Source of the DNA: Thermoanaerobaculaceae bacterium
GTDB lineage: Bacteria > Acidobacteriota > Thermoanaerobaculia > Multivoradales > UBA5704
DNA length: 64,000 nucleotides
Direction: 5' to 3'
Assembly: GCA_963778565.1 (NCBI GenBank)
Contig: CAVZUZ010000012.1
Span: 432,578 to 496,577 of the forward strand
The notes beneath the pieces are model-generated. The model had not been told where the DNA came from, made no database searches, and saw only the letters and a list, made by a program, of their open reading frames with translations. The position numbers were made by a program, and so were the translations under genes. The number at the start of each line of letters is the position of its first letter. Within the stretch, counting starts at the first letter, position 1. Positions 1 to 64,000 of this stretch are shown piece after piece.

Positions 1-2129
1 TCGACGGCGATCCTCGGCGGCACGAACGCCTACGCCTTCGTCGACAGCGCCGGGGCGATGCCGAAGTCGATCGTCATCAACGACAGCTCCTTCGACTGGA
101 CGGGGGACGTCAAGCCGAACGTCGCGATGAAGGATTCGGTCGTCTACGAGGTCCACCTGCGGGGCTTCACCAAGAACGACGCCGGCCTCTCGTCGGCGGT
201 CCGCGGCACCTACGACGGCTTCAAGGCCAAGGCGGCCTATCTGAAGACCCTGGGGGTGACCGCCGCCGAGCTGCTGCCCGTTCACGAGTACCCGCAGTGG
301 GACGATCCCGTGGGCGGCGCCACCGCCGACCGGGTGAACTACTGGGGCTACATGACCACCCAGTTCTTCGCCCCCAACCGCGAGTACCTGTGCACGGACA
401 CGGCCTCCTGCACCTACACCGCCGGCCAGCAGGTCAACGAATTCAAGGAGATGGTCAAGGCCCTCCACGCCGACGGCATCGAGGTGTGGCTCGACGTGGT
501 CTTCAACCACACCTTCGAGGGCGGCGCCTGCGCCGGCAACCCGGTGCGCTACATCAACCTGCGCGGCATCGACAACGCCAACTACTACACCCTGGCGGAC
601 GACAAGACCTGCTACTGGGATTCCACCGGCACCGGCAACAACCTGAACGCCAGCCGCGCTCCCGTCCGCAGGCTCATCCTCGACAGCCTCGCCTACTGGG
701 TCGACAAGATGCACGTCGACGGCTTCCGCTTCGACCTCGCCTACGAGCTGGGGCGGGAGGGCAGCGACGGCCGGGTCTTCAACGCCAACGCCCAGACCCT
801 CGTCGACATCGCCCAGCTCGCCGACGACAAGGACGTCAAGGTCGTCGCCGAGGCCTGGGACACCGGCCGGCTACGGGGTCGGCCAGTTCCCGGACGGCTG
901 GTCGGAGTGGAACGGCTTCTACCGCGACAACCTGCGCAAGTACACCAAGGGCGACAACAGCCAGGTGGGCAACCTCGGCGCCTCGGTGACCGGCACCTGG
1001 ACCGGCTTTCAGACCACCGCCGGAGAGCGTCAACTTCGTCACCGCCCACGACGGTTTCACGCTGAACGACCTCGTCTCCTACAACACCAAGCAGAACGGC
1101 ACGGGCCCCTGCAATCCGACCGGCGCCGATCCCGGCAGCGGCAGCGACACCAACGACAGTTGGGACAGCGGCGGCGACGAGGTCCTGAGGCGGCGCCAGA
1201 TCCGCAACTTCGCCAGCAGCCTCCTCCTCCACCACGGCGTGCCGATGATCCTCGCCGGCGACGAGTTTCGCCAGACCCAGAACGGCAACAACAACGGCTA
1301 CATGGCCGACAACGCCTGCGGCTGGATCGACTGGACCCAGCAGACCACCCACAAGAAGACGTACGACTACTTCCGCAAGCTGATCGCCGTCCGCAAGGCC
1401 CACCCCGGCCTGCGGCGGTCCTACGCGGCGGGCGGCGCCGACCACGACGGCGACTTCTACAAGGACCTGGGCTGGCACGGCACGGCGCCGGACTCGCCCG
1501 ATTGGAGCAGCACCTCGCACGCGCTGGCCTGGCTGATCGACGGCTCCAGTGCCGAGACGGGCGGCCCCGCCGACGCGCCGGACCTCTACGTGGCCTCGAG
1601 CTCCTACTGGGGGAACCTGACCTTCACCATCCCCACCGCCCCGAACGGCAAGTGCTGGTGGCTCGTGGCCGACACCGGCGACTGGGGCGAGGGCACCGGC
1701 AACATCTACTACGACCCGGCCGTGAGCGCCTGGAATTCACAGCCGCTGCCGCGCATGGGCGGCACCACCTACGGCGTGCAGGCGCGCTCGACGCTGGTGC
1801 TCGCCGCCCGTGCGTGCAACGCCTCCGAGGCCATCCGCGTTGACTTCACCGTCAACGGCTTCGTCACCTCGCCCGGGCAGGACCTCTACGTCGTCGGCAA
1901 CGTCGCCGAGCTGGGCAACTGGGACCCGGCCAAGGCGATCAAGCTCAACTGGGTGGACAGCGACACCTGGAGCGGACCGGTCTTCTTCTTCGCCAGCAAG
2001 GGCTCGGGCATCCAGTACAAGTACATCATGCGGCAGGGAGGCTCGACGACGTGGGAAGGGGGCTCGAACCGCAACTACACGGTGCCCGCCTCGGGCTCGG
2101 GGAGCCGGAACGAGAACTGGCAGCCGTAG
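1..2129 (+). CDS. glgX: GH13 glycogen-debranching enzyme / isoamylase (GlgX-like) with C-terminal CBM20 starch-binding domain. The 5' end lies outside the window. The reading frame is broken twice (about 870 and about 1025).
   Basis: GH13 conserved regions are readable across three successive frames: NYWGYMTTQFFAPN, DGFRFDLA and VVAEAWDTG; then GQFPDGWSEWNGFYRDN; then SVNFVTAHDGFTLNDL and MILAGDEF. The C-terminal VDFTVNG..GQDLYVVGNVAELGNWDP..QYKYI is CBM20-like. Confidence 0.85.
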
Positions 2130-2160
2130 GGCCCTCAATCCGGCAACCCCGTTCGCCGCA

Positions 2161-2252
2161 GCAGCTCCGGCCAGCGGGGGTGGTCGCGCAGAGGGTCGTA
2201 GATCGGCCAGGTGGCGAGGAAAGGCGACGAAGCGGGAGCGCTCGTCGCAGGC
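2161..2252 (-). pseudogene. Remnant copy of the 3' end of the wHTH-TPR regulator gene (12558..14354)
   Basis: About 92 nt match 12587..12677 with 2 mismatches and 1 indel. The minus-strand translation ..ACDERSRFVAF.. equals the C-terminus of the 598-aa regulator. There is no start codon and the frame is broken. Confidence 0.6.
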
Positions 2253-2272
2253 CCTCAAGCCCGACCCGCTGC

Positions 2273-2602
2273 TCACCAGATCGTGATCGGCGCCCTGGCG
2301 CGAGCCCTCCAACGGTTCAGTGCTGCTGCTATAGCGCTATAGACCCCTGCTACGAGCTGTAGAACCCCTACCATGGCGCCGTAGACTCCTGCTACGGCGC
2401 TGTAGACCCTTGCTACGGCGCTGTAGACCCCTGCTACGGCGCTGTAGACCCCTGCTACGGCGCTGTAGACTCCTGCTACGGCGCTGTAGACTCCTGCTAC
2501 GGCGCTGTAGACCCCTGCTACGGCGCTGTAGGGTCGCGATCCGATCACGACGCGGCATGAGAGCAACGCAAGCGCGATGATGATGATCAGCAATGTCCTC
2601 AT
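2273..2602 (-). CDS. Small putative lipoprotein made of about 10 tandem YSAVAGV heptads
   Basis: ATG at 2602. The N-terminus MRTLLIIIIALALLSC looks like a signal peptide with a lipobox (LLSC). The heptads are encoded in frame by the 21-bp tandem repeat. The 3' end runs into the remnant at 2161..2252, so the true stop is uncertain. Confidence 0.45.
   Translation of the reverse strand: MRTLLIIIIALALLSCRVVIGSRPYSAVAGVYSAVAGVYSAVAGVYSAVAGVYSAVAGVYSAVARVYSAVAGVYGAMVGVLQLVAGVYSAIAAALNRWRARARAPITIW
2328..2537. repeat. 21-bp tandem repeat, 10 units (consensus GCTACGGCGCTGTAGACCCCT)
   Basis: Direct reading: the units at 2391..2516 are nearly identical and the outer units are degenerate. The period of 21 equals 7 codons. 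Confidence 0.95.
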
Positions 2603-2805
2603 GCCACCCGTGATCGTCGCAGATCGTGTCTCTTGCTTGGAGAAACGCTCGCCTTCTCATCTCTAAGAGATTCTTTTGTTGGCGTAGCCCCGCTCGCCCC
2701 AGGACACGAGGCGATTGACAGGCTCATGCTCCTCCCCCCGCTGCGGAACGAACAGGTGTGTCACCCGGAACCGCAAGCCGGAAAACGGGCGACGAGGTGT
2801 AGTTG

Positions 2806-3000
2806 CTAACTCTGAGTCACGGAGTCAAAGAGAATTTGGTGGAACGCGTCGAGGAATGGCCGGGCGTCCATGGCGTCCATTCGCTGCTCACCGGCGAGCC
2901 GATGACCGGCATCTGGCGCGACCGGTCGGCGGAATATTTCGCCCGCCGCCGCAGCAAGAAGGTCGAGCCTCGCCAGTTCGTAACGACCGACGACGGAGGC
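2806..3000 (+). pseudogene. Possible internal fragment of a Y1 (IS200/RayT-like) transposase-family gene
   Basis: The translation ..VKENLVERVEEWPGVHGVHSLLTGEPMTGIWRDRSAEYFARRR.. resembles, from memory, the region after the catalytic domain of REP-associated tyrosine transposase-like proteins. It is preceded by an in-frame stop and no catalytic HUH/Y motif is present. Confidence 0.25.
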
Positions 3001-3098
3001 CGCCTTGAAGGAGGGAACCGCCGGCACGCCACGGCGTGCCGGCACGTGTATGACAAGCCCCCTCTTTCTGACACTTGTGGAGATTCCGAGACGTTCGG

Positions 3099-3662
3099 TT
3101 AGCTGACCGTGATCGTCGGATCCCAGATGAAGTAGCCAAACAGCTCTTGCGTCAGGTTGTCATCCTTCAAGAAATACTGTGCGAAGCTGAGATCGAAAGA
3201 TTCCGTGCCGGACCTCTTGACTGCGGAATTATAGGAGGCGAAAGAGATCTTCTGCAAGGCAGGCGGAACTCCAGTGCCCTCCGTAGGCACGACGGCGTAA
3301 TCGCGCTCTACAAAGTTCTGCTGGAATTGGTTGAATACATCGTCACCCTTTCTTTTCGTGAAGCCATACACGATCACCGCTGAATTCGCGTTGGCCTCGA
3401 TCGAAGTGCCGACGAAACTAACAACGTCGGTAACTTTGGCTTTGAAATGCAGGTTGTAAGCTCCCTGACCACTGACGATGCCCCGTGAGCTGTCACAGAT
3501 GAAGCGCAGGCTGTCGTTAAGACTAGAGGGAAGCGGAGTTGGCTCCGCCATTTGTTGGCTGGGAGGTGTTTTGCTGTCTTTGCACCAGGTTGCGATCGCA
3601 GCAGTGTCAACTACGAATAGAATGTGAATGTTCTCTAGTGGAGTGCTGGTCATTTCGTCCAT
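3099..3662 (-). CDS. AidA/PixA-type inclusion-body family protein (putative)
   Basis: AGGAGG lies 6 nt upstream of the ATG at 3662. The motifs NIHILFVVDTAAI, SRGIVSGQGAYNLHFKAKVTDVVSFVGTSIEANANSAVIVYGF and a C-terminal WDPTITVS match my recollection of the PixA/AidA family. The G+C content is visibly lower than in the flanks. Confidence 0.6.
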   Translation of the reverse strand: MDEMTSTPLENIHILFVVDTAAIATWCKDSKTPPSQQMAEPTPLPSSLNDSLRFICDSSRGIVSGQGAYNLHFKAKVTDVVSFVGTSIEANANSAVIVYGFTKRKGDDVFNQFQQNFVERDYAVVPTEGTGVPPALQKISFASYNSAVKRSGTESFDLSFAQYFLKDDNLTQELFGYFIWDPTITVS

Positions 3663-3913
3663 CACGGACCTCCTGGGAGTTTTTCCCGTTCTTGGTTCCC
3701 GAATCGCTTGGCCGTTGAATCACCGACGCCACGCTGGCGTCGTTAGGGCTCGCCACGAAATAAGTGCCTCATTTGCCGATTTTTCCCCCTTGTAGATGCT
3801 GGCGGGAGAGAATCGACTATGAGCCAGTTATTTTGTGGCGAGCCCTTAGCGTAAGTGTGCGCCGCGTTGCTTTAGCTTGAAAGCTCTTCCTCTTCCCCAG
3901 CCTGCATCTACAC

Positions 3914-4189
3914 CTAAGGGTTAATCCGTGTGATGTCGGTGATATGAGGATCGCCATCGAATGGTGCATAGACGTAGATCAGTGCCGCGAGCTCAGGTTG
4001 CCCAGGATAAACAACTTTCCCTTCGCAGAGGAAGCAGTAGTTTAGCCCGGCGACGACCTGAGTGGCAAAGGCCAGTGGGGTGTACTGTACCCCCTCCAAA
4101 CCCTTCAATGCCCGATCGAATACGTTTTTCGCTTCGGGAGTGATGGTGAAGCTGAAACTACCCCATGCGCCAAGAAGAGTGCGTGACAT
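3914..4189 (-). CDS. Small (91 aa) cystatin-like protein with a QVVAG motif
   Basis: A strong SD (AAAGGAGACATT) precedes the ATG at 4189. ATQVVAGLNYCF carries the cystatin QxVxG signature. The ORF-track start at 4321 has no SD. Confidence 0.7.
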   Translation of the reverse strand: MSRTLLGAWGSFSFTITPEAKNVFDRALKGLEGVQYTPLAFATQVVAGLNYCFLCEGKVVYPGQPELAALIYVYAPFDGDPHITDITRINP

Positions 4190-4492
4190 AATGTCTCCTT
4201 TTCTCTGGTTTTTCGCGGCGCTTGCACTGGCCGGCTCGATGGCCGCTGATCTGTCGTGGTCGCCGTGGTCGCCGTGATGTCTACGGTTGGACAAAAGCAA
4301 GGGATGTGCCAGACAAAGCACAGAGGGGAAATAATTTATGGGCGGTTGTCAGCGACAGCTCCGACTGTCGGGCCGGGCTCTCCGACAACCTCCGACAACC
4401 TCCGAGCCCCTGGAGACGAGACGTGTTACCCTTGGCGCACGCCTTGCACAAAGCGTTGGAGAAAGACGTTCGCAACCCAACGGAGAACGATC

Positions 4493-4966
4493 ATGACCGA
4501 GTATGTCTGGGAGCTTGGAATCGATTGGAACGCGATTGAAACCGTGGGCGTGAGCTACCTGCGTGGAGGCCTTGTCAAGAAGGTCGACGGCGAACCCGAC
4601 GTGCCCTTGCCGGGCACTGCGCCGGTGGAGCACGACGACCAAATCACCTTTCGGATCTTTGATGTGAGCTCATCTGAGCAGGTGGCCGAGGTCGGATCTT
4701 TCGTCATCCTCACGAAGGCAGCGGTCAACGGCCAATTGTTTGACAACCCGTTGAGCTCCCTCCAGCCCGAGATCACGCCGGACGACCCAGCCGCTTCTCC
4801 GAGCCTGCTCGGAAGCGCTCGCCGCTCCTGGACCTGTTCGCCGGTGACGGTGACGGCTTCTTCGGGGCGTTTTCTGCTGACCACTCAAGTGCAGGCGATT
4901 GGGCCTGATGACCGGGTACGCCTTTTCAGCCATGATCCCGAAATGGTCGTGGGGCCGTTCGAGTGA
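4493..4966 (+). CDS. Hypothetical protein (157 aa)
   Basis: GGAG SD (GGAGAACGATC) lies before the ATG at 4493. The composition looks coding, with no recognised motif. It ends ..HDPEMVVGPFE, faintly like the WDPxITV end of the AidA/PixA-like neighbour. Confidence 0.6.
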   Translation: MTEYVWELGIDWNAIETVGVSYLRGGLVKKVDGEPDVPLPGTAPVEHDDQITFRIFDVSSSEQVAEVGSFVILTKAAVNGQLFDNPLSSLQPEITPDDPAASPSLLGSARRSWTCSPVTVTASSGRFLLTTQVQAIGPDDRVRLFSHDPEMVVGPFE

Positions 4967-4977
4967 TCCCACTTCCT

Positions 4978-7264
4978 TCATAGAGCGGTCGAGGCTGGGG
5001 CCAGCCGGACCAGGAGTCTGTGATAGCGCACGTCGCTGCGGAGCGCGAGGAGCTCCGGATCGCGCTTCACTTCGGCCAGGGGATAGCCGTTGTGAAGCGC
5101 CCTTTCGAGCACCGCGAGCGCCGGCTCGCGGCGACCGCAGACCTCGTGGGCGACCACGATCCGGAACTGGGCGTCGGCGTCCTTCTGCGCCAGCCGTTCG
5201 ATCTCCCCGCTCGCGGCGAGGGCGGGTCCGCAGTCTCCGCGCTTGGCCAGGTAGACCCCGCGCCGGCTCAGGAGGGTGGCATCCTGCGGCGCGGCGCGAA
5301 GCGGGTCTGCCAGAAGCTGGAGGGCCCGCGAGTAGGCCTCGCGAGCCCGGGTGCCGCCCTCGGGCAGAAAACGGCAGGCATCCCCGAGATTGCCCCAGAG
5401 GAGATAGTTGTTGGCCCCTCCCGGCAGCTCGAGCGCCTGCTCATAGGCCTGGGCCGCCTGCGGATAGAGCCCCTGGGCGAAGTAGAGGGTCCCCAGGGCG
5501 GAGTAGAGCGACGGCTGGGGCTGGATCTCCAGCGCCTTTTGAAACTGGGCGGCAGCCTGGGCCAGGTTGCCCTGTAGATAATAGGCCGATCCCAGGTTGC
5601 GGTAGCCCAGAGGGCCGTCGGGGGCCAGGCGGATGCTCCTCTGGAAGGCCGCGATGGCTGGAGCGAGGCGGCCGGTGCGCAGGTAGAGCGCGCCCAAGGC
5701 GTCGTAGAACAGGCGGTCGGGGCGCAGGACGACCGCACGCTGAAGCGCGGCTTCCGCCAGGTCGAGCTGGGTCCGGGCCTCGTACACGGCGCCGAGGGCG
5801 TACTGAGCATCGGCGTTCCCCGGTTCGAGCTGGATCGCCTTTTCGATCTCCCGGGACGCCTCGTCCAGCCGCCCGAGCGAGGTGTAGACCAAGCCCAGAC
5901 TCACCCGGGCCGATGCCAGGTAGCCGTTGAGCGCAACGGCACGCTCGGCCAGCGGCAGGGCCTGGTCCAGCCACATCCGGTCCTTGCTCTGACTCTGGAA
6001 CTTGAGTTGGCAGGCGCGCGCCAAGGCGGCGTGGGCCGCCGCATGATCAGGGTCACGGCCGATGATCTGCCGGAAGTCCGCGATCGCCTCGTCGAGGTTG
6101 CCCGGTTTGTCGTAGCGGCGGAGCGCCGCCGAGCCCTGCTCGTAGAGCTCATACGTGCTGGCGGTGCGCTGCGGTGCGGCAAGGCGCCAGCCCTGCCAGC
6201 CGAGGGCCAGGACGAGGAGGAGCCCGCCGGCGAGGAAGACGGCTGGCAGGAAGGCGCGACGGCCGCGCGGGAGAGTGGCGCTGGACGACTCCGACACCCG
6301 CGACCCGCGGCCGTCCCGCGACCCACGTGGCCTCGTCCGGCGGCTGCCCGGGTGCGCGATCGGTGTGATCGGATAGAACGGCGGCGGCTCCTGCGGGCGG
6401 TCGCAGCGCCGGCAGACGGGCGGCGGCCTCTTCGAGACGGGCGACAACCTCGCCGGCATCCCGGGGGCGGGCGTTCGGCTCCTTCTCGAGCAGCCGCTCG
6501 ACCAGCGCGGAGACCTCGGCGGGAATCTCGGCGCGCAGCCGCCGCACCGGCAACGGGCGGTAGTTGCACACACGGGCCAGGGTGGCGGCGGCGGAGGAGG
6601 CGCGGAACGGCGCCTCTCCGGTGAGCATCTCGTAGAGCAGCGAGCCCAGCGAAAAGAGGTCCGAGCGGGGATCGAGCGGCAGCCCCAGGGCCTGCTCGGG
6701 CGACATCGCGTAGCTCGTGCCCATCACCGTGCCCGTCTGCGAGAGCGTCGTCTCGTGCCCCGGCCCCCCCTCAAGGGACAGCGCGCGGGCGATGCCGAAG
6801 TCGAGGACCTTGGCGTGACCCGCCTCGGTGATCATCACGTTGCCCGCCTTGAGGTCGCGATGCAGGATGCCCTGCGCATGGGCGGCGGCGAGCCCTCCGG
6901 CGATCTCGCAGCCCCACTTGAGGGCGCTCCGGATGTCGAGCGGACCAGCGGAGAGGAGCTGGCGCAGCGTCTTTCCCTCCACCAGCTCCATGACGAGCCA
7001 GTCGCCTTCCGGCGATTCCACCAGATCGTAGATCTGGACCACGGCAGGATGGGTGAGCCGGGCCCCGGCCTCGGCCTCGCGGCGAAAGCGCTCGCGCGCT
7101 CCCGGCTGGTCCAGGATCTGCGGCAGGACGTGCTTGACCGCCACCGGCCGCTTCAGCCGTCCGTCCCAGGCGCGCCAGACTTCTCCCATACCGCCGGCGG
7201 CGAGCCGCTCGACGAGCCGGTAGGGCCCCAACGCTTCGGCCGGCGGGTTTTCCTCCCAGCTCAA
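4978..7264 (-). CDS. Ser/Thr protein kinase with a TM segment and a C-terminal TPR array. The frame is broken once, near 6300.
   Basis: Hanks kinase motifs are present: GGMGEVWRA, VAVK, HRDLKAGNVM, DFGIAR and SPEQ. The second frame (ORF 4978..6573) carries a TM segment (FLPAVFLAGGLLLVLALGW) and at least 8 TPR-like repeats. The start codon is TTG at 7264. Confidence 0.85.
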
Positions 7265-7304
7265 GGCTGCTCCTCCCGGCTCATGGCTGTTCCTCCCGGC
7301 TCAT
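7261..7304 (-). promoter_or_regulatory. Tandemly triplicated 20-nt translation-initiation region, with two 7-codon uORFs (MSREEQP) chained between the activator stop and the kinase start
   Basis: The minus strand reads ATGAGCCGGGAGGAACAGCC ATGAGCCGGGAGGAGCAGCC TTGAGCTGGGAGGAAAACCC. Each unit holds a GGGAGGA SD. The stop/start overlaps are ATGA (7301-7304), ATGA (7281-7284) and TTGA (7261-7264). Confidence 0.5.
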
Positions 7305-8953
7305 GACGGCTTCGCGGGGACCGGGGGGATCGAGAGCAGGCCGAGCTGTTTCATCCGGCGCCGGATTCCGGCCTCCGAAACGTGCAGGAGCGCCGCCATT
7401 TCGCGCAGGCGGCCGCCGCAGCGTTCCCCGGCCTCGACGATCTCCTCACTGCTCAGGTCCATCGCCTTGCGAGTGCTCGGAAAAGTGTCGAGAAGGAAGT
7501 AGAGCGACGGGCGCGAGATGCCGAGCTGGCGGGCGGTCGCCCGCGGCTGCCAGCGGTTGGCCGCGAGCGCCGCGAGCAGCTCCTCTTCAGAGACGTCCTG
7601 AGGGCTGCGATAGACCGTCCGCGGTGGCGCGGGTGCGGCCGGCGGGGCCGCCGCAGGCTCCGACGGTGACCTCGACGCCAGGGGCGGCCTCTCTTCGCGC
7701 AGCAAATCCTCGATTGCCGACGGTAGCTGGGTCTCCGCGACGTCCTCTCCGGTGCCGCGGCTGTCGATGGCCAGAGAGCGGGCGACGTTGCGCAACTGGC
7801 GGACGTTGCCGGGCCACGGTGCCGCGGCGAGGCGGGCGATCCACGCCGCGGGAGGCCAGGGCTGCGCATCCGGGCCGGGAGCTGTCAAACGATGCTCCTC
7901 TCCCACGATGGCGAGCTCCTCGTGGAGGAAGTGAAAGAACAGCCGTCCGATGTCGTCGCGCCGCTCGCGCAGGGCGGGGAGGCGGATCGCGTACCCGCCC
8001 AGGCGGTGCAGGAGCGGAGCACGGAAGCGCCCGGCGGCGACCGTCTGCTCGAGATCCGCGTCCGTAGCGGCGAGAACGCGCACATCGACGCGCGCCGGCT
8101 CTTCACCCCCCAGCGGCTGGACCTCGCCGCTCTCCAGGGCGCGCAGCAGCAGTGGCTGCACCTCCTGCGGAGTCTCGCCGATCTCGTCGAGGAAGAGCGT
8201 GCCGCCATGGGCGCGGCGGAAGTAGCCTCGCCGCGCGTGCTCGGCGCCGGTGAAGGCTCCGCGCGTCGCCCCGAACAGCTCGGCGGCGGCGAGCGACGCG
8301 GGCAGGGCGCCCATGTTGAGCGCCAGGAAAGGCCGGTCGCGCCGGCTGCTCGCGCCATGGAGAGCCGCGGCCACCAGCTCCTTTCCGGTCCCCGATTCGC
8401 CGCGCAACAGCACCGGGACATCGAGGTCGGCGACCCGCGCGATCTGGCGGCAGAGGTCGAGAAGGGGATCGCTCAGCCCCACCAGGCCGTAGCGTGGCAA
8501 GCTGCCGGGAAAGACCGGGCGGAAGCGATGCAGCAGGAGGACCACGTGGCCGGCGAGCAGCAGCACCACGCCGCGATCCACCTCGGCGGCCGAGAACGAG
8601 GCCTCGCTGTCGACCGGCTCGTCGTTGGCGGCGAGGGACATGGGCGAGTCGCCCCGGAGCAACCGGACGCCGCCGTCGGTTGTCGAACGGAGGAGCCAGG
8701 GACGGCGGCTGAGATAGGGCACGGCGAGAGGCTGGGGAGCCGATGTACCCGGCGGGGCGAACCCCGGTTCCGCTCGCGACAAGAGCGCTTCCCGTCCCGA
8801 CGACAGATCGAGCAGAGCCGCCCGCTCGCCGACCCGTTGGACCTGGGGGTGGCCGAGGATCGTCAAGCCGGCAACGGTGAGCGAAGGTGGGGTCTTACCC
8901 GTCGGCGTTGACCACGTCTGCGTCTCCAGACGGTTCTCGCTCCTGGGCCCCAT
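7301..8953 (-). CDS. Sigma-54-dependent transcriptional activator (bEBP) with an FHA-like N-terminal domain
   Basis: AAA+ motifs are GESGTGKE, a canonical GAFTGA loop (TRGAFTGAE) and GTLFLDEIGE. A C-terminal HTH is present (ARQLGISRPSLYFLL). The N-terminal part YLSRRPWLL..DGGVRLLRGDSPMSLAANDEPV is FHA-like. Confidence 0.85.
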   Translation of the reverse strand: MGPRSENRLETQTWSTPTGKTPPSLTVAGLTILGHPQVQRVGERAALLDLSSGREALLSRAEPGFAPPGTSAPQPLAVPYLSRRPWLLRSTTDGGVRLLRGDSPMSLAANDEPVDSEASFSAAEVDRGVVLLLAGHVVLLLHRFRPVFPGSLPRYGLVGLSDPLLDLCRQIARVADLDVPVLLRGESGTGKELVAAALHGASSRRDRPFLALNMGALPASLAAAELFGATRGAFTGAEHARRGYFRRAHGGTLFLDEIGETPQEVQPLLLRALESGEVQPLGGEEPARVDVRVLAATDADLEQTVAAGRFRAPLLHRLGGYAIRLPALRERRDDIGRLFFHFLHEELAIVGEEHRLTAPGPDAQPWPPAAWIARLAAAPWPGNVRQLRNVARSLAIDSRGTGEDVAETQLPSAIEDLLREERPPLASRSPSEPAAAPPAAPAPPRTVYRSPQDVSEEELLAALAANRWQPRATARQLGISRPSLYFLLDTFPSTRKAMDLSSEEIVEAGERCGGRLREMAALLHVSEAGIRRRMKQLGLLSIPPVPAKPS

Positions 8954-9241
8954 CCTGGGTTGACCTTCCCTGTCTTCTCCGGATTGGCAGCCACTTTAGC
9001 TCCTTCGCAGGCAGGAGGTCAACAGGACCGGCCAGGGACGGCAAGGGCCGTGCGGACAGACGCCGACCGGTGTGAAGACGAGAAGCATTCCACTCCGGAG
9101 CTCGCATGACGCTACGATCCTTCATACTTTCAGCCGGTTACGACGACGTCTTGGCTCGGGAGCCGAGCATCTTCGTCTATTCGGCAGGCACTTGTTTCTG
9201 CACTGCGGGATCAGGGACGGTCCGCTATGGAACGCTGCCCC

Positions 9242-10207
9242 TCACCCGCCCTTCAGCACCGGCAACAGCTCCCTCTTCGCAGGCTCCGTTCGGGGCTCCA
9301 GGCTCGCTACGTCGAAGTGGCGCTCGAAGAACTCGTCGCACCAGAGGCACACGTTGCCCAGCTCCACCGCCCGCCGGTGGCCGTGGTCGGCGCTGATCCC
9401 CAGGGACTCTCCCATGGCGTAGGGATCACCCTCGTTGATCTTGTGGAAGACCGGAGAGGACGCGATCCGCCGCAGCACCTCGGCCACCCGATCCCGGCGG
9501 GCGTCTCCCAGGGGATGCAGGGTACCCGGGCAGCAGGGGTTGATCTTCCAGAGCTGGATCGAGATCTCCTGGGGAAGATCCGTGCCGCCGAGGAAACCGC
9601 GGCCGCCGGAGAGGATGGCGCAGAAGTTGTGCTCGCCGTTTTTCAGCCAGACGCCGGTCTCCAGCGCCCGGCCGCGGGCCCAGTTTCCGCCCAGCCAGAA
9701 GTCCTCATTGGCTCCCCAGAAGCCGTAGGAGAGCACGCCTTTTTTGAGATAGTCGTCGCGGGTGATGAGTGGGCCTGTGGCTTCATCCACCATTCCCCTG
9801 GACCGGAAAAGCGCCTCCAGCTCGGCCCGGCGCTGGCCCTGGAGCTTGTGAAAACGGTCGATGGAGGCGATGTCGATGCGCGAGACGCCCCGGGCGATGA
9901 GCACGTCCAGCCGCTCGCCCGTCAACAGGTCGCCGTTGGTCTGCAGCATGACCTGGGTCTCGCCCCGGTACTTCTCCGCCACCGCCTCCAGGATGGCGTA
10001 GAGCTTGGCACGCTCGGCCAGGGGCTCGCCGCCGGAGAGGATCAGACGGTCCACTCGCTCGGGAAGGTTGGCCACGATCGCCAGGCACTCCTCCAGAGGC
10101 ATCGTGTTTCCCTTGGGGCTCGAGAGGTTGTAGCAATGGGCGCAATCGTCGTTGCAGAGGTGGGTGAAGACCCAGTACAGCGATTCACAGTGCTCGAAGC
10201 CGGTCAT
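9242..10207 (-). CDS. Radical SAM domain protein
   Basis: CNDDCAHC is a CxxxCxxC motif and SGGEPL is the SAM-binding glycine motif. C-terminal Cys pairs (PCC, CLWC) may form an auxiliary cluster. The best SD (GAGGA) precedes the ATG at 10207, and the ORF stays open to a GTG at 10246. Confidence 0.8.
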   Translation of the reverse strand: MTGFEHCESLYWVFTHLCNDDCAHCYNLSSPKGNTMPLEECLAIVANLPERVDRLILSGGEPLAERAKLYAILEAVAEKYRGETQVMLQTNGDLLTGERLDVLIARGVSRIDIASIDRFHKLQGQRRAELEALFRSRGMVDEATGPLITRDDYLKKGVLSYGFWGANEDFWLGGNWARGRALETGVWLKNGEHNFCAILSGGRGFLGGTDLPQEISIQLWKINPCCPGTLHPLGDARRDRVAEVLRRIASSPVFHKINEGDPYAMGESLGISADHGHRRAVELGNVCLWCDEFFERHFDVASLEPRTEPAKRELLPVLKGG

Positions 10208-10257
10208 CGGATGGATCCTCGCAGGGATCATCATAGGGGACGCCACGCGCGGCCGCT

Positions 10258-11219
10258 CTAGAACGCATACCGCACTCCGAGCTGGAACTGCCGCGGCGGA
10301 CCCGCATTCTTCCTCACGAACCCCGAGGCGCCCACCTGGATCTGGTTGCTCTGCGTGGCGTTGTTGCTGTGATGAGCAGCACGAAGACCACGGCGCCCTG
10401 CATGGTCAGGACCACCAGGCGCAAATCCCCGTCGGCCAACTCGTCGCGCAGGGGCCGGACCCTGGCGGACCACCCCATGTTCGTGTCGGGATAGAGCTTC
10501 TCCAGGCGGCCGGCGATCGTCTTCATCTCGGCCGCCGCCTGTTCGAGGGTGATCCCGGGCTTCGAGCGCGCCAGCACCTGATACCTTCGGTACCACGGCT
10601 CGTCGCGCGCCAGCGGGCCGATCGGCACCCAGGCGTCGTGCTCTTCCGGAAAGCGAAAGCGCGGCTTCATCACCCCCACCACCGTGTGCGCGGTCGAGTT
10701 GACCATGACCATTCTGCCCACGATGCCCGGATCGCCTTCGAACCGGCGCATCCAGAGATCGTGGCTGAGCAGGATCACCGGCGGCGCGCCCGGCCGGTCC
10801 TCGTCCTCGCGGAAGTTGCGCCCGAGAGCCGGCTGCTCGCCGAGCAGGGGGAAGAGATTCGCCGAAATGAAGGCGCCGAGCACCCGCTCCGGCTCCTCGG
10901 TCCCGGAGACGACCAGGCTCCGGCCGGCATAGGCGGCGATCTGCGTGAAGGAAATGCTTTGCGCGCGGAGCTCGGAGAGCTCGACAGCGGAGAGGCTCTC
11001 TTCGTCGAGCTCCCGCCGCAGGTTCGTCATGTGGACCCCCACGATCCGCCCGGGATCGGCATAGGGAAACGGTCGCAGCAGGACGGCCTGGACGACGCTG
11101 AAGGCGGTGGTGTTGGCGCCGATGCCCAGCGCGATGCAGAGCACCGCCACGGCTGTGAGGCCGGGGCTCTTGGCCAGCATGCGGGCCGCGAAGCGCAGAT
11201 CCTGCCGCAAGGTGTCCAT
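10258..11219 (-). pseudogene. Truncated ADOP/FtsX-type permease (N-terminal about 280 aa only), joined to the last about 35 codons of a TonB-dependent-receptor-like gene
   Basis: [37 protein letters not shown].. plus a MacB-like periplasmic domain is typical of approximately 800-aa ADOP permeases. Homology stops at ..GAVVFVLLI, near 10372. The final about 110 nt, in another frame, read ..NAGPPRQFQLGVRYAF*, a beta-barrel C-terminus ending in Phe. Confidence 0.75.
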
Positions 11220-11283
11220 GGAAGGGAATTACGACCAGAAGGGTGGTTGGCGAGTTAGCCCGGCCCTTGAATAGTCACTCCCG

Positions 11284-11878
11284 TCATTTCGCTTTCAAAC
11301 CCTGAGATCTCACCCATGACCGATAGGTCTTGGGGGCGTCCAGCGACTTCAGGCTGTCCCACGCCTGCAATGCTTGCTCTCGGGTTGCGCCTTTCTCGGC
11401 GGCAAAAAAGTCGCTCAGGAAGTTGATGTATCTTCCGTGAGGAACTTGGGCGAAGACCCCTTCGGTCTGATTCAGTCGTATGTATTCGTCTACCAAGTCT
11501 CCGTAGGTGAGCTCGACGCCGCTGGAGAGCTGCTCTTCCCTCCAGCGATTGAGGCGGTAGCGCGCGCCGGGTTTCCTTTTCAAGCCAGGCGCCCGCTTGA
11601 GAGCCTCTCGCTCGAGAAACTGCTTGGTCTCCTTATCGTTCGTGTAGGCCAGCACCGGAAGCGAGAGGCTGAGTCCGCGCTCGACGTCTTTGACTCCTAT
11701 CGTCGAGAGGCGTCGCTTGGTAGGGAAGCTCGATGCTGCCGGTCTGCAGAAACACCTTGATCGACCGCTCAAGCTCGTCTTTTCGCAGTTTGTTCGCGGA
11801 TGGGATCCCGATGCTCGCCGCAAATTCCTTGAGCTCACTCGCGTACCAATACCCATTGTCAAACTGGCTCAAAGTCAT
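11284..11878 (-). CDS. Hypothetical protein with an N-terminal SAP-like motif. The frame is broken near 11725.
   Basis: ATG at 11878. MTLSQFDNGYWYASELKEFAASIGIPSANKLRKDELERSIKVFL is SAP-like. It continues in ORF 11284..11862 (..TKRRLSTIGVKDVERG...YRSWVRSQGLKAK). The stretch is lower in GC. Confidence 0.55.
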
Positions 11879-11915
11879 TGACGTCGATAGTCGTCCGCTG
11901 TAGGGGCGGGTTGGG

Positions 11916-12335
11916 CTACCTTTCACCATGGCAGAGAAACCTGCTACCAGAAACCCTGGCAAACGCCTTCTGCTCAGGCGCCTCCTCTCCCCGAGTCAAC
12001 ACGTTGATCTGATTTCCATACTTGTCTATCCATCGAAATGAGCAGGGTGCAAGACCAGTTCCCGCGCAACCCTCAACCTCAAGGTATCCGCGCTCCCAAA
12101 ACAGGCGCCCGTTGCCGCTGCTGATTTCAGGGTCGTTGTCAGGATTTACGCCACGAGGCTTGGTCTGAACGGGAAACCATCCCGCGGCGAGAAGACGATT
12201 CCTGGCTTGATGATAGCTAGTACCCCTCAGTGTTGGAATCGGGACAACTCGCTTCGGCGGAGGACAGTCTGCAGCAAACGCAGACGCGAAAGAGAACGCA
12301 ACCATAAGGACGACTGCAATCGAGCGCTTCAGCAT
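11916..12335 (-). CDS. Secreted hypothetical protein (139 aa)
   Basis: GGGAG SD lies before the ATG at 12335. The signal peptide is MLKRSIAVVLMVAFSFASAFA. No motif was recognised. The stretch is lower in GC. Confidence 0.6.
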   Translation of the reverse strand: MLKRSIAVVLMVAFSFASAFAADCPPPKRVVPIPTLRGTSYHQARNRLLAAGWFPVQTKPRGVNPDNDPEISSGNGRLFWERGYLEVEGCAGTGLAPCSFRWIDKYGNQINVLTRGEEAPEQKAFARVSGSRFLCHGER

Positions 12336-12448
12336 CTCTGTCTCATCTCCCGGTGGGTCATCCGGTAGCCCAACGCTGTGGCGCTTCAGCGTGCGCCCGT
12401 TGCAGGCCAACGCCGTCCCCCGAAGCCATCAGCCGCCGCAGGGCAGAG

Positions 12449-12545
12449 ATTCTCCCAAGGCTTGGGGCAACTTTCCGGAGGCCAAGGGAGGTTTTCCCAA
12501 GGCTGCGGAAAATCCGGAAGGCTTGGGAGGATTTTCCCAAGGCGG
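12449..12545. repeat. About 40-bp tandem repeat (2.5 units) with TCCCAAGGC / TCCGGA(A/G)GGC cores
   Basis: TCCCAAGGC occurs at 12453, 12495 and 12535. TCCGGARGGC occurs at 12474 and 12513. The repeat lies between the regulator stop (12558) and the start of the secreted-protein gene. Confidence 0.6.
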
Positions 12546-12557
12546 TCCCGCGGCCGG

Positions 12558-14354
12558 CTAGGGTTGGTCCAACCCCGCCCTCTCCAGCAGCTCCGGCCAG
12601 CGGGGGTGGCCGCGCAGGGGGTCGTAGATCGGCCAGGTGGCGAGGAAGGCGACGAAGCGGGAGCGCTCGTCGCAGGCCTGCTCGAGGCGGTCGATGGCCC
12701 GGTCCGGCTCGCCGAGGGCGGTCCAGAGGAAGGCGAAGTCGCTGGCCTCCACGTACTCGCGGGCGGCCCGCTCCTCCAACTCGGCGAGGATCCGCCGCGC
12801 CTTGTCGGGATGGCCGGCGCGAGCCAGCGCCTGCCCCAGCGCGGCCTGCAGGACCGAGTTGCCAGGGGCGAGCTCCACGGCGCGGCGCTGCTCCTCCACC
12901 GCTTCGGCCAGCCGGCCCTGCTGCTGCCAGGCATGGCCGAGACCGAAATGGGCGTAGGCGAAGGACGGCTCGAGCTCCAGGGTCTTGCGGAACTGCTCCA
13001 CCGCGCCGGCGTACTGCCGCGCGAAGTAGAGCACCATGCCGAAATCCGCGTTGATCACCAGCGACAGGGGATCGAGGTCCCGCGCCTGCCGCACCCCGGC
13101 GATCGCTTCCTCGTGACGCCCCAGGGCGGAGAGCAGGAAGGCGTGCCACTGGTGGGCGGTCGGATAGCCGGGATTGAGATCGATGGCCCGGCGGAAGCCG
13201 CGCTCGGCCTCCTCCCACCGCCGCTCATAGAGGAAACGGGCGTAAGCCAGGGACGTGTGCGCCTCGGCGAGAGAGTCGTCGAGCGCCAGGGCCCGCTCGG
13301 CGGCGGCGATCGCCTGGGGGAAGACCTCCCGCGGCGCGAAGGGGCCGTAGAGGGGGAGCAGGACGTAGCAGTCCGCGAGACCCGCGTGGCCGAGGGCGAA
13401 GTCGGGGTCCAGGGCGATCGCCTCACGGAAGGAGCTGATCGCCTTCTCGAGCCCCTCCCGGGTCCGGCGGTTCCAGAAAAACCGTCCCCGCAGGTAGACG
13501 TCGTAAGCCTCGGGATTCGGGGTGGGGGCGCGGCTCAGCCGGTCCCGTTCCTGCCGCGACAGCCGGAGCTGCAGCTCGTCGGCGAGCTGCTGGGAGATCG
13601 AATCCTCCAACGCGAAGAGATCCGCCGTCCGGGCGTCGAACTTGGTGGCCCAGAGGGGGGCCGCCTCGCGGGCGCCGATGAGCTGCACGGTGATCCGGAG
13701 GCCGTCCCCGGAGCGCTGGAGCGTGCCGTCGAGGACCGCTTCCACCTGCAGCGCGCGGCTGATGACGGCCGGATCGCGGTCGACCCCGAGATAGCGGCGC
13801 ACCGCGCTGGTCGGCCGTACGGTCAACCGGCGCAGGTTCGAGAGCCGGGTGATCAGGGCGTCGGCCAGGCCGAGCCCGAGGTAGGCGTCGTCGGGGTTGC
13901 CCGTCAGGGGCTCGAAGGGGAGGACCGCGATGGAGCTGACGGCGGCCGCCTCCAGAGCGGGCCTGGCAGGGGCCTCGTGCTCGGCGACCGGACCCACGAA
14001 GCGGTAGCCCCGGCGGGGAACGGTCTCGATGAAGCTCCGCGTCCCGCCGGCCTCCTGGAGAGCCTTGCGCAAGGTGTAGATGTTCTGGGTGAGGATCCCC
14101 TCCTCCACGAAGGTGTCCGGCCAGATCCGCTCCAGGAGCTGCTCTTTGGGCAGGACCTCCCCGGGACGTTCGAGCAGCACCGCCAGGGTGTCGAACGCTT
14201 TCGGGGTGAGGGCTACCTGGTGGTCACCTCGGAGGAGAACGCGGCTGCCGAGGTCCACCTTGAAGCCGTCGAACTCGAGTACTCGTCCGCCGTGCATGAA
14301 CGCTTTGAGACTTCTTTGATCGTCCTTTGATGCCGTTTGTGAGGACGGCGGCAC
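12558..14354 (-). CDS. Winged-helix (OmpR/CadC-type) DNA-binding protein with a C-terminal TPR domain
   Basis: FDGFKVDLGSRVLLRGDHQVALTPKAFDTLAVLLERPGEVLPKEQLLERIWPDTFVEEGILTQNIYTLRKAL...ETVPRRGYRF is a trans_reg_C signature. It is followed by multiple TPR repeats. An alternative start lies at 14297. Confidence 0.85.
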   Translation of the reverse strand: MPPSSQTASKDDQRSLKAFMHGGRVLEFDGFKVDLGSRVLLRGDHQVALTPKAFDTLAVLLERPGEVLPKEQLLERIWPDTFVEEGILTQNIYTLRKALQEAGGTRSFIETVPRRGYRFVGPVAEHEAPARPALEAAAVSSIAVLPFEPLTGNPDDAYLGLGLADALITRLSNLRRLTVRPTSAVRRYLGVDRDPAVISRALQVEAVLDGTLQRSGDGLRITVQLIGAREAAPLWATKFDARTADLFALEDSISQQLADELQLRLSRQERDRLSRAPTPNPEAYDVYLRGRFFWNRRTREGLEKAISSFREAIALDPDFALGHAGLADCYVLLPLYGPFAPREVFPQAIAAAERALALDDSLAEAHTSLAYARFLYERRWEEAERGFRRAIDLNPGYPTAHQWHAFLLSALGRHEEAIAGVRQARDLDPLSLVINADFGMVLYFARQYAGAVEQFRKTLELEPSFAYAHFGLGHAWQQQGRLAEAVEEQRRAVELAPGNSVLQAALGQALARAGHPDKARRILAELEERAAREYVEASDFAFLWTALGEPDRAIDRLEQACDERSRFVAFLATWPIYDPLRGHPRWPELLERAGLDQP

Positions 14355-14446
14355 CCTTCAGAACCTACATTGTCTCCGTAACCTGACTGGCTTTGGGATC
14401 CGCAGCCCCTGCCGCGGGTACCCAGTCTAGCATCGGAGCCCTCGAC

Positions 14447-15178
14447 ATGCCCGAAGACTACGGAACCAAGACGCTCCTCACCTTCGGACCGAAGGTCTCT
14501 CCGGAGGCCGGCTCCGCCGAGCCGGAGATGACCGCTCCTGCCGCTATTGGCGCTATTGCCGCGGCCGAACCGGCCAACGAGGTCGACTTCGACCTGCTGC
14601 GTCGCATCGCCGGCGGCTCCAGCGACGCCCTCGGCGCCTTCTACGACCGTTACTCCAGCCTCGTCTGGGGCCTTCTCCGGCGGATGCTGGGAGAGGGCGG
14701 CGAGGCCGAGGAGGTGATGCAGGAGGCCTTCCTCCAGGTGTGGCGGGACGCCAAGCGGTACGACCCCGAACGCGCGACGCCGCGCGGCTGGCTGCTGCTG
14801 ATCGCCCGCTCCCGCGCCCTCGACCGCATCCGCAAGCGGACGGCGCTCCAGCGCCGCGAGGAGGCGATCGCCAGCGAGGCCACCGCCCGGGCCGTCGCGC
14901 CGCTCGGCAGCCGGCGCCTGGAGCACCTCGAAAGCCGCGAGCGGATCAGCTCGGCCCTCGACCGCCTGCCGCGCGAGCAGCGGCGGGTCATCGAGCTGTC
15001 CTTCTTCCATGGTCTCAGCCAGACGGAGATCGCCGCCCACCTGGGCGCGCCGCTGGGGACCGTCAAATCGCGCGCTCTGCTGGGGATGAAACGGCTGCGC
15101 GAGATCTTCGCCAGAAGAGCGGCAGGGCGGCTTCCTGCAGGCGGGGATGGCGTCGACGGCGGGGTGAGTCTTTCGTAG
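14447..15178 (+). CDS. ECF-type RNA polymerase sigma factor (sigma-70 family)
   Basis: Region 2 (YDRYSSLVWGLLRRMLG..AEEVMQEAFLQVWRDAKRYDP..GWLLLIARSRALDRIR) and region 4 (LPREQRRVIELSFFHGLSQTEIAAHLGAPLGTVKSRA) are present. GGAG SD lies before the ATG at 14447. Confidence 0.85.
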   Translation: MPEDYGTKTLLTFGPKVSPEAGSAEPEMTAPAAIGAIAAAEPANEVDFDLLRRIAGGSSDALGAFYDRYSSLVWGLLRRMLGEGGEAEEVMQEAFLQVWRDAKRYDPERATPRGWLLLIARSRALDRIRKRTALQRREEAIASEATARAVAPLGSRRLEHLESRERISSALDRLPREQRRVIELSFFHGLSQTEIAAHLGAPLGTVKSRALLGMKRLREIFARRAAGRLPAGGDGVDGGVSLS

Positions 15179-15181
15179 GGG

Positions 15182-15382
15182 TTCAGTTGCCTGCGGACTG
15201 CGTACGGTCCTGCCCTCCGAAGCCTCACCCCCCGGCCCCCTCTCCGTAACCGGAGAGGGGGAGAACAGCAAGAAAGACAGATGTGTTCCTCCCCCTCTCC
15301 CGTCAGGGAGAGGGGGCCGGGGGGTGAGGCTTCGGAGGGCAGGACCGGGGCAGTCCACGAGCAAACTGAACCACTACCTACC
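15182..15382. mobile_element. MITE-like palindromic element (type B repeat family), flanked by a 16-bp direct repeat
   Basis: Long inverted arms run TTCAGTTGC...GGTCCTGCCCTCCGAAGCCTCACCCCCCGGCCCCCTCTCC // reverse complement. GAGTCTTTCGTAGGGG occurs at 15166..15181 and again at 15383..15398, immediately flanking the element. Confidence 0.5.
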
Positions 15383-15391
15383 GAGTCTTTC

Positions 15392-15452
15392 GTAGGGGCG
15401 GGGCTTGTCCCCGCTCGTAGCGTCTGAGGGCGGGGACAAGCCCCGCCCCTAC
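15392..15452. terminator. GC-rich hairpin (type D motif GGGGCGGGGCTTGTCCCCGC and its inverse) between convergent genes; a likely bidirectional terminator
   Basis: The stem is about 20 bp (15394..15414 pairing with 15429..15449). It abuts the cyclase stop at 15449. The same motif occurs at 40089..40113. Confidence 0.5.
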
Positions 15453-16267
15453 TTTGAAGGCACCACCGCCACGATCCTCACCGGACCCCCCGAGCCGCCG
15501 GCGATCTTCATCGGCAGGGCGATCACCCAGGCGCCCGTCTCCGGCAGCTCTCCGAGGTTCGCCACGTTCTCCAGGCCGGGCACGTTGGCGCCGTTGGCGA
15601 TCTGGTGCACGATGAAGTCCTTCGACGGCCCGTAGTCGATGCTCGCGGTGTCCACTCCCAGCGCTCCGGCCTTCCGCCGCTCGACCAGGTGGCGGGCCGC
15701 CTCCTCGCCGTAAGAGGGGAAGTGGAGGTTCGAGGCGTCGCCGGGCTTGTCGTCCCCGAGGTAGCGCTTGCGGTCCGGCCAGCGTTGCCCCCAGCCCGTG
15801 CGCAGCAGGACGATGGCGCCCTCCGGGATCGGTCCGTGCCGGGCCTCCCACGCCGTCAGGTCCTCCAGCGTCAGGCGGTAGTCGGGGTTCGCCGAGGCCT
15901 TGGCGCTGACGTCGACCACCACCGCCGGGCCGATCAGTTGCTCCACCGGGATCTGGTCCAGCGTCCGCCGGCCTTCGGCGAAATGGATCGGCGCGTCGAG
16001 ATGGGTGCCGCCATGCTCGGGGGTGCAGAACGAGTTGGCGGCATAGAAGAAGCCGGCCTCGGTCTTGCCGAAGGACAGGCGGTGCAACTGGAAGTTGGAA
16101 GGCGCGTTGGGCCAGTAGATCGTCTTCTCGTCGAACGAATGGGTGAGATCCACCAGGCGTGTATCGCGCAGATCGATCGGCGGGCGATCCGCCGCAGTGC
16201 CGCGGGCGGCAAGGCCGCAGACGGCGATGAGCGCGAGGGCGAAAGACAGGCGCGTCGCGGTTCGCAT
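15449..16267 (-). CDS. Cyclase-family protein (kynurenine formamidase-like metal hydrolase), secreted
   Basis: LVDLTHSF...TPEHGGTHLDAPIHF...GAIVLLRTGW...LGVDTASIDYG are motifs of the putative-cyclase family. An N-terminal signal peptide is present. Confidence 0.8.
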   Translation of the reverse strand: MRTATRLSFALALIAVCGLAARGTAADRPPIDLRDTRLVDLTHSFDEKTIYWPNAPSNFQLHRLSFGKTEAGFFYAANSFCTPEHGGTHLDAPIHFAEGRRTLDQIPVEQLIGPAVVVDVSAKASANPDYRLTLEDLTAWEARHGPIPEGAIVLLRTGWGQRWPDRKRYLGDDKPGDASNLHFPSYGEEAARHLVERRKAGALGVDTASIDYGPSKDFIVHQIANGANVPGLENVANLGELPETGAWVIALPMKIAGGSGGPVRIVAVVPSK

Positions 16268-16302
16268 CGGGGGGTCTCCTTGAGATCAGCGAGGCAAGTC
16301 TA

Positions 16303-16414
16303 GGACAGAAAGGACCCAAAGGACTGCAAGGACAACAAGGACAGGTGCGTTCAGGTGAGCCTCCCTATCCTTGTCGTCCTTGCTGTCCTTGGTGTCCTTT
16401 TCGTCCTTTCTGCC
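16303..16414. repeat. Imperfect 45-bp inverted repeat built from 9-bp periodic AAGGAC units
   Basis: The left arm is (A)AAGGACnnn x 4-5 (16303..16345). The right arm is the inverse, CCTTnnnGT x 5 (16369..16414). Cores are conserved and the 3-nt spacers are not. It lies in the divergent cyclase/blaI-like intergenic region. Confidence 0.8.
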
Positions 16415-16451
16415 GGAAACGCGGCCGGCCCTTGACGCGCAGCCCGCTCAG

Positions 16452-16486
16452 TGCTACTTTCATAGCATCATGCTACTTTCACAGCA
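16452..16486 (+). promoter_or_regulatory. Candidate BlaI-family operator: two adjacent dyads TGCTACTTTCATAGCA and TGCTACTTTCACAGCA
   Basis: TGCTA-N6-TAGCA dyads lie at 16452..16467 and 16471..16486, about 55 nt upstream of the repressor start. Confidence 0.45.
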
Positions 16487-16539
16487 CGAAACGGAAACTC
16501 CGCGGCGCTCCGGCCGTACTGACTGCTGAAGGAATCCAG

Positions 16540-16929
16540 ATGAGAGCCAAAGCCCATCTCGACCTGAGCCGCCGCGAGCGGCAGATCATGGAGGCGATCT
16601 ACCGTCTGGGGAGCGCCACCGTGTCGGAGGTGATGGTGGAGCTCCCCGAGCCGCCGAGCTATTCGGCCGTGCGGGCGATGCTCGGCAAGCTGGAGGCCAA
16701 AGGCTACCTCAGGCACCGGCAGGAAGGCCCGAAGTACCTCTATCTCGCCACCGTACCCCGCAACGAGGCGCGCGAGTCGGCGCTGGAACGGTTGGTGCGG
16801 ACCTTCTTCGACGGCTCGGCCGAAAAGGCGGTGACGGCCCTGCTCGACAGAGCGGCCGCCGAGATGAGCGACGAGGAGCTGGACCGTCTCTCGGTATGGA
16901 TTCAGGAAGCCAAGAAAGGGGAAAAGTGA
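16540..16929 (+). CDS. BlaI/MecI/CopY-family transcriptional repressor
   Basis: LSRRERQIMEAIYRLGSATVSEVMVELPEPPSYSAVRAMLGKLEAKGYLRHRQEGPKYLY is a winged-helix Penicillinase_R signature. GAAGGA SD lies before the ATG at 16540. The stop overlaps the next start (TGATG). Confidence 0.9.
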   Translation: MRAKAHLDLSRRERQIMEAIYRLGSATVSEVMVELPEPPSYSAVRAMLGKLEAKGYLRHRQEGPKYLYLATVPRNEARESALERLVRTFFDGSAEKAVTALLDRAAAEMSDEELDRLSVWIQEAKKGEK

Positions 16930-19433
16930 TGCTCGACCTTTGGTTCGCAGCGCTCCTCGACTCCTCGCTGAAGGGGCTCGCCCTCTGTCTCGTCGCGGCA
17001 ACGGCGGCCCTCCTGCTGCGGCGGGCTTCCGCCGCCACCCGGCACCTCGTCTGGCGGCTCGCCTTTGCCGGACTGCTGGCTCTGCCGGTGTTCGCGGCGG
17101 TGCTGCCGGAGTGGCGGGTTGCGGTTCCGGTCTCCTCCATGGACCCAGCGTCGTCCGTGCCGCTGAGCCCTCACCTCCCCGGCCCTCCTCTCCCAGAGGG
17201 AGAGGAGGGAGTAGGACAGGAAAGACTCTCCTCGGTTTCCCCTCTCTCCCCCGGGGAGAGAGGGGCCAGGGGAGTGAGAGGCGGCGGCGCGAACGCCGCT
17301 GAAATGATCGAAAACGGCGGCATCGGAGCCAGCCTGCCCTCCTGGCCGGCCATCGTCTTCGGCATCTGGCTCGCGGGTGTCCTCGCGGTCCTTTCCGTCC
17401 TGGCCATCGCCTTTCTTCGCTTGCGGTGGCGACGCCGGATTGAGCGCCCGATCCTGGACGACGCCTGGGCCACTCTCCTCGACCGTCTGCGCGCAGACCT
17501 GGACATCCGCCGGCCGATCGAGCTGGTGACGGGCGGCGAAAGTGTCATGCCGATGACCTGGGGCTGGCGGCGGCCCGTCGTGATGCTGCCGGCCGGGGCC
17601 GAGGCGTGGCCCGAGCCGCGGCGCCGGGCCGTGCTCCTCCACGAGCTCGCCCACATCGCTCGCAGAGACTATCCGGCGCAGCTTGCGGCCGAGGTGGTCC
17701 GCGCCCTCTACTGGTTCAACCCCCTGGTCTGGATGGCCGCGAAGAAGCTGCGCCTGGAGAGCGAGCACGCGTGCGACGATCGGGTGCTCGCAGGGGGCGC
17801 CCGGGCCACCGACTACGCCGGCGACCTGCTGGAGATCGCCAGGTCGTTCCGCGCTCTGCGGGCCGCCGCTCCGGCCGGGCTCGCCATGGCCCGGCCCTCG
17901 CAATTGGCCGGCCGTCTCCTCGCCGTGCTCGACGGCGGGCGCAACCGGCGTGGGGTCTCGCGCCGCCTCGCTCTTCCCGCCTGGCTCGCGGCCGCCTGCG
18001 TGGTGCTCCCGCTGGCCGCGTTGGCTCCCGCCGAGGAGCCGGCGTTGGCGGCAAGCTTCCCGCCGTTGGGATCCATGACCATGGCCTCCGCGGTTTCGCC
18101 GCAAGAGGAGAACGAAGCGGCGGGCTCGGCCGGGACGACCGCGATGGATTCATCCTGGGACGGACCGGTGACGCCTCCAACGCCGCCAACACCGCCGACT
18201 CCTCCGACACCACCCATCCCTCCCACGCCGCCAACACCGCGGACGTCCCCAGCGCCTCCGGCGCCTCCCGCTCCGCCGGTACCACCGGTAGCCCGCCTGG
18301 CGCCCCCTCCAGCGCCGCCGGCCCCTCCGGCACCTCCGGCTCCACCTGCGCCGCCGGCACCGCCCGGAAACCGGTCGATCCAAATCAATTCGTACAACGA
18401 TACCGTGACCTTCGACTGGTCGCGGGACGGCCACCGGATCAAGATCCGCACGGAAGGCAAGTTCAAGCTCACCGATGACTGGACCGGCATCGCCAGCCTC
18501 TCGCGCGGCGCCGAGCTGCGGTTCGAGGAGGAAAACGGCACCGAGCGGCGCCTCGACGTCGAGCCCGGCGGCGACGGCCGTCCCGTCTATACCTGGAAGG
18601 TCGACGGCGAGAAACGCGCTTTCGATGCCGCAGGGCAGAAGTGGCTCCAGGGCATGCTGCTGCACTTCGTTCGCGGCACCGGCTATGACGCGGAGCGGCG
18701 GGTCGCCTGGTTCCTGCAGCGCCAGGGGCCGGATGGAGTCCTCGCCGAGATCTCCCAGATCCCGGGCGACTACACGAAACGGATCTATTTCCAGAAGCTC
18801 TTCGCCCACTCCGGCCTGGGAGCGGACGCCGTCGGCCGCGCCCTGGCGCAGGCGGGCCGGGAGATCCGGTCGGACTACGATCTCCGGGAGGCGCTCCTCG
18901 CCGCCGCCGGATCCCAGGAGCTCGCCGGTGCCACCGTGCTCGCCTACACCGAAGCGACGCGGGCCATCGAGTCCGACTACGACCACCGGCAGGCCCTGAC
19001 CGGACTCCTGGAGAAGGGCCGCCTCGATGCGGCCGGTCTCGCCGCGCTGCTGCGGTCGGCCCGCCAGATCGGCTCCGACTACGACCTCGCCACCCTGCTC
19101 GTGGCGGTTGCCGAGAAGAGCGCGCTCAAGGACCCCACCGTTCAGAGCGCCTATGCCGAGACCGTCAAGGAGGTCGGTTCCGACTACGATTCCCGCCGCG
19201 CCCTCTCGGCCGCCGTGCAGCGAGGGGACTTATCCCAAGATGCCTTGCTGGCGGTGCTCCGCTCGGCGCAGAACATCGGGTCCAGCTACGACCGCGCGTC
19301 GCTGCTGGTGGAGATCGCGGGCAAGTACTCCCTCTCCGGCGCGGCGCGCGATGCGTACCTCGCCGCCGCCGGATCCATCAGCTCCAGCCATGACCGCCAG
19401 CGGGCCGAGGCTGCGTTGGGACGGGGGAAGTAG
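16929..19433 (+). CDS. BlaR1-like M56 peptidase-family signal transducer with a Pro-rich linker and a C-terminal SDYD helical-repeat domain
   Basis: The zinc site is HELAHIARRD, with ALYWFNPLVWMA and EHACDD. Multiple TM segments are present. PPTPPTPP.../PPAPPAPP runs are followed by six units of about 35 aa carrying (S/G)SDYD. The gene is translationally coupled to the repressor. Confidence 0.85.
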   Translation: MLDLWFAALLDSSLKGLALCLVAATAALLLRRASAATRHLVWRLAFAGLLALPVFAAVLPEWRVAVPVSSMDPASSVPLSPHLPGPPLPEGEEGVGQERLSSVSPLSPGERGARGVRGGGANAAEMIENGGIGASLPSWPAIVFGIWLAGVLAVLSVLAIAFLRLRWRRRIERPILDDAWATLLDRLRADLDIRRPIELVTGGESVMPMTWGWRRPVVMLPAGAEAWPEPRRRAVLLHELAHIARRDYPAQLAAEVVRALYWFNPLVWMAAKKLRLESEHACDDRVLAGGARATDYAGDLLEIARSFRALRAAAPAGLAMARPSQLAGRLLAVLDGGRNRRGVSRRLALPAWLAAACVVLPLAALAPAEEPALAASFPPLGSMTMASAVSPQEENEAAGSAGTTAMDSSWDGPVTPPTPPTPPTPPTPPIPPTPPTPRTSPAPPAPPAPPVPPVARLAPPPAPPAPPAPPAPPAPPAPPGNRSIQINSYNDTVTFDWSRDGHRIKIRTEGKFKLTDDWTGIASLSRGAELRFEEENGTERRLDVEPGGDGRPVYTWKVDGEKRAFDAAGQKWLQGMLLHFVRGTGYDAERRVAWFLQRQGPDGVLAEISQIPGDYTKRIYFQKLFAHSGLGADAVGRALAQAGREIRSDYDLREALLAAAGSQELAGATVLAYTEATRAIESDYDHRQALTGLLEKGRLDAAGLAALLRSARQIGSDYDLATLLVAVAEKSALKDPTVQSAYAETVKEVGSDYDSRRALSAAVQRGDLSQDALLAVLRSAQNIGSSYDRASLLVEIAGKYSLSGAARDAYLAAAGSISSSHDRQRAEAALGRGK
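17167..17282. repeat. Type B palindromic repeat copy lying inside the BlaR1-like CDS with the frame still open
   Basis: GCCCTCACCTCCCCGGCCCTCCTCTCCCAGAGGGAGAGGAGGGAG...CCCCTCTCTCCCCCGGGGAGAGAGGGGCCAGGGGAGTGAGAGGC. It translates as ..SPHLPGPPLPEGEEGVGQERLSSVSPLSPGERGARGVRGG.. in the loop between TM2 and TM3. Confidence 0.8.
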
Positions 19434-19450
19434 GGGCTCCGAGACGCCAG

Positions 19451-19855
19451 ATCAAGCTTGAGGCGATATACGGAAGCTTGAACCGCCTCGCTGCAGGCTC
19501 GAGGCGTGACGATTCAAGCTCGAGCTGCCACGATTCAAGCTTGATCCGGCTCCGGCAAGCTTGCGACGCCAGAACCCAAGCTTGAGGCGGCGCGGTTCAA
19601 GCTTGATTCTCCCGCCGCAAGCTTGCATCGTGCGGGATCAAGCTTGAGCTCGCCGGCTCAATCTCGACCCGAGGCGATTCAGGCTTGCCGGGTCCCGCCT
19701 CAAAGCTTCCCGGTGATGGTCCAAGCTCTGGCCGTGGCGATGCAAGCTTCCCCCGAGACGCCGCAAGCTTGAAACGGCGCCGGCAAGCTCGAGGTGAGGC
19801 AGCTCGAGCTTGGAACGCTATGCCTCAAGGTTGCCGCGAGCGAGATCAAGCATGG
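19451..19855. repeat. Phased array of 20 palindromic CAAGCTTG cores at 20-22 bp spacing with variable spacers
   Basis: AAGCTT-type hexamers lie at 19454, 19474, 19495, 19516, 19537, 19557, 19578, 19599, 19619, 19640, 19660, 19681, 19703, 19723, 19744, 19765, 19785, 19806, 19827 and 19848. Eleven are perfect AAGCTT and nine have 1-2 mismatches. Several extend to the 10-bp palindrome TCAAGCTTGA. Confidence 0.95.
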
Positions 19856-19898
19856 GCGCACCTCCAAGCCGATCGAGTCTGCATGCTATGCTCTCCTC

Positions 19899-20027
19899 AT
19901 GACGCTGGACGAATGGCTCGACGGTCTGAGCCGCCTGATATCCGTCTCGCTTTCCGACCCGGCAGCCGAGGCCGTTCGCGAGGCTCGCGAGGCTGACGAC
20001 GCCGCGCTGGTCGAGGCTCTCAAATGA
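19899..20027 (+). CDS. Possible tiny ORF (42 aa) upstream of, and overlapping, the RHH gene
   Basis: MTLDEWLDGLSRLISVSLSDPAAEAVREAREADDAALVEALK. Its stop overlaps the next ATG (ATGA). No clear SD was seen. The longer GTG-initiated version (19794) runs through the repeat array. Confidence 0.3.
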   Translation: MTLDEWLDGLSRLISVSLSDPAAEAVREAREADDAALVEALK

Positions 20028-20179
20028 AGATCACCATTGCCCTGCCGGATGACATCGCCGAGAGAGTTTGCCGCCTCCCGGATCGCGACGAGTTCGTAGC
20101 TCGTGCGGTGGAGGCGGCCTTTGCTCGGGAACGGTCGCTTCCCCCACGACGAAAGCTGATGCGCTATCTCCTCGATTAG
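20024..20179 (+). CDS. Small ribbon-helix-helix (CopG/antitoxin-like) DNA-binding protein, 51 aa (below the ORF-track cutoff)
   Basis: MKITIALPDDIAERVCRLPDRDEFVARAVEAAFARE is a typical RHH N-terminal strand + helix pattern. GAGG lies 7 nt upstream of the ATG at 20024. The stop is TAG at 20177..20179. Confidence 0.55.
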   Translation: MKITIALPDDIAERVCRLPDRDEFVARAVEAAFARERSLPPRRKLMRYLLD

Positions 20180-20191
20180 CCGTCGCTGTAT

Positions 20192-22344
20192 CTACCTCGC
20201 CAGCAAACTCTTCCCATCCAGGTTCGTCGTCGGCTTGACCCCGTACAGATCGAGGATCGTCGGCATCACGTCGCCCATGTAGGCGCCGGCCGGGGCGTTC
20301 AGCTTGAGGCTGCTGAAGAGGATGCCCTGGACGAGCGGCGGATAGACGGAGCAGTGGTCGCCGCTCCAGATCTCGGTGTTGGGCTCGACGACCGTCTTGG
20401 CGATGCCGCCCAGGCTGTCCTGCCAGCCGACGCGGTAGCCCTCGCTGTTGGAGGGGATGAGGTCCGGGATCAGCACCGGATCGTAGACGCCCTCGTAGGC
20501 CTCGTCGCGGGTGAAGACGTGCGCCACCGGCTGCTCGCCCGTCTCTTCGTCAACGAAGGACTCGAGCCCCGCCTTGATCGCGGCCACCACCTGCTCGTAC
20601 TCCGCGCCCGGCTTGACGATCCCCTTCTCCTCGCGGCCCTGGAGATTGATGTAGATCTGCCCCAGGCCGAGGGCGTAGGCCCGGGTCTTCGACCAGTCGA
20701 CGTTGGTGAAGAAGTCGCCCTGGTCGAAGAGGTCTTCGAGGTTCTTCCGCGCGGCGTCCTCGCCGGTCAGGCTCATGAAGCCGTTCTTCGCCAGCCAGGT
20801 GTTGTAGTTCATGCTGCGGCGGAAGGAGGCGAAGCCGTGGTCGGAGACGATCATGAGGGCCGCCTCCGGCCGCTTGCGCATCACCTCGCCGACGATGCGG
20901 TCCATCTCCTGGTAGGACTGGAGGATCGAGCCGCCCCACTTCGCCGCCCCCTCCGCGGTGTAGAGCGGGTGCTTGGGATCGAAGAAGCGGAACATCATGT
21001 GCTGCACCCGGTCGGTGAACTCGAAGTAGTGCACCAGCACGTCCCAGTCGTCCTGGGCAAGCAGGCCGTCGAGGATCTCCTTATCCTTGTCCACCGTCAT
21101 CTTCACGTCGTCGAGGAAGGTCTGCTCGTCCGACCGTGCCGTTGGTGATCGACCAGGTGTCGATCATCCAGCCCAGGGTCTTGAACAGGCCGTGCTCGTG
21201 GGTCAGCTCGCCGACGAAGCCGGCCGGCGTGGTGATGTCGAAGCCCGGCGGCAGGTTCTCCGGATCGAACTGGATCGGCGCCGAGGTAGAGCCGCACCTC
21301 GGGATCGATGGACAGCAGCTTGAACCGGCCGATGCCCTTGAGCTTGATGAGCGAATTGAAGGGGAAGGTGAAGCGCACCCAGTCGCTCCACTCGCCCCGG
21401 CTTCAAGCTGAGGTCGTTACCGGAGACCTGGATGCGGACGTTCGAGCGGTCCTCGGCGACGGTGAGGACCATGGGGATCTTGATGTACTCGAGCCCCTCC
21501 TCTCCCGGGAACAGCTCGTTCGGCGGCCCCTTGATCTCGGTCTCGATGGTGCCGCGGTTGTCCACCAGCTCGACGACTTCGACCTAGAAGTCGCCGCCTC
21601 CCTTGGGGGTGAAGAACAGCTCCGAGGTGAAGTAGAACGGCTTGCCGATGCGCCCCGATAGGTCCGGCACGCCGAGACCCGAGAGCAGCTCGCCGTGCTC
21701 GAAACCCTTGGGCGGAAAGGTGACCGGGATGCGCATCACCCGCACCCGCTTGCCCGCCTGTCCGAGCAGCTTCCAGAAGGTGTCGCCCTGCTGGTTGTTG
21801 ATGGCGATCGGCCGGGACTTGGGCAGCAGGTTGTCCGCAGCGAGCCCCGAGCCGACGCCTGCGGCGATTCCCAGGACCAGCGCGACGGCCGCGGCCACCG
21901 TCCACCGCAGCCGGAACAGCTTGAGGATCAGGAGGAAGAGGAGCGCCACGACAGCGGCGGCGATCAGCCCCGTCATCCAGCCGTTGTTCTCGCCGAAGAG
22001 GAAGACCTCCTTGCCCTCTTCCGCCGCCGCGAAAGCCGGCTTGTAAGTCCGCGGGGTTGCGCTTCAGGAAGTCGAAGATGCCGTGCCGCCCCGGATTCAG
22101 GCCGGTCGCGAAGGTGGACCAGGAGACCGGGCGTCTGCGACGGGATCGTCGGCCGCAGCGGCGAAAAGGTCCCTTGAGCGCGCAGCTTGGCGAGGTTCGG
22201 CAGCTTGCCCTCGTCCATCCACTGCTCGGTGAGCTTGGCGTCGGCGCCGTCGAAGCCGAGGATGATCAGCTTCTGCGCGGGCTGCTGCGCGGCCAGGGGC
22301 ACGGCCAGGATGAGAAGGGCGAGCGAGCAGATCGCGTATTTCAT
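20192..22344 (-). pseudogene. Type I phosphodiesterase / nucleotide pyrophosphatase (alkaline-phosphatase superfamily), heavily disrupted
   Basis: Homology is readable through at least 6 segments: signal peptide + LIILGFDGAD..PSQTP | VSWSTFATGLNPGRHGIFDF | TM + ..VPDLSGRIGKPFYF | EVVELVDN.. | ..FTFPFNSLIKLKG.. | PIQFDPENLPPGFDI.. | ..IVSDHGF... Frame shifts lie near 22135, 22052, 21395, 21285 and 21128. There is an in-frame TAG at 21584..21586. Confidence 0.8.
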
Positions 22345-22425
22345 GATCTATATAAATTTTCCTGAGTCTGAGGGTTCAACGGGAGAGGCATTGTAGCGTA
22401 ACCGAGGCGCACCTGGCGGCGGTCC

Positions 22426-23613
22426 TCACATCCCGTTGTGGACGGTCACTGAGGTGAACCCGTCCGTCTCCACCACCAAGTCCGGATTTCCGTTCTGGGC
22501 CAGCATTCGCCTCACGAGACGAATACCGCGGCCGAGTTGTTCGACGTAGCCCAGCTCCACAAGCCATCTTGTGATGGTGGGATTGCGATAATCCGCGTGG
22601 CGACCGAACTCCCCTTCGCTGGCCTGGCCAAAAGGTCCACCAGGGTTTGAGAATGCAATGCGGTTGTTGAACCACTCGACCCTTCCGGGTGCGTGAGTGC
22701 CCTCGTACAGGCGATGTTGGACCAGGTTGCGGGCCAGCTCCCGAAGAGCCTCCAGGGGATACTCGGGCCGATAGAGAGTCCGTATACCCTCGGCTGAGGC
22801 CGGGATACTGACGAGATGGGCGTTGAGCTGCGCCCAGAGCGCTTCGAGTTGTTGAGGTATCGTTCCGTCAACGCTCTTGCGGACGGCGACGGCGGCGTCC
22901 ACCTCGGTGCCCCGGTAGCGTACGAACTCGACCACGGCCCCGGGGAAGAAAGCTTGCGGGTTTTCGCCGAATAGCAGCAGCGCTGCAGCGTTAGGAGTCC
23001 AGGTTCCTTCGACCGTGCGCCCCAAGTCCTTACGGGACAACCAGGCCTCGATTCCGGGGAAACTTTCGGGATCGTGATTGGCCTCCTTGGCGGCCTCATA
23101 CATCGGCCGCAATACAGTCTGTCGCAGGTCCTCTAGGGTGGCTCCATGAACAAGGCGGTAGTCGAAGGGCTGGCGGTTCTCCGGCCGCCTCTCGCGAAGC
23201 CGAAGAAGATCCGATTCACGAGCCCGCTCGGTGACCGTGCCTCTGCGGATCCATGCCGTGCCATCCACAGCCACGACGGGGGGGACGGGATAGGGATCAA
23301 TCCTTACCACGAGCACGGTCTTGCCGTCTTGTTCCACCGGCTCCATGCTGTATGTGGGAGTCGGCAACAGTCTGATCGATGAGAGGCGGCTCGCCAGCTT
23401 CTGCTGTTCATCATCGAGATCCCCCTGAAGACCGACGATCCTCCCGTCGTCGGCAAGTCCCAGGACGACAAAACCTGGTCTGCGGCTGTCTCCCAGGTCA
23501 TTGGCCAAGGCACAGACGGCGTGGAGAATACCGTTCACGTCTGCCGTGGATTGTTTCCACTCGACGCGCTCGCTCTCTCCTGCCAGAACTTCAGCGCTCT
23601 CTTTTAGTGTCAT
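22426..23613 (-). CDS. AlbA_2 (Schlafen-like) + HATPase_c_4 domain protein (COG2865-type putative regulator)
   Basis: ESERVEWKQS...ILHAVCALANDLGD...GFVVLGLADDGRIVG is AlbA_2/divergent-AAA-like. The C-terminal ..NLVQHRLYEG...YRNPTITRWLVELGYVEQLGRGIRLV is HATPase_c_4/HTH-like. Confidence 0.75.
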   Translation of the reverse strand: MTLKESAEVLAGESERVEWKQSTADVNGILHAVCALANDLGDSRRPGFVVLGLADDGRIVGLQGDLDDEQQKLASRLSSIRLLPTPTYSMEPVEQDGKTVLVVRIDPYPVPPVVAVDGTAWIRRGTVTERARESDLLRLRERRPENRQPFDYRLVHGATLEDLRQTVLRPMYEAAKEANHDPESFPGIEAWLSRKDLGRTVEGTWTPNAAALLLFGENPQAFFPGAVVEFVRYRGTEVDAAVAVRKSVDGTIPQQLEALWAQLNAHLVSIPASAEGIRTLYRPEYPLEALRELARNLVQHRLYEGTHAPGRVEWFNNRIAFSNPGGPFGQASEGEFGRHADYRNPTITRWLVELGYVEQLGRGIRLVRRMLAQNGNPDLVVETDGFTSVTVHNGM

Positions 23614-23727
23614 GACTCAGCCACCGACACCTTCTACCACAGACTACCAAACCGCCGCCGCAGATACCCCTGGCGCAACCTGTCCATTCGTGTCAGCGTA
23701 TGGAGTCCAGACCCGAACGAGATCTCC

Positions 23728-26069
23728 GTGAAGCCGCGCTACGAAAGCACCCGCCTCCTTGCCGCCCTGATCCTTGGAGCCCTGGTGTTCGCGGCCGGCA
23801 TTGCGCTGGCGCGGGCCTGGCTGCCCGAGTGGCAGGCCGGCGAGCTGCCGAGCCGGCAGGCTTTCGTCGACCGCTACCGCGAGCTGGCCCGGCGGGCGGG
23901 GGTCCGGCTGCCTGCGACCGAGCCGCGGGTCACCTTCGGCGGACGAGACGACGACTTGAAGCTCGACGACGACGTCATAGACCGGCTGGGCCCCAGCCGC
24001 GCCGCCGCCGTGGGGGCCGGAGTGCTGGTCGAGGTGAAGCAGGAAGGAGCACCGCCCGCCACAGGGGCTAAACCGCGGGAGCTTCTCATTCGCTTTCTGC
24101 CCTCTGGAGACCCCCTCTTCATTCGCTGGGCCCATCAAGCGGAGATCTTGAAGGGCGCTCTGGAGAAGGAACCTGCACCCTCGGCCGCCGTACAGGCTCG
24201 TTTTTCGCGGCTGCTGCTCCGGCCCGGCGAACGCTTCGGTTCGGCCAGCCACGGCGGTGCCGGCGGGCCGGGCACCAAGGTGACCGTCAACGGCGAGCCC
24301 AAAGCCGAAGATTTCATGGGAACCACCTATCCCGTGCTCGGCAGCGACCCTCCCCAGTACGTCTTCGTAATCGGGGCGCCGGGCGGTGCCTTGCGGTTGG
24401 CGCGCAAGCCCACCGAGTCCAAAGGTGACGATGACGAAGGGGAGCTTCTGAGGTCGCCGAGTTCTTTCTCCTGGTCTTGCCGATGATCGTCGGAGTCCTG
24501 GCCGTGCTCGTGCTCTTTTTCGTGTTGCTGGGGAGACGCCAGATCGACTTCGTGAACGGAGGCCTGCTGGCGGGCGTCGTTCTGGTGACGGCGGCAGTCG
24601 CTTGCCTGGCCGGCGACTGGAGCTGGCTGGGAGCCTTACAGGTGGTCGGCGCCGCGTTTCTTGCTTTGTGGGTCTTCCTCGTATGGTCTACCGGTGAGTC
24701 GTTCCTGCGCTCCGTGCAAACGGGCCTCACCCTGGGCCTGGATACTCTCCGCACCGGCCGGCTCGGACCGCGCGGCGGCCAGGCTCTGCTCCATGGTGTC
24801 GCGACGGGAGCGTTCCTGGCCGGCCTGCGTCTCGCAGTGCTGGCGCTGGCCTCGCATCTTCCCCGAGCCTGGCCGGAAGGGAACAGCGTCCGGCTTCCCC
24901 CTTTCGGCGCTCAGACCCCGTTCAACAGCGGCGTCCTCATGGCCGGTGGAGTCGCCCTGGCGATGGGGATCGCCTACCGCTTGCTGCCGGCGCGCTGGGC
25001 ACCCTGGGCAGCGGCACTCGGCGTCGGGCTCGCCTTTCCTTTCGCTGCCAGCGAGCCGCCCTGGCTTCACGCCGTCGCGGGCGTAATCGCCTGCGGCACC
25101 CTCGTCTTCCTATGCCGCCAGGCCGGCTTGGCCGCCAGCCTCGCCGCGGCGCTCTCGGCGTTCCTGCTGCAGGCGGCGGCCTTCTCGGCGATGCACCTCA
25201 CCTGGCTCCCCTTCACCTTCACCGCCGCGGCGGGGATTCCTGCCCTCTTTCTGGCGCTGGGATTCGTGGGCCTGCGCCGGCCGCCTCAGGCGGAGCTGGA
25301 ACGGATCAAGCCGCCGGCGTTCATGAAGCGCCTCGAAGGCGAACGGCGGCTGAAGTACGAGATGGACCTCCTCTCCCGCATGCAGCTCGGCCTGCTGCCC
25401 GCGAAGCTGCCCGAGATCGCGGGATGGGAGATCGCCGCCCGCTCGCTCCTCGCCACGGAGGCCGGCGGCGATCTCTATGATTTTCTGCGGGATGACGAGG
25501 AACGCCTCTGGATCGCCGCCGGCGACGTGGCCGGCCACGGCTACTCTTGCTCCATCGCCCACGCGATGACCTCCGCGGCCCTGGCCAGCCTGATCGGCGC
25601 CGAGAAGACTCCGGCCGAAGTACTGGCAGGGGTGGACCGGGTCATCCGGCGGGCCTCGCAACGGAACTTCACTTCGCTGGCGCTGGTCCGTCTCGACCCC
25701 CGCACCGGCGAGGCGCTGATGAGCAACGCCGGCCACCCCTTTCCCCTGCTGCTGCTGGGGGCCGCCGGCGTCGAAGAGATCGATCTGCCCGGCCTGCCGC
25801 TGGGACAAGGCCCGCCCCGCACGTACGCCGACTTGCGCTTCGAGATTCCGCCGGGAAGCAGCCTCATCATCTGCTCGGACGGACTCTTCGAGGCCGCGGA
25901 CGCGAGAGAGAACCTCTACGGCTATGAACATCCGCGAGAGTTCCTCGGCTCCCTGGGCGACCGGTCCGCCGCCGAGATCCTGGAGCGGCTGTTCGCGGAC
26001 TGGCGCCGCCACCTGGGTGCGGAGGAGCACCAGGACGATACGACGGTGGTGGTGGTGAAGCGGATCTAA
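23728..26069 (+). CDS. Polytopic membrane SpoIIE/PP2C-family phosphatase. The frame is broken near 24455 (ORFs 23728..24486 and 24477..26069).
   Basis: PP2C/SpoIIE motifs are GGDLYDF, AAGDVAGHGYS, SNAGHPFPLL, ICSDGLFEA and QDDTTVVVVK. At least 8 TM segments lie upstream. The N-terminal 250-aa ORF runs into ..EVAEFFLLVLPMIVGVLAVL after a 1-nt shift. Confidence 0.8.
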
Positions 26070-26073
26070 GCCG

Positions 26074-26340
26074 TCAGGAATGCGTCTCGGCCAGCTTCTC
26101 GCGTAGGAGGTCGTTGACGAGAGACTCCGAAGAAACATGCCGAGAGCGTGCGATCTTCGAAATCTCCCCTGCGAGGTCCTCATCGAGACTAACCAGATGC
26201 TTACGCCGGCGTATGTCGATGTCGAAGTCCGCTTCCGGCATCTGATCCCAATACTCTCCCATATCGTGCGTATCGAAAAACTCCACGAGCTCGGCGAGCG
26301 AGTCCGTCCGCGGTAAGGCGTTCTTCTTATTTGCGGCCAT
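26074..26340 (-). CDS. brnA: BrnA-type (CopG-like) antitoxin
   Basis: ..LVEFFDTHDMGEYWDQMPEADFDID..KHLVSLDEDLAGEISKIARSRHVSSESLVNDLLREKL has the BrnA layout. It overlaps the upstream toxin gene by 14 nt. Confidence 0.75.
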   Translation of the reverse strand: MAANKKNALPRTDSLAELVEFFDTHDMGEYWDQMPEADFDIDIRRRKHLVSLDEDLAGEISKIARSRHVSSESLVNDLLREKLAETHS

Positions 26341-26611
26341 AACTCCTCCGCTCCTTGTCGGCCATGTCTCGAGCGCTCAGAGGGATCACTTCTCCGTTTC
26401 CTTTGTCGATGAACAGGATGGCGAGGTACCGTCCGGCATCAGTCCGACCCAGTGCCATGTAAACGTCCTCCCCCTCGCGCCTTCCCTTCTCGATGCGTCG
26501 TATCTTGGGCTTGTTGCTGAGTGCCTCCTCGACCTCGAACGTCTCAACGCCATGTTTGCTGGCTATCTTGTCAACGAACGCTCTGAGCCAGATGACCTCG
26601 TCAATTTTCAT
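26327..26611 (-). CDS. brnT: BrnT-family (DUF497) toxin, 94 aa
   Basis: MKIDEVIWLRAFVDKIASKHGVETFEVEEAL...GEDVYMALGRTDAGRYLAILFIDKGNGEVIPLSARDMADKERRSY. The ATG is at 26611. The ORF-track entry 26327..27739 is an artefactual extension through the antisense of the AAA+ gene. Confidence 0.75.
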   Translation of the reverse strand: MKIDEVIWLRAFVDKIASKHGVETFEVEEALSNKPKIRRIEKGRREGEDVYMALGRTDAGRYLAILFIDKGNGEVIPLSARDMADKERRSYGRK

Positions 26612-26664
26612 GCCGGATGGCGCCGCCTCATACGTGGGAGTAGCCGACTCTGGCTCTGCTGAGC

Positions 26665-28428
26665 CTACATCAGCCGCAGCTCGCGCTTGATCTCGTTGAT
26701 CCGCGCCTGGACCGCCCCGCGGTCCAGGGTACGGAAGCGCTCGGGGAGCAGCTCGCGGCTGGTGGATTCGAGGATGGCGCAGAGGATCTGCATCTCGCGC
26801 TCGCGGGTGTTCGCCGGCGGGATGAAGTCCGTGAACGCCTTCTGCAGGTGCTCCGGCTTCACCTCGGAGGACTCCGCGGCCTCGGCCTCCAGGACGGCGC
26901 GCACCAGCACGGCCTCCAGGTCCGAGCCCGACAGCCCGAGGTATTGGTCCTCGCTGGCGACCTCGGAGATGGAGGACACCGGGGTCTTCAGACCCAGCTT
27001 CTTCAGCATCACGCGGTAGATCTCGTCGTACTCGGCCGCCGTCTCCGGATAGAACAGCGGGATGTGCTCCTCGGCCCGCCCCTGGCGCTTGAGGTCGATA
27101 GGCAGCAGGTCCGGCCGGGCGGTGATGAGGAACCAGAGGATCTTGCCGCGATTGCGGGTATCGCCCATGAAAGCGGCGATCTGGGCGAAGACGCGATTCT
27201 GGGTGCCCGAGTCTCCCTGCTGTTCGCGGTTGCCGAGCGCGGCGTCGGCCTCGTCCACCATCACTCCGACGGGGGTGAGCGAGGCGAGGATCTTCAGGAT
27301 CCGCTCCAGGTTGGCCTCGGTGGCGCCCACCCACATGGAGCGGAAATTCTTGAGCTTGACGCAGGGGAAGCCGATCTCCTTGGCGAAGCATTCGACGAGA
27401 AAGGTCTTGGCGCTCCCCACCGGGCCGCAGATCAGATAGCCCATAGGAACGGCGGCCGGATTGCCCCGGGCGATGGCGCGGGCGGCGCGGCGCAGGCGGT
27501 CCTTGACGGCCGGCATACCGGCCACCATCGAGAGGTCGAACTTGGGCTCGACGTACTCCAGCAACCCCAGGCCCTCGGTCTCGATGACCTCCTTCTTGAC
27601 CCGCCGCACCCGCTCGCGGGTGAGGTGATCGCCGTCGGCGTCCGCGCCGTCCAGAAGCTGACCGATCTGCACCCGGGTCATGCCGGCCGTCAGCTCGGCG
27701 AGGCGGGCCGGCGGCAGGTCCGACTTGGCGGCATACCATTCAGGGGAGCGTACCGCCTCCAGGTAGGTCGCGCGCTCGGCCGGGTCGGGGCGCAAGATCT
27801 CGATCTCCCGCGTGCCATGGGAGCGCACGAGCTTCGGGTCCAGCTCCGCCAGGCCCTCGGTCACCAGAACGATGACGATGTTCTTGGCCAGCAGCACCGG
27901 ATCCTGCGACCACTTGCGGAGGTAGACCAGGACGGCGCGGTCCTCGGGCGTGCGGTAGGCGACCTCGGCCGCGGGAACGATGGTCTCGGCGAAGGGGAGC
28001 AGCAGCGCCACCGGCCGGGCGGGCTGGAGCGAGGCGCAGTGACGGAAATACGAGTCGAGCAGGGCGAAACAGTTGCCCGCGTCGCGCGGCAGGCCGTCCG
28101 CCCAGGTCGTGCCGTGGACGGCGTCGTAACCCCGCAGCTTCTCCTGGAAGTGGCTGCGCGCCGCCGGGTTGGCGAAGCCCAACCCCTCGGCGCGGTTGTA
28201 GGTGACGATCGACGGCCAGCCGGCAAAGAGCTGCTGCACCAGGAAGTCGTCGAGCGACAGGAAGCGCAGGCCGGCGGAGCTGCGGACGGGCACCAGGTCC
28301 GCCGGCACTCCGTGCAGGACGAAGGTGTTCGACTGCTTGGCGCTGACGGCGCGGACCAGATCCGAAGCCCACGGCGGGAGCGATTCGAGAAACACGGCCG
28401 GTGAAGGCGTAACGGCGGCTTCGGGCAT
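26665..28428 (-). CDS. Tandem-AAA+ ATPase of the classic clade (Cdc48/Vps4-like), with a degenerate N-terminal AAA module and an active C-terminal module
   Basis: D2 has Walker A GYLICGPVGSAKT (GPxGxAKT variant), Walker B VGVMVDEADAA and a second region of homology ITARPDLLPIDLKRQGRAEEHIPL. D1 is P-loop-less (TFVLHGVPADL, ALLLPFAE, IVLVTEG). Confidence 0.85.
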   Translation of the reverse strand: MPEAAVTPSPAVFLESLPPWASDLVRAVSAKQSNTFVLHGVPADLVPVRSSAGLRFLSLDDFLVQQLFAGWPSIVTYNRAEGLGFANPAARSHFQEKLRGYDAVHGTTWADGLPRDAGNCFALLDSYFRHCASLQPARPVALLLPFAETIVPAAEVAYRTPEDRAVLVYLRKWSQDPVLLAKNIVIVLVTEGLAELDPKLVRSHGTREIEILRPDPAERATYLEAVRSPEWYAAKSDLPPARLAELTAGMTRVQIGQLLDGADADGDHLTRERVRRVKKEVIETEGLGLLEYVEPKFDLSMVAGMPAVKDRLRRAARAIARGNPAAVPMGYLICGPVGSAKTFLVECFAKEIGFPCVKLKNFRSMWVGATEANLERILKILASLTPVGVMVDEADAALGNREQQGDSGTQNRVFAQIAAFMGDTRNRGKILWFLITARPDLLPIDLKRQGRAEEHIPLFYPETAAEYDEIYRVMLKKLGLKTPVSSISEVASEDQYLGLSGSDLEAVLVRAVLEAEAAESSEVKPEHLQKAFTDFIPPANTREREMQILCAILESTSRELLPERFRTLDRGAVQARINEIKRELRLM

Positions 28429-28467
28429 GGTGGAGCCTATTATCCTCTACTTTGTCAGCCCTCCGCC

Positions 28468-28584
28468 GGCCGCCCGGGGCTCCCGCCCTGGGCTATCGAG
28501 ACGTCGCCCGGAGGGCGAGGGGTCGGAGCCTCGCTTCGGAGAAGCGACGTTTCGGTAGCCCGCGGCGGGAGCCTCGGGCGGGGA
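28468..28584. repeat. Type C palindromic repeat (arms CGCCCGG.GCT.CCGC.CTGGGCTATCGAGACGTCGC / inverse), copy 1
   Basis: It is an inverted repeat between the pspA stop and the AAA+ start. Related copies lie at 50879..50976 and 56355..56450. Confidence 0.8.
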
Positions 28585-28600
28585 TGGCGCGGACCGGCGT

Positions 28601-29359
28601 TTACCCCGCTTCCGGCAGCTTCTGCGGCGTGGCCGCGGCGGTGGACTGGGTGGGGAACGGCGCGGCTTCCTTGACGGCGTCCGGCTTCTTCAGCCCCATC
28701 TCCACTTCGAACTCGGAGAGCACGCTCTGCGCCTGGAGCTGGCGGGCTTTGCGCTCGGTCTTGATGCGCTCGACGTCGAGCCCGCCGGTCGCCACCTCGA
28801 CCGCGGCCTTGGCCTCGGCGGAGCGCTGCTTGATCTCCTCCAGGTACTTGTCGTTCGTCGCGCCGACGCCGTAGGTGTCGAGCTCGGCCAGGGCCGAGGC
28901 GGCCTGCTTCATGACCACGGCCTTCTTCGATTCCTGGATGGCCTTGCGGCTCTGGTCGATCTTCATCCGCAGCTTCTGCTTGAGATCCTCGACCGTGATC
29001 TGGGCGTTCTGGAAGGCGTTCGAGGCCGCCGTGAGCTGCTCGTTGGTGGCCGCCAGGTCCTGGCGCACCTGCTGCAAGGTGGCGGCGTCGTCCTCGGCGA
29101 TGCGGCGCGCCTCGGGGCTCCCCTCGGTCAGAGCGGCCTTGATCGAGGAGGTGAGCTGACGCTCCTTGCGCTCCAGCTCCTCCTTCTCCTGCTCCAGCCG
29201 GATGACCGTGGCGCGGGTGGTGACGAGGATCTGGTTGAGCTTGGGCAGCGTGTTGCGCATCTCCTCGATGGACTCCTGGAGCATCACCTCCGGATCCTCC
29301 GCGAAGGAGATGAAGTAGCCGATCCACGACTTGATGAGACGGGCGAGGCGCTGGAACAT
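28601..29359 (-). CDS. pspA: PspA/IM30 (Vipp1) family protein
   Basis: MFQRLARLIKSWIGYFISFAEDPEVMLQESIEEMRNTLPKLNQ.. followed by long coiled-coil heptads is the canonical PspA/IM30 N-terminus. GGAGAGGAG SD is present. Confidence 0.9.
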   Translation of the reverse strand: MFQRLARLIKSWIGYFISFAEDPEVMLQESIEEMRNTLPKLNQILVTTRATVIRLEQEKEELERKERQLTSSIKAALTEGSPEARRIAEDDAATLQQVRQDLAATNEQLTAASNAFQNAQITVEDLKQKLRMKIDQSRKAIQESKKAVVMKQAASALAELDTYGVGATNDKYLEEIKQRSAEAKAAVEVATGGLDVERIKTERKARQLQAQSVLSEFEVEMGLKKPDAVKEAAPFPTQSTAAATPQKLPEAG

Positions 29360-29404
29360 AGTGGTCTCCTCTCCGAACGATCCGCGCTCGGGGCGGTCGA
29401 TCGG

Positions 29405-30143
29405 TTATCTCTCGGGCTCCTCCGGCGGCGCCGCGGCAGGCGCAGGCGGGCGGGACGCTTCCGCGGTCGAGATGGGGTTCTCCTCGACGAACGGGTTGAC
29501 GGCATCGAACAGCTTGCGCTCCTCGGCACGCTTGAGCACCAGCCAGCGCGAGAGCCGCGCCTGCTCCGTCTCCGCGGCGATGCGGTTGGCCTCCATCTTC
29601 TCGCGGTTGCGGCGGATGACGTCGTCGATCTCCGCTTGGAGCTGGGCGTTTTCCTTGTCGATGTGGTCGGAGCGCTCCGCCAGCTTCTTGCGCAGGAATT
29701 CCTCGAACCGGTCGAGCGCCTGGTCGCGGCGGACGGCGTCCTGGACGATGTCGGTGATCGGCACCGGCCCCGTGGGATTCATGTTCAGGAACCCGGTAAG
29801 GGCCGCCGCCTTGGCGCGGGAGTCCAGGGCGGCGAACCCCGGAGACGAGAAGATCTCCAGCACCTTGTAGGCGCTGTAGCCATGCGCCGGATTGGCGACT
29901 CCGGCGGCCCGGAAAACTGCCGGGAAGTCCGGGATCTCGTCGCTCTCGCCGCCTCCTGTTTCGGCAGCGAGCTTCCTCTCGTCGATCGCCGGCGTCTCGG
30001 GCATCGTCCCAAGCAGCTCGCGGATGTCGGTCGGCGATCCCGAGAGAGGCGGCTTGCCGGCATCGGAGGCTCGAGATGGTAGGCATCTCCTCGGGCGTCA
30101 GCTCCACGATCTTCATCTTACTGAGGACTTCCTTGAGACCCAT
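29405..30143 (-). CDS. Hypothetical coiled-coil protein, first gene of the pspA/AAA+ operon. The frame is broken near 30070.
   Basis: AGGAAAGG SD precedes the ATG at 30143 (MGLKEVLSKMKIVELTPEEMPTI..). It continues in ORF 29405..30004 (..DIRELLGTMPETPAIDERKL...coiled coil...). No family was recognised. Confidence 0.6.
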
Positions 30144-30183
30144 GGCCTTTCCTCGCCGTGTTGCGCAGTAAGTGACCGGCCGA

Positions 30184-30212
30184 AGCGTATGGCCGGGGCA
30201 CAGGGGTGTCAA
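30184..30212 (-). promoter_or_regulatory. Candidate sigma-70 promoter for the hypothetical-pspA-AAA+ operon
   Basis: The minus strand reads TTGACA (30212..30207), 17 nt, then TACGCT (30189..30184), about 40 nt upstream of the ATG at 30143. Confidence 0.4.
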
Positions 30213-30260
30213 GGAGCGCCCCGGCTTCCTGCAGTGTACGCAGGCTGGCCGGAAGGGTTG

Positions 30261-30482
30261 CTAAACCTCGTAGACCGGCCGGCGGACGGGCCGCGGCAGA
30301 GGCAGGAGATTCGACACGGCCACCAGCGATTCGGCCAGGGGATTGAGCTCCGCCATCTCGCGCGGCGTGAGCGGCCGGATGCTCAGGATACGGCGAGGCA
30401 GGCGCGCCGTCGTGGGATCGCACCCGCGCTCGAGGAACGCTGCGAGGAGCCAGCGGCCGAGGGTCCGGCGGGCCGTGTTCAC
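30261..30482 (-). CDS. Possible small protein (73 aa) translationally coupled to the glycosyltransferase gene
   Basis: The GTG start overlaps the upstream stop (GTGA at 30479..30482). No motif was seen. It could be a chance ORF in GC-rich DNA. Confidence 0.3.
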   Translation of the reverse strand: MNTARRTLGRWLLAAFLERGCDPTTARLPRRILSIRPLTPREMAELNPLAESLVAVSNLLPLPRPVRRPVYEV

Positions 30483-31930
30483 GGCGGGTATTCTACCCTG
30501 ACGTAGACCACCGTCGGCTCCCGGGGCCGCAGCAGGAACTCCCGCCGCTGATAACGCTGACGCAGTAGGGGCCGCAGACGGTCCTCCAACCTACGCTCAA
30601 CGATCAGCACATCGCCGTCCGGATGGGGCGGAATCTCAGAGAGATATTCCATTCCGGGAAAATCGCGGAAATACCAGGGGAGCGGCCAAGCGTGCCGGCC
30701 GAGGATCCGGATGGAAGGCGCTTCGTTCCCAGGCGTTCGCATCGCCGCCTCCCGCACGCACGCAACCAGGGCGTCCACGTCCCGATGTGTGGGCACGTAG
30801 ACCAGGGCCAGGCGGTCGTCGTCGAAGCGCCGGAAGGAGACCTCGGCGGCGCGCCAGGCGGTCCAGGCGAGCCCCAAGGCGAAGGCGCCGGCCAGGGCCG
30901 TGCGCAGAGCCCGCGAGCCCGTGCGGCTGAAGGCCTCCCGGAACAGCACACCGCCCGCGAGCGCGGCGGGCAGGAGAAAGTTGAGCGCCAGCCAGGGAGT
31001 CTTGTAACGAAGGAGGGAGTACGCGAGCAGCTCGCCGGCGGCCCAGAGCGCGCAGAAGGTGCCGAAAGCTTCCCGCCGCCGCACGGCGAGCCATCCGCCC
31101 GCGACGGCACAGACCAGGGTCAGGGGCTCGAAGGAGAACAGGAGCCGCGGAAAGTAGTCCCACGGCTTGCCGTGTCCTGCGCCTTCCAGCCCCTTGCCGG
31201 CCCAGACGAAAAACGTCCGAAAAGAATCGGGCAGCCCCTGGGGGTTGGTGAAGAAAGAGGTGTAGAGGAGGACATAGGGGATCGCGAACGCGGCGAAGAC
31301 ACGAAGGGTCGCCGCCTGCCGCAGGTCCCTCCACAGCTCTCCGAGACGAGGGAGCCCTCGGATCCGGAGCAGCGTCAGGAAACCCGCCATTCCCAGAATG
31401 GCCAGGGTCAGCGCGTACGTCTCCTTCACCGTGGCCAGCAGTCCCAAGCAGAAGGCTGCGAGGACCAGGCTCCCCTGCCGGCGGGTCTCGAGCCAGACCG
31501 AGACCGCCGCCACCAGCGCCAGCGTGAGGAGGGCGAGGAAGGTCTCGGGGATGAGATCCCGGCCGTAAGCAACGAAGGAAGGGGAAAGCGCCAGCAGCCA
31601 GGCGGCGGCGGTGATCCCCGCCATTCCCAGCCGGCGCCGCAGCGGCAGCAGCGCCGGGATCATCAGGGCGGAGGCCAGGGCCACCGGCAGCCGCAGGATG
31701 AAAACGCTCTCCCCCAGCAGCCCTACGAACGGCGCCGTCAGGAAGATCGGGAAAGGACCGTGAAAGCGCGCGGGGTCGTAGGCGAACCGGTACCCCGCGA
31801 GCAGTCTGGAGAGAGTCCAGGCGGCCACTCCCTCGTCGTGGTGGAGCGGCCTGACGTCGAGAAACGCCAGCCGGAGCCCCAGGGCGGCGGCGAAGGCCGC
31901 CCAGAACGGCAGCCAGCGAAAAGCCCTCAC
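30479..31930 (-). CDS. GT39/ArnT-like polytopic glycosyltransferase (TIGR03663-like)
   Basis: LHHDEGV near the N-terminus (a DE motif in the first loop), about 11 TM segments and a C-terminal soluble tail match the ArnT/PMT-like architecture. The GTG start lies inside a type B repeat. Confidence 0.7.
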   Translation of the reverse strand: MRAFRWLPFWAAFAAALGLRLAFLDVRPLHHDEGVAAWTLSRLLAGYRFAYDPARFHGPFPIFLTAPFVGLLGESVFILRLPVALASALMIPALLPLRRRLGMAGITAAAWLLALSPSFVAYGRDLIPETFLALLTLALVAAVSVWLETRRQGSLVLAAFCLGLLATVKETYALTLAILGMAGFLTLLRIRGLPRLGELWRDLRQAATLRVFAAFAIPYVLLYTSFFTNPQGLPDSFRTFFVWAGKGLEGAGHGKPWDYFPRLLFSFEPLTLVCAVAGGWLAVRRREAFGTFCALWAAGELLAYSLLRYKTPWLALNFLLPAALAGGVLFREAFSRTGSRALRTALAGAFALGLAWTAWRAAEVSFRRFDDDRLALVYVPTHRDVDALVACVREAAMRTPGNEAPSIRILGRHAWPLPWYFRDFPGMEYLSEIPPHPDGDVLIVERRLEDRLRPLLRQRYQRREFLLRPREPTVVYVRVEYPP

Positions 31931-32077
31931 TCCCCCAACCCCCTCTCTCCCGCCCCCTCCCTTCCCCCCTCACCGGGAGAGAGGGGGCTAGAAGAAGAGT
32001 CTCTTTGCTGTTCTCCCTCCTCTCCCGGTGAGGGGGGAAGGGAGGGGGCGGGAGAGGAGGGCCGGGGAGGTGAGGGC
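31923..32077. repeat. Type B palindromic repeat, copy 3
   Basis: GCCCTCACTCCCCCAACCCCCTCTCTCCCGCCCCCTCCCTTCCCCCCTCACCGGGAGAG... and its inverse. It lies between the msrA stop and the glycosyltransferase start. Confidence 0.85.
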
Positions 32078-32078
32078 C

Positions 32079-32549
32079 TCAAATGTGGCAGCTCGCCTGC
32101 CCGCGCTTCTCCAGGTACTGCTGATGGTACTCCTCGGCCCGCCAGAACTCGATGGCGGGCTCGATCTGGGTCACGATGGGGCGCCGAAAACGCCCGCTCT
32201 GTTCCAGCCGCTCCTTCGAGGCGCGGGCGGCGGCCTCCTGCTCCGGGGTGTGAAAGAAGATGGCAGACCGGTACTGCGTACCGACGTCCGGCCCCTGCCG
32301 GTTGAGCGCCGTCGGATCGTGGTTCTCCCAGAAGACGTTGAGCAGGTCGTCGTAGGCGACGACCGCGGGGTCATACTCCACCTGCACGACCTCCGCGTGG
32401 CCGGTCGTATCCGAGCAAACATCACGGTAGGTGGGATTCTTCAGTTGCCCACCCGAGTATCCGACGGCGGTCGCCGTGACGCCCTTGACGCGGCGGAACT
32501 CCGCCTCCACCCCCCAGAAGCAACCCGCTCCAAACGTGGCGATGGCCAT
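32079..32549 (-). CDS. msrA: Peptide-methionine (S)-S-oxide reductase MsrA
   Basis: GAGCFWGVE active site, [32 protein letters not shown] and YHQQYL. GGGAG SD favours the ATG at 32549 (an alternative lies at 32555). Confidence 0.95.
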
Positions 32550-32654
32550 ATGCATTCTCCCTTTCTCGGATGAGAAGTCTACGCTCCTCGTCCGCCTACA
32601 ACAGCGCTCCCTCGGGACATTGTTTCAGCCTGGGTTTCACCAGAGGAAGATGGA

Positions 32655-32689
32655 CATGAAAAGGAGGGATCCGTTCCTGCGATCCCTCC
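32655..32689 (-). terminator. Rho-independent terminator candidate
   Basis: A 9-bp stem GGAGGGATC / GATCCCTCC (32663..32671 and 32681..32689) with a 9-nt loop is followed on the minus strand by TTTT (32659..32662). It lies 26 nt after the stop at 32715. Confidence 0.55.
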
Positions 32690-32714
32690 CTCCATCAACG
32701 ATGCCGCGGAGGCG

Positions 32715-32947
32715 CTAAGGGCAGGTCGCGAAAGCGGCGGTGTCGGTGACGGCCGGGGCCGGCGGTCCAGGGTAGTTGAAGTAGACCTTGTTGGACGGAC
32801 CTAGGATATCGAACACCTCCACCCGGTAGAACACGTTCGTGGTCGCCGCCAGGCGCCAAACGGCTGCGCCTGGACGGCCTGGGGCAGTGCCGCCAAGGCC
32901 AGGCCCAGCAGCAAGACTCCGCCGAGGCGTCCATTTTTTGACACTCG
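32715..32947 (-). CDS. Small secreted protein (about 75 aa). The frame is apparently broken after the signal peptide.
   Basis: In one frame, a GTG-initiated VSKNGRLGGVLLLGLALAALPQAVQA signal peptide. In the adjacent frame, ..WRLAATTNVFYRVEVFDILGPSNKVYFNYPGPPAPAVTDTAAFATCP*. It is followed by a terminator hairpin. Confidence 0.4.
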
Positions 32948-32967
32948 ACGATCCGCTCTCCCTCCAC

Positions 32968-34289
32968 CTACGCTCGCGCAGGCACGGCGGCCGAGGCACC
33001 GCGATAGACCGCCAGGTAGGCCTCCAGCGCCTCCAGGGCCAGCCGGTCGGCGGGGGTGTTGACGACGCGGATGCCGCCGCGGCGCAGATGGCGGGCGAGG
33101 CGGCGGTTGGCGAGCTGAATCTCCAGGCTCGCCACCTGGGCGAAGGCCTGAGGCGGGCTCTCGGGCTCGGCAGAGGCGAGCCGCCGCAGCTCGGGATCCT
33201 CGAGGTTCAGCAGCAGCGCCCGGTGGCGCCGGCCGAGGCGCAGCAGCGACTCGCGCAGCAGCTCGGCGGCGGCGAGGTCGACCACCGAGGTGAAGAGCAC
33301 GGCGGTGGCGCTGCGCGATTCGACGCCGAAGGCGGCCTCGGCCGCGAGGTCGTAGGCCGGCTCGGCGAGTTGGGCCTCGACGTCGTAGAGCGCCTCGTAG
33401 GCGAGCTCGCCCCGCGGCCGCCGGAGCGGACCCGCACGGTGCGCAGCACGCGGTCGGCGAAGGCCACGATCGTCACCTGGTCGCCGCGCGCCGCCGCCAC
33501 GCGGGTGAGGGCGAGCGTCGCTGCCACGGCGTAGTCGAGCTTGCTGCGGCGCCCGTCCATGGAGGCCATGGCGCGGGCGCAGTCGAGGAGGACGATCAGC
33601 CGGCCGCTACGCTCCCAGGTCTCCTCGCGGCTCACCGGCCGGCCGTGGCGGGCGGTCGCCTTCCAGTGGATCTTGGCGAGAGGATCGCCCGGCAGGTATT
33701 CGCGCAAGGCGTAGGGCTCGCTGCCGACGCCGTGCACCCGCAGCGGGATCTGTCCCATGCGGCGGCGCTGAGCGAGGGAGAGGAGCTGTCCGACGCGCCC
33801 GTCCCACCGCACCTGCGGATAGACGCGCACCGGCTCGCCCGGCAGCAGATCCCGCTGCGCCCAGGCGAGCTCCCACGGCCCCAGGACGCGGACGGTCAAG
33901 GGCCCTGCCAGGTGCTCGCCGCGGCGGCGCGGCGTCATCGGCCAGGTCCAGCGAACCTCTCCGGGACCGCGGATCTCAACCCTTCGCCGTAGCGGACCTT
34001 CCGCCAAAGCAGGATGCAAGCCCTCCCGCAGCAACACCGAGACCCGGCGGGGAGCCTCCGTCGCGATCTTCACCGCCATCTCGGCGGGAGCTTCCTGCAC
34101 CAGCAGCAGCGGCCAGCTCCGGGACGCCGACAGGGAAGTACGGGCGGCGCGCCGGAAGTCCACCAGCACCGCCGCGGCCAGGGCCAGATCCAGCGCCAGC
34201 GCAGCCCACGCCAGACGTGAATCGAGGAAGGACGCGACCAGCAGCAGGGTGATCAGCCCCAGGAGCTGGAAACAGCGAGCAGCCGGCAT
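32968..34289 (-). CDS. DUF58 (vWA-like) protein of the MoxR operon. The frame is broken near 33430.
   Basis: ..GSEPYALREYLPGDPLAKIHWKATARHGRPVSREETWERSGRLIVLLDCARAM.. is a DUF58 signature. It continues in ORF 32968..33300 (..LFTSVVDLAAAELL..). Confidence 0.85.
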
Positions 34290-34321
34290 GGCTACCTCTG
34301 AAACGGCCGCCTTGCCGGCAT

Positions 34322-34413
34322 GACCTCACCCCCAGCCCCTCTCCTGAAGGAGAGGGGAGAAAGACCTCCCTCTTCAAGCCCCTCTCCTTCAGGAGAGGGG
34401 TTGGGGTGAGGTC
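34322..34413. repeat. Type A palindromic repeat (GACCTCACCCC..CCCCTCTCCTGAAGGAGAGGGG...inverse), copy 1
   Basis: Nested hairpins between the MoxR stop and the DUF58 start. Confidence 0.85.
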
Positions 34414-34464
34414 GCGCGGGAAAGACCGACCGAGGATCGCAATTCAGTTGGCACATCTCCGGCC

Positions 34465-35442
<978 letters not shown>

Positions 35443-35474
35443 ACATCGGTCTCCTGTTCATTCAGACGCCTGTG

Positions 35475-35581
35475 CCGGCTCGACCTCACCCCCTGACCCC
35501 TTCTCCTAAAGGAGAGGGGGAACAAGAGCCGCCGTAAAGCCCCTCTCCTTTAGGAGAGGGGTTGGGGTGAGGTCGAGCCGG
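35475..35581. repeat. Type A palindromic repeat, copy 2
   Basis: CCGGCTCGACCTCACCCCCTGACCCCTTCTCCTAAAGGAGAGGGG... and its inverse. It lies between the DUF4350 stop and the MoxR start. Confidence 0.85.
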
Positions 35582-35589
35582 CAACGATG

Positions 35590-36684
35590 TCACTCCGGCC
35601 GCCCCACCCGCAATCGTGCCACCTCCCGCGCCAGCTCGACCAGCTCGCGAGGGCCGGCCTTGCCGGCGCGGCGGTCGAGCTCCTGAGGCAGGACGGCATG
35701 GCGGTCGAGCTCCCGCACGCGCTCGAGCAGCCGCCGCGCGGCCTCGCGATGGTGGCCCAGCCGGTGGTGAAGGCTCCCCAGCCCAAGCAGGAAAGCGCCG
35801 GCCGATCCGGTGGTCACCGGCGGCTCGTTCCAGGCCGGTCCGAACCGCCGCGAAAGCGTCAGCAGCGCGACCAGGTACAACACGGCGAGATGGAGGAGGA
35901 TGAGGTCCAGGGTCCGTCCGAAGGCGTCGGTCTCCACGGTCTGCTCGGCGATCAGTCCGTGGTGGTATTCGTCGAACGTCCACCTGTTTCCCAGCCGGCG
36001 AAGCAGGGTCTCCAGCAGGGCCGCGTTGCCGGGATGCTCCAGCCGGGCGTTGGCGAGGGCGTCCACCGGTAGGAGCCAGACCTGGCCGCGATGGGACCGG
36101 AAGCGCTCCAGCACCACGATGGCCGGCGCGCCCCCCGGGAACCGGAAGAGCACCCTGGAATTCTCCGGCAGCTCCGGAACCCAGCGAGGAGCCCACACGC
36201 GGACCGGCGCGGCCGCCACGCCCCGGCCGGGTCCGAGGTCCCACTCTTCACGGGCGAACCGCCGCCAGCGGAAGGGGTCGAGGACGGCCTTGCGCTTCTC
36301 CGCCAGGGGCAGACCCAGTCCCTCCATCGCCACCACCTCGGCCGCGTTGCCGATATCCCCGGAGTAGGCCAGCACCAGATGGCCGCCGCGCCGCAGATGC
36401 GCCTCGAGCTGGTCGGCCGCCTCCGCCGAGAGACCGTGCTGCCAGGGGAAGGTCGAGACCAGCACGCCGCTCTCCTCGAAGCGATCGAGCGGCCGGTCGA
36501 GCAGCGTCACCCGGGCGCCCCGCGCCTCGAGGTAACGCCGGGCCGCGAGCCAGCCGCCCGGGCCCCGGGAGAGCGAGCTGCCGCGGGCCTCCCCACCGCG
36601 ACCGGCCAGCACCGCTCCTCCCAGCAGCAACAGGATGGCCGCCGCAGCGCCCACCCACAGCCGGTTCCGGATCCCGGCCTTCAT
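35590..36684 (-). CDS. DUF4350-like protein of the MoxR operon
   Basis: MKAGIRNRLWVGAAAAILLLLGG (TM), ..GVLVSTFPW.., ..WTFDEYHHG.. and a late TM give a DUF4350-type layout. The ATG is at 36684. The 778-aa ORF-track entry is a composite. Confidence 0.7.
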   Translation of the reverse strand: MKAGIRNRLWVGAAAAILLLLGGAVLAGRGGEARGSSLSRGPGGWLAARRYLEARGARVTLLDRPLDRFEESGVLVSTFPWQHGLSAEAADQLEAHLRRGGHLVLAYSGDIGNAAEVVAMEGLGLPLAEKRKAVLDPFRWRRFAREEWDLGPGRGVAAAPVRVWAPRWVPELPENSRVLFRFPGGAPAIVVLERFRSHRGQVWLLPVDALANARLEHPGNAALLETLLRRLGNRWTFDEYHHGLIAEQTVETDAFGRTLDLILLHLAVLYLVALLTLSRRFGPAWNEPPVTTGSAGAFLLGLGSLHHRLGHHREAARRLLERVRELDRHAVLPQELDRRAGKAGPRELVELAREVARLRVGRPE

Positions 36685-37357
36685 GAGAGGGCCTCCTCCA
36701 GCCGGCCGACCAATCCGCGCAGGTCCTCGACCGCCGGACGCCGCGGGCCATAGGTGAAGGCGTCGAGACGGCGAACGAAGTCCCGCAGGTCCTCCCGCCG
36801 CGATCGCGTCACCAGATCCCGGCTGGTCCAGTCGGCCTCGACCTGGGTGGCGGCGACCGAGCGCGCCAGCCACCACCACAGGGCCTCCAGCGCCTCGGCG
36901 ATCCGCCCTTCGGCCAGGCGGCGCTCCAGCTCCGCGCGCCAGGCGGCGGCGCTCATGGCGGCGGGCGCCAGGCCGAGCCTCGGCGATGTCACCCTCCTTC
37001 TGCTTTGCCTGACGCTTGCGCAACCGGGGGAGGAGAAGCCGGACGAGCAGGAAGGCGGCGAGCCCGGCGAGCGCGACGGCGATAGCCTGGAAGACCGGCC
37101 GTGGCAGGCTGAGCATCCGGCTTCCCCTGGAGATCAGCTCGATGAGCGCGCGCTGAAAGGCCTTGTAGAGCTCGCCGAGATACGAGGTCTCCGGCGGCAC
37201 CGGCGCTCGCTCGACCCCGCTCTCCGCCAGCACGCGCTCGAGCACGGCGCGCTCGGCAGGAACGATCCGTTCTCCGCCCTCAGGCGTGGCGCCCGCCGGC
37301 GACGCCGCCAATGCCGCCAGTGCCGCCAGCGCCAGCAGCAGGAACGCGAGCCGGCGC
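36681..37357 (-). CDS. DUF4129-like membrane protein. The frame is broken near 36990 and the start codon is uncertain.
   Basis: The N-terminal signal/TM (RRRLAFLLLALAALAALAASPAG) and a second TM lie in one frame. The C-terminal ..WRAELERRLAEGRIAEALEALWWWLARS..TSRDLV..FTYGPRRP.. (DUF4129-like) lies in ORF 36681..36992. Confidence 0.6.
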
Positions 37358-37358
37358 C

Positions 37359-38276
37359 TCAGAACGGTTGCTCTCCCTGAGGCGGCGTCGGGCCGGGAAA
37401 CATCGAATCGATCTCCGAACGGAGATCGGATCCCTCCTTGCGCCCACGGGTATCGAAGAAAAGCAGGGCGATGCCGAAGCAGATGTAGAGATGGACCGCC
37501 GTCGTGGCGAGCGCGGTCAGGAACTGGCCGGGAACCTGGATCCACATCCAGGTGGGCATGTTCTGCGCGAGCTCCTCTCCCTTTGCGACGCTGCGGAACA
37601 TGTCCACCCACATGGGAATCTGAAAGGGCAAGCTCACCAGCACGCTGACCAGGTAGGAGAGCAGGATGCCGACGAACATCAGAAGGAAGACCTTGACCAG
37701 CGGATTCTCGAGGAATCTGCGCTGCGGGTTGTAGCGGGTCAGCTCGGCGCTGCGGGAGAGAGCCCGCGTGCCGAACCCTCCCTCGTCCACCATCACCGGC
37801 GGCACGAAGGAGAGCATCGGGGCAACGTACAGAACGGGGAAGCAGCAGCAGAGCACGGACAGGAGGGTCGCCGCGTACCACAGGAAAAGAGTGCCGAGCA
37901 CCCGGCCCTGCACCGTGAAGCGCCACGCCCGCCGCATGGACACCTGCCGGCCGGACAGCGCGTCGATCGCCGCCACCTGCATGGCGTTATAGGCGACGAT
38001 GAGGAGGGCCAGGTAGGCCAGGGTCAGGACGATCGTCTCCGGGTTCCAGGGCTGCGGGGGCGTGCCGGCGCTCTTGACGACGCGCGTGAACCACAGGGCT
38101 TGCGCCACCGAGACCGAGGTGGCGAGGATCGCGACCGGGATCGCCACCGAGGGATAGATGGAGCGGAAGTGGCGGCGCGCCTGCCGGATCGCTTCGTCCA
38201 GAATCAGGCGGAAGGGCATCGGGCCGGGACGGCCCATATGTGGATCAGTCCCGGGATCCGTCACGAAATCAGTCAT
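37359..38276 (-). CDS. Polytopic membrane protein (unknown family) of the MoxR operon
   Basis: The ATG at 38276 overlaps the upstream stop (ATGA). There are 6-7 TM segments. No motif was recognised. Confidence 0.65.
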   Translation of the reverse strand: MTDFVTDPGTDPHMGRPGPMPFRLILDEAIRQARRHFRSIYPSVAIPVAILATSVSVAQALWFTRVVKSAGTPPQPWNPETIVLTLAYLALLIVAYNAMQVAAIDALSGRQVSMRRAWRFTVQGRVLGTLFLWYAATLLSVLCCCFPVLYVAPMLSFVPPVMVDEGGFGTRALSRSAELTRYNPQRRFLENPLVKVFLLMFVGILLSYLVSVLVSLPFQIPMWVDMFRSVAKGEELAQNMPTWMWIQVPGQFLTALATTAVHLYICFGIALLFFDTRGRKEGSDLRSEIDSMFPGPTPPQGEQPF

Positions 38277-39235
38277 CGGGTCGGCTCCGCAGCAACCGGA
38301 CGGAAGGCCATGAAAAGGAAGAGGCTCTCGAGCGCGAGCCCCAGGGTCACCTTCAGCGACACGGGCAGCTCCGGAGCGGGAGAGATGAAGACCTCCACCA
38401 GGGCCAGCACCACGAACCACGGCAGACAGCCCAGCAGGACGGCCAGGGCGTCACGGCCGGCGTCGCGCACGGCCAGAGCGCGAGGCCGGTCCCCCGCCGC
38501 CACCAGGGAGCGGCCCATGGCGAGCCCCGCCGCCGCCGAGACCAGGATCAGGGTGAGCTCGAGCGGTCCGTGGGCCGAAATGAACTCCAGCAGCTCGCCG
38601 GCCATCGAGTAGTGCAGCGTGACCCCGAAGATGGAGCCCAGCATCATGCCGTTCAGCAGGATGACGTAGAGAGGGATCAGGCCGGCCAGGACGCCACCGC
38701 CCCAGGCCGACAGCGCGACGGAGATGTTGTTGGTCGCGATACCGGACGAGGAGAAGGCCGGCGGCACCGTCGTCACCAGCGATTCCGTCCAGAGCCGCCC
38801 CTCCTCCAGCCCTTGCAGAGCCCGCGGCCCCAGCAAGCTCAGTCCGAGCGACGGCCGCAAGACGGCAACCACCAGTCCCCAGACCGCGGCCAGCAGGAAC
38901 AGCGCGACGGCCAGGCCCACGGTATCGAGATGCCGCTGGAAGGCTCGCGGAAAGGTCCGCGAGAAGAAACGCAGCAGGCCGGCGCGCTCCCGCCGCTCCC
39001 CCGTCAGCCGGCGGGTACCCTCGAGCGCCAGCGACTGCAGGCGCCGCGCCGCGGCCGTGCCGGGAAAACGGGAGGCGGCGAGGGCGTGGTCGTGCAGCAC
39101 CTGCCGGTACCGCAGGGCCATCTCCTCCAGCTCGCCGTAGCCCAGGCTGCGCAGGCGGTCGCGCACCGCCGCGAGCTGGGCCTCGAACGCCTCCCACACG
39201 GACCGCCGCATGCGGACGAAGCGCGCGTAGTCCAT
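38273..39235 (-). CDS. Stage II sporulation protein M-like (DUF95) membrane protein
   Basis: An N-terminal soluble helix bundle is followed by ..IATNNISVAL..GG...PLYVILLNGMMLGS...AHGPLELT.., which is SpoIIM/DUF95-like. Confidence 0.75.
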   Translation of the reverse strand: MDYARFVRMRRSVWEAFEAQLAAVRDRLRSLGYGELEEMALRYRQVLHDHALAASRFPGTAAARRLQSLALEGTRRLTGERRERAGLLRFFSRTFPRAFQRHLDTVGLAVALFLLAAVWGLVVAVLRPSLGLSLLGPRALQGLEEGRLWTESLVTTVPPAFSSSGIATNNISVALSAWGGGVLAGLIPLYVILLNGMMLGSIFGVTLHYSMAGELLEFISAHGPLELTLILVSAAAGLAMGRSLVAAGDRPRALAVRDAGRDALAVLLGCLPWFVVLALVEVFISPAPELPVSLKVTLGLALESLFLFMAFRPVAAEPTR

Positions 39236-39987
39236 CAGGCCTCTTCCACCTGCAGCGCCTGCCGCAAGGCCGCTATCGGATCGCGCTTCGTGTCGACGCC
39301 GGCGAGGAGCTGCGGGGCGTCCGTGCGGATCCGCGCCAGAATGCGGTCCGCCATCTGCCAGCTCGCGGCCGTGTCGTCCAGACCCTGCGCGCGGGCGAGA
39401 AACGCCTCCACCACGGCCAGCTCGCGGGCTCCCCAGCCCGGCGGCACTCTTCCCAGCACCGGGGCCGCCTCCCGGCCGCGGTCGTGGACGACCAGCGTGC
39501 CGGCCAGGCGATCGCCCAACCGCCGGGAGAGCGCGTCGACGGCCATCAGCGGGACGCCGATGATCAGGTCCAGCGGACGGATCAGATTCCGAATCAGGAG
39601 AGCCGCCACCCCCGCGCTCCCGCCCTCCGCCGTCACCACCCGCAACCGCAAGGCCATCTTGCCCGGCGTACGGCCGCCGGTGGCGATCTCGAATCCGGCG
39701 AAGTAACCCCAGTTGAGGAGGAACACGCCGACCATGAAGAACACCGGGCTCCAGGTGGCTGAGAGCGGAGCGATCGCAAAAGCGACGACGAGAATCCAGG
39801 CGAACCCGACAGCCGTCAGGATGACGTAGTCGAGAAATGCGGCGAGCGAGCGGCTGCCCACGCTCGCCACCGGCAGCTCGAGCTGGATGTTGTCAAGCCC
39901 CAGGATGCTTTCGCGCCGTATCTCGGCCAACAGAAGACTCCTGTTCCTTTGCTTCCTAAGCGTATGTTGGGGCTGGGACGGCGTCAA
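39235..39987 (-). CDS. RDD-family membrane protein
   Basis: ..SRSLAAFLDYVIL...GRTPGKMALRLRVV...IRNLIRPLDL.. is RDD-domain-like. This is the first gene of the operon. Confidence 0.75.
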   Translation of the reverse strand: MTPSQPQHTLRKQRNRSLLLAEIRRESILGLDNIQLELPVASVGSRSLAAFLDYVILTAVGFAWILVVAFAIAPLSATWSPVFFMVGVFLLNWGYFAGFEIATGGRTPGKMALRLRVVTAEGGSAGVAALLIRNLIRPLDLIIGVPLMAVDALSRRLGDRLAGTLVVHDRGREAAPVLGRVPPGWGARELAVVEAFLARAQGLDDTAASWQMADRILARIRTDAPQLLAGVDTKRDPIAALRQALQVEEA

Positions 39988-39990
39988 CGC

Positions 39991-40255
39991 GCCCTCACCT
40001 CCCCGGCCCTCCTCTCCCGCCCCCTCCCTTCCCCCCTCACCGGGAGAGGAGGGAGAACAGCAAGAAGGAGATCGCGGAGTTTTTCGCAGGGGGCGGGGCT
40101 TGTCCCCGCCCGCGGCGATTCAGGGCGGGGTCGAGCCTCTCCATCCGTCCAGACCCGCCTCTGCCCCAAACAATTTTTTCTATTGCCTTTCTCCCTCCTC
40201 TCCCGGTGAGGTGGGAAGGGAGGGGGCGGGAGAGGAGGGTCGGGGAGGTGAGGGC
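39991..40255. repeat. Type B palindromic repeat, copy 4, with a central insert of about 150 bp carrying the type D motif
   Basis: The arms GCCCTCACCTCCCCGGCCCTCCTCTCCCGCCCCCTCCCTTCCCCCCTCACCGGGAGAGGAGGGAG and its inverse flank GGGGGCGGGGCTTGTCCCCGCCCGC (40089..40113). Confidence 0.85.
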
Positions 40256-40999
40256 CTACGGCGGATCCCGGCGCTGCGCCTCGCCCGTCATCGGCACGAA
40301 GAGGACGGGCAGGACGTTGCGACGGTCGAAGCCGCCGTCGCGCCGCTTGGTCAGGACGAGGAGGTCCTGGTAGGCGTTGCCGACGGGAATGACCAGCTTG
40401 CCGCCGGTCTTGAGCTGCTGCAGCAGCGGCTCGGGGATGCGGGGCGGCGCGGCGGTGACGATGATGCCTTCGAAGGGAGACGCCGAGCGCCATCCCTCGT
40501 AGCCGTCGCCGATGCGGAGGTGGACGTTGCGGTAGCCCAGCTCGGCGAGCGTGCGGCGCGCCCGGTCGCCCAGGGGCTTGATGATCTCGATCGAGTAGAC
40601 CTCGCGTACCAGCTTCGAGAGGACCGCCGCCTGATAGCCCGAGCCGGTCCCGACCTCCAGCACCCGATCACCCGGCTCGACCTCGAGCAGAGACGTCATC
40701 AGGGCCACGATGTAAGGCTGGGAGATCGTCTGGCCGTTGCCGATCGGCAGCGGCTGGTCTTCGTAGGCCCTGAACCGCTCCCCTTCGGGGACGAAGAGGT
40801 GACGGGGCACAGCCTCCATGGCGGCGAGCACCGTGGGATCCGTCAGGCCGTGGGCGCGGATCTGGTCGACCATCTGCTGGCGCTGCCGCGCGACGGCGAA
40901 GGCGTCCTGGCGCGGTACGGCCGCGAGCCCGGCGGCGACGATCACGGCCGCGGCCAGGAGGTGCAGCGCCAGCAGCGGTGTCCGCCTACCTGCCGCCAT
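40256..40999 (-). CDS. pcm: Protein-L-isoaspartate O-methyltransferase, with an N-terminal hydrophobic segment
   Basis: VPRHLFVP, QTISQPYIVALM, VLEVGTGSGYQAAVL, VYSIE and GGKLVIPVG. Confidence 0.9.
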   Translation of the reverse strand: MAAGRRTPLLALHLLAAAVIVAAGLAAVPRQDAFAVARQRQQMVDQIRAHGLTDPTVLAAMEAVPRHLFVPEGERFRAYEDQPLPIGNGQTISQPYIVALMTSLLEVEPGDRVLEVGTGSGYQAAVLSKLVREVYSIEIIKPLGDRARRTLAELGYRNVHLRIGDGYEGWRSASPFEGIIVTAAPPRIPEPLLQQLKTGGKLVIPVGNAYQDLLVLTKRRDGGFDRRNVLPVLFVPMTGEAQRRDPP

Positions 41000-41729
41000 T
41001 CTGTGCCTTTCCCTTCATCGGCGAGAGCCGGACCGGGATGATTTTCGTCGTCTCGAGACCGTCCGCCGTCTTCGTGATCACCTGGAGATCCTGGAAGAAG
41101 CCGCCCACCGGCGCCACCATCTTACCGCCCACCCGCAGCTGCGCGAGCAGGGGCTTCGGGATCTGCGACGGCGCCGCGGAGAGCAGGATGGCGTCGAACG
41201 GCGCCTTCTCGGGCCACCCGCGGTAGCCGTCGGCCACCCGCACCTCGACGTTGTGATAGCCCAGGACGGCGAGCCGCTTGCTCGCCTGGCTCGCCACCGG
41301 CTCCACGATCTCGATCGAGTAGACCTCGCGGGCGATGCGCGACAGCACGGCCGCGTGGTAACCCGAGCCGGTGCCGATCTCCAGCACCTTGTCGCCGCGC
41401 TTCAAGCCGAGATGCGAGGTCATGAGCGCCACCACGTACGGCTGGTAGACGGTGCGCCCCTGGCCCAGCACCAGCGGCTGGTCGGAGTAGGCCTGGGTCC
41501 GCAGCGAGTCCGGCACGAAGAGGTGGCGCGGCACCTGCTCCATGGCGGCCAGCACCTCGGGCTGCGTGATGCCGCGCTGCTTGACCTGCTGCTCCACCAT
41601 GGTGTGGCGCAGGCCCTCGTAACCGTCGACCGCCGCGGCCGGCGACACGAGGACCATGAGCACGGCGAGCCCCACGGCGGGACCTCGCACGATCCTGGAG
41701 CGGCGGCCCCGAAGGGCGCTCCCTGTCAC
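40986..41729 (-). CDS. pcm: Protein-L-isoaspartate O-methyltransferase paralogue, with an N-terminal hydrophobic segment
   Basis: VPRHLFVP, RTVYQPYVVALM, VLEIGTGSGYHAAVL, VYSIE and GGKMVAPVG. The GTG start overlaps the upstream stop (GTGA). Confidence 0.9.
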   Translation of the reverse strand: MTGSALRGRRSRIVRGPAVGLAVLMVLVSPAAAVDGYEGLRHTMVEQQVKQRGITQPEVLAAMEQVPRHLFVPDSLRTQAYSDQPLVLGQGRTVYQPYVVALMTSHLGLKRGDKVLEIGTGSGYHAAVLSRIAREVYSIEIVEPVASQASKRLAVLGYHNVEVRVADGYRGWPEKAPFDAILLSAAPSQIPKPLLAQLRVGGKMVAPVGGFFQDLQVITKTADGLETTKIIPVRLSPMKGKAQNGGR

Positions 41730-43416
41730 CGGGCGTTCCCCCTCTCATAGACCACCCGGCCGTCGACCAGGGTGTAATCGATCTCCGCCCGCGGCATCTC
41801 CGCCTCGGGAACGGTCATGGGATCGCGCGCGAAGACCACCACGTCCGCCCGCTTGCCGACCTCGAGGGAGCCCACCTCCTGCTCGAGGAACAGCGACCAG
41901 GCGGCGTCGAGGGTGAAGCCGCGCAGGGCTTCCTCGCGGGTCAGCCGCTCGCCGGGGAGCCAGCCTCCCGGCGGGTTGCCCTGCAGGTCCTGGCGGGTGA
42001 CGGCGGCGTACAGCCCGAGCCGGGGGTCGGCCGACTCCACGGGAAAGTCGCTGCCCAGGGCCAGCCGGCCGCCGGCGTTGAGCACCTTGCGCCAGGCATA
42101 GGCCCCGGCCAGCCGCGCGTCGCCCACGCGGTCCCCGGCCCAGGGCATGTCGGAGGTGGCGTGGGTGGGCTGCATCGAGGCGATGACGCCCAGGCGAGCC
42201 AGGCGCTCGATGTCCTGCAGGCGCAGCACCTGCGCGTGCTCCAGCCGGAAACGGACTTCCGGCCGCGGGCCGCCGAGGACCCGCTCGAGCACGTCGAGGA
42301 CCACCAGCCCCCCGCGGTCGCCGATGGCGTGGATGCCGACCTGGAAGCCTTTGGCGAGAGCGCGCCGGGAGACTTCCTCCATATGCGCGCCGGCGCTCAC
42401 CAGCAGCCCCAGATTGCCGGCGTCGTCGCTGTAGGGCTCGACCAGCGCGGCGCCGCGGCTGCCCAGCGCTCCGTCGGCGTAGAGCTTGACGCCGCGGACC
42501 TGCAGGCGCGCCTCGGCATCGATCTCCGGCCCGCGCTCGAACCAGCGCGCGAGCAGAGCCTCGTCGTCGGCCAGGAACAGCGCCGCCCGCAGCGGCAGCT
42601 CGCCAGCCTGGCGCAAAGCGGAGTAGGCGCGGTAGTCGGCGTCGCCGATGCCCATGTCCGTCACCGTCGTCAACCCCAGCTCCACGCAATGGCGCGCCGC
42701 CAGCCGCAAGGCGCGCTGGCGGTCCTCGACGGAGGGCGCCGGGCAGCCTGCCGCCCACCACGTCCATGGCGTTGTCGATCAGCACGCCCGTGGGCCGTCC
42801 CGCCGGGTCGCGCAGGAAGCGGCCGCCGGAGGGATCCCGAATCGCGGCGTCGACGCCGAGAAGCTCCATGGCGCGGGCGTTGACCAGAGCGGCGTGGCCG
42901 TCCACGCGCACCAGCCACACGGGGTGGTCCGGCACCGCCGCCGACAGCGCCTCGTGAGCGGGGAAGGCCTTCTCCGGCCAGTCGTTCTGGTCCCAGCCGC
43001 GGCCGCCGAGCCAGGTGCCGGCGGGCACCCGGCCGGCTGCCTCGCGCACCCGCCGCACCACCTCCTCATACGTCGCGGTGCCCGTCAGGTCGATCAACTG
43101 CAGAGCCTGGCCGAGGTTCCCCAGGTGAGAGTGCGCGTCGATCAGACCCGGGGTGACGGCGCGTCCGGAGAGGCTCGATGACGCGGGTCCGCGGCCCACG
43201 CAGCCGCTCGGCCCCGGCGTCCGGCCCGAGATAGACGATGCGCCCGCCGCGCACGGCCAGGCTCCCCTCGACCCGGCCCGGAGATTGCACGGGATAGAAC
43301 ACGCCGTGCCTCAGGATGAGGTCGGCACCGTCCTCTGCAAAGGAAGGTTTCGAAAAGGCGGCGACCGCCAAGCCGAGCAGCACGACCGCCAGAACAGGCG
43401 TAAGCCTCGGAATCAT
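41726..43416 (-). CDS. Amidohydrolase-family (YtcJ-like, Amidohydro_3) metal hydrolase, secreted. The frame is broken near 43170 and 42740.
   Basis: Three frames read in order. First, a signal peptide + ..LILRHGVFYPV..GRIVYLG. Second, AVTPGLIDAHSHLGNLG..VDGHAALVN. Third, ..YADGALGSRGAAL..HAIGD..FRLEHAQ..ASMQPTHATSD.. Confidence 0.85.
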
Positions 43417-43518
43417 TTCGCTTTTCTCCCCAGCTCGCTTCACCCATGGCCGAAGCCATGGGCTGCAAAGTCCAAGCCACGGGAAAACCCTGTGTTCGTT
43501 CTGTCTGGTCCAGCCTTT

Positions 43519-43612
43519 GCGACCTCACCCCAACCCCTCTCCTGAAGGAGAGGGGCTTTGAAGATCCGTTTCCCCCTCTCCTTCAGGAGAGGGGGCCAGG
43601 GGGTGAGGTCGC
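43519..43612. repeat. Type A palindromic repeat, copy 3
   Basis: GCGACCTCACCCCAACCCCTCTCCTGAAGGAGAGGGG... and its inverse, in a divergent intergenic region. Confidence 0.85.
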
Positions 43613-43671
43613 GCGGGCACAAACTTACCCGTACGCTACCTTCTTGCGGGGCTCGATGTACACTCCCGCGG

Positions 43672-45009
43672 ATGTTTCCCGACGGTCCGGTGCCGCTCGA
43701 AGAAATCGTTTCACGGCTGGAGCACGTGCTGGCCCTCTCTCCGGCCGAGGTCACGGAGATCTCCTGGCTGGAGGTCCGGCGCGGTCAGGAGAGCAACGGC
43801 AAGCGGCGCCGCGACAGCTATGAGCAGCACGAGCGGACGGTCCTGCTGCGGGTACGCGAATCCGGCCGCACCGGGATGCATCGCACCAGCGCCTGCGGGC
43901 TCTCGGACCTCGAGAACGCCCTGCGCGAGGCGCTGGCGGGAGCCCGCCTGTCGCCGGCCACTCCGCCACCGCTGCCGCCGCCGGGCCACGACGCGCCCCT
44001 CGCGCCGACCGCGACCGACGGCCTGTGCGATCCCGAGCTCGCCGGCATGAAGCCCGCCCGGGCCAGGGAAACGCTCCAGCGTCTGGCTGCAAAGGGGGAA
44101 ACGGCTCGCCTGGGATGGTCCGAAGGCCGGATCGCCGTCGCCGGCAGCCGTGGGCTGCGGCGCGCCACCGAAGTGACCTCCGGCTGGGTCGAGGTGATCC
44201 GCGGCCGCCAGCCCGGCGGCGGCCGCGCCGCGGCGGCCGCGCGGTCGCTGGCCGGGCTCGACCTGCCGCGGGTCTTCGAGCGCGCGCGGCGGCGCCAGGG
44301 CCCGCCCGAGGTCGTGCCGCCGCCGGAAGGACCTCACCCTCTGCTGCTGTCGCAGGAGGCCGCGGCCGGGCTGATCGAGCTGCTCAACCGGCAGGCCTTC
44401 ACCTCCGACTCCTTCCACTCCGGCGTCTCCTTCCTGCGCGACAAGCTCGGGCAACCGGTCTTCCACCCCGCGATCAACCTGCGCGACGACCCTACCGACC
44501 CGCGCGGCCTGCCGTTCCCCTTCGACATCCTGGGCGCCGCCGCCCGGCCGATCGACCTGGTCACCGGCGGCGTGGCGCTCACTCCCGCCGTCGACCCTCG
44601 CCTGGCCCGCGAGCTCGGCGTCGCGCCCACCCCGCAACGGGTGGCGCCGGACGAGGCGATCCCGGCGCATCTGTTCCTGCTGCCGGGGAGCGCCTCCGAG
44701 GAGGAGCTGCTCCAGGCGGCGGAGGGCGGCGTGTGGGTGGCGGCGCTGGAGCCGCTCGAAGGCTACGACGCCCGCGCGCTGCGCTTCCGCACGGTGGCCC
44801 GCGGCGTCCGCCTCATCGCCGGAGGCAAGCTCGGACGGGCTCTGCCGGACCTGGTCTGGGAAGACGATCTGCGACGCATCCTCTCGCGGGTGCTGGCCGT
44901 CGGCTCCGAGCTGGTTCCCCTCGCCACCGGCGCCGGCCTCTTCCGCGCCACCACCGCGCCGATGCTGGCGGTGGAGGAGGTGGCAGGGTTGCGCTTCGCC
45001 GTGGAGTAA
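43672..45009 (+). CDS. TldD/PmbA-family protein (putative metalloprotease)
   Basis: The overall layout and the C-terminal ..GGVWV..LEPLEGYDARALRFRTVARGVRLIAGGKLGRALPDLVWEDDLRRILSRVLAVGSE.. resemble PmbA/TldD. The ATG is at 43672. Confidence 0.5.
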   Translation: MFPDGPVPLEEIVSRLEHVLALSPAEVTEISWLEVRRGQESNGKRRRDSYEQHERTVLLRVRESGRTGMHRTSACGLSDLENALREALAGARLSPATPPPLPPPGHDAPLAPTATDGLCDPELAGMKPARARETLQRLAAKGETARLGWSEGRIAVAGSRGLRRATEVTSGWVEVIRGRQPGGGRAAAAARSLAGLDLPRVFERARRRQGPPEVVPPPEGPHPLLLSQEAAAGLIELLNRQAFTSDSFHSGVSFLRDKLGQPVFHPAINLRDDPTDPRGLPFPFDILGAAARPIDLVTGGVALTPAVDPRLARELGVAPTPQRVAPDEAIPAHLFLLPGSASEEELLQAAEGGVWVAALEPLEGYDARALRFRTVARGVRLIAGGKLGRALPDLVWEDDLRRILSRVLAVGSELVPLATGAGLFRATTAPMLAVEEVAGLRFAVE

Positions 45010-45011
45010 AG

Positions 45012-45200
45012 GCTCTCCCCCGCCCGGCCCTCCTCTCCCCGCCCCCTCCCTTCCTTCCTCACCGGGAGAGGAGGGAGAAACAAGCAAAAAGAGCACATAA
45101 GACCCTACAGGCTTCACAGGTTGTGCCTTGTTCCCCTCTCCCGGTGAGGGGGGAAGGGAGGGGGCGGGAGAGGGGTCAGGGGTGAGGGCTCGGGCGGGGG
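45012..45200. repeat. Type B palindromic repeat, copy 5 (the left arm is partly deleted)
   Basis: ..CCTCCTCTCCCCGCCCCCTCCCTTCCTTCCTCACCGGGAGAGGAGGGAG... and its inverse, between convergent genes. Confidence 0.8.
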
Positions 45201-45218
45201 GCAGCGCCGGTGAGGGTC

Positions 45219-46229
45219 CTACTCCCAGATCTTGACCTCGAACCTCCCCGCCGAATCCGCCGCTCCCCGGTACATCCCTTCCGAGTTGTAGACCAGCACG
45301 AGCGAGCCGTCCCGGGAGACGCCGATCACACCGCCGTCCCCGGGCCTGAGCTTCTGCCGGATCACCCGCTCCGCGGCCTGCTGCAGGGTCAGGCCACCGT
45401 ACTCCATCAGCGCCGAGACGTCGTGCGCCACGGTGTGGCGGATGAACTGCTCGCCGATGCCGGTGGCGGAGATGGCGCAGGTCCGGTTGTTGGCGTAGGT
45501 GCCGGCGCCGATGATCGGCACGTCGCCCAGCCGGCCGAACCGCTTGTTGGTGAGCCCGCCCGAGGAGGTCGCCGCCGCCAGGTTGCCGTGCACGTCGAGC
45601 GCCACCGCGCCCACCGTATCCTTGTCCTGCTCCTGCTTCTTGATCGCCTCCTGCAACTGCTGATAGCGGAAGGCCGTGTCGAAGTACGCGTTCGGCACGC
45701 GCTCGACCTTCATCTCCGTGGCGAACGCCTCGGCTCCCTCGCCGACCATGAAGACGTGGGGCGATTTCTCCATCACCATACGCGCCAGCGTGATGGGGTT
45801 CTTGACCGTCTTGAGCAACGCCACCGAGCCGCAGGAGAGATCGCGGCCGTCCATGATGGCGGCGTCGAGCTCGTGGGTCCCCTCGTGGGTATAGACGGCC
45901 CCCTTGCCGGCATTGAACAGCGGATCGTCCTCCATGAAGCGCACCACCTTCTCCACCGCGTCCAGGCTGGTGCCGCCCTGCTGGAGCACGCCCTGGCCGA
46001 CCTTCAGAGCCGCGGCCAGGGATTGCAGGTACTGCTGCCTGCGCTCCTCCGGCAGGGTCTTCGGAATCGTGCCGGCGCCGCCGTGAATGGCGATGGCCCA
46101 CCGCGGTGCGCCCGCCGGGCGGAGCACGATCTCCGCCTTGTCCTGCTGTTGCGCGGCCGCCGGCTGGGCCGTGGTGAGAAGGGGAAAGATCGAGAAAAAC
46201 AACATGGACGACAGAGTCTTGCAGTTCAT
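45219..46229 (-). CDS. Isoaspartyl peptidase / L-asparaginase (Ntn-hydrolase, asparaginase-2 family), secreted
   Basis: AIAIHGGAG, DPLFNAGKGAV, DTVGAVALD (autoprocessing Thr), ATSSGG and GAGTYA. A signal peptide is present. Confidence 0.9.
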   Translation of the reverse strand: MNCKTLSSMLFFSIFPLLTTAQPAAAQQQDKAEIVLRPAGAPRWAIAIHGGAGTIPKTLPEERRQQYLQSLAAALKVGQGVLQQGGTSLDAVEKVVRFMEDDPLFNAGKGAVYTHEGTHELDAAIMDGRDLSCGSVALLKTVKNPITLARMVMEKSPHVFMVGEGAEAFATEMKVERVPNAYFDTAFRYQQLQEAIKKQEQDKDTVGAVALDVHGNLAAATSSGGLTNKRFGRLGDVPIIGAGTYANNRTCAISATGIGEQFIRHTVAHDVSALMEYGGLTLQQAAERVIRQKLRPGDGGVIGVSRDGSLVLVYNSEGMYRGAADSAGRFEVKIWE

Positions 46230-46376
46230 GGCGGGGGGATTCTAGGCGTTCCACCGCGGCAGAATCCACTGCGGCGAAATCGCGGCGGCGCGATCGTCAC
46301 GCCGTTCGCAGCTCTACTCGCGGGATGCAGATGTACGGTCTGGCAGCGGGGTGAGGCTCGGCTGGAACAGCGGTCG

Positions 46377-46547
46377 TCAAACGGGCTGGTGGTTTTCCTC
46401 TGCCGCTTCCGCACCGGGCTCTTGCGGCTGCTCACCAGGGACCGCGGCAGTCTTTCTCTCGAGCTTGCGCTGAAACTTCTCCTCCCGCTTCTGTTTCTTG
46501 GCAACTTCACGTTGACGCTTAAAGAATGAAGCACGATTTCTTGGCAT
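46377..46547 (-). CDS. Small basic protein (56 aa)
   Basis: GAGGGGGG SD lies before the ATG at 46547. MPRNRASFFKRQREVAKKQKREEKFQRKLERK.. is Lys/Arg-rich. Confidence 0.5.
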   Translation of the reverse strand: MPRNRASFFKRQREVAKKQKREEKFQRKLERKTAAVPGEQPQEPGAEAAEENHQPV

Positions 46548-46684
46548 ATGACGCACCCCCCTCATGAGGTGATTGGACGGTAGGCGCGTAGCTCCTGCCA
46601 CAGAACAGCGCACCCTCTTCGCTGTTTCCTCAGTGTATCACGTAGCCGCGCCGTCAGGCCGCGGGGACGGCGGGACGTCTTCCT

Positions 46685-46942
46685 TCAGATCGTCTCTTCC
46701 GCGATCAGCTCGCGCACCCGCAGGCGGCCGACCTCCAGCTCCTGAATGACCAGCCGGTCGATCGCACCGGATTTCAGGGCGAATCGCTTCACCGCCAGGC
46801 GCCCGATCGCCAGCGCTCCAATGGCCAGGGCGCCTATCGACAGGGCACCGACGCTCACCGCCGCCAGCGCCGTGGCGGCGCGCGCGAACGCCATCTGCGA
46901 TCCTGCTCTGGGATAGGTCATTTCGGTTCGTTCTCGGTTCAT
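46685..46942 (-). CDS. Small membrane protein (85 aa)
   Basis: GGAGGTGGAG SD lies directly before the ATG at 46942. The TM stretch is AAVSVGALSIGALAIGALAIG, followed by an amphipathic tail. Confidence 0.6.
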   Translation of the reverse strand: MNRERTEMTYPRAGSQMAFARAATALAAVSVGALSIGALAIGALAIGRLAVKRFALKSGAIDRLVIQELEVGRLRVRELIAEETI

Positions 46943-47059
46943 CTCCACCTCCAATCTTGAGCCGACATCGTACCCGTAGAGACGTTCCAGCCCGCCCAAG
47001 ATACCCATCGCAGGCCACGGGGACGGCGGAACGTCTCCTCGAAGGGTTCGCGGCTGTGA

Positions 47060-47377
47060 TCATCCGGCAGAGCGACGACCGGAGCCCCTCCCGATCTCCC
47101 GCTTGGCCGTAGCAAAGGCGGTCTCTTCCAGCTCGATTCGTTCACGAATCACCTGCGTGAGCCAGTCCTCGACTCGCCCGGCATGATGGAGACGGGCGAG
47201 GAAGGCCGCGCGAGCAGCAAGATCTCGCGGGAGTGCGAAGGAAGTTCGGGCGGAAGGCTCAACCTTGACCGGCGCCTCCCACGCCGCGTCGTTGTCAGCC
47301 TCCGCGATGACGATCTCGTCAATTTCCTCTTCGGACAGTCTCTTCGATCGTGTGGATTCTCCGCTCATAGGGGCCAT
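47060..47377 (-). CDS. RHH/CopG-like antitoxin-type protein
   Basis: ..EEEIDEIVIAEADNDAAWEAPVKV..TSFALPRDLAARAAFLARLHH..VEDWLTQVIRERIE resembles CopG-type antitoxins with a C-terminal RHH. Confidence 0.5.
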   Translation of the reverse strand: MAPMSGESTRSKRLSEEEIDEIVIAEADNDAAWEAPVKVEPSARTSFALPRDLAARAAFLARLHHAGRVEDWLTQVIRERIELEETAFATAKREIGRGSGRRSAG

Positions 47378-47564
47378 CCTGTGATGATTCGGACAATCCT
47401 CTGTGTCTTAAGCTGAAAGATGATCTTGCGGTCTGCCGCCGACTGGGGCACTCTCCTCCCGCCCGTGGCGCAACCTCAGCGATCGCAAGAACATCAAATC
47501 CTGCCGAGCGCAATGCCCTGACAACCGCGAAGTCGCAGCCTTCGTCAGCCAGGAAAGGGGGCAT
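47370..47564 (-). pseudogene. DUF5615 (Mut7-C/PIN-like) toxin-type gene, truncated or frame-broken
   Basis: MPPFLADEGCDFAVVRALRSAGFDVLAIAEVAPRA matches the DUF5615 N-terminus. Homology is then lost, and an alternative frame gives only ..ADRKIIFQLKTQRIVRIITGWPL*. Confidence 0.55.
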
Positions 47565-47581
47565 CTGTCAGCATGCGGAAG

Positions 47582-47809
47582 TTATTGCGGTAGGAAGATG
47601 GTCTCTTCATGGGCAATGGTGTCTGCCGCATAAGCGACGGCTGCACGGATGTCCTCGCGCTGAAGGCGCGGATAGGCGTCCAAGAGGTCGTCTTCGGTCG
47701 CACCCTCGCTGATTTTGCGCAGCAGAAGCTCGACGGGTATTCGGGTTCCTCGGATAACGGGCTTTCCCATCATTACCTTCGGGTTGATCTCGATGCGATC
47801 TGTAGTCAT
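47582..47809 (-). CDS. DUF433 antitoxin-type protein (75 aa)
   Basis: INPKVMMGKPVIRGTRIPVELLLRKISEGATEDDLLDAYPRLQREDIRAAVAYAA is a DUF433 signature. The ATG is at 47809. Confidence 0.85.
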   Translation of the reverse strand: MTTDRIEINPKVMMGKPVIRGTRIPVELLLRKISEGATEDDLLDAYPRLQREDIRAAVAYAADTIAHEETIFLPQ

Positions 47810-47906
47810 GATCTGGGCTACCTCAAACCATCCTCCGCCTGCAGGGCTATATTGGCACTTCCTCTCACCTCCGTCCAGAGAGGGACATCGCCTCAAGCCT
47901 ACTCTC

Positions 47907-50831
47907 TCACCACCCCTTCGCCGCCTCCTCAGCATCCGCCAGCTCCCCGTCCCGCCGGTGGTAGCCATGCTTCTCGATCAACCGGCGGGCCTCGGCCAGC
48001 GCGGCACGGTCGCGGAAGAGGCGAGCGCGATAGAGCTGAATGTCAGCCTGGAACAGCGGCATCGGCCCCCGCTCGGCGATCTCCCACGCTTCGTCCAGGT
48101 CTGCGCGGCAACCCGGCTCGTCGCAGGAGAGACATCGCAGCCAAGCACGAGTCAGTAAGACGAGAGGCAAGCGGCTAACGTCACCGGACGCGCGGAAGCC
48201 CTTGACGGCGGCGGTCATGTGGTCGAGCGCGGCGTGCCGGATGGGAAACGCGGAGTGGGCCTTGTACAACGTGACTCGGACAAGCGTGAGTTCGATCAAA
48301 GCAATATCAAGAAGTGAATCGTCAGGTACTCGCCATTCAATCCACTGACGGGCTCGTTCTCCGACGGTGTCGCAGGCGGCAATAGATGCCGTAAGCATCC
48401 CATTGGGTCCAGTCTCCTTGTTAAACCAACGTTGCCACTCCGTGCGTTCCGCGTCGGCCAACAGAAGATCGCAGTATAGGAAGCCTTGCAGTGAGTAGAG
48501 TCGAGGGTAAGTCGGCTGGCGCGCGGCTTGCCGGGACTCCGCGTCCTCAAATAGACGCCGCGCCTCAGTGCGACGGCCCGCCTGGTGTAGAGCCGCGGCC
48601 AGTAACGTGCGGCGGCCCAGTTGCTGAAACAAGTCCCCGCTGAGGTCAGCATACATCACCGACTGCTCGCCAGCAGCTACCGCCACGGCGATCTCACCCC
48701 GCGTGAGTTCCAGGTCGCTCAGGTTGCCAGCGTTGATTGCGGCTTGTTTCCATTCCTTATCTTGGACGTGCATCGCCAGCCCAGCCCGCATCGGCTCGAC
48801 CGCCTCGGTCAGTCGACCAAGGGCTCGCAATCTGTAGGCCGCCTCGCTGAGCAGCCAAGCTTGGACGACGGGCGCAAAGTTCGACGCGAAGATGGCCCAC
48901 GGTGTCGTAAAGAAACACGCCACCGCCCCCAGGTCCGCACCGATTGCGCCGAGCTTCTTCACGCTGTAACCCTCGCCGCACCGCAGTATGCGATCGCTGT
49001 AGACATCGTCACCCGCCCGCTGGTGCAACCCGGCCAGACAAGCGTGGGCCACGGCCTGGTACAGCGGCTGGAGACCTTCGATTCCCTCCGGCCAGTACGG
49101 GGCTGTGCCGCTCAGGTGCTCGAACAGCCGTCGGTGGCCGGCTTGCCACGCCGCCGGAAACCGCGTCCGCACCTGTTCGACAAAACACTCGCGCAGCAGT
49201 GGATGAGCATCCACGGCCGGCGATCTGTCCGGTCCAGCGAAGTCGATCAACCGCAAGTCGCGCAGACGGTTGAGCACGCGGTTCCACTGCGACTGCGGGA
49301 GATCCAGCAACGGCGCGCTTACCTCAGCCAGCGAGTCCTCGATACGATTCGACAGAGGCCGCTTGTCGGCCGGTTTGTCCTCTTTCGGCCACTCGTAAAC
49401 CACCGCCTCCCGCGCACGGAGCACGTCGAGGAGCTGCCGCTCGGCAGCGCGGTCAAAGAAGCCAAGCAGACGCAGCACCGCGACCTCGGGACTGTCATCG
49501 CCAAGATGGCGCACGTAGGCCGCGAACATCTTTCGGGCGTGGCCCTGGTGCTCGGTGTCCTCCTCCAGCAGCACAACCTCGCCCCGGCGGCGGATATCGC
49601 GGTGGTCCGTCGCGTTCTTCAGGAACGAGCCAAGTAGCATCAGCGAGTAGGCATGCCCGTGAAACTCGTCCGACGCCTGCCGCAGCTCCTCGTCCGGACC
49701 GACGACCTGAAACTCCCGCAACAGCTCCACCCCGTCGTCGCGATGCAGGTGGTCGAGCGACTGCTGGATGACCGTCGCGCCCTCGCGCGCCTCCAGCTCG
49801 ACCACAGGCTGCCGCGAGGTGATCAGGCACAAGCCGCGCGTTTCGGCGTGAGGGACGTTGGCCAGCGACAGCAGCAATCGTGCGATGCCGGGATCTTTCA
49901 GACGGCCACGCTCGGCATGCAGCGGGGGATGCTGCAAGGGTTCGAGGCCGTCGAGCACTAGCAACCCGTGGTGCTCGACGAGCAACCGGGCCAGCGCGCG
50001 TCCCCGTTCATCGGCCTGGGTGATCGGCTCGCCGCGATAGCCGAAGCAGGCGAGGGCTTGCTCGAAGAACAGCTCGGACGATGCATTACGCCGCTCGTCG
50101 CTCCCCTGGCTGTAGAACGAATGTACGAACACCCGCCGCGCTCCACGCCAGCCGTCATCGCGCATCCGCCGCAGCCACTCGACCACCACCCGCGTCTTGC
50201 CCGCCCCGCCCTCGGCATGCAGCGCGAAGATCCGTACCCCCTCCGACCACGCCCGATCCAGCGCCGCCAACTCCTCGCGCCGTCCGACGAAGCCCTCACC
50301 GTAGATGCGGAGCTCATCGGTCCATTTGGGTTCGATGAATTCGGCCGGCTCCTCTTCGGGTTCGTCGGACTTGTTGGGATGCGCTCCGGCATCGGCCCCA
50401 AGCCTCTGCAGGATCAGCCCGGCGATATCGGACGCGGGTCGGCTGCCAATGTCTACGTGGCCATCGCCCACTAGGATGCCGAGCTCCGAGAGATCACCCG
50501 GTGACCCGAAGCTCACCAGCATGATGCGGTCCTCATCGAGCGTCGCGATGAGCTGCCGGATGTGCCGCCACTCAAGCTGGCACCATCTCTTCGCCGCATA
50601 CGCCGGACAAAGGAAGATGACGATCAGCTCGGACTGCTCGCGGTACAAGCGGGGCAGATAGACATCGAGGTTGACCCGAGCGAGCTCGGCTTCATGGAAC
50701 TTGTCGTACAGCACCCGCTCCCGGTCGACCGCGGCGGAAAGATGCTCGGCCACCTGCTCGACGAACGCGCGATGCTCGCCGGGAAACGACAGGGCGATGC
50801 GGAAGCGCCGAGGGGAACCCGATTCGGACAT
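47907..50831 (-). CDS. TIR-domain STAND (NB-ARC-type) NTPase with a C-terminal TPR-like sensor region; an NLR-like protein of 974 aa
   Basis: The TIR-like N-terminus is FRIALSFPGEHRAFV...SELIVIFLCPAYAAKRWCQLEW (Glu retained). The NTPase has FVGRREELAALD, Walker A AEGGAGKTRVV, Walker B LLVLDGLE and CLITSRQ. About 500 aa of helical repeats follow. Confidence 0.85.
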   Translation of the reverse strand: MSESGSPRRFRIALSFPGEHRAFVEQVAEHLSAAVDRERVLYDKFHEAELARVNLDVYLPRLYREQSELIVIFLCPAYAAKRWCQLEWRHIRQLIATLDEDRIMLVSFGSPGDLSELGILVGDGHVDIGSRPASDIAGLILQRLGADAGAHPNKSDEPEEEPAEFIEPKWTDELRIYGEGFVGRREELAALDRAWSEGVRIFALHAEGGAGKTRVVVEWLRRMRDDGWRGARRVFVHSFYSQGSDERRNASSELFFEQALACFGYRGEPITQADERGRALARLLVEHHGLLVLDGLEPLQHPPLHAERGRLKDPGIARLLLSLANVPHAETRGLCLITSRQPVVELEAREGATVIQQSLDHLHRDDGVELLREFQVVGPDEELRQASDEFHGHAYSLMLLGSFLKNATDHRDIRRRGEVVLLEEDTEHQGHARKMFAAYVRHLGDDSPEVAVLRLLGFFDRAAERQLLDVLRAREAVVYEWPKEDKPADKRPLSNRIEDSLAEVSAPLLDLPQSQWNRVLNRLRDLRLIDFAGPDRSPAVDAHPLLRECFVEQVRTRFPAAWQAGHRRLFEHLSGTAPYWPEGIEGLQPLYQAVAHACLAGLHQRAGDDVYSDRILRCGEGYSVKKLGAIGADLGAVACFFTTPWAIFASNFAPVVQAWLLSEAAYRLRALGRLTEAVEPMRAGLAMHVQDKEWKQAAINAGNLSDLELTRGEIAVAVAAGEQSVMYADLSGDLFQQLGRRTLLAAALHQAGRRTEARRLFEDAESRQAARQPTYPRLYSLQGFLYCDLLLADAERTEWQRWFNKETGPNGMLTASIAACDTVGERARQWIEWRVPDDSLLDIALIELTLVRVTLYKAHSAFPIRHAALDHMTAAVKGFRASGDVSRLPLVLLTRAWLRCLSCDEPGCRADLDEAWEIAERGPMPLFQADIQLYRARLFRDRAALAEARRLIEKHGYHRRDGELADAEEAAKGW

Positions 50832-50878
50832 GGTCCCTTATTATGAAAGAGGCGGAAGGCTGAAGGACAGCCGTCTTC

Positions 50879-50976
50879 CGCCCAGCGCTTCCGCACTGGG
50901 CTATCGAGACGTCGCCCTGAGGGCGATTGCTCCAGAGGAGCAACGTTTCGCTAGCCCGGTGCGGGAGCGCCGGGCG
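50879..50976. repeat. Type C palindromic repeat, copy 2 (a partial extra unit lies near 51047..51100)
   Basis: CGCCCAGCGCTTCCGCACTGGGCTATCGAGACGTCGCC...TAGCCCGGTGCGGGAGCGCCGGGCG, about 50 nt upstream of the TIR-STAND start. Confidence 0.8.
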
Positions 50977-51133
50977 CGAGGCGACGGCGACCTGCCTGCC
51001 GCCACCCCTTCGGGGCTGCTCGGGAATTTGAGACCCACCGTTCCTGGGGCTGGCGCCCCAGGCTACATGCCGTCGCCGCTTTGCGGCGAAACTTGGCGCA
51101 GATTCCGCGCGAGACGCGCTGACTTGAAACCCC

Positions 51134-51583
51134 TCACTCCCGCCGCCGGTTCGAATTGTCCATATCCGACATGATGAGCCACCTCCCGTCCGAGCCCTTG
51201 CGCAGCGTCAGCGTGAACTTCCCATCGTCCGGCTTCCCGGCCGCCCCGGCGTAGCCGCCGATGATGTATCCCACCTTGCCCTCGGCCGCGTAGGCGATGG
51301 CCCGCAGCGACAGCGGTCCGCCGTGTCCCGTGTAGTGCTTCTCGATCGCCGCCCTTCCGCGCACCGGCAGCCCTCCGTTCGGCAGCACGAAGCCGTCCTC
51401 GGCGAACAGGCTTGCCAGCGCCGCCGCGTCTCGCTGCCCCCAGGCAGTCTCGTAATCCCTCAGCACTCGCGCCAGGTCCGGCGGCAGCGTCACGGAAGGC
51501 TCGGCTGCCGGTGCCGCCTGTTGGCCGACCGCCGGTATGGCCAGTACCAAGATCATGAGGAGCGTTCCTGCTGTTTTGCGCAT
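51134..51583 (-). CDS. SnoaL-like/DUF4440 (NTF2-fold) protein, secreted
   Basis: A signal peptide, then ..WGQRDAAALASLFAEDGFVLPNGG.PVRGRAAIEKHY...GKFTLTLRKGSDGRWLIMSDM is a DUF4440-like pattern. Confidence 0.7.
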   Translation of the reverse strand: MRKTAGTLLMILVLAIPAVGQQAAPAAEPSVTLPPDLARVLRDYETAWGQRDAAALASLFAEDGFVLPNGGLPVRGRAAIEKHYTGHGGPLSLRAIAYAAEGKVGYIIGGYAGAAGKPDDGKFTLTLRKGSDGRWLIMSDMDNSNRRRE

Positions 51584-51597
51584 AGTTGTGGTCTCCC

Positions 51598-52536
51598 TTA
51601 CTGCTGATGCACGGCCGGTTGGACGCTTTCGAGGTGGTCCTCGATCAGCCCGACGAGCTCGTTCACGATATCGGTTTTGCGCGCGCCCACGTGCTCCGTT
51701 TCGGTCCAGATGAGCGTCTTGGGCTCGCCGGCGCGGTCGAAGAGTGCCTGGACTCCAGGGACCGAAAAGTACTTGTCCCGCCGGCTGGACACCATCACCA
51801 GCCGGCGCGGCGCGATGCGGCCGATGTAGCGCCCGGGCTCGAAGCTGTCCACCAGGACGGCCGCCGTGCCGGCCAGCAGCTCTCCCCGCCAGAAGCGGCC
51901 CCTGCGACGTTCGTAGCCGCGCAGAGTGGCGGGAAAGTCACCGCCGCCGTGTACCAGGAGGACGGTGCCGACACGCGGATCCAGGGCGCCGTGGATGACG
52001 GCGAAGCCGGAGCCCAGGCTGGCGCCGAGCACGGTGATCCGGTCCATCCCCAGGCCCTCGGTCTCCTGAAGATAGCTCAGCGCCAGCATGCCCCCGGCCA
52101 CCGCGCGGAACACCGCCCGGCGAAGGTGATACGGCCCGAAAAGGTACTCCGCCGGCGTCCGCGGACGCGTGAAGGGATACTGGACCGCGACGAGAACCAC
52201 GTCCGGCCGATCGGGGATCAGGCGCAGGATCTGTGCCCCGGTCTTCTCCCCGGCGTAGGTGAGGAGAATCCGGTAGCCGTTGGAGAGCCGGCGCGGCGTG
52301 CGCACATAGGCGGTGGCGACCGCCTCGCCGCGATCGTTGTGGAGCTCCACCAGGCGCGTCCGGGAGGCCGGACCGGTGGACGCCTCAAGGACGCGGGCAC
52401 CGCTGTACGTGCCGCGGGTGAGATAGAACTCGTCGGTCTTGTCGGCGCGGAGGAAGAAGACCAGGCCCGTTGCTGCGATCACCAGCGCCGCAAGGACCGC
52501 GAGAAGAATCCGGCGCCGCTTGTTCTTCCGGAGCAT
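51598..52536 (-). CDS. Alpha/beta hydrolase (dienelactone-hydrolase-like), membrane anchored
   Basis: An N-terminal TM, the nucleophile elbow GASLGS, LLVHGGGD and a late His (TETEHVG). Confidence 0.7.
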   Translation of the reverse strand: MLRKNKRRRILLAVLAALVIAATGLVFFLRADKTDEFYLTRGTYSGARVLEASTGPASRTRLVELHNDRGEAVATAYVRTPRRLSNGYRILLTYAGEKTGAQILRLIPDRPDVVLVAVQYPFTRPRTPAEYLFGPYHLRRAVFRAVAGGMLALSYLQETEGLGMDRITVLGASLGSGFAVIHGALDPRVGTVLLVHGGGDFPATLRGYERRRGRFWRGELLAGTAAVLVDSFEPGRYIGRIAPRRLVMVSSRRDKYFSVPGVQALFDRAGEPKTLIWTETEHVGARKTDIVNELVGLIEDHLESVQPAVHQQ

Positions 52537-52548
52537 GGTTTCCTTCCG

Positions 52549-53061
52549 TCATATTCTACTCCGCCGCTGCGGCCGCTTGTAGAGAGCCTCGCGTTTCGCC
52601 GTTCCCTTGCGGGCGAGCTCGAGCCGGCCTTCGGCAAGCATGCGCCGCAAAACGTCCGAGGCGGTTCGCGATCCAACGGGTTCGGCTAAGTGGCCGGCGT
52701 AGCGGCGGCTGGTCTCCTCCGCGACGGCGGCGGGGCCGAACGGCTCTTGCAGGTCCGGACTCCCGGCGACCAGCTCCACCATCCGGCCGACCCTCTTCCG
52801 GCCAGGAGGCGGAATCTCGGCCTCCGCGCGTCTCGGCACCGGCTGGGCCGCCGCCGAGTCGGCGACGGTGCGGAAGACCTCCAGGTCCTGCACGACCTTC
52901 TCCAACTCGGCCACGTGGAGCGCCCGCTGCTCCCGGTGATGCACCACTTGCTGGGTATGAAAGGCCTCCTGGTCACGATGGAAGGCCTCCTTCTCGCGAT
53001 GCAGCGCCGCGCGCGCCTCCAGATTGGCCACCACGTCCTCGACGGAGAGCTTCGTGCCCAT
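52549..53061 (-). CDS. Hypothetical protein (170 aa): His/Gln-rich coiled coil with a possible C-terminal winged-helix
   Basis: Coding-like composition. The C-terminal ..TASDVLRRMLAEGRLELARKGTAKREALYKR is wHTH-like (weak). Confidence 0.5.
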   Translation of the reverse strand: MGTKLSVEDVVANLEARAALHREKEAFHRDQEAFHTQQVVHHREQRALHVAELEKVVQDLEVFRTVADSAAAQPVPRRAEAEIPPPGRKRVGRMVELVAGSPDLQEPFGPAAVAEETSRRYAGHLAEPVGSRTASDVLRRMLAEGRLELARKGTAKREALYKRPQRRSRI

Positions 53062-53125
53062 CGCCCCTGGTCCTTGCCTCCATTGCGGTGAACCGTCCGA
53101 GAGACGATATCACGCCGGATCCCAT

Positions 53126-53432
53126 TTGCAGTGAATCAGGTTGTCTTGCGGTGAATAGCTTCAGTTGCGGCACAGAACGCGGCTTGCGGTGAACAAGGCC
53201 AGTTGCGGCCCCTTATTCGAGTTGCGGCGCAGAAGGCGAGTTGCGGCAAAGAAGCCTGTCTTGCGGTGCATGACCCTAGACGCGGCGCAGGAGGAGAGTT
53301 GCGGTGAAGAACGCCGTTCACTGCAAATGAACGCGAGACGCGGTGAAGAAGGCGAGACGCGGTGAAGGAGAGGAGATGCGGTGAAGCGCCCGCTTCGCCG
53401 CAAGTAATTCCAGTTGCGCCGTAGAAGCTTCG
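53126..53432. repeat. About 16 tandem 19-20-bp units, consensus TTGCGGTGAAGAAGGCGAG, with two units inverted
   Basis: Unit starts lie at 53126, 53146, 53165, 53184, 53203, 53222, 53241, 53261, 53280, 53299, (inverted 53316), 53337, 53356, 53375, (inverted 53393) and 53414. Confidence 0.9.
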
Positions 53433-53437
53433 CGGTC

Positions 53438-55108
53438 CTACACCCGCCGCAGCAGCACCAACGTCTGGTCGTCTCCCTGAGGGAGGCCGCGGGAGTGCTC
53501 GCCGACGGCGCGGAGGATCTCTTCGATCAGCTCCGAGAGAGGCCGGCCGCGCTCGCGGCGGAGAAGCTCGATCAGGCCGTCCATGCCGAACTCCACGTCC
53601 TCCGACGACTCGGCCTCGGTGATGCCGTCGCTGTAGATGCAGAGCAGGTCGCCCGGCTCCAGCGTGACGGCGCGGGACTGGTAATGGGCCTGCGGGAGCA
53701 GCCCCAGCGGCACGCCGCCCGCGCCGAGCAGCTCGACCGCGCCATCGCCGCCATCGCCGCCATCGCCGCCATCGCCGCGATTGCCGCGATTGCCGCGCAG
53801 CAGGATGGCGGGGTTGTGGCCCGCATTCATGTAATGCAGGACGCCGGTATGCGGATCGAGCTCGGCCAGCATCATGGTGATGAACTTGTTGGCGGCGCTC
53901 GACTCGACGATGTGCCGGTTCAGTTTTTCGAGCAGGGCCGGCCCGAACGGGTTATGGTCCAAGAGCAGGCGCAGGGCCGAGTGCAGCGTCGAGACCATCA
54001 GGGCCGCCGGCATGCCCTTGCCGGAGACGTCCCCCAGCACCAGGCCGATCCGCCCGTCGCGGCGGGGAACGAGATCGTAGTAGTCGCCGCCGATCTGCCG
54101 CGCCGGACGGTACCAGCCGGCCAGCTCGAATCCCGGCACGACCGGCGCGCCCTTGGGGAGGATCTGGCGCTGGATCTCGGCCGCGAGGTGCATCTCGCGC
54201 TCCAGACGCTCCTTCTCCAGGGCCTGCAAGTGGAGGCGGGCGTTTTCGAGAGCGAGCGCCGCCTGGTTGGCGAAGAGCGCGAGCGTGCGCCGGTCCGCCG
54301 GCAGGAAGGGACCGACCCCCCGGCGGCTCTCCTTGTCGCCGACCGCGATCAGACCCCGCGGGCCGGCTTCGACCTCGATCGGCACGCCCAGCAGATAGCG
54401 GGTTCCCGGCAACAGCTTCGGCGGCGCCGGTCCGCCGCCGGCGAGGAAGGCGTGCAGCTCCGGATTCTGGACGGAGAACGACGGCGCGGCATCGCCGCCG
54501 AACGTGCGGTCCAGGCGGTAACGGCCGTCTTCGCCATCGTCGAGGATGTAGAGGGCGCCGCGCCGCGCGTCGAGCAGCCCGACGGCGCGCAGGAGGATCT
54601 CTTCCGACAGCCGATCGAGGTCGAGGGTCGAGGCCACCGCGAGACCCACGTCGTAGAGGGCCTCCAGCTCCACCACCCGGTAGTTCACCTGGAACTGCTG
54701 CTCTTTCAGGTCCTGCTTGAGGCGGCAGCTCTTGAGGGAGGAGGCGAGGAGCAAGGTCAGGGGATCGCTCATCGCCTGAGCGGTCTCGCCCCGGTCCAGG
54801 GCTTCGCGAGGCGCGAAAAAGAGCCGGCCGCCCGGGAAGGAGAGACTGCCGTAGTCGCCGGCCGCGCCGCCGTCCTCGAGAGCCTCGGGCAGGCCGTCGC
54901 CCACGGCGGCCTCCCGCACCAGCACCTCTCCTCGTTCCAGGTAGAGGCCGGCGGCCCCGGCACCGTGTTCCTGGCGCCAGAGATCGAGCAGCCGCTCGAG
55001 CAACTGACGCTCGCTGGTCTCGTCGCGGGAGAGGGCCAGCAGTTCGTCCCAGGCCCGCGCTACCGTGCCGGCCGTTGCGGAACCCTCCATCTCAGCTCCC
55101 GGTTTCAA
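53438..55108 (-). CDS. GAF-domain SpoIIE/PP2C phosphatase (RsbU/RsbP-like)
   Basis: GGDYYD, VLGDVSGKGMPAAL, NAGHNPAILL, IYSDGITEA and GDDQTLVLLRRV. The N-terminal part is GAF-like. An internal GNRGNRGDGGDGGDGGDG insert is present. Confidence 0.85.
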   Translation of the reverse strand: MKPGAEMEGSATAGTVARAWDELLALSRDETSERQLLERLLDLWRQEHGAGAAGLYLERGEVLVREAAVGDGLPEALEDGGAAGDYGSLSFPGGRLFFAPREALDRGETAQAMSDPLTLLLASSLKSCRLKQDLKEQQFQVNYRVVELEALYDVGLAVASTLDLDRLSEEILLRAVGLLDARRGALYILDDGEDGRYRLDRTFGGDAAPSFSVQNPELHAFLAGGGPAPPKLLPGTRYLLGVPIEVEAGPRGLIAVGDKESRRGVGPFLPADRRTLALFANQAALALENARLHLQALEKERLEREMHLAAEIQRQILPKGAPVVPGFELAGWYRPARQIGGDYYDLVPRRDGRIGLVLGDVSGKGMPAALMVSTLHSALRLLLDHNPFGPALLEKLNRHIVESSAANKFITMMLAELDPHTGVLHYMNAGHNPAILLRGNRGNRGDGGDGGDGGDGAVELLGAGGVPLGLLPQAHYQSRAVTLEPGDLLCIYSDGITEAESSEDVEFGMDGLIELLRRERGRPLSELIEEILRAVGEHSRGLPQGDDQTLVLLRRV

Positions 55109-55458
55109 GCAGCCCGCATCTGGGCCACCGCCGCCGCCTCGTCGCCGAAGATCGGCGCGTACTGCGCGAGGCCCATGATGTGGAAGGTCTTCTCGATCGT
55201 CGGCGTCAGGCAGCAGAACCCCAGCTTGCCGTTGATCTCGATCATCTTCTCGATGATCTCGATCAGGATGGAGATGCCGATCGAGTTGACGATCTTGGTG
55301 CCGGCCAGATTGAGCAGCAGCACCTTATAGCCTGCATCGAGGAGCTCGTAGGAGACCTTGGCGATCTCCTCACCCCCCTGGTTGTTGATATAGCCCTCGG
55401 TGTAGATCACCGCCAGCCCATCCCGGCGATCCACCGTCACGTTGAGGCTCTCGGTCAT
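55105..55458 (-). CDS. STAS-domain anti-sigma-factor antagonist (RsbV/SpoIIAA-like)
   Basis: The length is 117 aa. ..LLLNLAGTKIVNSIGISILIE.. has the phosphorylatable Ser context (NSIG). The stop overlaps the next start. Confidence 0.8.
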   Translation of the reverse strand: MTESLNVTVDRRDGLAVIYTEGYINNQGGEEIAKVSYELLDAGYKVLLLNLAGTKIVNSIGISILIEIIEKMIEINGKLGFCCLTPTIEKTFHIMGLAQYAPIFGDEAAAVAQMRAA

Positions 55459-55474
55459 CGGCTCGCCCCCGCTT

Positions 55475-55906
55475 TCATCGCATCTTACTCATTACGACAG
55501 TCGTTCCCTCGGTGCCGGAGCGGATTTCCACCTCGTCCATGAGCCCGCGGATGATCTTCAGCCCCCAGCCGCGCTTGCGGACCGCCTTGAGTTTACTCTC
55601 GATGTTGGGCGGCTCCACCTCTTCCGGAACAAAGCCGATGCCGTTGTCGTGAACCATAATGCGCAGCTTCTCCGGATCCCCCTCGCCGACGACCTGGAAG
55701 GTCACGAAGACCTCGCGGTCGGAGGCGCCGCTGTGCTCCAGGGCGTTGATGCAGGCCTCCACCACCGCCATCCGCACCTCGTCGATTCTATCCGGACTCA
55801 TGCGGATCGACTCGGCGATGGCGGTCGCCGTCTTGCTCGCCTCGATCTCCATCTCGGGGACCATCGGGAGCGCCAGCGTAACCTCCCTCAGAACGCCTTC
55901 AGCCAT
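55475..55906 (-). CDS. Anti-sigma regulatory Ser kinase (RsbW/SpoIIAB-like, HATPase_c_2)
   Basis: EACINALEHS (N-box), VHDNGIGF (G1) and RGWGLKIIRGLMDEV (G2). Confidence 0.85.
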   Translation of the reverse strand: MAEGVLREVTLALPMVPEMEIEASKTATAIAESIRMSPDRIDEVRMAVVEACINALEHSGASDREVFVTFQVVGEGDPEKLRIMVHDNGIGFVPEEVEPPNIESKLKAVRKRGWGLKIIRGLMDEVEIRSGTEGTTVVMSKMR

Positions 55907-55931
55907 TTCGTGCGGCCGCCCCGGGCTGAGA

Positions 55932-56087
55932 TCAAAACGACAGATAGAGCTGCACGGCGTAGATCACGATTGGGTGGACCAGGTCGTGAGACAACAACCA
56001 GCCGAAGCTGGCCAGCGAACCCACGGACAGCAGCACCTTGACCGGCACGTAAGGAACTTCGGCGTGCTTCCGAACGGAGTCTAGCAT
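55932..56087 (-). CDS. Small membrane protein (51 aa), first gene of the partner-switching operon
   Basis: A strong SD (GAGGAGGAATGCC) precedes the ATG at 56087. The sequence is MLDSVRKHAEVPYVPVKVLLSVGSLASFGWLL..IVIYAVQLYLSF. Confidence 0.55.
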   Translation of the reverse strand: MLDSVRKHAEVPYVPVKVLLSVGSLASFGWLLSHDLVHPIVIYAVQLYLSF

Positions 56088-56116
56088 GGCATTCCTCCTC
56101 ATCCGCACCCACTTAT

Positions 56117-56133
56117 CGCAAGGCCGCTGCCAA
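56117..56133 (-). promoter_or_regulatory. Sigma-54 (-24/-12) promoter candidate
   Basis: The minus strand reads TTGGCAGCGGCCTTGCG, that is TGGCAG-N5-TTGC against the consensus TGGCAC-N5-TTGC. It lies 30 nt upstream of the ATG at 56087 and directly downstream of a sigma-54 activator gene. Confidence 0.6.
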
Positions 56134-56354
56134 CTCCTTGAAGCCGCGTTGTCGTACCCGTAACTATTTCGTTTCCAAGCTGTTGCAGACAACGAGCGGC
56201 AGGGTCTCCCAAGATGCCCCACAGGGAGCCGCGACAATTTGCCGCAGGCCGGGACGCTACGCCTCCGGTGAACCCCGGCGAATGCCCATCCTGCCGCGGT
56301 TTGGTGATGTTTAGGGACAAAAAGTCGCTGATGGGTAAATTTGTCGCGGCCCTC

Positions 56355-56450
56355 GCCCGGCGCTTCCGCACCGGGCTACAGAGATGTCGCTCCTCTGGAG
56401 CGATCGCCCTTGGGGCGACGTTTCGATAGCCCGGTGCGGAAGCGCCGGGC
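56355..56450. repeat. Type C palindromic repeat, copy 3
   Basis: GCCCGGCGCTTCCGCACCGGGCTACAGAGATGTCGC...CGATAGCCCGGTGCGGAAGCGCCGGGC. It abuts the activator stop at 56452 and may act as a terminator. Confidence 0.85.
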
Positions 56451-56451
56451 C

Positions 56452-57935
<1,484 letters not shown>

Positions 57936-58030
57936 TGTACCGCGTCCCTCGGCGGGCCGCCGGTCCGATCCGGACGGCCCTCCAGGAATACGCTCTGAAT
58001 CCGTTTCGGTTTCGCGCCGGCTACTGCCGG

Positions 58031-58246
58031 CTATTCGTACCAGCAGGCGCCGACGGAGTTCCACGAGCCGCAGGTGACCTTGCGGCACCAGCGGTCCGTC
58101 CACTGGGGGCAGCCGCAGACGGTGCTGGGAGGCTTGCCCGGGCAGTAGGTGTCGCACGAGGGGTAGCACGCGGCCTCGCCCGTCGTCGATGACGAGACAC
58201 AACAGAGCCCGAGCGTGACGGCGAGCAGGAGCAGCTTTCTCTTCAT
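58031..58246 (-). CDS. Secreted Cys-rich peptide (71 aa precursor, with 8 Cys in the mature part of about 46 aa)
   Basis: A strong SD (TAGGAGGACCC) precedes the ATG at 58246. The signal peptide is MKRKLLLLAVTLGLCCVSSSTTGEA. The mature part is ACYPSCDTYCPGKPPSTVCGCPQWTDRWCRKVTCGSWNSVGACWYE. Confidence 0.65.
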   Translation of the reverse strand: MKRKLLLLAVTLGLCCVSSSTTGEAACYPSCDTYCPGKPPSTVCGCPQWTDRWCRKVTCGSWNSVGACWYE

Positions 58247-58390
58247 GGGTCCTCCTAGTCTCGGCAGGCGATGCATCTCCCGAACCGCGGGAGGCATGCG
58301 CTCCCGTTTATTTCGGTGTTCCGAGAACAAGGAAGCGAGACGGCCGGCTTGACTTCGCTCCATTGCTGTGTTCTTTTGACTTCCGCATCC

Positions 58391-58406
58391 TGGCGCAAAA
58401 ATCGCT
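58391..58406 (+). promoter_or_regulatory. Weaker sigma-54 promoter candidate upstream of the cupredoxin/MCO genes
   Basis: TGGCGC-AAAAA-TCGCT (GG and GC correctly spaced) lies 43 nt before the ATG at 58449. A possible UAS dyad TGTTCCGAGAACA lies at 58317..58329. Confidence 0.4.
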
Positions 58407-58448
58407 GCCTCCGGCCTCGGCGCTAAATCTCTATGGAGGGTTGACCCC

Positions 58449-58757
58449 ATGCCGTTCCAATGGCGAATCGCAATCAACAAGAACCCCCAGGGGCCCTCGC
58501 CCCGGGTCGTATTCGATCCCGATCCCCTCCCGGCGAGCGTGCTGGACCAGATCCTCTGGACCAACAACGACGACAGCGAGGCGCACTGGCCCGGCCTGCT
58601 CAAGGACGACGGAAGCATCGACGAGACGTTCTTCATGCCGAACCAGATCGCACCGAACGGCGACGTCTCGGCGACCTTTTCAACCACTGCGGCGGCCACC
58701 TTCAAGTACGCCTGCTCCCTTCACCCGAAAGAGCAGGGCACGATCGAAGTGACCTAG
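58449..58757 (+). CDS. Small cupredoxin-like protein (102 aa)
   Basis: ILWTNNDDSEAHWPG and FKYACSLHPKEQGTIEV fit a cupredoxin His...Cys-x2-His pattern, with Gln where Met is usual. GGAGGG SD is present. Confidence 0.65.
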   Translation: MPFQWRIAINKNPQGPSPRVVFDPDPLPASVLDQILWTNNDDSEAHWPGLLKDDGSIDETFFMPNQIAPNGDVSATFSTTAAATFKYACSLHPKEQGTIEVT

Positions 58758-58801
58758 GTCCGACACCCGAGAGAACGGGTCCGCGACAACGGAGGGATCC
58801 C

Positions 58802-61036
58802 ATGCGATTCATGTCGAGTGCGGTATTCGCCCTTACGCTGGTTTCCGCCCTGGCTCCGGCAGGGGCGCAGCAAGCCGTCTGCACGCCGGGACGGGACCTC
58901 ATCACCATCCCGGAGATCAAGAGCCAGAACAAACGTCTCCAGGGAGTGATCATGCTCAGCGATGAGCAGCGTTCCCTGGCGGGCGCGGCCACCGGCACCC
59001 CGTGTCGGCCGCAGCAGCTCAGGTACTTCAAAGGTTACAGCACGCAGGGACCGCGGATGGACTGGCCGTCCACCGGCGACCCCATTCCCGGGCCGACGCT
59101 GCGGGCGCGGGTCGGCGACCGGGTGCAGCTCACGTTCCTCAATCAGGTCAACCCCAGCAATTTCCCCAACAGCCTGGACCAGGGCGAGCAGGGCAAGACC
59201 GAGGGCTGCGACACTGCGAGAGCCCCGCGCAAGGACAGCCCCACAACTTCTCAAGAGATCTACCCGCTGAACGACGTCGATCCCAACTGCTTGCACGGCT
59301 CGAGCACCGCGAACCTCCATTTCCACGGCACCCACACGACGCCGAGCACCACGGGCGACAACGTCCTGCTCTTCATCCGTCCCGCCCTCCGTCAGGGTGG
59401 CCAGATCGCTCCCGACGATGCCTTCGTCAAGGAGCAATTCTCGGATTTCTTCAACTGGTGCGCTGCCAACGGCCCGCCGCAGGAGTGGGAGCAGATGCCT
59501 CCGAAATGGCAATCGCGGCAGCAGGAGCTTCCTGGAGACCTACGACAAGACCGCTCCCTACAAGGGCGTGCCCGGCAACTTGCCCGCCAGCATGAAGCTG
59601 TGGCCGAAGAACGAGGAGAGACTGAAGAAAGGCCTCTGGCCGCAATACTCGATCGGCGCCTTCCCCTACTGCTTCAACCTGCCGGCCTACGACCCGGCCA
59701 AGGTGAAGATGGGGCAGGCGCCGGGCACGCACTGGTACCACGCGCACAAGCACGGCTCGACCGCCCTCAACGTCGGCAACGGCATGACCGGCGCGTTCGT
59801 CATCGAAGGCGACTATGACGACGCGCTGAGGAAGTTCTACCGGGAGACCTCGTCCCACAAGAACTGGGGCCTGCAGGAGCAGGTGCTGGTGATCCAGCAG
59901 TTGGAGACCGCGCTGAACGTGCTCAGCCCGCTCAACCGTCAAGGGAAGGTCCAACTAGGTGGCGGGCCGGCTCCACTGTCGGTCAACGGGCGGCTGAGCC
60001 CGGTGGTGACGATGAGGCCCAACCAGGTCCAGATGTGGCGGGTGATCAACACCGCCCCCCGCACGTTCGTGCAGTTCCACAGCTTCACCACGGGCGGCCC
60101 GCACAGGGAGAGCCCCGCCTGGCGGCAGATCGCCCAGGACGGCGTGCAGTTTTCCTACACCAACTATCAGCGGGTGGGGGCCGTAAATGCCCAGTTCAAC
60201 CTGGCGTCCGCGAACCGCGCCGACCTGCTGGTGCGCGCGCCGGCCTTCGAAGGCGTCTACCAGCTCCAGGTCGTCCAGTCGGTGAGCGATGTCCCCTCGG
60301 GCACGCCGACGACGCTGCTGACGGTCCGGGTGAAGGCGGACGGAAAGAAGATCGATCCTCCCATGGACTTCATCAAGGACGAGAGGGACTTCCCCGAGCT
60401 GCCGCCGTTCCTGAAGACCATCCAGGGGCCCTTCCTGCTACAGCGGGAGCTGTGGTTCAACACCGATCCGGGCCCCGGCCGGGGAGGGGGGAAGATGCCG
60501 CTCCACACGATCAACGACAAGCTTTTCGACGGCCATCACGTCGACCAGACGATGTACCTGGACACCGACGAGGAGTGGACGGTGCTCAACCAGAGCGGCA
60601 TCGCACATCCGTTCCACATCCATATCAATCCTTTCCAGATCGTGGAGGTGTTTCAGCCGAACTCCCCGTCCGCCAAGGACAAGAACAGCGACTGCTACGC
60701 GGACCCGGCCAAGCCGGAGACCTGGAAACCGTGCCAGCCGCTCACACCGCCCTTCGTCTGGTGGGACACCTTCGCCATCCCCACCGCCCGAAAGGACGCG
60801 CTGCCCAGCTCCGTCTGCACCGAGCTCGACAAGTGTCCTGATGACATCCAGAAGTACACATCGTGCTCGAACGGCACCTGCACGGCGACCATTCCCGGCT
60901 ACTTCAAGATGCGCAGCCGGTTCGTGGACTTCACCGGCCAGTTCGTGCTCCATTGCCACATCCTGATGCACGAGGACCGGGGGATGATGCAGCTCATCGA
61001 GGTCGTCGACAAACCGGTGACCCCCTACGAGCACCA

Positions 61037-61040
<4 letters not shown>
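58802..61040 (+). CDS. Multicopper oxidase (three-domain, large inserts), secreted. The frame is broken near 59520.
   Basis: Copper motifs are [27 protein letters not shown] and [14 protein letters not shown] signal peptide follows the ATG at 58802. Confidence 0.85.
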
Positions 61041-63924
<2,884 letters not shown>

Positions 63925-64000
63925 CCTAGCAGAGGGAGCGGGACCGTCGGTGGTCCCGAGGGACGGAAACAGGGGCGCCGTCAAAGTCGGCCGGAGCGCC

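Follow-up and report, generated by a model that had tools for sequence, protein, structure and literature searches.

The window analysed here is a 64-kb stretch of DNA with 67% G+C. It contains an array of phased palindromes at 19453..19854, to which no strand is assigned, lying between a sensor gene and two mini-ORFs. The upstream neighbour is a BlaR1-like membrane sensor of 845 aa with an M56 peptidase domain (16896..19433, plus strand; Pfam PF05569, E = 4.9e-31). Its stop codon lies 20 bp ahead of the first palindrome core, and relatives carry a syntenic blaI/blaR1-like pair. On the other side, a short stretch (19855..19898, plus strand) leads to the mini-ORFs, which are present as the earlier note described them (19794/19899-20027 and 20024-20179). 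Next is a convergent, broken gene for a type I phosphodiesterase/nucleotide pyrophosphatase (20192..22344, minus strand), recognised by Pfam PF01663 on two fragments. It is split into several ORFs by about six single-base insertions relative to an intact 718-aa orthologue (indels determined against L074). An AlbA_2 gene of lower G+C is inserted in the local region. The window scan found no par, rep or integrase gene, no ParA, ParM or TubZ and no plasmid context near the array, and no cas genes were found in the window. The window annotation likewise contains no ParA/ParM-type motor or replication initiator adjacent to the array, in agreement with the earlier note. No A+T-rich unwinding region was seen, the G+C content being 0.63 throughout the region.

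As assembled, the array consists of 20 units, each with a core and a 12-14-nt spacer. A motif scan of the window placed all 20 sites, allowing at most two mismatches to the 8-bp palindrome CAAGCTTG, within 19453-19854. The cores lie at 19453, 19473, 19494, 19515, 19536, 19556, 19577, 19598, 19618, 19639, 19659, 19680, 19702, 19722, 19743, 19764, 19784, 19805, 19826 and 19847, and the steps between them are 20, 21, 21, 21, 20, 21, 21, 20, 21, 20, 21, 22, 20, 21, 21, 20, 21, 21 and 21 bp. Both the number of palindromes and their spacings are exactly those reported before. The core has a weak extension to the 12-bp sequence TTCAAGCTTGAA. Perfect AAGCTT occurs 11 times in the array and six times in the remainder of the window, which bears out the earlier claim of an excess beyond chance, and perfect CAAGCTTG occurs eight times in the array and once in the other 63.6 kb. 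With at most one mismatch, 16 of the 38 matches in the window fall inside the 400 bp of the array, and the 22 matches outside it equal the shuffle expectation (20 +/- 4). Most of the 13-nt spacers follow the pattern NNNCGNNNCGNNN, with CG at positions 4-5 in 10 of 12 and at positions 9-10 in 7 of 12. No ORF longer than 58 aa lies wholly within the array. The longest ORFs that overlap it, of 103 aa (19685-19996) and 77 aa (19794-20027), start inside it and exit at its right end, and the alternating 20- and 21-bp steps are incompatible with any reading frame. The array is non-coding, as had been proposed, and non-random. Promoter and terminator scans of the array region found nothing.

The earlier note had linked the array to an adjacent ribbon-helix-helix (RHH) gene cassette, and this link did not survive comparison with relatives. 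Judged by their homologues, both mini-ORFs are decayed type II antitoxin genes, and both PIN toxins have been lost. The first is a FitA-like remnant (19899..20027, plus strand; ORF start 19794 or 19899), identified by BLASTP, by Pfam on its homologue in L078 and by a nucleotide match. It consists of a start codon and residues 45-84 of an 87-aa protein, with 78% identity over 40 aa to residues 45-84 of the L078 protein (BLASTP), and at the nucleotide level window positions 19901-20021 align with L078 positions 5445-5565. The Pfam FitA-like_RHH domain spans residues 5-39 of the L078 protein, and the window remnant lacks residues 2-44. The gene for its PIN toxin partner is deleted in the window. 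The stretch at 19855..19898 resembles the promoter and start region of the FitA-like gene in relatives and is probably akin to it (TATGCTCTCCTCATG against TATGCTGCCCTCATG, 14 of 18 positions).

The second mini-ORF (20024..20179, plus strand) is a 51-aa remnant of an 89-aa antitoxin gene, recognised by comparison with its homologues and by a deletion relative to L083. The first 37 residues are intact and are followed by a frameshift from a 134-bp internal deletion, beyond which the tail runs on into the opening codons of the lost PIN toxin gene. The 21 homologues all measure 88-90 aa, and in relatives the 89-aa antitoxin gene is followed by a PIN gene of 153-156 aa that is absent from the window. 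Pfam and NCBIfam gave no match to either mini-ORF, and the 51-aa ORF matched nothing in a PDB profile search beyond a weak hit on MazE6, an RHH antitoxin (E = 0.8). An AF2 model of the full-length 89-aa homologue (pLDDT 73) shows an extended N-terminus followed by helices at residues 9-16 and 21-36 and, beyond a linker, by a further two helices. The N-terminus of this antitoxin is thus predicted to be strand-helix-helix. Foldseek found nothing for the 89-aa antitoxin, and hhalign and Foldseek gave no confirmation of an RHH fold.

Relatives differ in whether they have the array at this locus. At least nine related contigs, with about 80-90% nucleotide identity where measured, have no array at this position. 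In L074-L082, L084, L085 and L103 the antitoxin genes are present, with about 20-80 bp upstream, without the array, and the conserved promoters of the array-less relatives, which lack CAAGCTTG pairs, have other inverted repeats (CATGCA-N3-TGCATG and TAGGCT-N4-AGCCTA). A single core-like copy is left at the array position in L074 and L075. Only two relatives, L083 and L104, also have an array here, and in these and in the window the first antitoxin gene follows immediately after the end of the array. The window has 20 units and L083 has 25-26, a difference produced by duplication of a block of about eight units. Identity between the window and L083 is 83% in the cores and 78% in the spacers. 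The cores are barely better kept than the spacers, so any per-site selection is weak or relaxed here. The contigs that lack the array show that this locus can do without it. The orthologous arrays come from independent assemblies, and therefore the array is not an assembly artefact, a possibility that had been raised for it. The mini-ORFs, for their part, appear from these comparisons to be neither the partner of the array nor required for it. An origin of the array from the FitA operator was also considered, from the similarity of CAGAT|TGCATG to CAGAT|CAAGCTTG at the left edge, which is too weak to claim.

The window array is one member of a family whose arrays, at least 20 in number and with 11-26 units each, lie between genes in Thermoanaerobaculia and other Acidobacteriota. 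Eleven of the arrays are from species-representative genomes and about 10 are from metagenomes. All are in DNA of about 58-70% G+C, the named genomes are Acidobacteriota, and six arrays are on six contigs of the single MAG SMAG_U11742. The family has in common the CAAGCTTG core, steps of 20 or 21 bp and two dyad-symmetric spacer types (AA-N8-TT and NNNCGNNNCGNNN), and the window array has the same core, steps and spacer classes and is also non-coding and intergenic. Of 375 steps across the family, 219 are 21 bp, 150 are 20 bp and six are 22 bp (mean 20.6 bp), and steps of 20 and 21 bp tend to alternate. Information content is highest at the central GC and decreases symmetrically on either side, through TT/AA to C and G about 8 bp from the dyad. 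Each of the two spacer classes has its own dyad-symmetric signature. The basic module is a 41-bp composite, in which two cores 20 bp apart enclose AA-N8-TT and a NNNCGNNNCGNNN spacer leads to the next pair. An HMM of this 41-bp unit was built from 100 units of 19 other arrays, with the window array left out. It matched the window only inside 19440-19854, with both strands scored equally and a best E of 1.5e-6.

The surroundings of the arrays are heterogeneous, so any factor that acts on them acts in trans. Of 22 arrays, 8 have an end that is no more than 35 bp from a stop codon. Several arrays occupy the entire gap between co-directional genes and are therefore probably transcribed, and those of L038 and L098 lie between divergent genes. 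The arrays are often found among accessory genes, including toxin-antitoxin (TA) modules, RecT and Uma2-like genes (the latter named from sequence reading only). A tblastn search with both mini-ORFs against all 73 array loci of the genome scan found nothing significant, and more than 20 family arrays have neither an RHH neighbour nor any conserved neighbour. ORFs lying up to 2.5 kb from 24 arrays, compared all against all by blastp, yielded only the synteny of L005 and L101 and scattered paralogues. When the flanks were compared with each other, tblastx gave composition-driven noise and blastn found no shared flank. There was no par gene among the immediate neighbours scanned at 11 other arrays, and no transposase, RAYT (Y1 transposase) or integrase was linked to the arrays in the flanks examined. 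Solo or paired cores upstream of regulator genes, which might have nominated an autoregulated binder, gave nothing usable. In addition, searches of viral contigs (2.9 million), phage records (50,697) and PLSDB plasmids (72,556) gave no match.

Core and spacer evolve differently. The clearest case is the syntenic pair L005/L101, in which the array lies at the same place between RecT and DUF1203 and the flanks are 76-83% identical. The spacers of this pair have 33% identity, which is the random level, with no collinear diagonal, whereas the cores match the consensus at 81-91%. Cores and phase were kept here after the spacers had been randomised. Across arrays, per-position conservation of the core is about 88% and pairwise spacer identity is 36%. 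The earlier claim that core and phase are conserved and spacers are not is thus upheld, both by this pair and by the same architecture in at least 20 other arrays. The arrays change through block duplication and deletion, as ordinary minisatellites do, with spacers inherited in blocks. Also, the same-genome pairs L028/L059 and L035/L057 have whole units in common, including spacers, and no common flanks. Units shared between two loci of one genome imply dispersal by some route, possibly selfish rather than functional.

Several known systems have features in common with these arrays. In sopC of the F plasmid, 43-bp tandem units with a palindromic site are near-identical, including their spacers, and lie beside sopAB, one such cluster per replicon. 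Like sopC/ParB-type centromeres, the arrays are built from units that span about four helical turns (41 bp, against 43 bp in sopC), with a palindromic site per unit and a total length of about 0.4-0.5 kb, and in either case a large nucleoprotein complex is believed to nucleate there. However, the arrays have diverged spacers, up to six chromosomal loci per genome, an unrelated core, no par genes nearby and no plasmid matches; the adjacent partition operon and the single, typically plasmid-borne cluster per replicon of a partition centromere are both missing. Among RHH proteins, ParR of pSK41 coats 20-bp repeats and MetJ reads an 8-bp palindrome. Sites coated by RHH proteins (R1/pSK41 parC, pSM19035 omega, TP228 parH and MetJ metboxes) are likewise short phased repeats for symmetric dimers with an information peak at the dyad centre. 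The known sets, however, comprise 2-10 repeats (up to about 18) and immediately precede the operon of their own binding protein. In the window, by contrast, the RHH genes beside the array encode unrelated antitoxins and have decayed, and the family includes arrays that lack an RHH gene altogether. Hetero-octamers of RHH and PIN proteins, FitAB among them, contact a pair of short sites spaced about 22 bp. FitAB/VapBC operators resemble the arrays in having two short symmetric sites about two helical turns apart, which in the operators are read by RHH dimers that PIN dimers bridge, and module remnants flank the array in the window. There is one site pair per promoter in those operators, whereas here modules are found without an array and arrays without modules. 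Neither the co-occurrence in relatives nor the intact adjacent antitoxin and toxin of a toxin-antitoxin operator was found.

Repeats without a linked partner gene were compared as well. BIMEs, like the present arrays, are believed to bind host proteins, which for BIMEs are gyrase and IHF (PMC3733652). REP/BIME elements are chromosomal, extragenic, multi-copy arrays of palindromic units that are frequent just past stop codons and variable among strains, as are the arrays described here. REP units, however, are imperfect self-folding palindromes of 20-40 nt in alternating orientation, with tens to hundreds of copies and linkage to RAYT. The present arrays have instead a perfect palindrome of 8-12 bp, a fixed step of about 20.5 bp, few arrays per genome, no GTAG/CGTC tag, units that are all dyad-symmetric and no RAYT in the flanks examined. 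MIRU units are 40-100 bp long and homogeneous over their full length. MIRU/VNTR loci are similar to the arrays in being dispersed intergenic or intercistronic tandem arrays of variable copy number with the same unit at several loci per genome, but in the present family conservation is confined to the core, the step length and a few symmetric spacer positions. In CRISPR arrays the repeats are 23-47 bp and the spacers are similar in size (PMC1933234). CRISPRs also combine conserved, partly palindromic repeats with non-conserved spacers of fixed length, but the present family has an 8-bp core and spacers of 12-13 nt that are inherited and duplicated in blocks rather than acquired, with no cas genes. 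Literature searches turned up no description of such arrays. PARCEL elements (PMC2996958), which are coding repeats of 25 residues (75 bp), were rejected as a match, and the family is apparently undescribed.

The observations establish the architecture, the family, the selective retention of core and phase and the independence of the arrays from the genes beside them. From them we infer protein binding, the nature of the binder and its downstream effect, and the arrays look like docking tracks for a putative DNA-binding protein. The reading that we prefer, with about even confidence, is that the window array is one copy of a lineage-restricted intergenic family and that it provides phased double-stranded-DNA sites for a putative dimeric protein. 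Binding along one face of the helix, as the earlier note had suggested, is still the best explanation for the conservation of core and phase, with the binding itself putative. Each element would comprise about 11-26 dyad-symmetric recognition sites centred on CAAGCTTG and spaced about two helical turns apart. Most likely, a dimeric DNA-binding protein encoded elsewhere reads each palindrome. With every site on one face of the helix, dimers would join cooperatively in a nucleoprotein tract of 0.3-0.5 kb. Such a tract could block transcription or supercoiling, or organise the DNA locally, roles proposed from the usual intergenic position of the arrays, which often start 5-35 bp past a stop codon. 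A more specific version, which we offer as tentative, is that the CAAGCTTG arrays represent nucleoprotein elements of a new class on Acidobacteriota chromosomes. In each, a run of about 10 composite 41-bp modules with dyad symmetry would recruit a putative dimeric or tetrameric protein, which would form a phased filament or wrap there. The elements would serve the host as intergenic insulators, roadblocks or chromosome-organising sites, and they would spread to new loci without their flanks.

A rather unlikely alternative is an interspersed minisatellite without cellular function. In this account, a 21/41-bp unit was seeded between genes and amplified by slippage or unequal exchange, and the core was kept by recognition by a mobility, nicking or repair enzyme or by template-switch "palindrome correction" rather than by host use. 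The presence or absence of the array at one locus among relatives that are about 10% diverged fits this account, as do the change in unit number, the single copies in L074 and L075 (as expected after collapse of an array), the nearly equal divergence of cores and spacers between the window and L083, the units shared without flanks within a genome and the frequent accessory-gene surroundings. The earlier note had regarded absence or length variation in relatives as a sign of a neutral minisatellite. Both were found, and they do count against an operator or centromere, but constraints seen across the family oppose a purely neutral minisatellite. Neutral decay cannot yield the contrast between core and spacer conservation, and the retention of core and phase in L005/L101 is left unexplained. 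In addition, the dyad-symmetric spacer signals and the 369 of 375 steps of 20 or 21 bp point to structural constraint, and no transposase, RAYT or integrase accompanies the arrays. The conserved core could also reflect recognition by a mobility or repair enzyme and not by a structural or regulatory binder. It is less probable that the arrays act as RNA, in a transcribed 3' UTR or intercistronic region where complementary cores would fold and stabilise the upstream mRNA or attenuate read-through, as in REP/BIME. The positions close to stop codons and the filling of co-directional gaps are in keeping with this, and the window array has a predicted RNA fold whose stability greatly exceeds that of shuffles (-221 kcal/mol, z = -7.9). 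However, the opposite strand folds about as well (z = -6.6), which is automatic for any phased palindrome array, and RNA folding is thus uninformative. Rfam covariance models gave no family match on the array (only sub-threshold plant miRNA models, at 20-26 bits against gathering scores of 100-168), and there was no terminator-like site. Adjacent cores do not covary (observed = shuffle), and wobble-compatible (G-U) changes scored by the orientation of flanking genes number 54 and 46 in pooled per-array counts, with no strand asymmetry and no sense-strand excess. For these two reasons, recognition of double-stranded DNA is favoured over RNA hairpins. Hairpins would also require neither the same 8-mer across orders, nor a step of 20-21 bp, nor dyad-symmetric CG positions, and some arrays lie between divergent genes.

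The RHH reading of the earlier note, in which an amplified operator or centromere-like site is coated by the adjacent RHH proteins (FitA-like or 89-aa antitoxin) and possibly bridged by PIN toxin dimers two helical turns apart as in FitAB, is now very improbable. The junction of array and antitoxin gene in the window, L083 and L104 agrees with it, and an information peak at the dyad centre is what a beta-ribbon reading one major groove would give. Also, the L018 array is near a Pfam-confirmed PIN gene with an upstream ORF that is Phd-like by sequence reading alone. Against it, the RHH domain is missing from the FitA-like ORF, the 89-aa antitoxin is cut short and neither toxin is left, whereas at least nine relatives have intact modules with other inverted repeats in their promoters and no array. 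The mini-ORFs have no significant match at other array loci, more than 20 arrays have unrelated neighbours, several arrays may occur in one genome, and neither a partition motor nearby nor a plasmid or phage match was found. The comparative data thus largely refute the operator or centromere reading. The chance is smallest of all that the array is an assembly artefact or a cis-site left behind by an integrated mobile element, such as an origin with iterons or a packaging or partition site. The region is indeed decaying or foreign, given the TA remnants, the frameshifted phosphodiesterase gene and the AlbA_2 insertion of lower G+C, and lambda-type origins have dyad-symmetric iterons about two helical turns apart. 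But 20 sites far exceed known iteron sets, the adjacent Rep gene and A+T-rich unwinding element of an iteron origin are missing, as are an integrase and par genes, and the viral, phage and plasmid collections contain no match. An artefact is excluded by the orthologous arrays in independent assemblies and by similar arrays in MEGAHIT, JGI and Logan contigs.

To our knowledge, phased arrays of binding sites have so far been known mainly from plasmid centromeres and from engineered lacO/tetO arrays. If a host protein coats the tracks, as the preferred reading proposes, they would be natural chromosomal phased-site arrays without a linked partner gene, in a large and poorly studied soil phylum. 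The binder and its effect (transcription block, supercoil trapping or chromosome organisation) would then be a tractable question, and phylogenetic profiling could use the arrays as a sequence signature to track the binder down. As regards annotation, the inference of an RHH cassette was attractive but wrong, the cassette being toxin-antitoxin debris. The locus illustrates the turnover of arrays and TA modules within one intergenic hotspot.

Lastly, the genome-scan pattern catches any 21-bp repeat with the CAAGCTTG 8-mer. The scan also returned a set of "Class A" matches in Bacteroidota, Bacillota, cyanobacteria and other phyla, which are strict 21-bp repeats with homogeneous spacers and were set aside. 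Several of these loci (e.g., L002, L006, L008 and L069) are in ORFs that reach well past the array, which suggests that the repeats in such ORFs code for heptads.

A search of the window for CAAGCTTG, the 8-bp palindromic core, with up to two mismatches located 20 sites at 19453-19854, and the core-to-core steps listed in the earlier note for its 20 palindromes were recovered exactly. Perfect 8-mers number eight in the array and one in the other 63.6 kb of the window (67% G+C), and perfect AAGCTT occurs 11 times in the array and six times in the remainder. When one mismatch was allowed, 16 of the 38 matches in the window fell inside the 400 bp of the array, and the remaining 22 equal the shuffle expectation (20 ± 4). 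No ORF contained in the array exceeds 58 aa; two longer ones, of 103 and 77 aa, begin inside it and exit at its right end. The steps alternate between 20 and 21 bp, and thus the array cannot encode a periodic protein. TRF picks up just 3.6 units because the spacers are highly diverged. The lone 22-bp step should be treated cautiously since consensus errors are possible near the array, where the adjoining phosphodiesterase gene has six single-base insertions.

The genome scan used one genome per species and a criterion of three perfect cores 20-21 bp apart. It yielded 73 loci of two classes. Class A comprises strict 21-bp repeats with homogeneous spacers from many phyla. Several of these arrays lie inside ORFs that reach well past the array, which suggests heptad-coding repeats, and class A was set aside as incidental hits of the search pattern. 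Arrays like that of the window make up class B. They have 11-26 units, a pairwise spacer identity of 34-45% and steps of 20 and 21 bp that tend to alternate. The 11 class B arrays of the genome scan are all from high-G+C Acidobacteriota (Thermoanaerobaculia, nine; Pyrinomonadaceae, one; an unclassified Acidobacteriota MAG, one). MAG SMAG_U11742 alone carries six, and such counts per genome, taken from 8-kb loci, are lower bounds. Metagenomes scanned with the 20+21 pattern yielded 17 more loci, of which about ten are class B.

In 21 pooled arrays, 219 of 375 steps were 21 bp, 150 were 20 bp and six were 22 bp. The logo of the core is a palindrome whose information peaks at the central GC and declines on either side through TT/AA. 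Spacers of 12 nt follow the pattern AA-N8-TT; those of 13 nt follow NNNCGNNNCGNNN, with G in 75% and C in 70% of cases at the mirrored positions. Together, the core logo and the two spacer types indicate that the repeating module is a 41-bp composite whose dyad axes pass through the centres of cores and spacers. When 100 units from 19 other arrays were used to build an HMM of this module, it matched the window solely within 19440-19854, on both strands (best E = 1.5e-6). On this sequence evidence, the window array is a member of the class B family. The window was placed taxonomically by the likeness of its array to Thermoanaerobaculia-type arrays, together with its G+C content.

Repeats of 21 bp were also seen at 11 loci of the Bacillota MAG OH_HBB_250 (L002, L004, L007, L015, L025, L026, L041, L049, L054, L056 and L072) and, as 25 near-perfect copies, at L064 of Prevotella sp. 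CAG:891. These phyla are unrelated to that of the class B arrays. The core of the repeats is CAAGCTTG or CAAGCTCG, and some lie within ORFs that reach well past the array. A second 21-bp tandem repeat of the window (2326-2531; 9.8 copies of CTGCTACGGCGCTGTAGACCC) was rejected as kin of the CAAGCTTG array, being a coding heptad repeat. It lies in ORF 2273-2602 (minus strand), in whose 109-aa product (YSAVAGV)n comes after a lipoprotein-like signal (MRTLLIIIIALALLSC).

The flanks of the arrays have no DNA-level similarity to one another. The neighbouring genes include TrmFO/GidA, RecT, DUF1203, beta-lactamase-fold proteins, a PIN gene, DUF420 and COX2, as well as an MFS transporter, an OPT transporter, OmpA, a halogenase and others; reading of ORF sequences alone suggests, in addition, a Phd-like antitoxin, Uma2-like genes and a uracil-DNA glycosylase. 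The intergenic settings are co-directional, convergent or divergent. A stop codon lies no more than 35 bp from one end in 8 of 22 arrays; several arrays occupy the entire gap between two genes.

Two syntenic loci, L005 and L101, share the order RecT, array, DUF1203, with flanks 76-83% identical, and both arrays begin just past the RecT stop codon. Their spacers have 33% identity, the random level, and no collinear register stands out; agreement of their cores with the consensus is 81% and 91%. Judging from these alignments, neutral decay of a duplicated unit cannot have randomised the spacers while keeping the cores, the step length and the symmetric CG positions. In L005 (reverse complement 5823-5860) and L101 (2520-2560), the stretch from the array to the DUF1203 start codon contains a ATTCCnGCGCAGGAAT-like inverted repeat. 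It is short, promoter-proximal and still alignable between the two, and is a candidate operator of the DUF1203 gene.

The earlier note had described a tiny RHH gene cassette beside the window array. Two mini-ORFs do exist there (19899-20027 and 20024-20179), neither of which is an intact RHH gene or matches Pfam or NCBIfam. The 51-aa product of the second has its first 37 residues in common with 21 homologues, each of 88-90 aa. In related contigs the 89-aa gene overlaps by 1 base a PIN-domain gene of 153-156 aa, which indicates that its product is the antitoxin of a VapBC-like module; by homology, the 51-aa ORF is a remnant of that antitoxin gene. Alignment with L083, the closest relative, places a 134-bp internal deletion in the window's antitoxin gene. 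The resulting frameshift gives the ORF a new tail that runs into the opening codons of the lost toxin gene. The AlphaFold model of a full-length homologue (extended N-terminus, helices 9-16 and 21-36, disordered linker, two C-terminal helices) is consistent with an RHH antitoxin. The sole sequence support for that fold is a weak match to MazE6, and Foldseek and hhalign found no match to the 89-aa antitoxin. The upstream 42-aa ORF is 78% identical to residues 45-84 of the relatives' 87-aa FitA-like antitoxin, in which the Pfam RHH match spans residues 5-39. Thus, the DNA-binding half is absent in the window, and the PIN partner is deleted as well. Both mini-ORFs are, by these homologies, wreckage of two toxin-antitoxin modules. 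Upstream of the 89-aa antitoxin gene in L074 (5975-5995), L075, L103 and L104, a conserved TG-n-TAGGCT extended -10-like element overlaps the inverted repeat TAGGCT-N4-AGCCTA; this is likely the native antitoxin promoter and operator, unrelated to CAAGCTTG.

The related contigs keep the gene order blaI, blaR1-like, toxin-antitoxin module(s), phosphodiesterase, SpoIIE, and their flanking genes are about 80-92% identical where measured. In L074-L082, L084 and L103, the gap from the blaR1-like stop to the first antitoxin gene is only about 20-80 bp and holds no chain of cores; L085, whose upstream context differs, also has none. L074 (5948) and L075 (about 2035) have a solo core-like copy (CAAGCTTC or CAGGCTTC) past the blaR1-like stop and ahead of the antitoxin promoter; it could be a collapsed array relic or the seed of array growth. 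The array is present in two relatives, L104, whose contig starts inside it, and L083, where 25-26 units lead directly into the intact 89-aa antitoxin gene. Window 19574-19829 is 80% identical to L083 335-589 (cores 83%, spacers 78%), and matched units agree at 11-13 of 13 spacer positions. The two arrays are judged orthologous from this alignment, and L083 has a duplicated block of about eight units relative to the window. As read from these contigs, the array has been gained, lost and resized here in minisatellite fashion, and recent per-core constraint is weak.

A symmetric protein reading double-stranded DNA would fit three features of the arrays: the same 8-mer across orders, the tight step and the spacer positions with dyad symmetry. 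The closest likenesses in geometry include tandem centromeres such as sopC (12 units of 43 bp, with a palindrome in each) and RHH-coated repeat sets such as pSK41 (20-bp repeats), and REP/BIME and MIRU elements are similar in genomic behaviour. The arrays were not assigned to any of these, as each has defining features that they lack. The arrays appear to belong among phased protein-binding repeat arrays with a putative binder; no Rfam match to the array and no description of such arrays in the literature was found. We give about an even chance to their being phased tracks of putative binding sites for a factor encoded elsewhere. Dimers would be bound along one helical face and could form a filament or wrap of 0.3-0.5 kb. 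From the intergenic, stop-codon-proximal position we infer, as a suggestion, a barrier or insulator role.

The main rival takes the arrays for interspersed minisatellites, selfish or neutral, in which the propagating enzyme preserves the core. This reading is unlikely but deserves real weight, given the polymorphic presence and size of the array at this locus, the weak recent constraint on each core, and identical units at two loci of one genome. In the pairs L028/L059 and L035/L057, each two arrays of one genome, the whole 21-bp unit is common, spacer included, in reverse-complement orientation and with no common flank, so arrays would be seeded at new loci by a flank-free route. An RNA-level role like that of REP/BIME is distinctly improbable. 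The RNA fold predicted for the array is far more stable than those of shuffles, but the two strands fold equally well, which phased palindromes do automatically. No covariation is seen between adjacent cores (6.85 compatible pairs for each core pair vs 6.85 ± 0.02 in shuffles), and changes in the pooled arrays, oriented by flanking genes, comprise 54 A-to-G (wobble-tolerated) vs 46 T-to-C (wobble-breaking). Very little credence is given to the operator or centromere coated by the neighbouring RHH protein that the earlier note proposed; the other array loci of the genome scan have no mini-ORF counterparts. The slightest chance is given to a relic cis-site of a mobile element or an assembly artefact, and no similar arrays were found in plasmids, phages or viral contigs.

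Several genes around the window array have features of their own. The BlaR1-like sensor (16896-19433) is 845 aa long vs 641-776 aa in complete orthologues. It contains a Pro-rich PTPP/PAPP tract at about 18170-18360, and its C-terminal part has about six repeats based on an (I/V)xSDYD motif. About six single-base insertions, counted against the intact 718-aa L074 orthologue, break the phosphodiesterase/nucleotide pyrophosphatase gene (20192-22344, minus strand) into several ORFs, which reflects either a pseudogene or assembly consensus errors. Between the phosphodiesterase and SpoIIE genes lies an AlbA_2 (Schlafen) and HATPase_c_4 gene (22426-23613, minus strand) of lower G+C (about 0.60), which is missing at that place in L074-L076 and L084 and is thus a lineage-specific insertion.

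Follow-up and report, generated by a model that had tools for sequence, protein, structure and literature searches.

Introduction

The combination of PspA with a dyad of an inactive and an active AAA domain, and the proposal that the ATPase remodels its partner in the manner of Vps4, were already put forward in a comparative genomic study (Ravi et al. 2024, mSystems, PMC11237479). The examples given in that work are AEY64320.1/AEY64321.1 of Clostridium, the Handelsmanbacteria operon with OGG56892.1, and CKH37208.1 (PMC11237479); we found no functional study of the PspA-AAA dyad in the literature. Two other couplings of PspA with AAA+ proteins have been described. In E. coli, PspA negatively regulates PspF, an AAA+ protein (see the summary in PMC7619361), and in haloarchaea the "Halo_adaptin" loci combine a PspA-like gene with a neighbouring gene for a Vps4-like ATPase that has a VAT-type N-domain (Makarova et al. 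2024, PMC10936438).

For the disassembly and recycling of PspA/Vipp1 polymers in bacteria, a conserved, tightly linked and motif-complete unfoldase encoded beside pspA is a directly testable candidate. Here we describe such a locus in a 64-kb stretch of bacterial DNA (the window) and compare it with these systems.

Organization and conservation of the locus

The locus consists of three co-oriented genes on the minus strand, encoding the hypothetical protein X, a PspA/IM30 protein and a 587-aa tandem AAA+ ATPase, followed by a BrnT/BrnA pair (Table 1). This layout had been proposed by an earlier inspection of the DNA letters without database searches (the sequence-only reading), and the ORFs and Pfam matches confirm it.

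Table 1. Positions of the features of the locus in the window.
Feature	Position	Strand	Basis
BrnA, CopG_antitoxin PF12441	26074..26340	-	37.2 bits vs 28 cut-off
BrnT, BrnT_toxin PF04365	26327..26611	-	37.5 bits vs 34.5 cut-off
AAA+ ATPase gene	26665..28428	-	
ATPase D2 (about aa 301-587), classic-clade AAA cassette, lid and two-helix C-terminal extension	26665..27528	-	PF00004
ATPase D1 (about aa 1-300), AAA fold without Walker A, invariant N-terminal LPxW motif	27529..28428	-	family alignment, AF2 model
Palindromic repeat element (REP/MITE-like), inserted in pspA-AAA+ spacer	28470..28581	.	inverted arms, fold, further copies
pspA, PspA/IM30 (ESCRT-III superfamily), 252 aa	28601..29359	-	PF04012, profile matches to Vipp1/PspA structures
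Gene X, conserved hypothetical helical protein, frameshifted	29405..30143	-	ORF list, three-frame translation, family profile in both frames
Promoter-like site preceding gene X: TTGACA 30212..30207, 17-nt spacer, TACGCT 30189..30184	30184..30212	-	read from sequence; putative

Judged from the description and operon architecture in Ravi et al. 2024, the locus shares with their dyad an N-terminal inactive AAA domain, a C-terminal active classical AAA domain, a PspA neighbour and coiled-coil or alpha-helical companions, the last being a frequent feature of the dyad. A Terriglobia relative (L161) repeats the architecture of the OGG56892.1 operon (PspA, PBP+OmpA, permease, ABC ATPase, TM protein and AAA-AAA). 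The window differs in its minimal three-gene form, which has neither the TM/"Snf7-like" gene nor the transporter genes, and in that the X family is its fixed first gene, whereas only unnamed "X(s)" appear in Ravi et al. Neither the pairing nor the remodelling hypothesis is new, both having been preceded by the comparative genomics of 2024, which reached the inference independently, and this publication limits the value of the present finding.

Among loci with enough flank, a same-strand pspA was found upstream of the ATPase gene in 55 of the 59 close ones, which are acidobacterial, and in 55 of the 63 that are more distant (Balneolales, Terriglobia); the linked arrangement recurs in Krumholzibacteriota, Edwardsbacteria and a divergent acidobacterial paralogue. 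The gap between the two genes is 3-30 nt in most relatives with the three-gene X-PspA-AAA layout, of which there are 32 loci in the window's clade. The pairing of pspA with the ATPase gene is genuine and is kept in several bacterial phyla, contrary to what would be expected if the association were peculiar to this genome, and the same-strand linkage and tight spacing bear out the operon-like arrangement that had been proposed; we infer co-transcription.

The sequence-only reading had also pointed to a TTGACA-N17-TACGCT promoter upstream of X. The two hexamers are present in the sequence, and the motif TTGACACCCC...GGCCATA[G/C]GCTT, conserved where its flanks vary, precedes X, and X only, in at least 18 related species-level loci. 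A generic consensus promoter scan made no call at this site because the putative -10 element is weak, matching TATAAT at only 3 of 6 positions.

PspA and gene X

The second gene product is a PspA/IM30 protein, as had been claimed: residues 2-214 align with positions 3-206 of the 220 in the PF04012 profile (E 1.9e-17, 64.1 bits, cut-off 33.9), and a profile of operon-linked PspAs matches solved Synechocystis/Nostoc Vipp1 and PspA chains with E values of 3e-12 to 5e-4. The latter alignments run from residue 1-3 to about 200 and include the N-terminal helix; the protein has a putative start of the helix alpha0 type. Against the proteobacterial PspA equivalog model TIGR02977 it scored 21.9 bits where the cut-off is 242.95; it belongs to the family but is no orthologue of the PspA found in E. 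coli. An alignment of 118 operon-linked PspAs revealed a conserved F-x-[VM]-EMG motif at the C-terminus, followed by a variable tail, and no definable MIM-like motif; the F-x-V-EMG motif may be simply the generic PspA C-terminus.

The first gene had been read as a coiled-coil protein of about 245 aa, and this holds only in part. In the window X is not a single open frame. Its conserved N-terminus MGLKEVLSKMKIVE begins at 30143 and continues for 25 codons in that frame, the frame is broken near 30068 by a 1-nt frameshift, and the remainder is an ORF in another frame (29405..30004, 199 aa from the first ATG); the X family profile matches both frames. In intact homologues a single ORF encodes about 242-275 aa, and one of them, P0306, is 247 aa long and 92% identical. 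The AF2 model of this intact 247-aa homologue contains a short N-terminal helix, a disordered Pro-rich linker, a small helical region and a 93-residue helix, so that the protein is predicted to consist largely of a single long helix together with a small helical region, and not to be a classical coiled coil throughout. All 809 homologues are annotated "hypothetical", none of the family has a Pfam domain, and no fold match was found in the PDB.

Architecture of the ATPase

Both halves of the ATPase agree with what had been read from the sequence, namely an inactive, P-loop-less D1 and a classic-clade D2. In place of the P-loop, D1 reads FVLHGVPADLV in the window and LHGNVxDLV across the family, with no Lys-Thr/Ser; W20, D44, G82, P152 and P214 are invariant in the family alignment. 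This D1-type domain delimits a family of 956 cluster representatives, one member of which carries a C-terminal FtsH-type M41 peptidase. D2 matches PF00004 with an E value of 1.2e-20, and its best sequence matches are p97/Cdc48/VAT. It contains GPVGSAKT, VDEAD, an SMWVG pore loop and KRQGR, that is, the Walker A Lys, the Walker B Asp-Glu, the aromatic pore loop 1 and the two Arg fingers of an active classic-clade AAA domain. Among 53 diverse family members these residues are nearly invariant: K341 and D392 are each conserved in 52 and E393 in 51, W/Y366 and G368 of the pore loop in 49 and 53, and the Arg fingers R448 and R451 in 50 and 52. The window's clade deviates in Walker A (G340A, giving GSAKT with Ala for the second Gly) and has Ala at the sensor-1 position, substitutions which could slow hydrolysis.

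The AF2 model of the whole protein (pLDDT 93.5) aligns in Foldseek over about 580-610 columns with Cdc48, p97, Rix7, NVL and Drg1 (E about 1e-20, TM 0.54-0.57). Since these are substrate-threading unfoldases, the resemblance of the predicted structure would favour a remodelling activity.

Relation to known AAA+ families

The label "Cdc48/Vps4-like", if taken as family membership, does not stand. The ATPase has no MIT domain matching Pfam, its N-terminus running directly into the D1 AAA fold, and no Vps4-type beta-domain, the lid region (464-586) being all-helical in the AF2 model. It scored 71 bits with the CDC48 model (cut-off 803), 62 with FtsH, 58 with PAN and 34.2 with CdvC (cut-off 650). 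We rejected orthology with Vps4/CdvC on account of the missing MIT and beta-domains, the two cassettes and the low CdvC score, and orthology with Cdc48 on account of its score and the missing N-terminal barrel: Pfam detected no double-psi barrel, and only about 30 residues precede D1.

With Vps4/CdvC and ESCRT-III the system has in common a classic-clade AAA+ protein that has a pore loop and two Arg fingers and is encoded beside an ESCRT-III-superfamily gene, and the expected function would be ATP-driven polymer remodelling. Vps4/CdvC, in contrast, has a single AAA cassette together with the MIT and beta-domains, and on the window's ATPase the CdvC profile is outscored by those of Cdc48, FtsH and PAN; the link with PspA probably reflects independent recruitment rather than Vps4 orthology. 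Closer in both sequence and structure are the type II classic-clade unfoldases Cdc48/p97/VAT, NVL/Rix7 and Drg1/Afg2, with which it shares the D1-D2 tandem, although it lacks their N-terminal double-psi barrel or other substrate-recognition domain. It further differs from Cdc48/p97/VAT in that the P-loop of D1 (GxxGxGK[ST]) is entirely lost. The D1 rings of Pex1/Pex6 are comparably degenerate. The Halo_adaptin loci resemble the window in having a PspA-like gene upstream of a classic-clade AAA+ protein without an MIT domain, but they are archaeal and their ATPase belongs to another family, with a single cassette and a double-psi barrel N-domain.

The PspF-PspA system of proteobacteria likewise couples an AAA+ protein functionally to PspA, and by this precedent (E. 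coli PspA/PspF, PMC7619361) the logic could be reversed: PspA would bind and inhibit the ATPase in unstressed cells and free it when recruited to a damaged membrane, and the freed ATPase would then do unrelated proteostasis. The conserved linkage of the two genes fits such regulation equally well. We nevertheless regard it as improbable. PspF has an HTH and acts as a sigma-54 enhancer-binding protein; it belongs to another AAA+ clade, the bEBPs, to which this type of regulation is limited. The window's ATPase matched neither the sigma-54 interaction domain (PF00158) nor the C-terminal HTH in Pfam or NCBIfam, has no GAFTGA loop, and falls in the classic clade with threading pore loops.

A possible role in PspA remodelling

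The locus is best explained as a membrane-stress module that is conserved in bacteria and is present here in a compact form of three genes (X-pspA-AAA+); that the ATPase remodels the PspA polymer in it is the reading we favour, with a confidence no better than moderate. PspA, having the ESCRT-III fold, would polymerise on the cytoplasmic membrane, and the ATPase would most likely form a double-ring hexamer, in which D1 makes up a structural or adaptor ring that binds no nucleotide. ATP hydrolysis would fall to D2, whose W-V-G pore loops would thread a flexible part of a PspA subunit, plausibly the tail at its C-terminus, thereby extracting subunits so that the polymer is remodelled, disassembled or recycled. 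The action of the ATPase on PspA would be functionally analogous to that of Vps4 on ESCRT-III, with an unrelated mode of recognition because the ATPase has no MIT domain. X would be an adaptor or regulator of the module. We infer hexamer formation, contact with PspA, ATP-dependent disassembly and the role of X, and an ESCRT-III/Vps4-style mechanism is suggested by homology and genomic context. Of the module as the sequence-only reading had drawn it, the linkage, the inactive D1 and the active-motif D2 persist; membership of the Vps4 family does not.

The fuller picture, a working bacterial ESCRT-III and AAA+ machine in which a dead-D1 type II ATPase recruited apart from Vps4 disassembles PspA polymers with ATP and the X family is a previously unrecognised adaptor, we put forward somewhat more tentatively. 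If it is true, the remodelling of ESCRT-III polymers with ATP would have evolved on at least two occasions, or would go back further than has been supposed. The minimal form of the locus, free of transporter and TM4 genes, would be the simplest to reconstitute, from PspA rods, ATPase and ATP.

TM4, a two-TM coiled-coil protein, bears on the identity of the client. Its gene directly abuts the ATPase gene across the wider family, being immediately upstream in Vicinamibacteria, Terriglobia and the distant members L163 and L082 (hmmsearch, 7e-44 and 5e-26); in Balneolales the operon contains it too, separated from the ATPase gene by other genes that take up about 2.2 kb. In its long forms the operon also encodes an ABC transporter and a binding protein that carries an OmpA domain. 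There is no pspA near the ATPase gene in Spirochaetota (about 41 loci) or Rhodothermales (8 loci). Because TM4 abuts the ATPase gene and whole clades have no nearby pspA, PspA may not be the only or primary client. The real client might even be not PspA but, ancestrally, TM4, or damaged membrane proteins generally, with PspA as a co-expressed membrane stabiliser or recruitment platform and the ATPase of the window's lineage, which lost TM4, as a general membrane-protein extractase. The long operons and the family member with the M41 peptidase would fit a client other than PspA, as do the position of TM4 in distant members, its presence in Balneolales and the clades without pspA. We consider this reading unlikely, though less so than the reversed regulation discussed above. 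TM4 has been called a divergent membrane-anchored Snf7 (Ravi et al., PMC11237479), yet HMMER and hhalign detected no Snf7/PspA similarity in it. The window's lineage has lost TM4, no homologue being present anywhere in the 64 kb, and after this loss its clade kept pspA tight to the ATPase gene, as seen in 32 three-gene loci. The remodelling of PspA by the ATPase remains our preferred explanation.

Inserted and flanking elements

The gap between pspA and the ATPase gene is 172 nt in the window, because a young repeat was inserted there. The arms of this palindrome are 38 nt long and 87% complementary, and the RNA fold has -101.7 kcal/mol (z = -4.8). A terminator at this place would uncouple the ATPase gene from pspA; we rejected this possibility, since there is neither a T-tract nor a terminator call at the palindrome and the insertion is recent and lineage-specific. 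Further copies are present at 50878..50976 and 56404..56450, the core is found 3 times where 0.05 occurrences would be expected, and in L033 the copy stands at a different place. The element has no Rfam family and reaches several copies in only those four Thermoanaerobaculia MAGs that are closest, which points to a young, dispersed, lineage-specific repeat and not a terminator.

The BrnT and BrnA genes overlap by 14 nt and have the features of a type II toxin-antitoxin pair. Their position directly downstream of the ATPase gene, together with the weak resemblance of D2 to IetA/IteA and TRIP13 models in PADLOC/NCBIfam (E 4.5e-9 to 2e-8), could suggest an anti-phage or toxin-antitoxin-associated defence island in which the link with PspA is incidental. 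This is very improbable: the matches span only the generic AAA core, and BrnT/BrnA are absent from the corresponding position in 80 related loci, where a SpoIIE-type gene is often directly next. The pair is a lineage-specific insertion between the ATPase gene and the convergent SpoIIE/PP2C gene, outside the module. The X-pspA-AAA locus itself, unlike defence islands, has a stable chromosomal context with recurring SpoIIE-type and PMT-type neighbours and is kept at 74-92% identity over many species.

Organization of the locus

Downstream of a promoter-like site, the ORF list places X (which encodes a hypothetical helical protein), pspA, the ATPase gene, BrnT and BrnA in this order, all on the minus strand. 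Three features of the sequence-only reading are borne out by this layout together with the Pfam search: the co-orientation of X, pspA and the AAA+ gene, the assignment of the second gene to PspA/IM30, and the BrnT/BrnA module downstream of the ATPase gene. The spacer between pspA and the ATPase gene is 172 nt long, the ATPase gene is separated from BrnT by 53 nt, and BrnA overlaps BrnT. The tail of PspA carries a conserved F-x-[VM]-EMG motif not distinguishable from an ordinary PspA C-terminus, so that we make no claim for it as MIM-like.

Features of the locus and of related loci (positions in the window unless a related locus is named)
Feature	Position	Strand	Remarks
SpoIIE/PP2C-type membrane phosphatase gene	24477..26069	+	convergent; flanks the cluster
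BrnA	26074..26340	-	Pfam CopG_antitoxin
BrnT	26327..26611	-	Pfam BrnT_toxin
AAA+ ATPase gene	26665..28428	-	587 aa; Pfam AAA, E 1.2e-20, residues 332-457
Palindrome	28470..28581		38-nt arms; RNA fold z = -4.8
pspA	28601..29359	-	252 aa; Pfam PspA_IM30, E 1.9e-17
X	29405..30143	-	no Pfam match
Promoter-like site	TTGACA 30212..30207, 17-nt spacer, TACGCT 30189..30184	-	read from the sequence
PMT_2 glycosyltransferase gene	30479..31930		other flank of the cluster
Further palindrome copies	50878..50976; 56404..56450		
TM4 gene, examples in related loci	L037 5116-5997; L161 5015-5971; L097 2838-3722; L163 1106-1936; L082 682-1464		

The BrnT/BrnA pair (26074-26611) lies between the ATPase gene and the convergent SpoIIE/PP2C gene. 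Because BrnTA is absent from the related loci, where a SpoIIE-type gene often follows the ATPase gene directly, the pair is a lineage-specific insertion. PADLOC returned matches that could place the locus in a defence island, but they reflect generic AAA similarity and BrnTA is a local insertion; we therefore rejected the locus as a defence system and regard the defence-island reading as very improbable.

The ATPase has an inactive first domain and an active second one

The closest sequence matches of the ATPase among solved structures are p97, Cdc48 and VAT, all via residues about 324-530, and its NCBIfam scores (CDC48 71 bits, FtsH 62, PAN 58, CdvC 34) all fall far under the family cut-offs. 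A separate family is defined by the first 320 residues: it comprises 956 representatives of 50%-identity clusters when the limit is E <= 1e-3, or 373 when it is E <= 1e-10, and the majority of members have 550-610 aa; a profile of the alignment of D1, the N-terminal half of the ATPase, found almost solely the same acidobacterial clade in a database of 5.8 billion proteins. We sampled the diversity of the family from the cluster-representative search and from locus scans, and an alignment of 53 diverse members was used for an AF2 model of high confidence (pLDDT 93.5, pTM 0.88). In Foldseek this model matches NVL, Rix7, Cdc48, p97 and Drg1 (about 600 columns, E about 1e-20, TM about 0.55), and since the match to these tandem classic-clade unfoldases runs end to end, D1 has an AAA fold. 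Its Walker A position reads FVLHGVPADLV (family consensus LHGNVxDLV), so that nucleotide binding in the usual manner is impossible, in agreement with the inactive, P-loop-less D1 proposed earlier. The classic-clade motifs of D2, the C-terminal AAA cassette, likewise stand: of 53 members, 52 retain the Walker A Lys, 52 and 51 the Walker B D and E, and 50 and 52 the two RQGR arginines, while the pore loop reads [W/Y]-V-G and its Gly occurs in all 53. The acidobacterial clade of the window deviates in two places: its Walker A is GPVGSAKT, where the family has GPVGTGKT, and its sensor-1 residue is Ala.

Neither Pfam nor the AF2 model revealed a MIT domain, a double-psi barrel or a beta-domain, and the lid and C-terminal extension are helical in the model. 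The label "Vps4/Cdc48-like" is thus apt for the tandem classic-clade fold but not as a family assignment: the ATPase is predicted to be a threading motor of a type similar to Cdc48 and Vps4, whereas it is a member of neither family. In our leading reading, in which we place about half of our confidence, the ATPase would form a double-ring hexamer whose active D2 pore threads subunits of PspA, so that PspA polymers are remodelled or recycled; D1 would be a ring with a structural or adaptor role, and X an accessory factor. A reversed form of PspF-like regulation is less likely, and we consider it improbable.

Some family members depart from the usual architecture. The inactive domain is duplicated (N-N-AAA) in P0128, P0132, P0145 and P0175 (~820-856 aa), P0164 bears an FtsH-type M41 peptidase at its C-terminus, and P0223, P0245 and P0256 contain intein/LAGLIDADG insertions within the AAA cassette.

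The linkage with pspA is strong but not universal

With the ATPase as query and one genome per species, 80 close loci were obtained, all from Acidobacteriota (Thermoanaerobaculia, Vicinamibacteria and Holophagales) and 74-92% identical. Among those with at least 5 kb upstream, 55/59 have pspA upstream on the same strand; 32 close loci show the X-PspA-AAA order of the window, and in 17 a fourth gene, TM4, is placed between pspA and the ATPase gene. Scanning with a D1 consensus sequence extended the set to Balneolales, Rhodothermales and Terriglobia, where pspA is present in 55 of the 63 distant loci with enough flank; the eight without it include Rhodothermales loci. In a third scan a long operon form turned up in Krumholzibacteriota and Edwardsbacteria as well as in a divergent acidobacterial paralogue, whereas both pspA and TM4 are missing within 7 kb at about 41 loci of Spirochaetota. 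The conserved linkage on which the sequence-only reading depended therefore holds in both close and distant loci and is absent near the Spirochaetota members: it is strong, extends across several phyla and is not universal, and the lineage of the window has a reduced form.

The TM4 product is about 260-320 aa long and combines a coiled coil with two TM helices. The gene lies directly upstream of the ATPase gene in Vicinamibacteria and Terriglobia and, by homology (E 7e-44 and 5e-26), in the distant loci L163 and L082; in Balneolales it is within the operon, about 2.2 kb from the ATPase gene, and the order in the Terriglobia locus L161 is X, PspA, binding protein with an OmpA domain, permease, ABC ATPase, TM4, AAA. 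No TM4 homologue was found anywhere in the 64 kb of the window. The main rival to PspA threading, possible though rather unlikely in our judgement, is that TM4 or membrane proteins are the client and that PspA is co-expressed as a stabiliser or platform; the position of TM4 adjoining the ATPase gene, the FtsH-peptidase fusion in one family member and the clades that bear the ATPase without pspA all favour it.

The family members without pspA or TM4 within 6-7 kb are L165-L230 (Spirochaetota) and L094, L124, L134, L142, L147, L151 and L154 (Rhodothermales). In L001 (DASYTJ010000097.1), whose ATPase is 92% identical, obg/nadD-type genes are found upstream with no X or pspA there, so the module is separable even among the closest relatives. 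L234, L235, L238 and L243 (Acidobacteriota/Vicinamibacteria) carry a divergent ATPase, about 32% identical to the query P0143, within a separate operon of the form PspA ... TM4-AAA, so that two such systems may be present in some Acidobacteriota.

Relation to previous work

The system in the window is the one described by Ravi et al. (2024, mSystems, PMC11237479), who proposed ATP-dependent membrane remodelling, likened it to Snf7 and VPS4, and termed TM4 a divergent Snf7. We detected no Snf7 similarity of TM4 by HMMER or hhalign, and Pfam and PDB profile searches with TM4 gave coiled-coil noise only. Nor did hhalign show X or TM4 to be divergent ESCRT-III proteins, its probabilities against the PspA profile being < 1%; X against TM4 gave 9%. 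Our literature search found no functional study of the association between PspA and the tandem AAA+ ATPase; a 2025 review states that a Vps4-like ATPase "appears absent in bacteria", and Popp et al. 2022 do not mention an ATPase partner. The finding is real, yet an instance of a published, uncharacterised association. What is added here is the fixed partner X, the reduction of the architecture to three genes, how far the pspA linkage extends and where it ends, the inactive D1 as confirmed in a structure model, and the corrections concerning the X frameshift and the repeat.

X is frameshifted in the window

In three-frame translation, the conserved N-terminus of X, MGLKEVLSKMKIVE, begins at 30143, but after 25 codons, near 30068, the gene is broken by an apparent 1-nt frameshift (30060-30075), and the reading that matches the homologues resumes in another frame; the X family profile matches both frames. 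The break falls within a variable Pro/Ala-rich linker and reflects either an error in the assembly or a recent, possibly inactivating, mutation. The length of about 245 aa first given for X therefore applies to intact homologues (45 related loci have X as a single ORF, about 242-275 aa long) and not to the window, where the longest ORF, from an internal ATG at 30004, is 199 aa. One intact homologue, P0306 (247 aa), is 92% identical to the repaired window sequence.

All 809 homologues of X are annotated "hypothetical", a Pfam search found no domain in X, and Foldseek found no fold match for its model at E < 1. The conserved parts are the N-terminal helix MGLKEVLSKMKIVE, which precedes the variable Pro-rich linker, and, after that linker, the short motif DIR[DE]LLG...IDE[RK]KL, together with a small region of helices and one helix of 93 residues. 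Our guess is that X is an adaptor or regulator.

Upstream site and intergenic palindrome

The TTGACA-N17-TACGCT promoter proposed earlier is present in the sequence, and a generic promoter scan did not call it because its -10 agrees with TATAAT at only 3/6 positions. A block TTGACACCCC...GGCCATA[G/C]GCTT precedes X in at least 18 related species and stays conserved where the sequence on either side diverges; in other subclades the conserved block is another one, with AGAATAGGCT or TAGAAT at its end. This conservation supports a real promoter upstream of X, although it is not proof of co-transcription.

The palindrome between pspA and the ATPase gene had been considered as a possible terminator. 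It has no T-tract, no terminator was called there by the scan, and Rfam gave sub-threshold noise and no family; with its dispersed copies, these results rule it out as a terminator or a known RNA. It belongs instead to a REP/MITE-like palindromic family of roughly 110 nt, another copy of which occurs at a different position in the relative L033 (3979-4077). The window contains 3 copies of the 20-nt core of this family, GGGCTATCGAGACGTCGCCC, where 0.05 would be expected. Of 185,579 GTDB species genomes, only the four Thermoanaerobaculia MAGs closest to the window have it more than once, each with 3-11 copies. Because the pspA-ATPase gap is usually 3-30 nt in relatives with the identical three-gene layout, the palindrome was inserted recently into an operon of closely packed genes. 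REP elements occur in E. coli operons, and by analogy we speculate that the palindrome might lower the expression of the ATPase relative to PspA.

In L007, L010, L011, L016-L019, L025 and L026, and in L037, L041, L044, L052 and L062, the blocks GAAAGAGAATAGGCT and GAGATAGAATC stand 5' of X in place of the TTGACA...CATAGGCT motif, and a similar GATAATAGGCT is found in the window 8 nt before the ATPase start codon. Just 5' of the promoter-like site, a 73-aa ORF (MNTARRTLGRWLLAAFLERGCDP...; 30261-30482, minus strand) has a counterpart of conserved protein sequence in L003 (3295-3516), and it may be a genuine small gene.

Follow-up and report, generated by a model that had tools for sequence, protein, structure and literature searches.

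A TIR-STAND-TPR protein with NLR-like domain architecture in a variable islet of a Thermoanaerobaculaceae genome

Within the 64,000-nt stretch of Thermoanaerobaculaceae DNA analysed here (the window), a variable chromosomal islet lies between an asparaginase gene and a SpoIIE-GAF gene. The islet carries the gene of a TIR-STAND-TPR protein, two toxin-antitoxin-like genes and, upstream of the TIR-STAND-TPR start codon, a palindromic repeat and an RNA motif (Table 1). The TIR-STAND-TPR ORF, which begins with ATG and encodes 974 aa, is listed exactly where an earlier note on this DNA, made from the letters alone, had placed it. The protein has more than 1,299 homologs, the best at 74% identity. 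The window copy is uninterrupted and full-length, all its catalytic motifs are intact and its 36-nt leader is conserved. No paralog was found within the window, and a simple promoter and terminator scan around the gene gave nothing exceeding shuffles.

Table 1 Features of the islet and of the TIR-STAND-TPR protein, in window positions
Feature	Positions	Strand	Evidence
Variable islet, ~7.2 kb, from asparaginase gene (45219-46229) to SpoIIE-GAF gene (53438-55108)	46230-53437		Comparison with relatives
DUF5615 (PIN-like toxin) remnant, truncated	47319-47564	-	Partial profile match
DUF433 (antitoxin-like) gene	47582-47968	-	Pfam DUF433, E = 3.9e-23, residues 59-114; GC3 0.64
TIR-STAND-TPR protein gene, complete	47907-50831	-	ORF list; homologs; AlphaFold2 pLDDT 85.6
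TPR-like superhelical sensor, residues 561-974, with conserved C-terminal cap RGPMPLFQAD...HGYHRR	47910-49151	-	Model; Foldseek; clusters
Hypervariable patch within sensor, residues ~797-880, candidate specificity surface	48192-48443	-	Column entropy; pLDDT dips
Helical and winged-helix domains of STAND module, residues 376-560	49152-49706	-	Model secondary structure; motif conservation
P-loop nucleotide-binding domain, residues 181-375	49707-50291	-	Foldseek; motifs
Linker, disordered, residues 146-180, ending in KWTDELRIYGEGF, the module-exchange junction	50292-50396	-	pLDDT; L082 and L084 orthologs
TIR effector domain, residues ~9-145, Glu87 of W83-C-Q-L-E87 at catalytic position	50397-50807	-	Pfam TIR_2; model; conservation
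Imperfect palindrome, 167 nt, 67 predicted pairs, just upstream of start codon	50845-51011		Fold z-score; further copies
Acido-Lenti-1 (RF01687) match, two-hairpin motif, covering perfect palindrome CTGGGGCGCCAGCCCCAG	51043-51088	+	Rfam score

In about 20 related Thermoanaerobaculia-class genomes, the asparaginase and SpoIIE-GAF genes are directly adjacent, less than ~150 bp apart, and the TIR-STAND-TPR gene is absent from the junction, so it is not a universal core gene. Among the genomes compared, an insert at this junction occurs only in the window and at three related loci (L082, L083 and L084). The L082 ortholog has kept the TIR and lost the NTPase and the sensor, and the L084 ortholog has a different TIR and a frameshift. 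The gene is thus accessory and turns over fast. Its GC content is 0.651 and its GC3 0.774, against a GC3 of 0.84-0.93 in the core neighbours; the toxin-antitoxin-like genes have 0.64-0.66. The lower GC that the earlier note had seen is therefore real, but modest. The description of the neighbours as toxin-antitoxin remnants fits one of the two. The DUF5615 ORF looks truncated, because only profile positions 3-31 of 110 are matched (by residues 4-32, E = 0.012), and no continuation was found in other frames; the DUF433 gene is intact. The long form of the DUF433 ORF and the STAND gene overlap at the 3' end of the latter, and the true start of DUF433 is likely Met54, at ~47809.

The palindromic repeat said to precede the gene is present as a hairpin, and the 302-nt upstream spacer folds much better than its shuffles (z = -6.8). 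A core of ~100 nt recurs at 56354-56450 and 28470-28581, and also upstream of the L084 ortholog. As a copy of a dispersed REP-like element, the palindrome has no specific link to the gene; with three copies in the window, a role as a gene-specific operator was rejected. The Acido-Lenti-1 match passes its gathering score of 37 with 40.4 bits, and the perfect palindrome that it covers has one exact copy within the window.

The stretches quoted earlier from the protein were located at residues 10-20 (FRIALSFPGEH), 206-216 (AEGGAGKTRVV), 290-297 (LLVLDGLE) and 335-341 (CLITSRQ). The N-terminal module matches Pfam TIR_2 (PF13676; residues 12-109, E = 1.3e-8) at 35.8 bits, above the 28-bit gathering cutoff, and the same domain is precomputed for most homologs. 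In the AlphaFold2 model, beta and alpha elements alternate across this region. Glu87 lies in KRWCQLEW (residues 81-88). W83 is conserved in all 23 aligned homologs, and position 87 is Glu in 21 of 22 and aligns with the catalytic Glu of the plant TIRs RUN1 (WCLDE) and RPS4 (WCVRE). Both the TIR assignment and the retention of the catalytic Glu thus hold, and from the Glu in its WxxxE context, expected on the alpha-C helix, the TIR is predicted to be NADase-competent. The linker behind it has pLDDT below 50 at residues 147-163, and the L082 and L084 orthologs change modules precisely at the motif that ends it.

By sequence profile, the nearest solved TIR is that of PDB 9m0n/9umd (E = 9e-4, chain residues 17-129), an 824-aa 'Tetratricopeptide repeat protein' that likewise pairs an N-terminal TIR with TPR repeats. 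Its similarity is confined to the TIR, and it is not among the best 50 fold matches of the full-length model. A literature search for these two entries found nothing relevant.

The central NTPase is predicted from the model to be a divergent STAND member, by fold nearest to the Apaf-1/CED-4 and MalT types. With the full-length model (pTM 0.72), Foldseek retrieved, all at probability 1.00, 6mfv (E = 2e-11), Apaf-1 (3sfz and 1z6t, 4e-9), Avs3 (8dgc, 4.6e-7), MalT (1e-6), CED-4 (~1e-6) and the NB-ARC domain of NRC1 (3e-5). Walker A is GGAGKT (208-213), Walker B is LLVLDGLE, and the sensor-1 Arg is R340 in TSR (338-340). The helical and winged-helix domains contribute GHAY (392-395) and DAHPL (541-545), with the MHD-like WHD His543. 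Walker A, Walker B, TSR and DAHPL vary little or not at all among 63 homologs. Nearly all of 81 family copies retain GGxGK[TS], LDGhE, [TS][TS]R and DxHPL: the Walker A stretch is absent from two, both incomplete (L031, at a contig end, and L053), and the DxHPL His is missing in one. This retention argues that the NTPase is under selection to remain active.

Pfam NB-ARC (PF00931) gave no match to the 974-aa protein even at E <= 1 and is not among the precomputed domains of 120 homologs listed; Pfam NACHT (PF05729) stayed below threshold (13.6 bits against a 26.7-bit cutoff, E = 0.06). PDB sequence searches with the single sequence and with a 63-sequence profile yielded no STAND match and only marginal TIR matches, so that STAND membership rests on fold and motifs. 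A designer-PPR repeat match in the PDB sequence search was set aside as spurious. Of the earlier reading as a STAND/NB-ARC NTPase, the STAND part is supported by the Foldseek matches (E 2e-11 to 1e-6) together with the Walker motifs, sensor-1 Arg and WHD His. The NB-ARC label falls, with NB-ARC unmatched, NACHT sub-threshold and no PADLOC match.

The C-terminus consists entirely of helical repeats with a TPR-type fold, as had been proposed, but over ~415-430 aa (545/561-974) and not about 500 aa. A model of the C-terminal part reaches pLDDT 94.1. Foldseek matched it to generic TPRs only: LGN/Pins (E = 5e-5, TM 0.40-0.48), MalT domain III (E = 1e-4) and Rap/NprR. At the sequence level, the query shows only a weak TPR signature (TPR_14, E = 0.57); TPR_12 and TPR_MalT are present in homologs, the latter in one (P0116). 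The view that the sensor does not resemble described Avs sensors agrees with these matches, which include no solved Avs sensor, and a novel trigger is possible.

Column entropy averages 1.70 across the sensor domain, and in 20-residue windows it is 3.07 at 801-820, 2.39 at 821-840, 1.48 at 841-860 and 2.43 at 861-880; pLDDT dips locally at the same patch. Close orthologs are 79-84% identical in the NTPase and 61-69% identical in the sensor, the faster-diverging part. Across phyla, sensor entropy (1.70) is close to that of the P-loop domain (1.67), 50 of 59 distant copies show higher identity in the sensor than in the NTPase, and the C-terminal cap RGxMxLxxxD...GYxRR is present in almost all complete copies. 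Such conservation is more than an arms-race receptor would be expected to show, and it would also fit a conserved non-phage ligand.

Together, these three parts bear out the effector-switch-sensor plan: a TIR_2 domain above the Pfam cutoff, a STAND fold with its motifs and a TPR-like solenoid. The protein is NLR-like, with a TIR as effector, a STAND ATPase as switch and TPR-like repeats as sensor in one chain. The TIR-STAND-repeat architecture has been familiar from bacteria for two decades, and the protein adds a member to an already known class.

The family is defined by its NTPase-sensor core and is large, with 341 loci in GTDB species genomes of many phyla and 1,337 clusters at 50% identity (E <= 1e-30). 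The distribution is patchy and spans phyla, with multiple copies per genome. Members occur as far apart as Acidobacteriota, Gammaproteobacteria and one archaeal MAG, but chiefly in large-genome Acidobacteriota, Planctomycetota, Verrucomicrobiota and Myxococcota. Scanning 62 N-terminal extensions gave TIR_2 (32), TIR (10), DUF4062 (8), SEFIR (7), Mrr_cat (3), ThsB_TIR (3) and PNP_UDP_1 (2); 16 C-terminal extensions gave TIR_2 (12), SEFIR (3) and PNP_UDP_1 (1). Effectors (TIR, SEFIR, DUF4062, Mrr nuclease and PNP) thus occur at either terminus. DUF4062 has been reported as a TIR-like NADase (10.64898/2026.05.01.722283). Such exchange of effectors on a constant core is characteristic of Avs and bNACHT families. 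In a classification of 589 prokaryotic STAND clades and 684 sensor clusters (Lee et al. 2026, PMC13581612), a clade counts as defence-associated when known defence effector domains are found in no fewer than 50% of its members or when it is enriched near defence genes, for which the null used is 0.0153. In our own sample, at least ~53 of 81 copies bear a recognised defence effector, as against that 50%, and context enrichment is not evident. The NTPase-sensor family very probably acts as a sensor in immunity or cell suicide.

No PADLOC v2.0.0 family matched the 974-aa protein at E <= 1, the AVAST/Avs and TIR-NLR models included, so the PADLOC check proposed earlier gave no system; NCBIfam gave no match either. 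Among 115 neighbour ORFs at 15 family loci, PADLOC returned generic matches only, such as kinase and sigma-54 activator models, and no defence-island enrichment is claimed on that account. No relatives were found on IMG/VR viral contigs, and a plasmid search returned the TIR module only. The failure of PADLOC and NCBIfam to recognise the protein, the lack of clear defence-island enrichment, the lack of an IMG/VR relative and the restriction of plasmid matches to the TIR stand against the reading that we favour below.

Three known groups offer comparison. Like Avs/AVAST and bNACHT proteins with a TIR, the protein unites effector, STAND NTPase and a large helical-repeat sensor in one polypeptide; a range of effectors, TIR, nuclease and PNP among them, replace one another on a conserved core, the gene is accessory, and Avs3 is a significant fold match. 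It differs in matching no PADLOC model, in its sub-threshold NACHT score and in a sensor unlike any solved Avs sensor, and its family also has effectors C-terminal to the sensor. With plant TNLs (Roq1, RPS4 and RUN1) it shares the order TIR, STAND, repeat sensor, the aligned TIR catalytic Glu and a NOD fold of Apaf-1/CED-4/NB-ARC type. The differences are a TPR-like sensor instead of LRRs, the unmatched Pfam NB-ARC, a Walker B of LDGLE rather than DD, and GHAY in place of GLPL. To our knowledge, the EDS1/helper pathway is absent from bacteria. MalT-type STAND-TPR proteins (6mfv, and MalT itself in 8bob and 1hz4) provide the best overall fold match (6mfv, 836 aligned columns) and a sensor match to MalT domain III, and homolog P0116 carries TPR_MalT; unlike them, the protein lacks a DNA-binding output domain and uses a TIR enzyme domain instead, and there is no similarity at the sequence level.

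We then propose a mechanistic model. The protein is probably a ligand-triggered, ATP-dependent oligomerising NADase that serves abortive infection or cell death. The three domains, the motifs for catalysis and nucleotide binding that they carry, a modular family and the accessory status at a variable locus are observed; ligand-triggered oligomerisation, NADase activity and a role in phage defence are suggested by analogy with plant TNL resistosomes, Avs and bNACHT. At rest, the TPR-like solenoid and the ADP-bound NBD-HD-WHD module would keep the protein monomeric and inactive. The solenoid would then bind a trigger, which is most likely a phage protein, with specificity probably determined by the variable patch at ~797-880. 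Binding would free the lock and allow nucleotide exchange, and the STAND module would oligomerise and bring the N-terminal TIRs together. The TIRs may then combine into composite active sites centred on Glu87, at which NAD+ is cleaved, leading to NAD+ depletion or an ADPR-type product and to growth arrest or death of the infected cell.

An alternative keeps the architecture but lets the TIR make a diffusible ADPR-derived signal for an effector encoded elsewhere, with no killing by NAD+ depletion. Thoeris and plant TIR domains are such signal generators, although the same source sets Avs-type-fused TIRs apart as likely NAD+ depleters (10.64898/2025.12.03.692087). Three family members have a ThsB_TIR-type N-terminal domain. 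However, no conserved neighbouring partner or effector gene was found in the window or at four further family loci (L080, L081, L162 and L163), which speaks for an effector that works by itself rather than for a Thoeris-like signalling pair. The TIR slot is moreover interchangeable with the directly toxic Mrr nuclease, PNP and DUF4062 NADase, which implies a self-sufficient killing domain. We consider a signalling TIR decidedly unlikely. More improbable still is that the gene is a decaying or non-functional remnant in a junk islet, or that it encodes a regulator belonging with the SpoIIE/STAS partner-switching operon next door. A truncated toxin gene is among the neighbours, the L082 and L084 orthologs are rearranged or frameshifted, and SpoIIE-GAF and STAS genes lie upstream in both the window and L080. 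Against this, the window ORF is full-length with intact motifs and a conserved leader, and Pfam shows no DNA-binding or partner-switching domain in the protein. Since SpoIIE adjoins asparaginase without the gene in ~20 genomes, most of the relatives, the linkage is positional, and a functional tie to the operon was rejected.

The protein could also be a switch for programmed cell death or kin conflict that responds to a conserved cue, either cellular or a small molecule, and is not a phage-specific pattern-recognition receptor; we find this unlikely. Across phyla, sensor and NTPase show equal conservation, the cap is kept in almost every complete copy, the nearest folds of the sensor include the ligand- and peptide-binding TPRs of MalT domain III and Rap/NprR, and no clear defence-island context emerged from the 115 ORFs at 15 loci. 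The large-genome phyla, often with several copies, recall the conflict systems of 'multicellular' bacteria (PMC7159879). On the other side, the sensor of close orthologs diverges faster than the NTPase and contains a hypervariable patch, as in immune receptors, and the effector repertoire is the standard antiphage set. Within families, Avs sensors for conserved phage folds are themselves conserved as well (PMC13581612). An NADase switch for abortive infection or cell death remains our preferred reading.

At four or more loci in different phyla, an effector-loaded copy is followed, 0-30 bp on, by an effector-less copy with an intact NTPase; P0079 with P0053 is one such tandem pair. There is a small chance that the family departs from receptors with 'variable sensor, constant effector', and that a universal, possibly host-derived or guard-type cue is read by sensor/helper hetero-oligomers, comparable to paired plant NLRs. 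These operonic effector-less paralogs provide a natural experiment for possible bacterial sensor/helper pairs, and the constant core with effectors at either terminus provides another, on how a STAND oligomer activates effectors from both ends. If the preferred reading is true, the family would offer a candidate NLR-like receptor from soil phyla (Acidobacteriota, Planctomycetota and Verrucomicrobiota) in which phage defence is almost unexplored; present defence-finding HMM sets overlook the family. The signature of an LDGLE Walker B, DxHPL and a C-terminal RGxMxL...GYxRR flags several thousand 'hypothetical' proteins.

The ORF described in the earlier note was recovered in the ORF list with the same coordinates and length, and all the peptide motifs quoted from it are present; no paralog was found elsewhere in the 64-kb window. 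The N-terminal TIR-like module is borne out by a Pfam TIR_2 match at residues 12-109 (35.8 bits, E=1.3e-8; curated cutoff 28 bits) and by an AlphaFold2 full-length model built on a 63-sequence alignment (mean pLDDT 85.6, pTM 0.72), in which strands and helices alternate over residues 10-145 and a disordered linker follows at 147-163. In HMM alignments, W83-C-Q-L-E87 lies opposite WCLDE of RUN1 and WCVRE of RPS4, and the position aligned with E87 is that of the catalytic Glu in plant TIR NADases. Among homologs with an alignable N-terminus, W83 is invariant (23 of 23) and E87 nearly so (21 of 22). The catalytic Glu is thus retained, as had been proposed, and NADase activity is predicted from the sequence. 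The best solved relative by a TIR-only profile is the TIR of PDB 9m0n (E=9e-4), an 824-aa "Tetratricopeptide repeat protein" for which a literature search found no publication; RPS4 and RUN1 come next.

As modelled, the central region has an unambiguous STAND fold, and fold and motifs together confirm its identity. Foldseek with the full model retrieved the Pyrococcus horikoshii STAND-TPR protein 6mfv (E=2e-11), Apaf-1 (4e-9), Avs3 (5e-7), MalT (1e-6), CED-4 (about 1e-6) and the NRC1 NB-ARC (3e-5), with ORC/Cdc6 and NOD2 lower in the list. All five STAND motifs are invariant or nearly so among 63 homologs and are kept in nearly all of 81 gene copies from genome loci, the exceptions being two incomplete copies without the Walker A stretch and one without the His of DxHPL. 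Sequence searches returned less: Pfam matches in this region stay below cutoff (AAA_16 2e-4, AAA_22 0.007, NACHT 0.06), and PDB sequences searched with the single sequence and with a profile yielded no STAND protein. Of the earlier STAND/NB-ARC assignment the first half therefore stands, whereas the NB-ARC family label does not, since Pfam NB-ARC has no match at all in the 974-aa protein. The protein also matched nothing in NCBIfam or in PADLOC, a check that the earlier note had proposed.

The C-terminal region consists of TPR-type helical repeats, as claimed. A separate, very confident model of residues 545-974 (pLDDT 94.1, pTM 0.91) contains about 20 helices, and Foldseek matches it to generic TPR superhelices, namely LGN/Pins (E=5e-5, TM 0.40-0.48), MalT domain III (E=1e-4) and Rap/NprR (TM about 0.45-0.55). 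No Avs sensor is among the top 50 matches, so the proposed dissimilarity to described Avs sensors holds against solved structures; it is no evidence for a new trigger. In close orthologs the sensor has diverged more quickly than the NTPase (identity 61-69% versus 79-84%). Across 59 distant copies it averages 46.9% versus 38.3% for the NTPase and is the higher of the two in 50. Column entropy is equal overall (NBD 1.67, HD-WHD 1.71, sensor 1.70); blocks 581-600 and 921-940 are very conserved, on par with Walker B, and a hypervariable patch covers about 801-840 and 861-880. We infer that this patch is a candidate specificity surface and that the conserved C-terminal cap may be a structural or autoinhibitory element.

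A word-indexed search found at least 1,299 homologs, chiefly in Thermoanaerobaculia MAGs (best 74% identity). Scanning GTDB with one genome for each species gave 341 loci in Acidobacteriota, Planctomycetota, Verrucomicrobiota, Gamma- and Betaproteobacteria, Myxococcota and Actinomycetota and in one Methanophagales MAG, some genomes having two or three copies. With the sensor alone as query, 3,919 representatives of 50%-identity clusters were retrieved at E<=1e-3, and 1,337 at the stricter E<=1e-30. NTPase and sensor are the constant unit of the family, and effector type and position vary. N-terminal extensions of at least 90 aa occur in 62 of the 81 copies (TIR_2 32, TIR 10, DUF4062 8, SEFIR 7, Mrr_cat 3, ThsB_TIR 3, PNP_UDP_1 2, occasionally HTH or ParA-like domains) and C-terminal ones of at least 120 aa in 16 (TIR_2 12, SEFIR 3, PNP_UDP_1 1), some copies having both. 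DUF4062 is described in a recent report as a TIR-like NADase (10.64898/2026.05.01.722283). A recognised defence effector is present in at least about 53 of these 81 copies, a share above the 50% threshold at which Lee et al. 2026 count a STAND clade as defence-associated (PMC13581612).

We propose a mechanistic model. The protein would rest as an ADP-locked monomer; ligand binding to the TPR solenoid would lead to nucleotide exchange and oligomerisation, bringing the TIR domains close for NAD+ cleavage and ending in growth arrest or death. The model is drawn up on the pattern of Apaf-1, of plant TNL resistosomes, of bacterial bNACHT proteins and, from PMC13581612, of Avs; as a whole it is probable. 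The smaller remaining probability is shared by a Thoeris-like relay in which the TIR makes a signal, a switch for a conserved cue or for cell death, and a non-functional relic. Against the relay, the TIR is freely swapped with nucleases, PNP and other NADases, and no conserved partner gene was seen beside family members at the loci examined, which argues for a self-contained toxic output.

The window protein is itself uncharacterised, and its architecture is already known in bacteria: TIR-AP-ATPase fusions with repeat domains were noted long ago (Leipe et al. 2004, as cited in PMC7159879), and a 2026 survey (PMC13581612) counts 589 STAND clades in prokaryotes, of which 198 are defence-associated, the sensors being mostly TPR-like. 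The less ordinary traits are features of the family, not of the window gene: effectors placed at either end, cross-phylum sensor conservation equal to that of the P-loop, and operonic pairs.

In one subgroup (loci L008, L011-L015, L017, L056 and L063) only about 13 residues precede the NTPase, and a TIR or SEFIR lies past the sensor; protein P0083 of locus L016 has effector domains at both termini. Tandem same-strand paralogs occur at 9 of 81 family loci (79 genome loci plus L162 and L163). In L016, L043, L050 and L162 a long copy with effectors comes first, and 0-30 bp behind it, or overlapping it, lies a short copy that lacks effectors and has its NTPase and Walker motifs intact; in L162 the first has a C-terminal PNP_UDP domain and the second is 811 aa. 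The arrangement is reminiscent of paired sensor/helper NLRs.

Coordinates of features in the window, the protein and related loci
Feature	Location	Strand	Remark
TIR-STAND-TPR ORF	window 47907-50831	-	974 aa, ATG start
Walker A	residues 208-213		GGAGKT
Walker B	residues 290-297		LLVLDGLE
Sensor-1 Arg	residues 338-340		in TSR
GHAY	residues 392-395		in place of NB-ARC GLPL
DAHPL	residues 541-545		in place of NB-ARC MHD
167-nt hairpin	window 50845-51011		67 pairs, in 302-nt spacer
Palindromic core copies	window 56354-56450; 28470-28581		intergenic spacers, 80-90% identity
Acido-Lenti-1 (RF01687)	window 51043-51088	+	40.4 bits, gathering score 37
Perfect palindrome	window 51044-51061		inside Acido-Lenti-1 match
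SpoIIE-GAF, STAS, 143-aa ORF	window 53438-55906	-	
AlbA_2/HATPase_c_4 gene	window 22426-23613	-	395 aa
Lowest-GC patch	window 2273-4966, esp. 3099-3665	-	GC 0.54-0.59
TIR with other tail	L082 4863-5963		
NTPase and sensor, other TIR	L084 5061-7978		frameshift at about 6017
C-terminal effector copy	L012 7998-10895		
Plasmid TIR protein	L164 (NZ_CP088281.1) 255156-256169		337 aa
Tandem paralogs	L162 10001-15765; L016 7899-14481; L043 4117-10589; L050 3437-10364		
Tandem paralogs, further	L047, L070, L038, L046, L053		L070 with 3 copies

On one side the gene is flanked by genes for PmbA/TldD and asparaginase, on the other by those for DUF4440/SnoaL, a 312-aa uncharacterised protein, a 170-aa protein and SpoIIE-GAF/STAS. 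In loci around asparaginase orthologs, no more than about 150 bp separates the end of the SpoIIE gene from the asparaginase gene in some 20 genomes of Thermoanaerobaculia and Holophagales; among the loci compared, a 6-8 kb insert occupies this junction only in the window and its three nearest relatives. The gene is thus accessory and not the syntenic core gene that, in the earlier note, would have spoken against the proposal. Genes inside the insert are reshuffled, and the toxin-antitoxin-like ones differ between loci: DUF2442/DUF4160 in L080 and L081, and in the window, where the earlier note had reported toxin-antitoxin remnants, a DUF433 gene and a DUF5615 stub. The lower GC also proved correct, though modest (GC 0.651, GC3 0.774; flanking core genes GC3 0.84-0.93, small genes just downstream 0.64-0.66). 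PADLOC on 115 neighbour ORFs from 15 family loci gave generic matches only, and we therefore do not claim a defence-island context.

Modules are exchanged among the three orthologous loci at one junction, KW(S/T)DELRIYGEGF (the ELRIYGEG linker motif). L083 has the same architecture as the window protein (74% identity), L082 keeps the TIR (85%) joined to an unrelated tail of about 185 aa, and the frameshifted L084 copy has retained the NTPase-sensor part (71-87%) with a TIR of another, DVFLSH type in front of it. Identity to the relatives is 71-74% for the gene versus 78-89% for flanking genes. No relatives were found on IMG/VR contigs, and in the plasmid search only the TIR module recurs. The nearest TIR module outside the family, at 47% identity, forms the C-terminus of a protein on a conjugative Bradyrhizobium plasmid (L164). 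Its operon partners are a protein with a dsDNA-nuclease domain, a ThiF-type adenylyltransferase and an MPN/JAB protein, and the operon resembles a defence cluster of the CBASS-ancillary type.

The palindromic repeat noted ahead of the gene is part of a 302-nt spacer that folds at -170.4 kcal/mol versus -132 +/- 5.7 for shuffled sequences (z=-6.8). The spacer contains the 167-nt hairpin, whose core of about 100 nt is a dispersed REP-like element: it is repeated in two further intergenic spacers of the window and ahead of the L084 ortholog. The Acido-Lenti-1 match lies in the spacer between the DUF4440 and TIR-STAND genes. Hairpins of similar sequence directly follow STAND homologs in L006, L011 and L037, so this match may represent a terminator-like or REP-like element and no dedicated sRNA. 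The last 36 nt ahead of the ATG are 89-92% conserved in syntenic orthologs and one paralog (L063).

The module of SpoIIE-GAF phosphatase and STAS genes is linked to the islet by position, not function; in L080, where the gene order is the same, an HATPase_c_2 kinase gene stands in the place of the 143-aa ORF and makes this a partner-switching module. The Schlafen AlbA_2/HATPase_c_4 gene (GC3 0.69, low) may be a further horizontally acquired gene. The lowest-GC patch of the window holds several ORFs without a Pfam match and encodes a PixA inclusion-body-family protein (E=6e-35).
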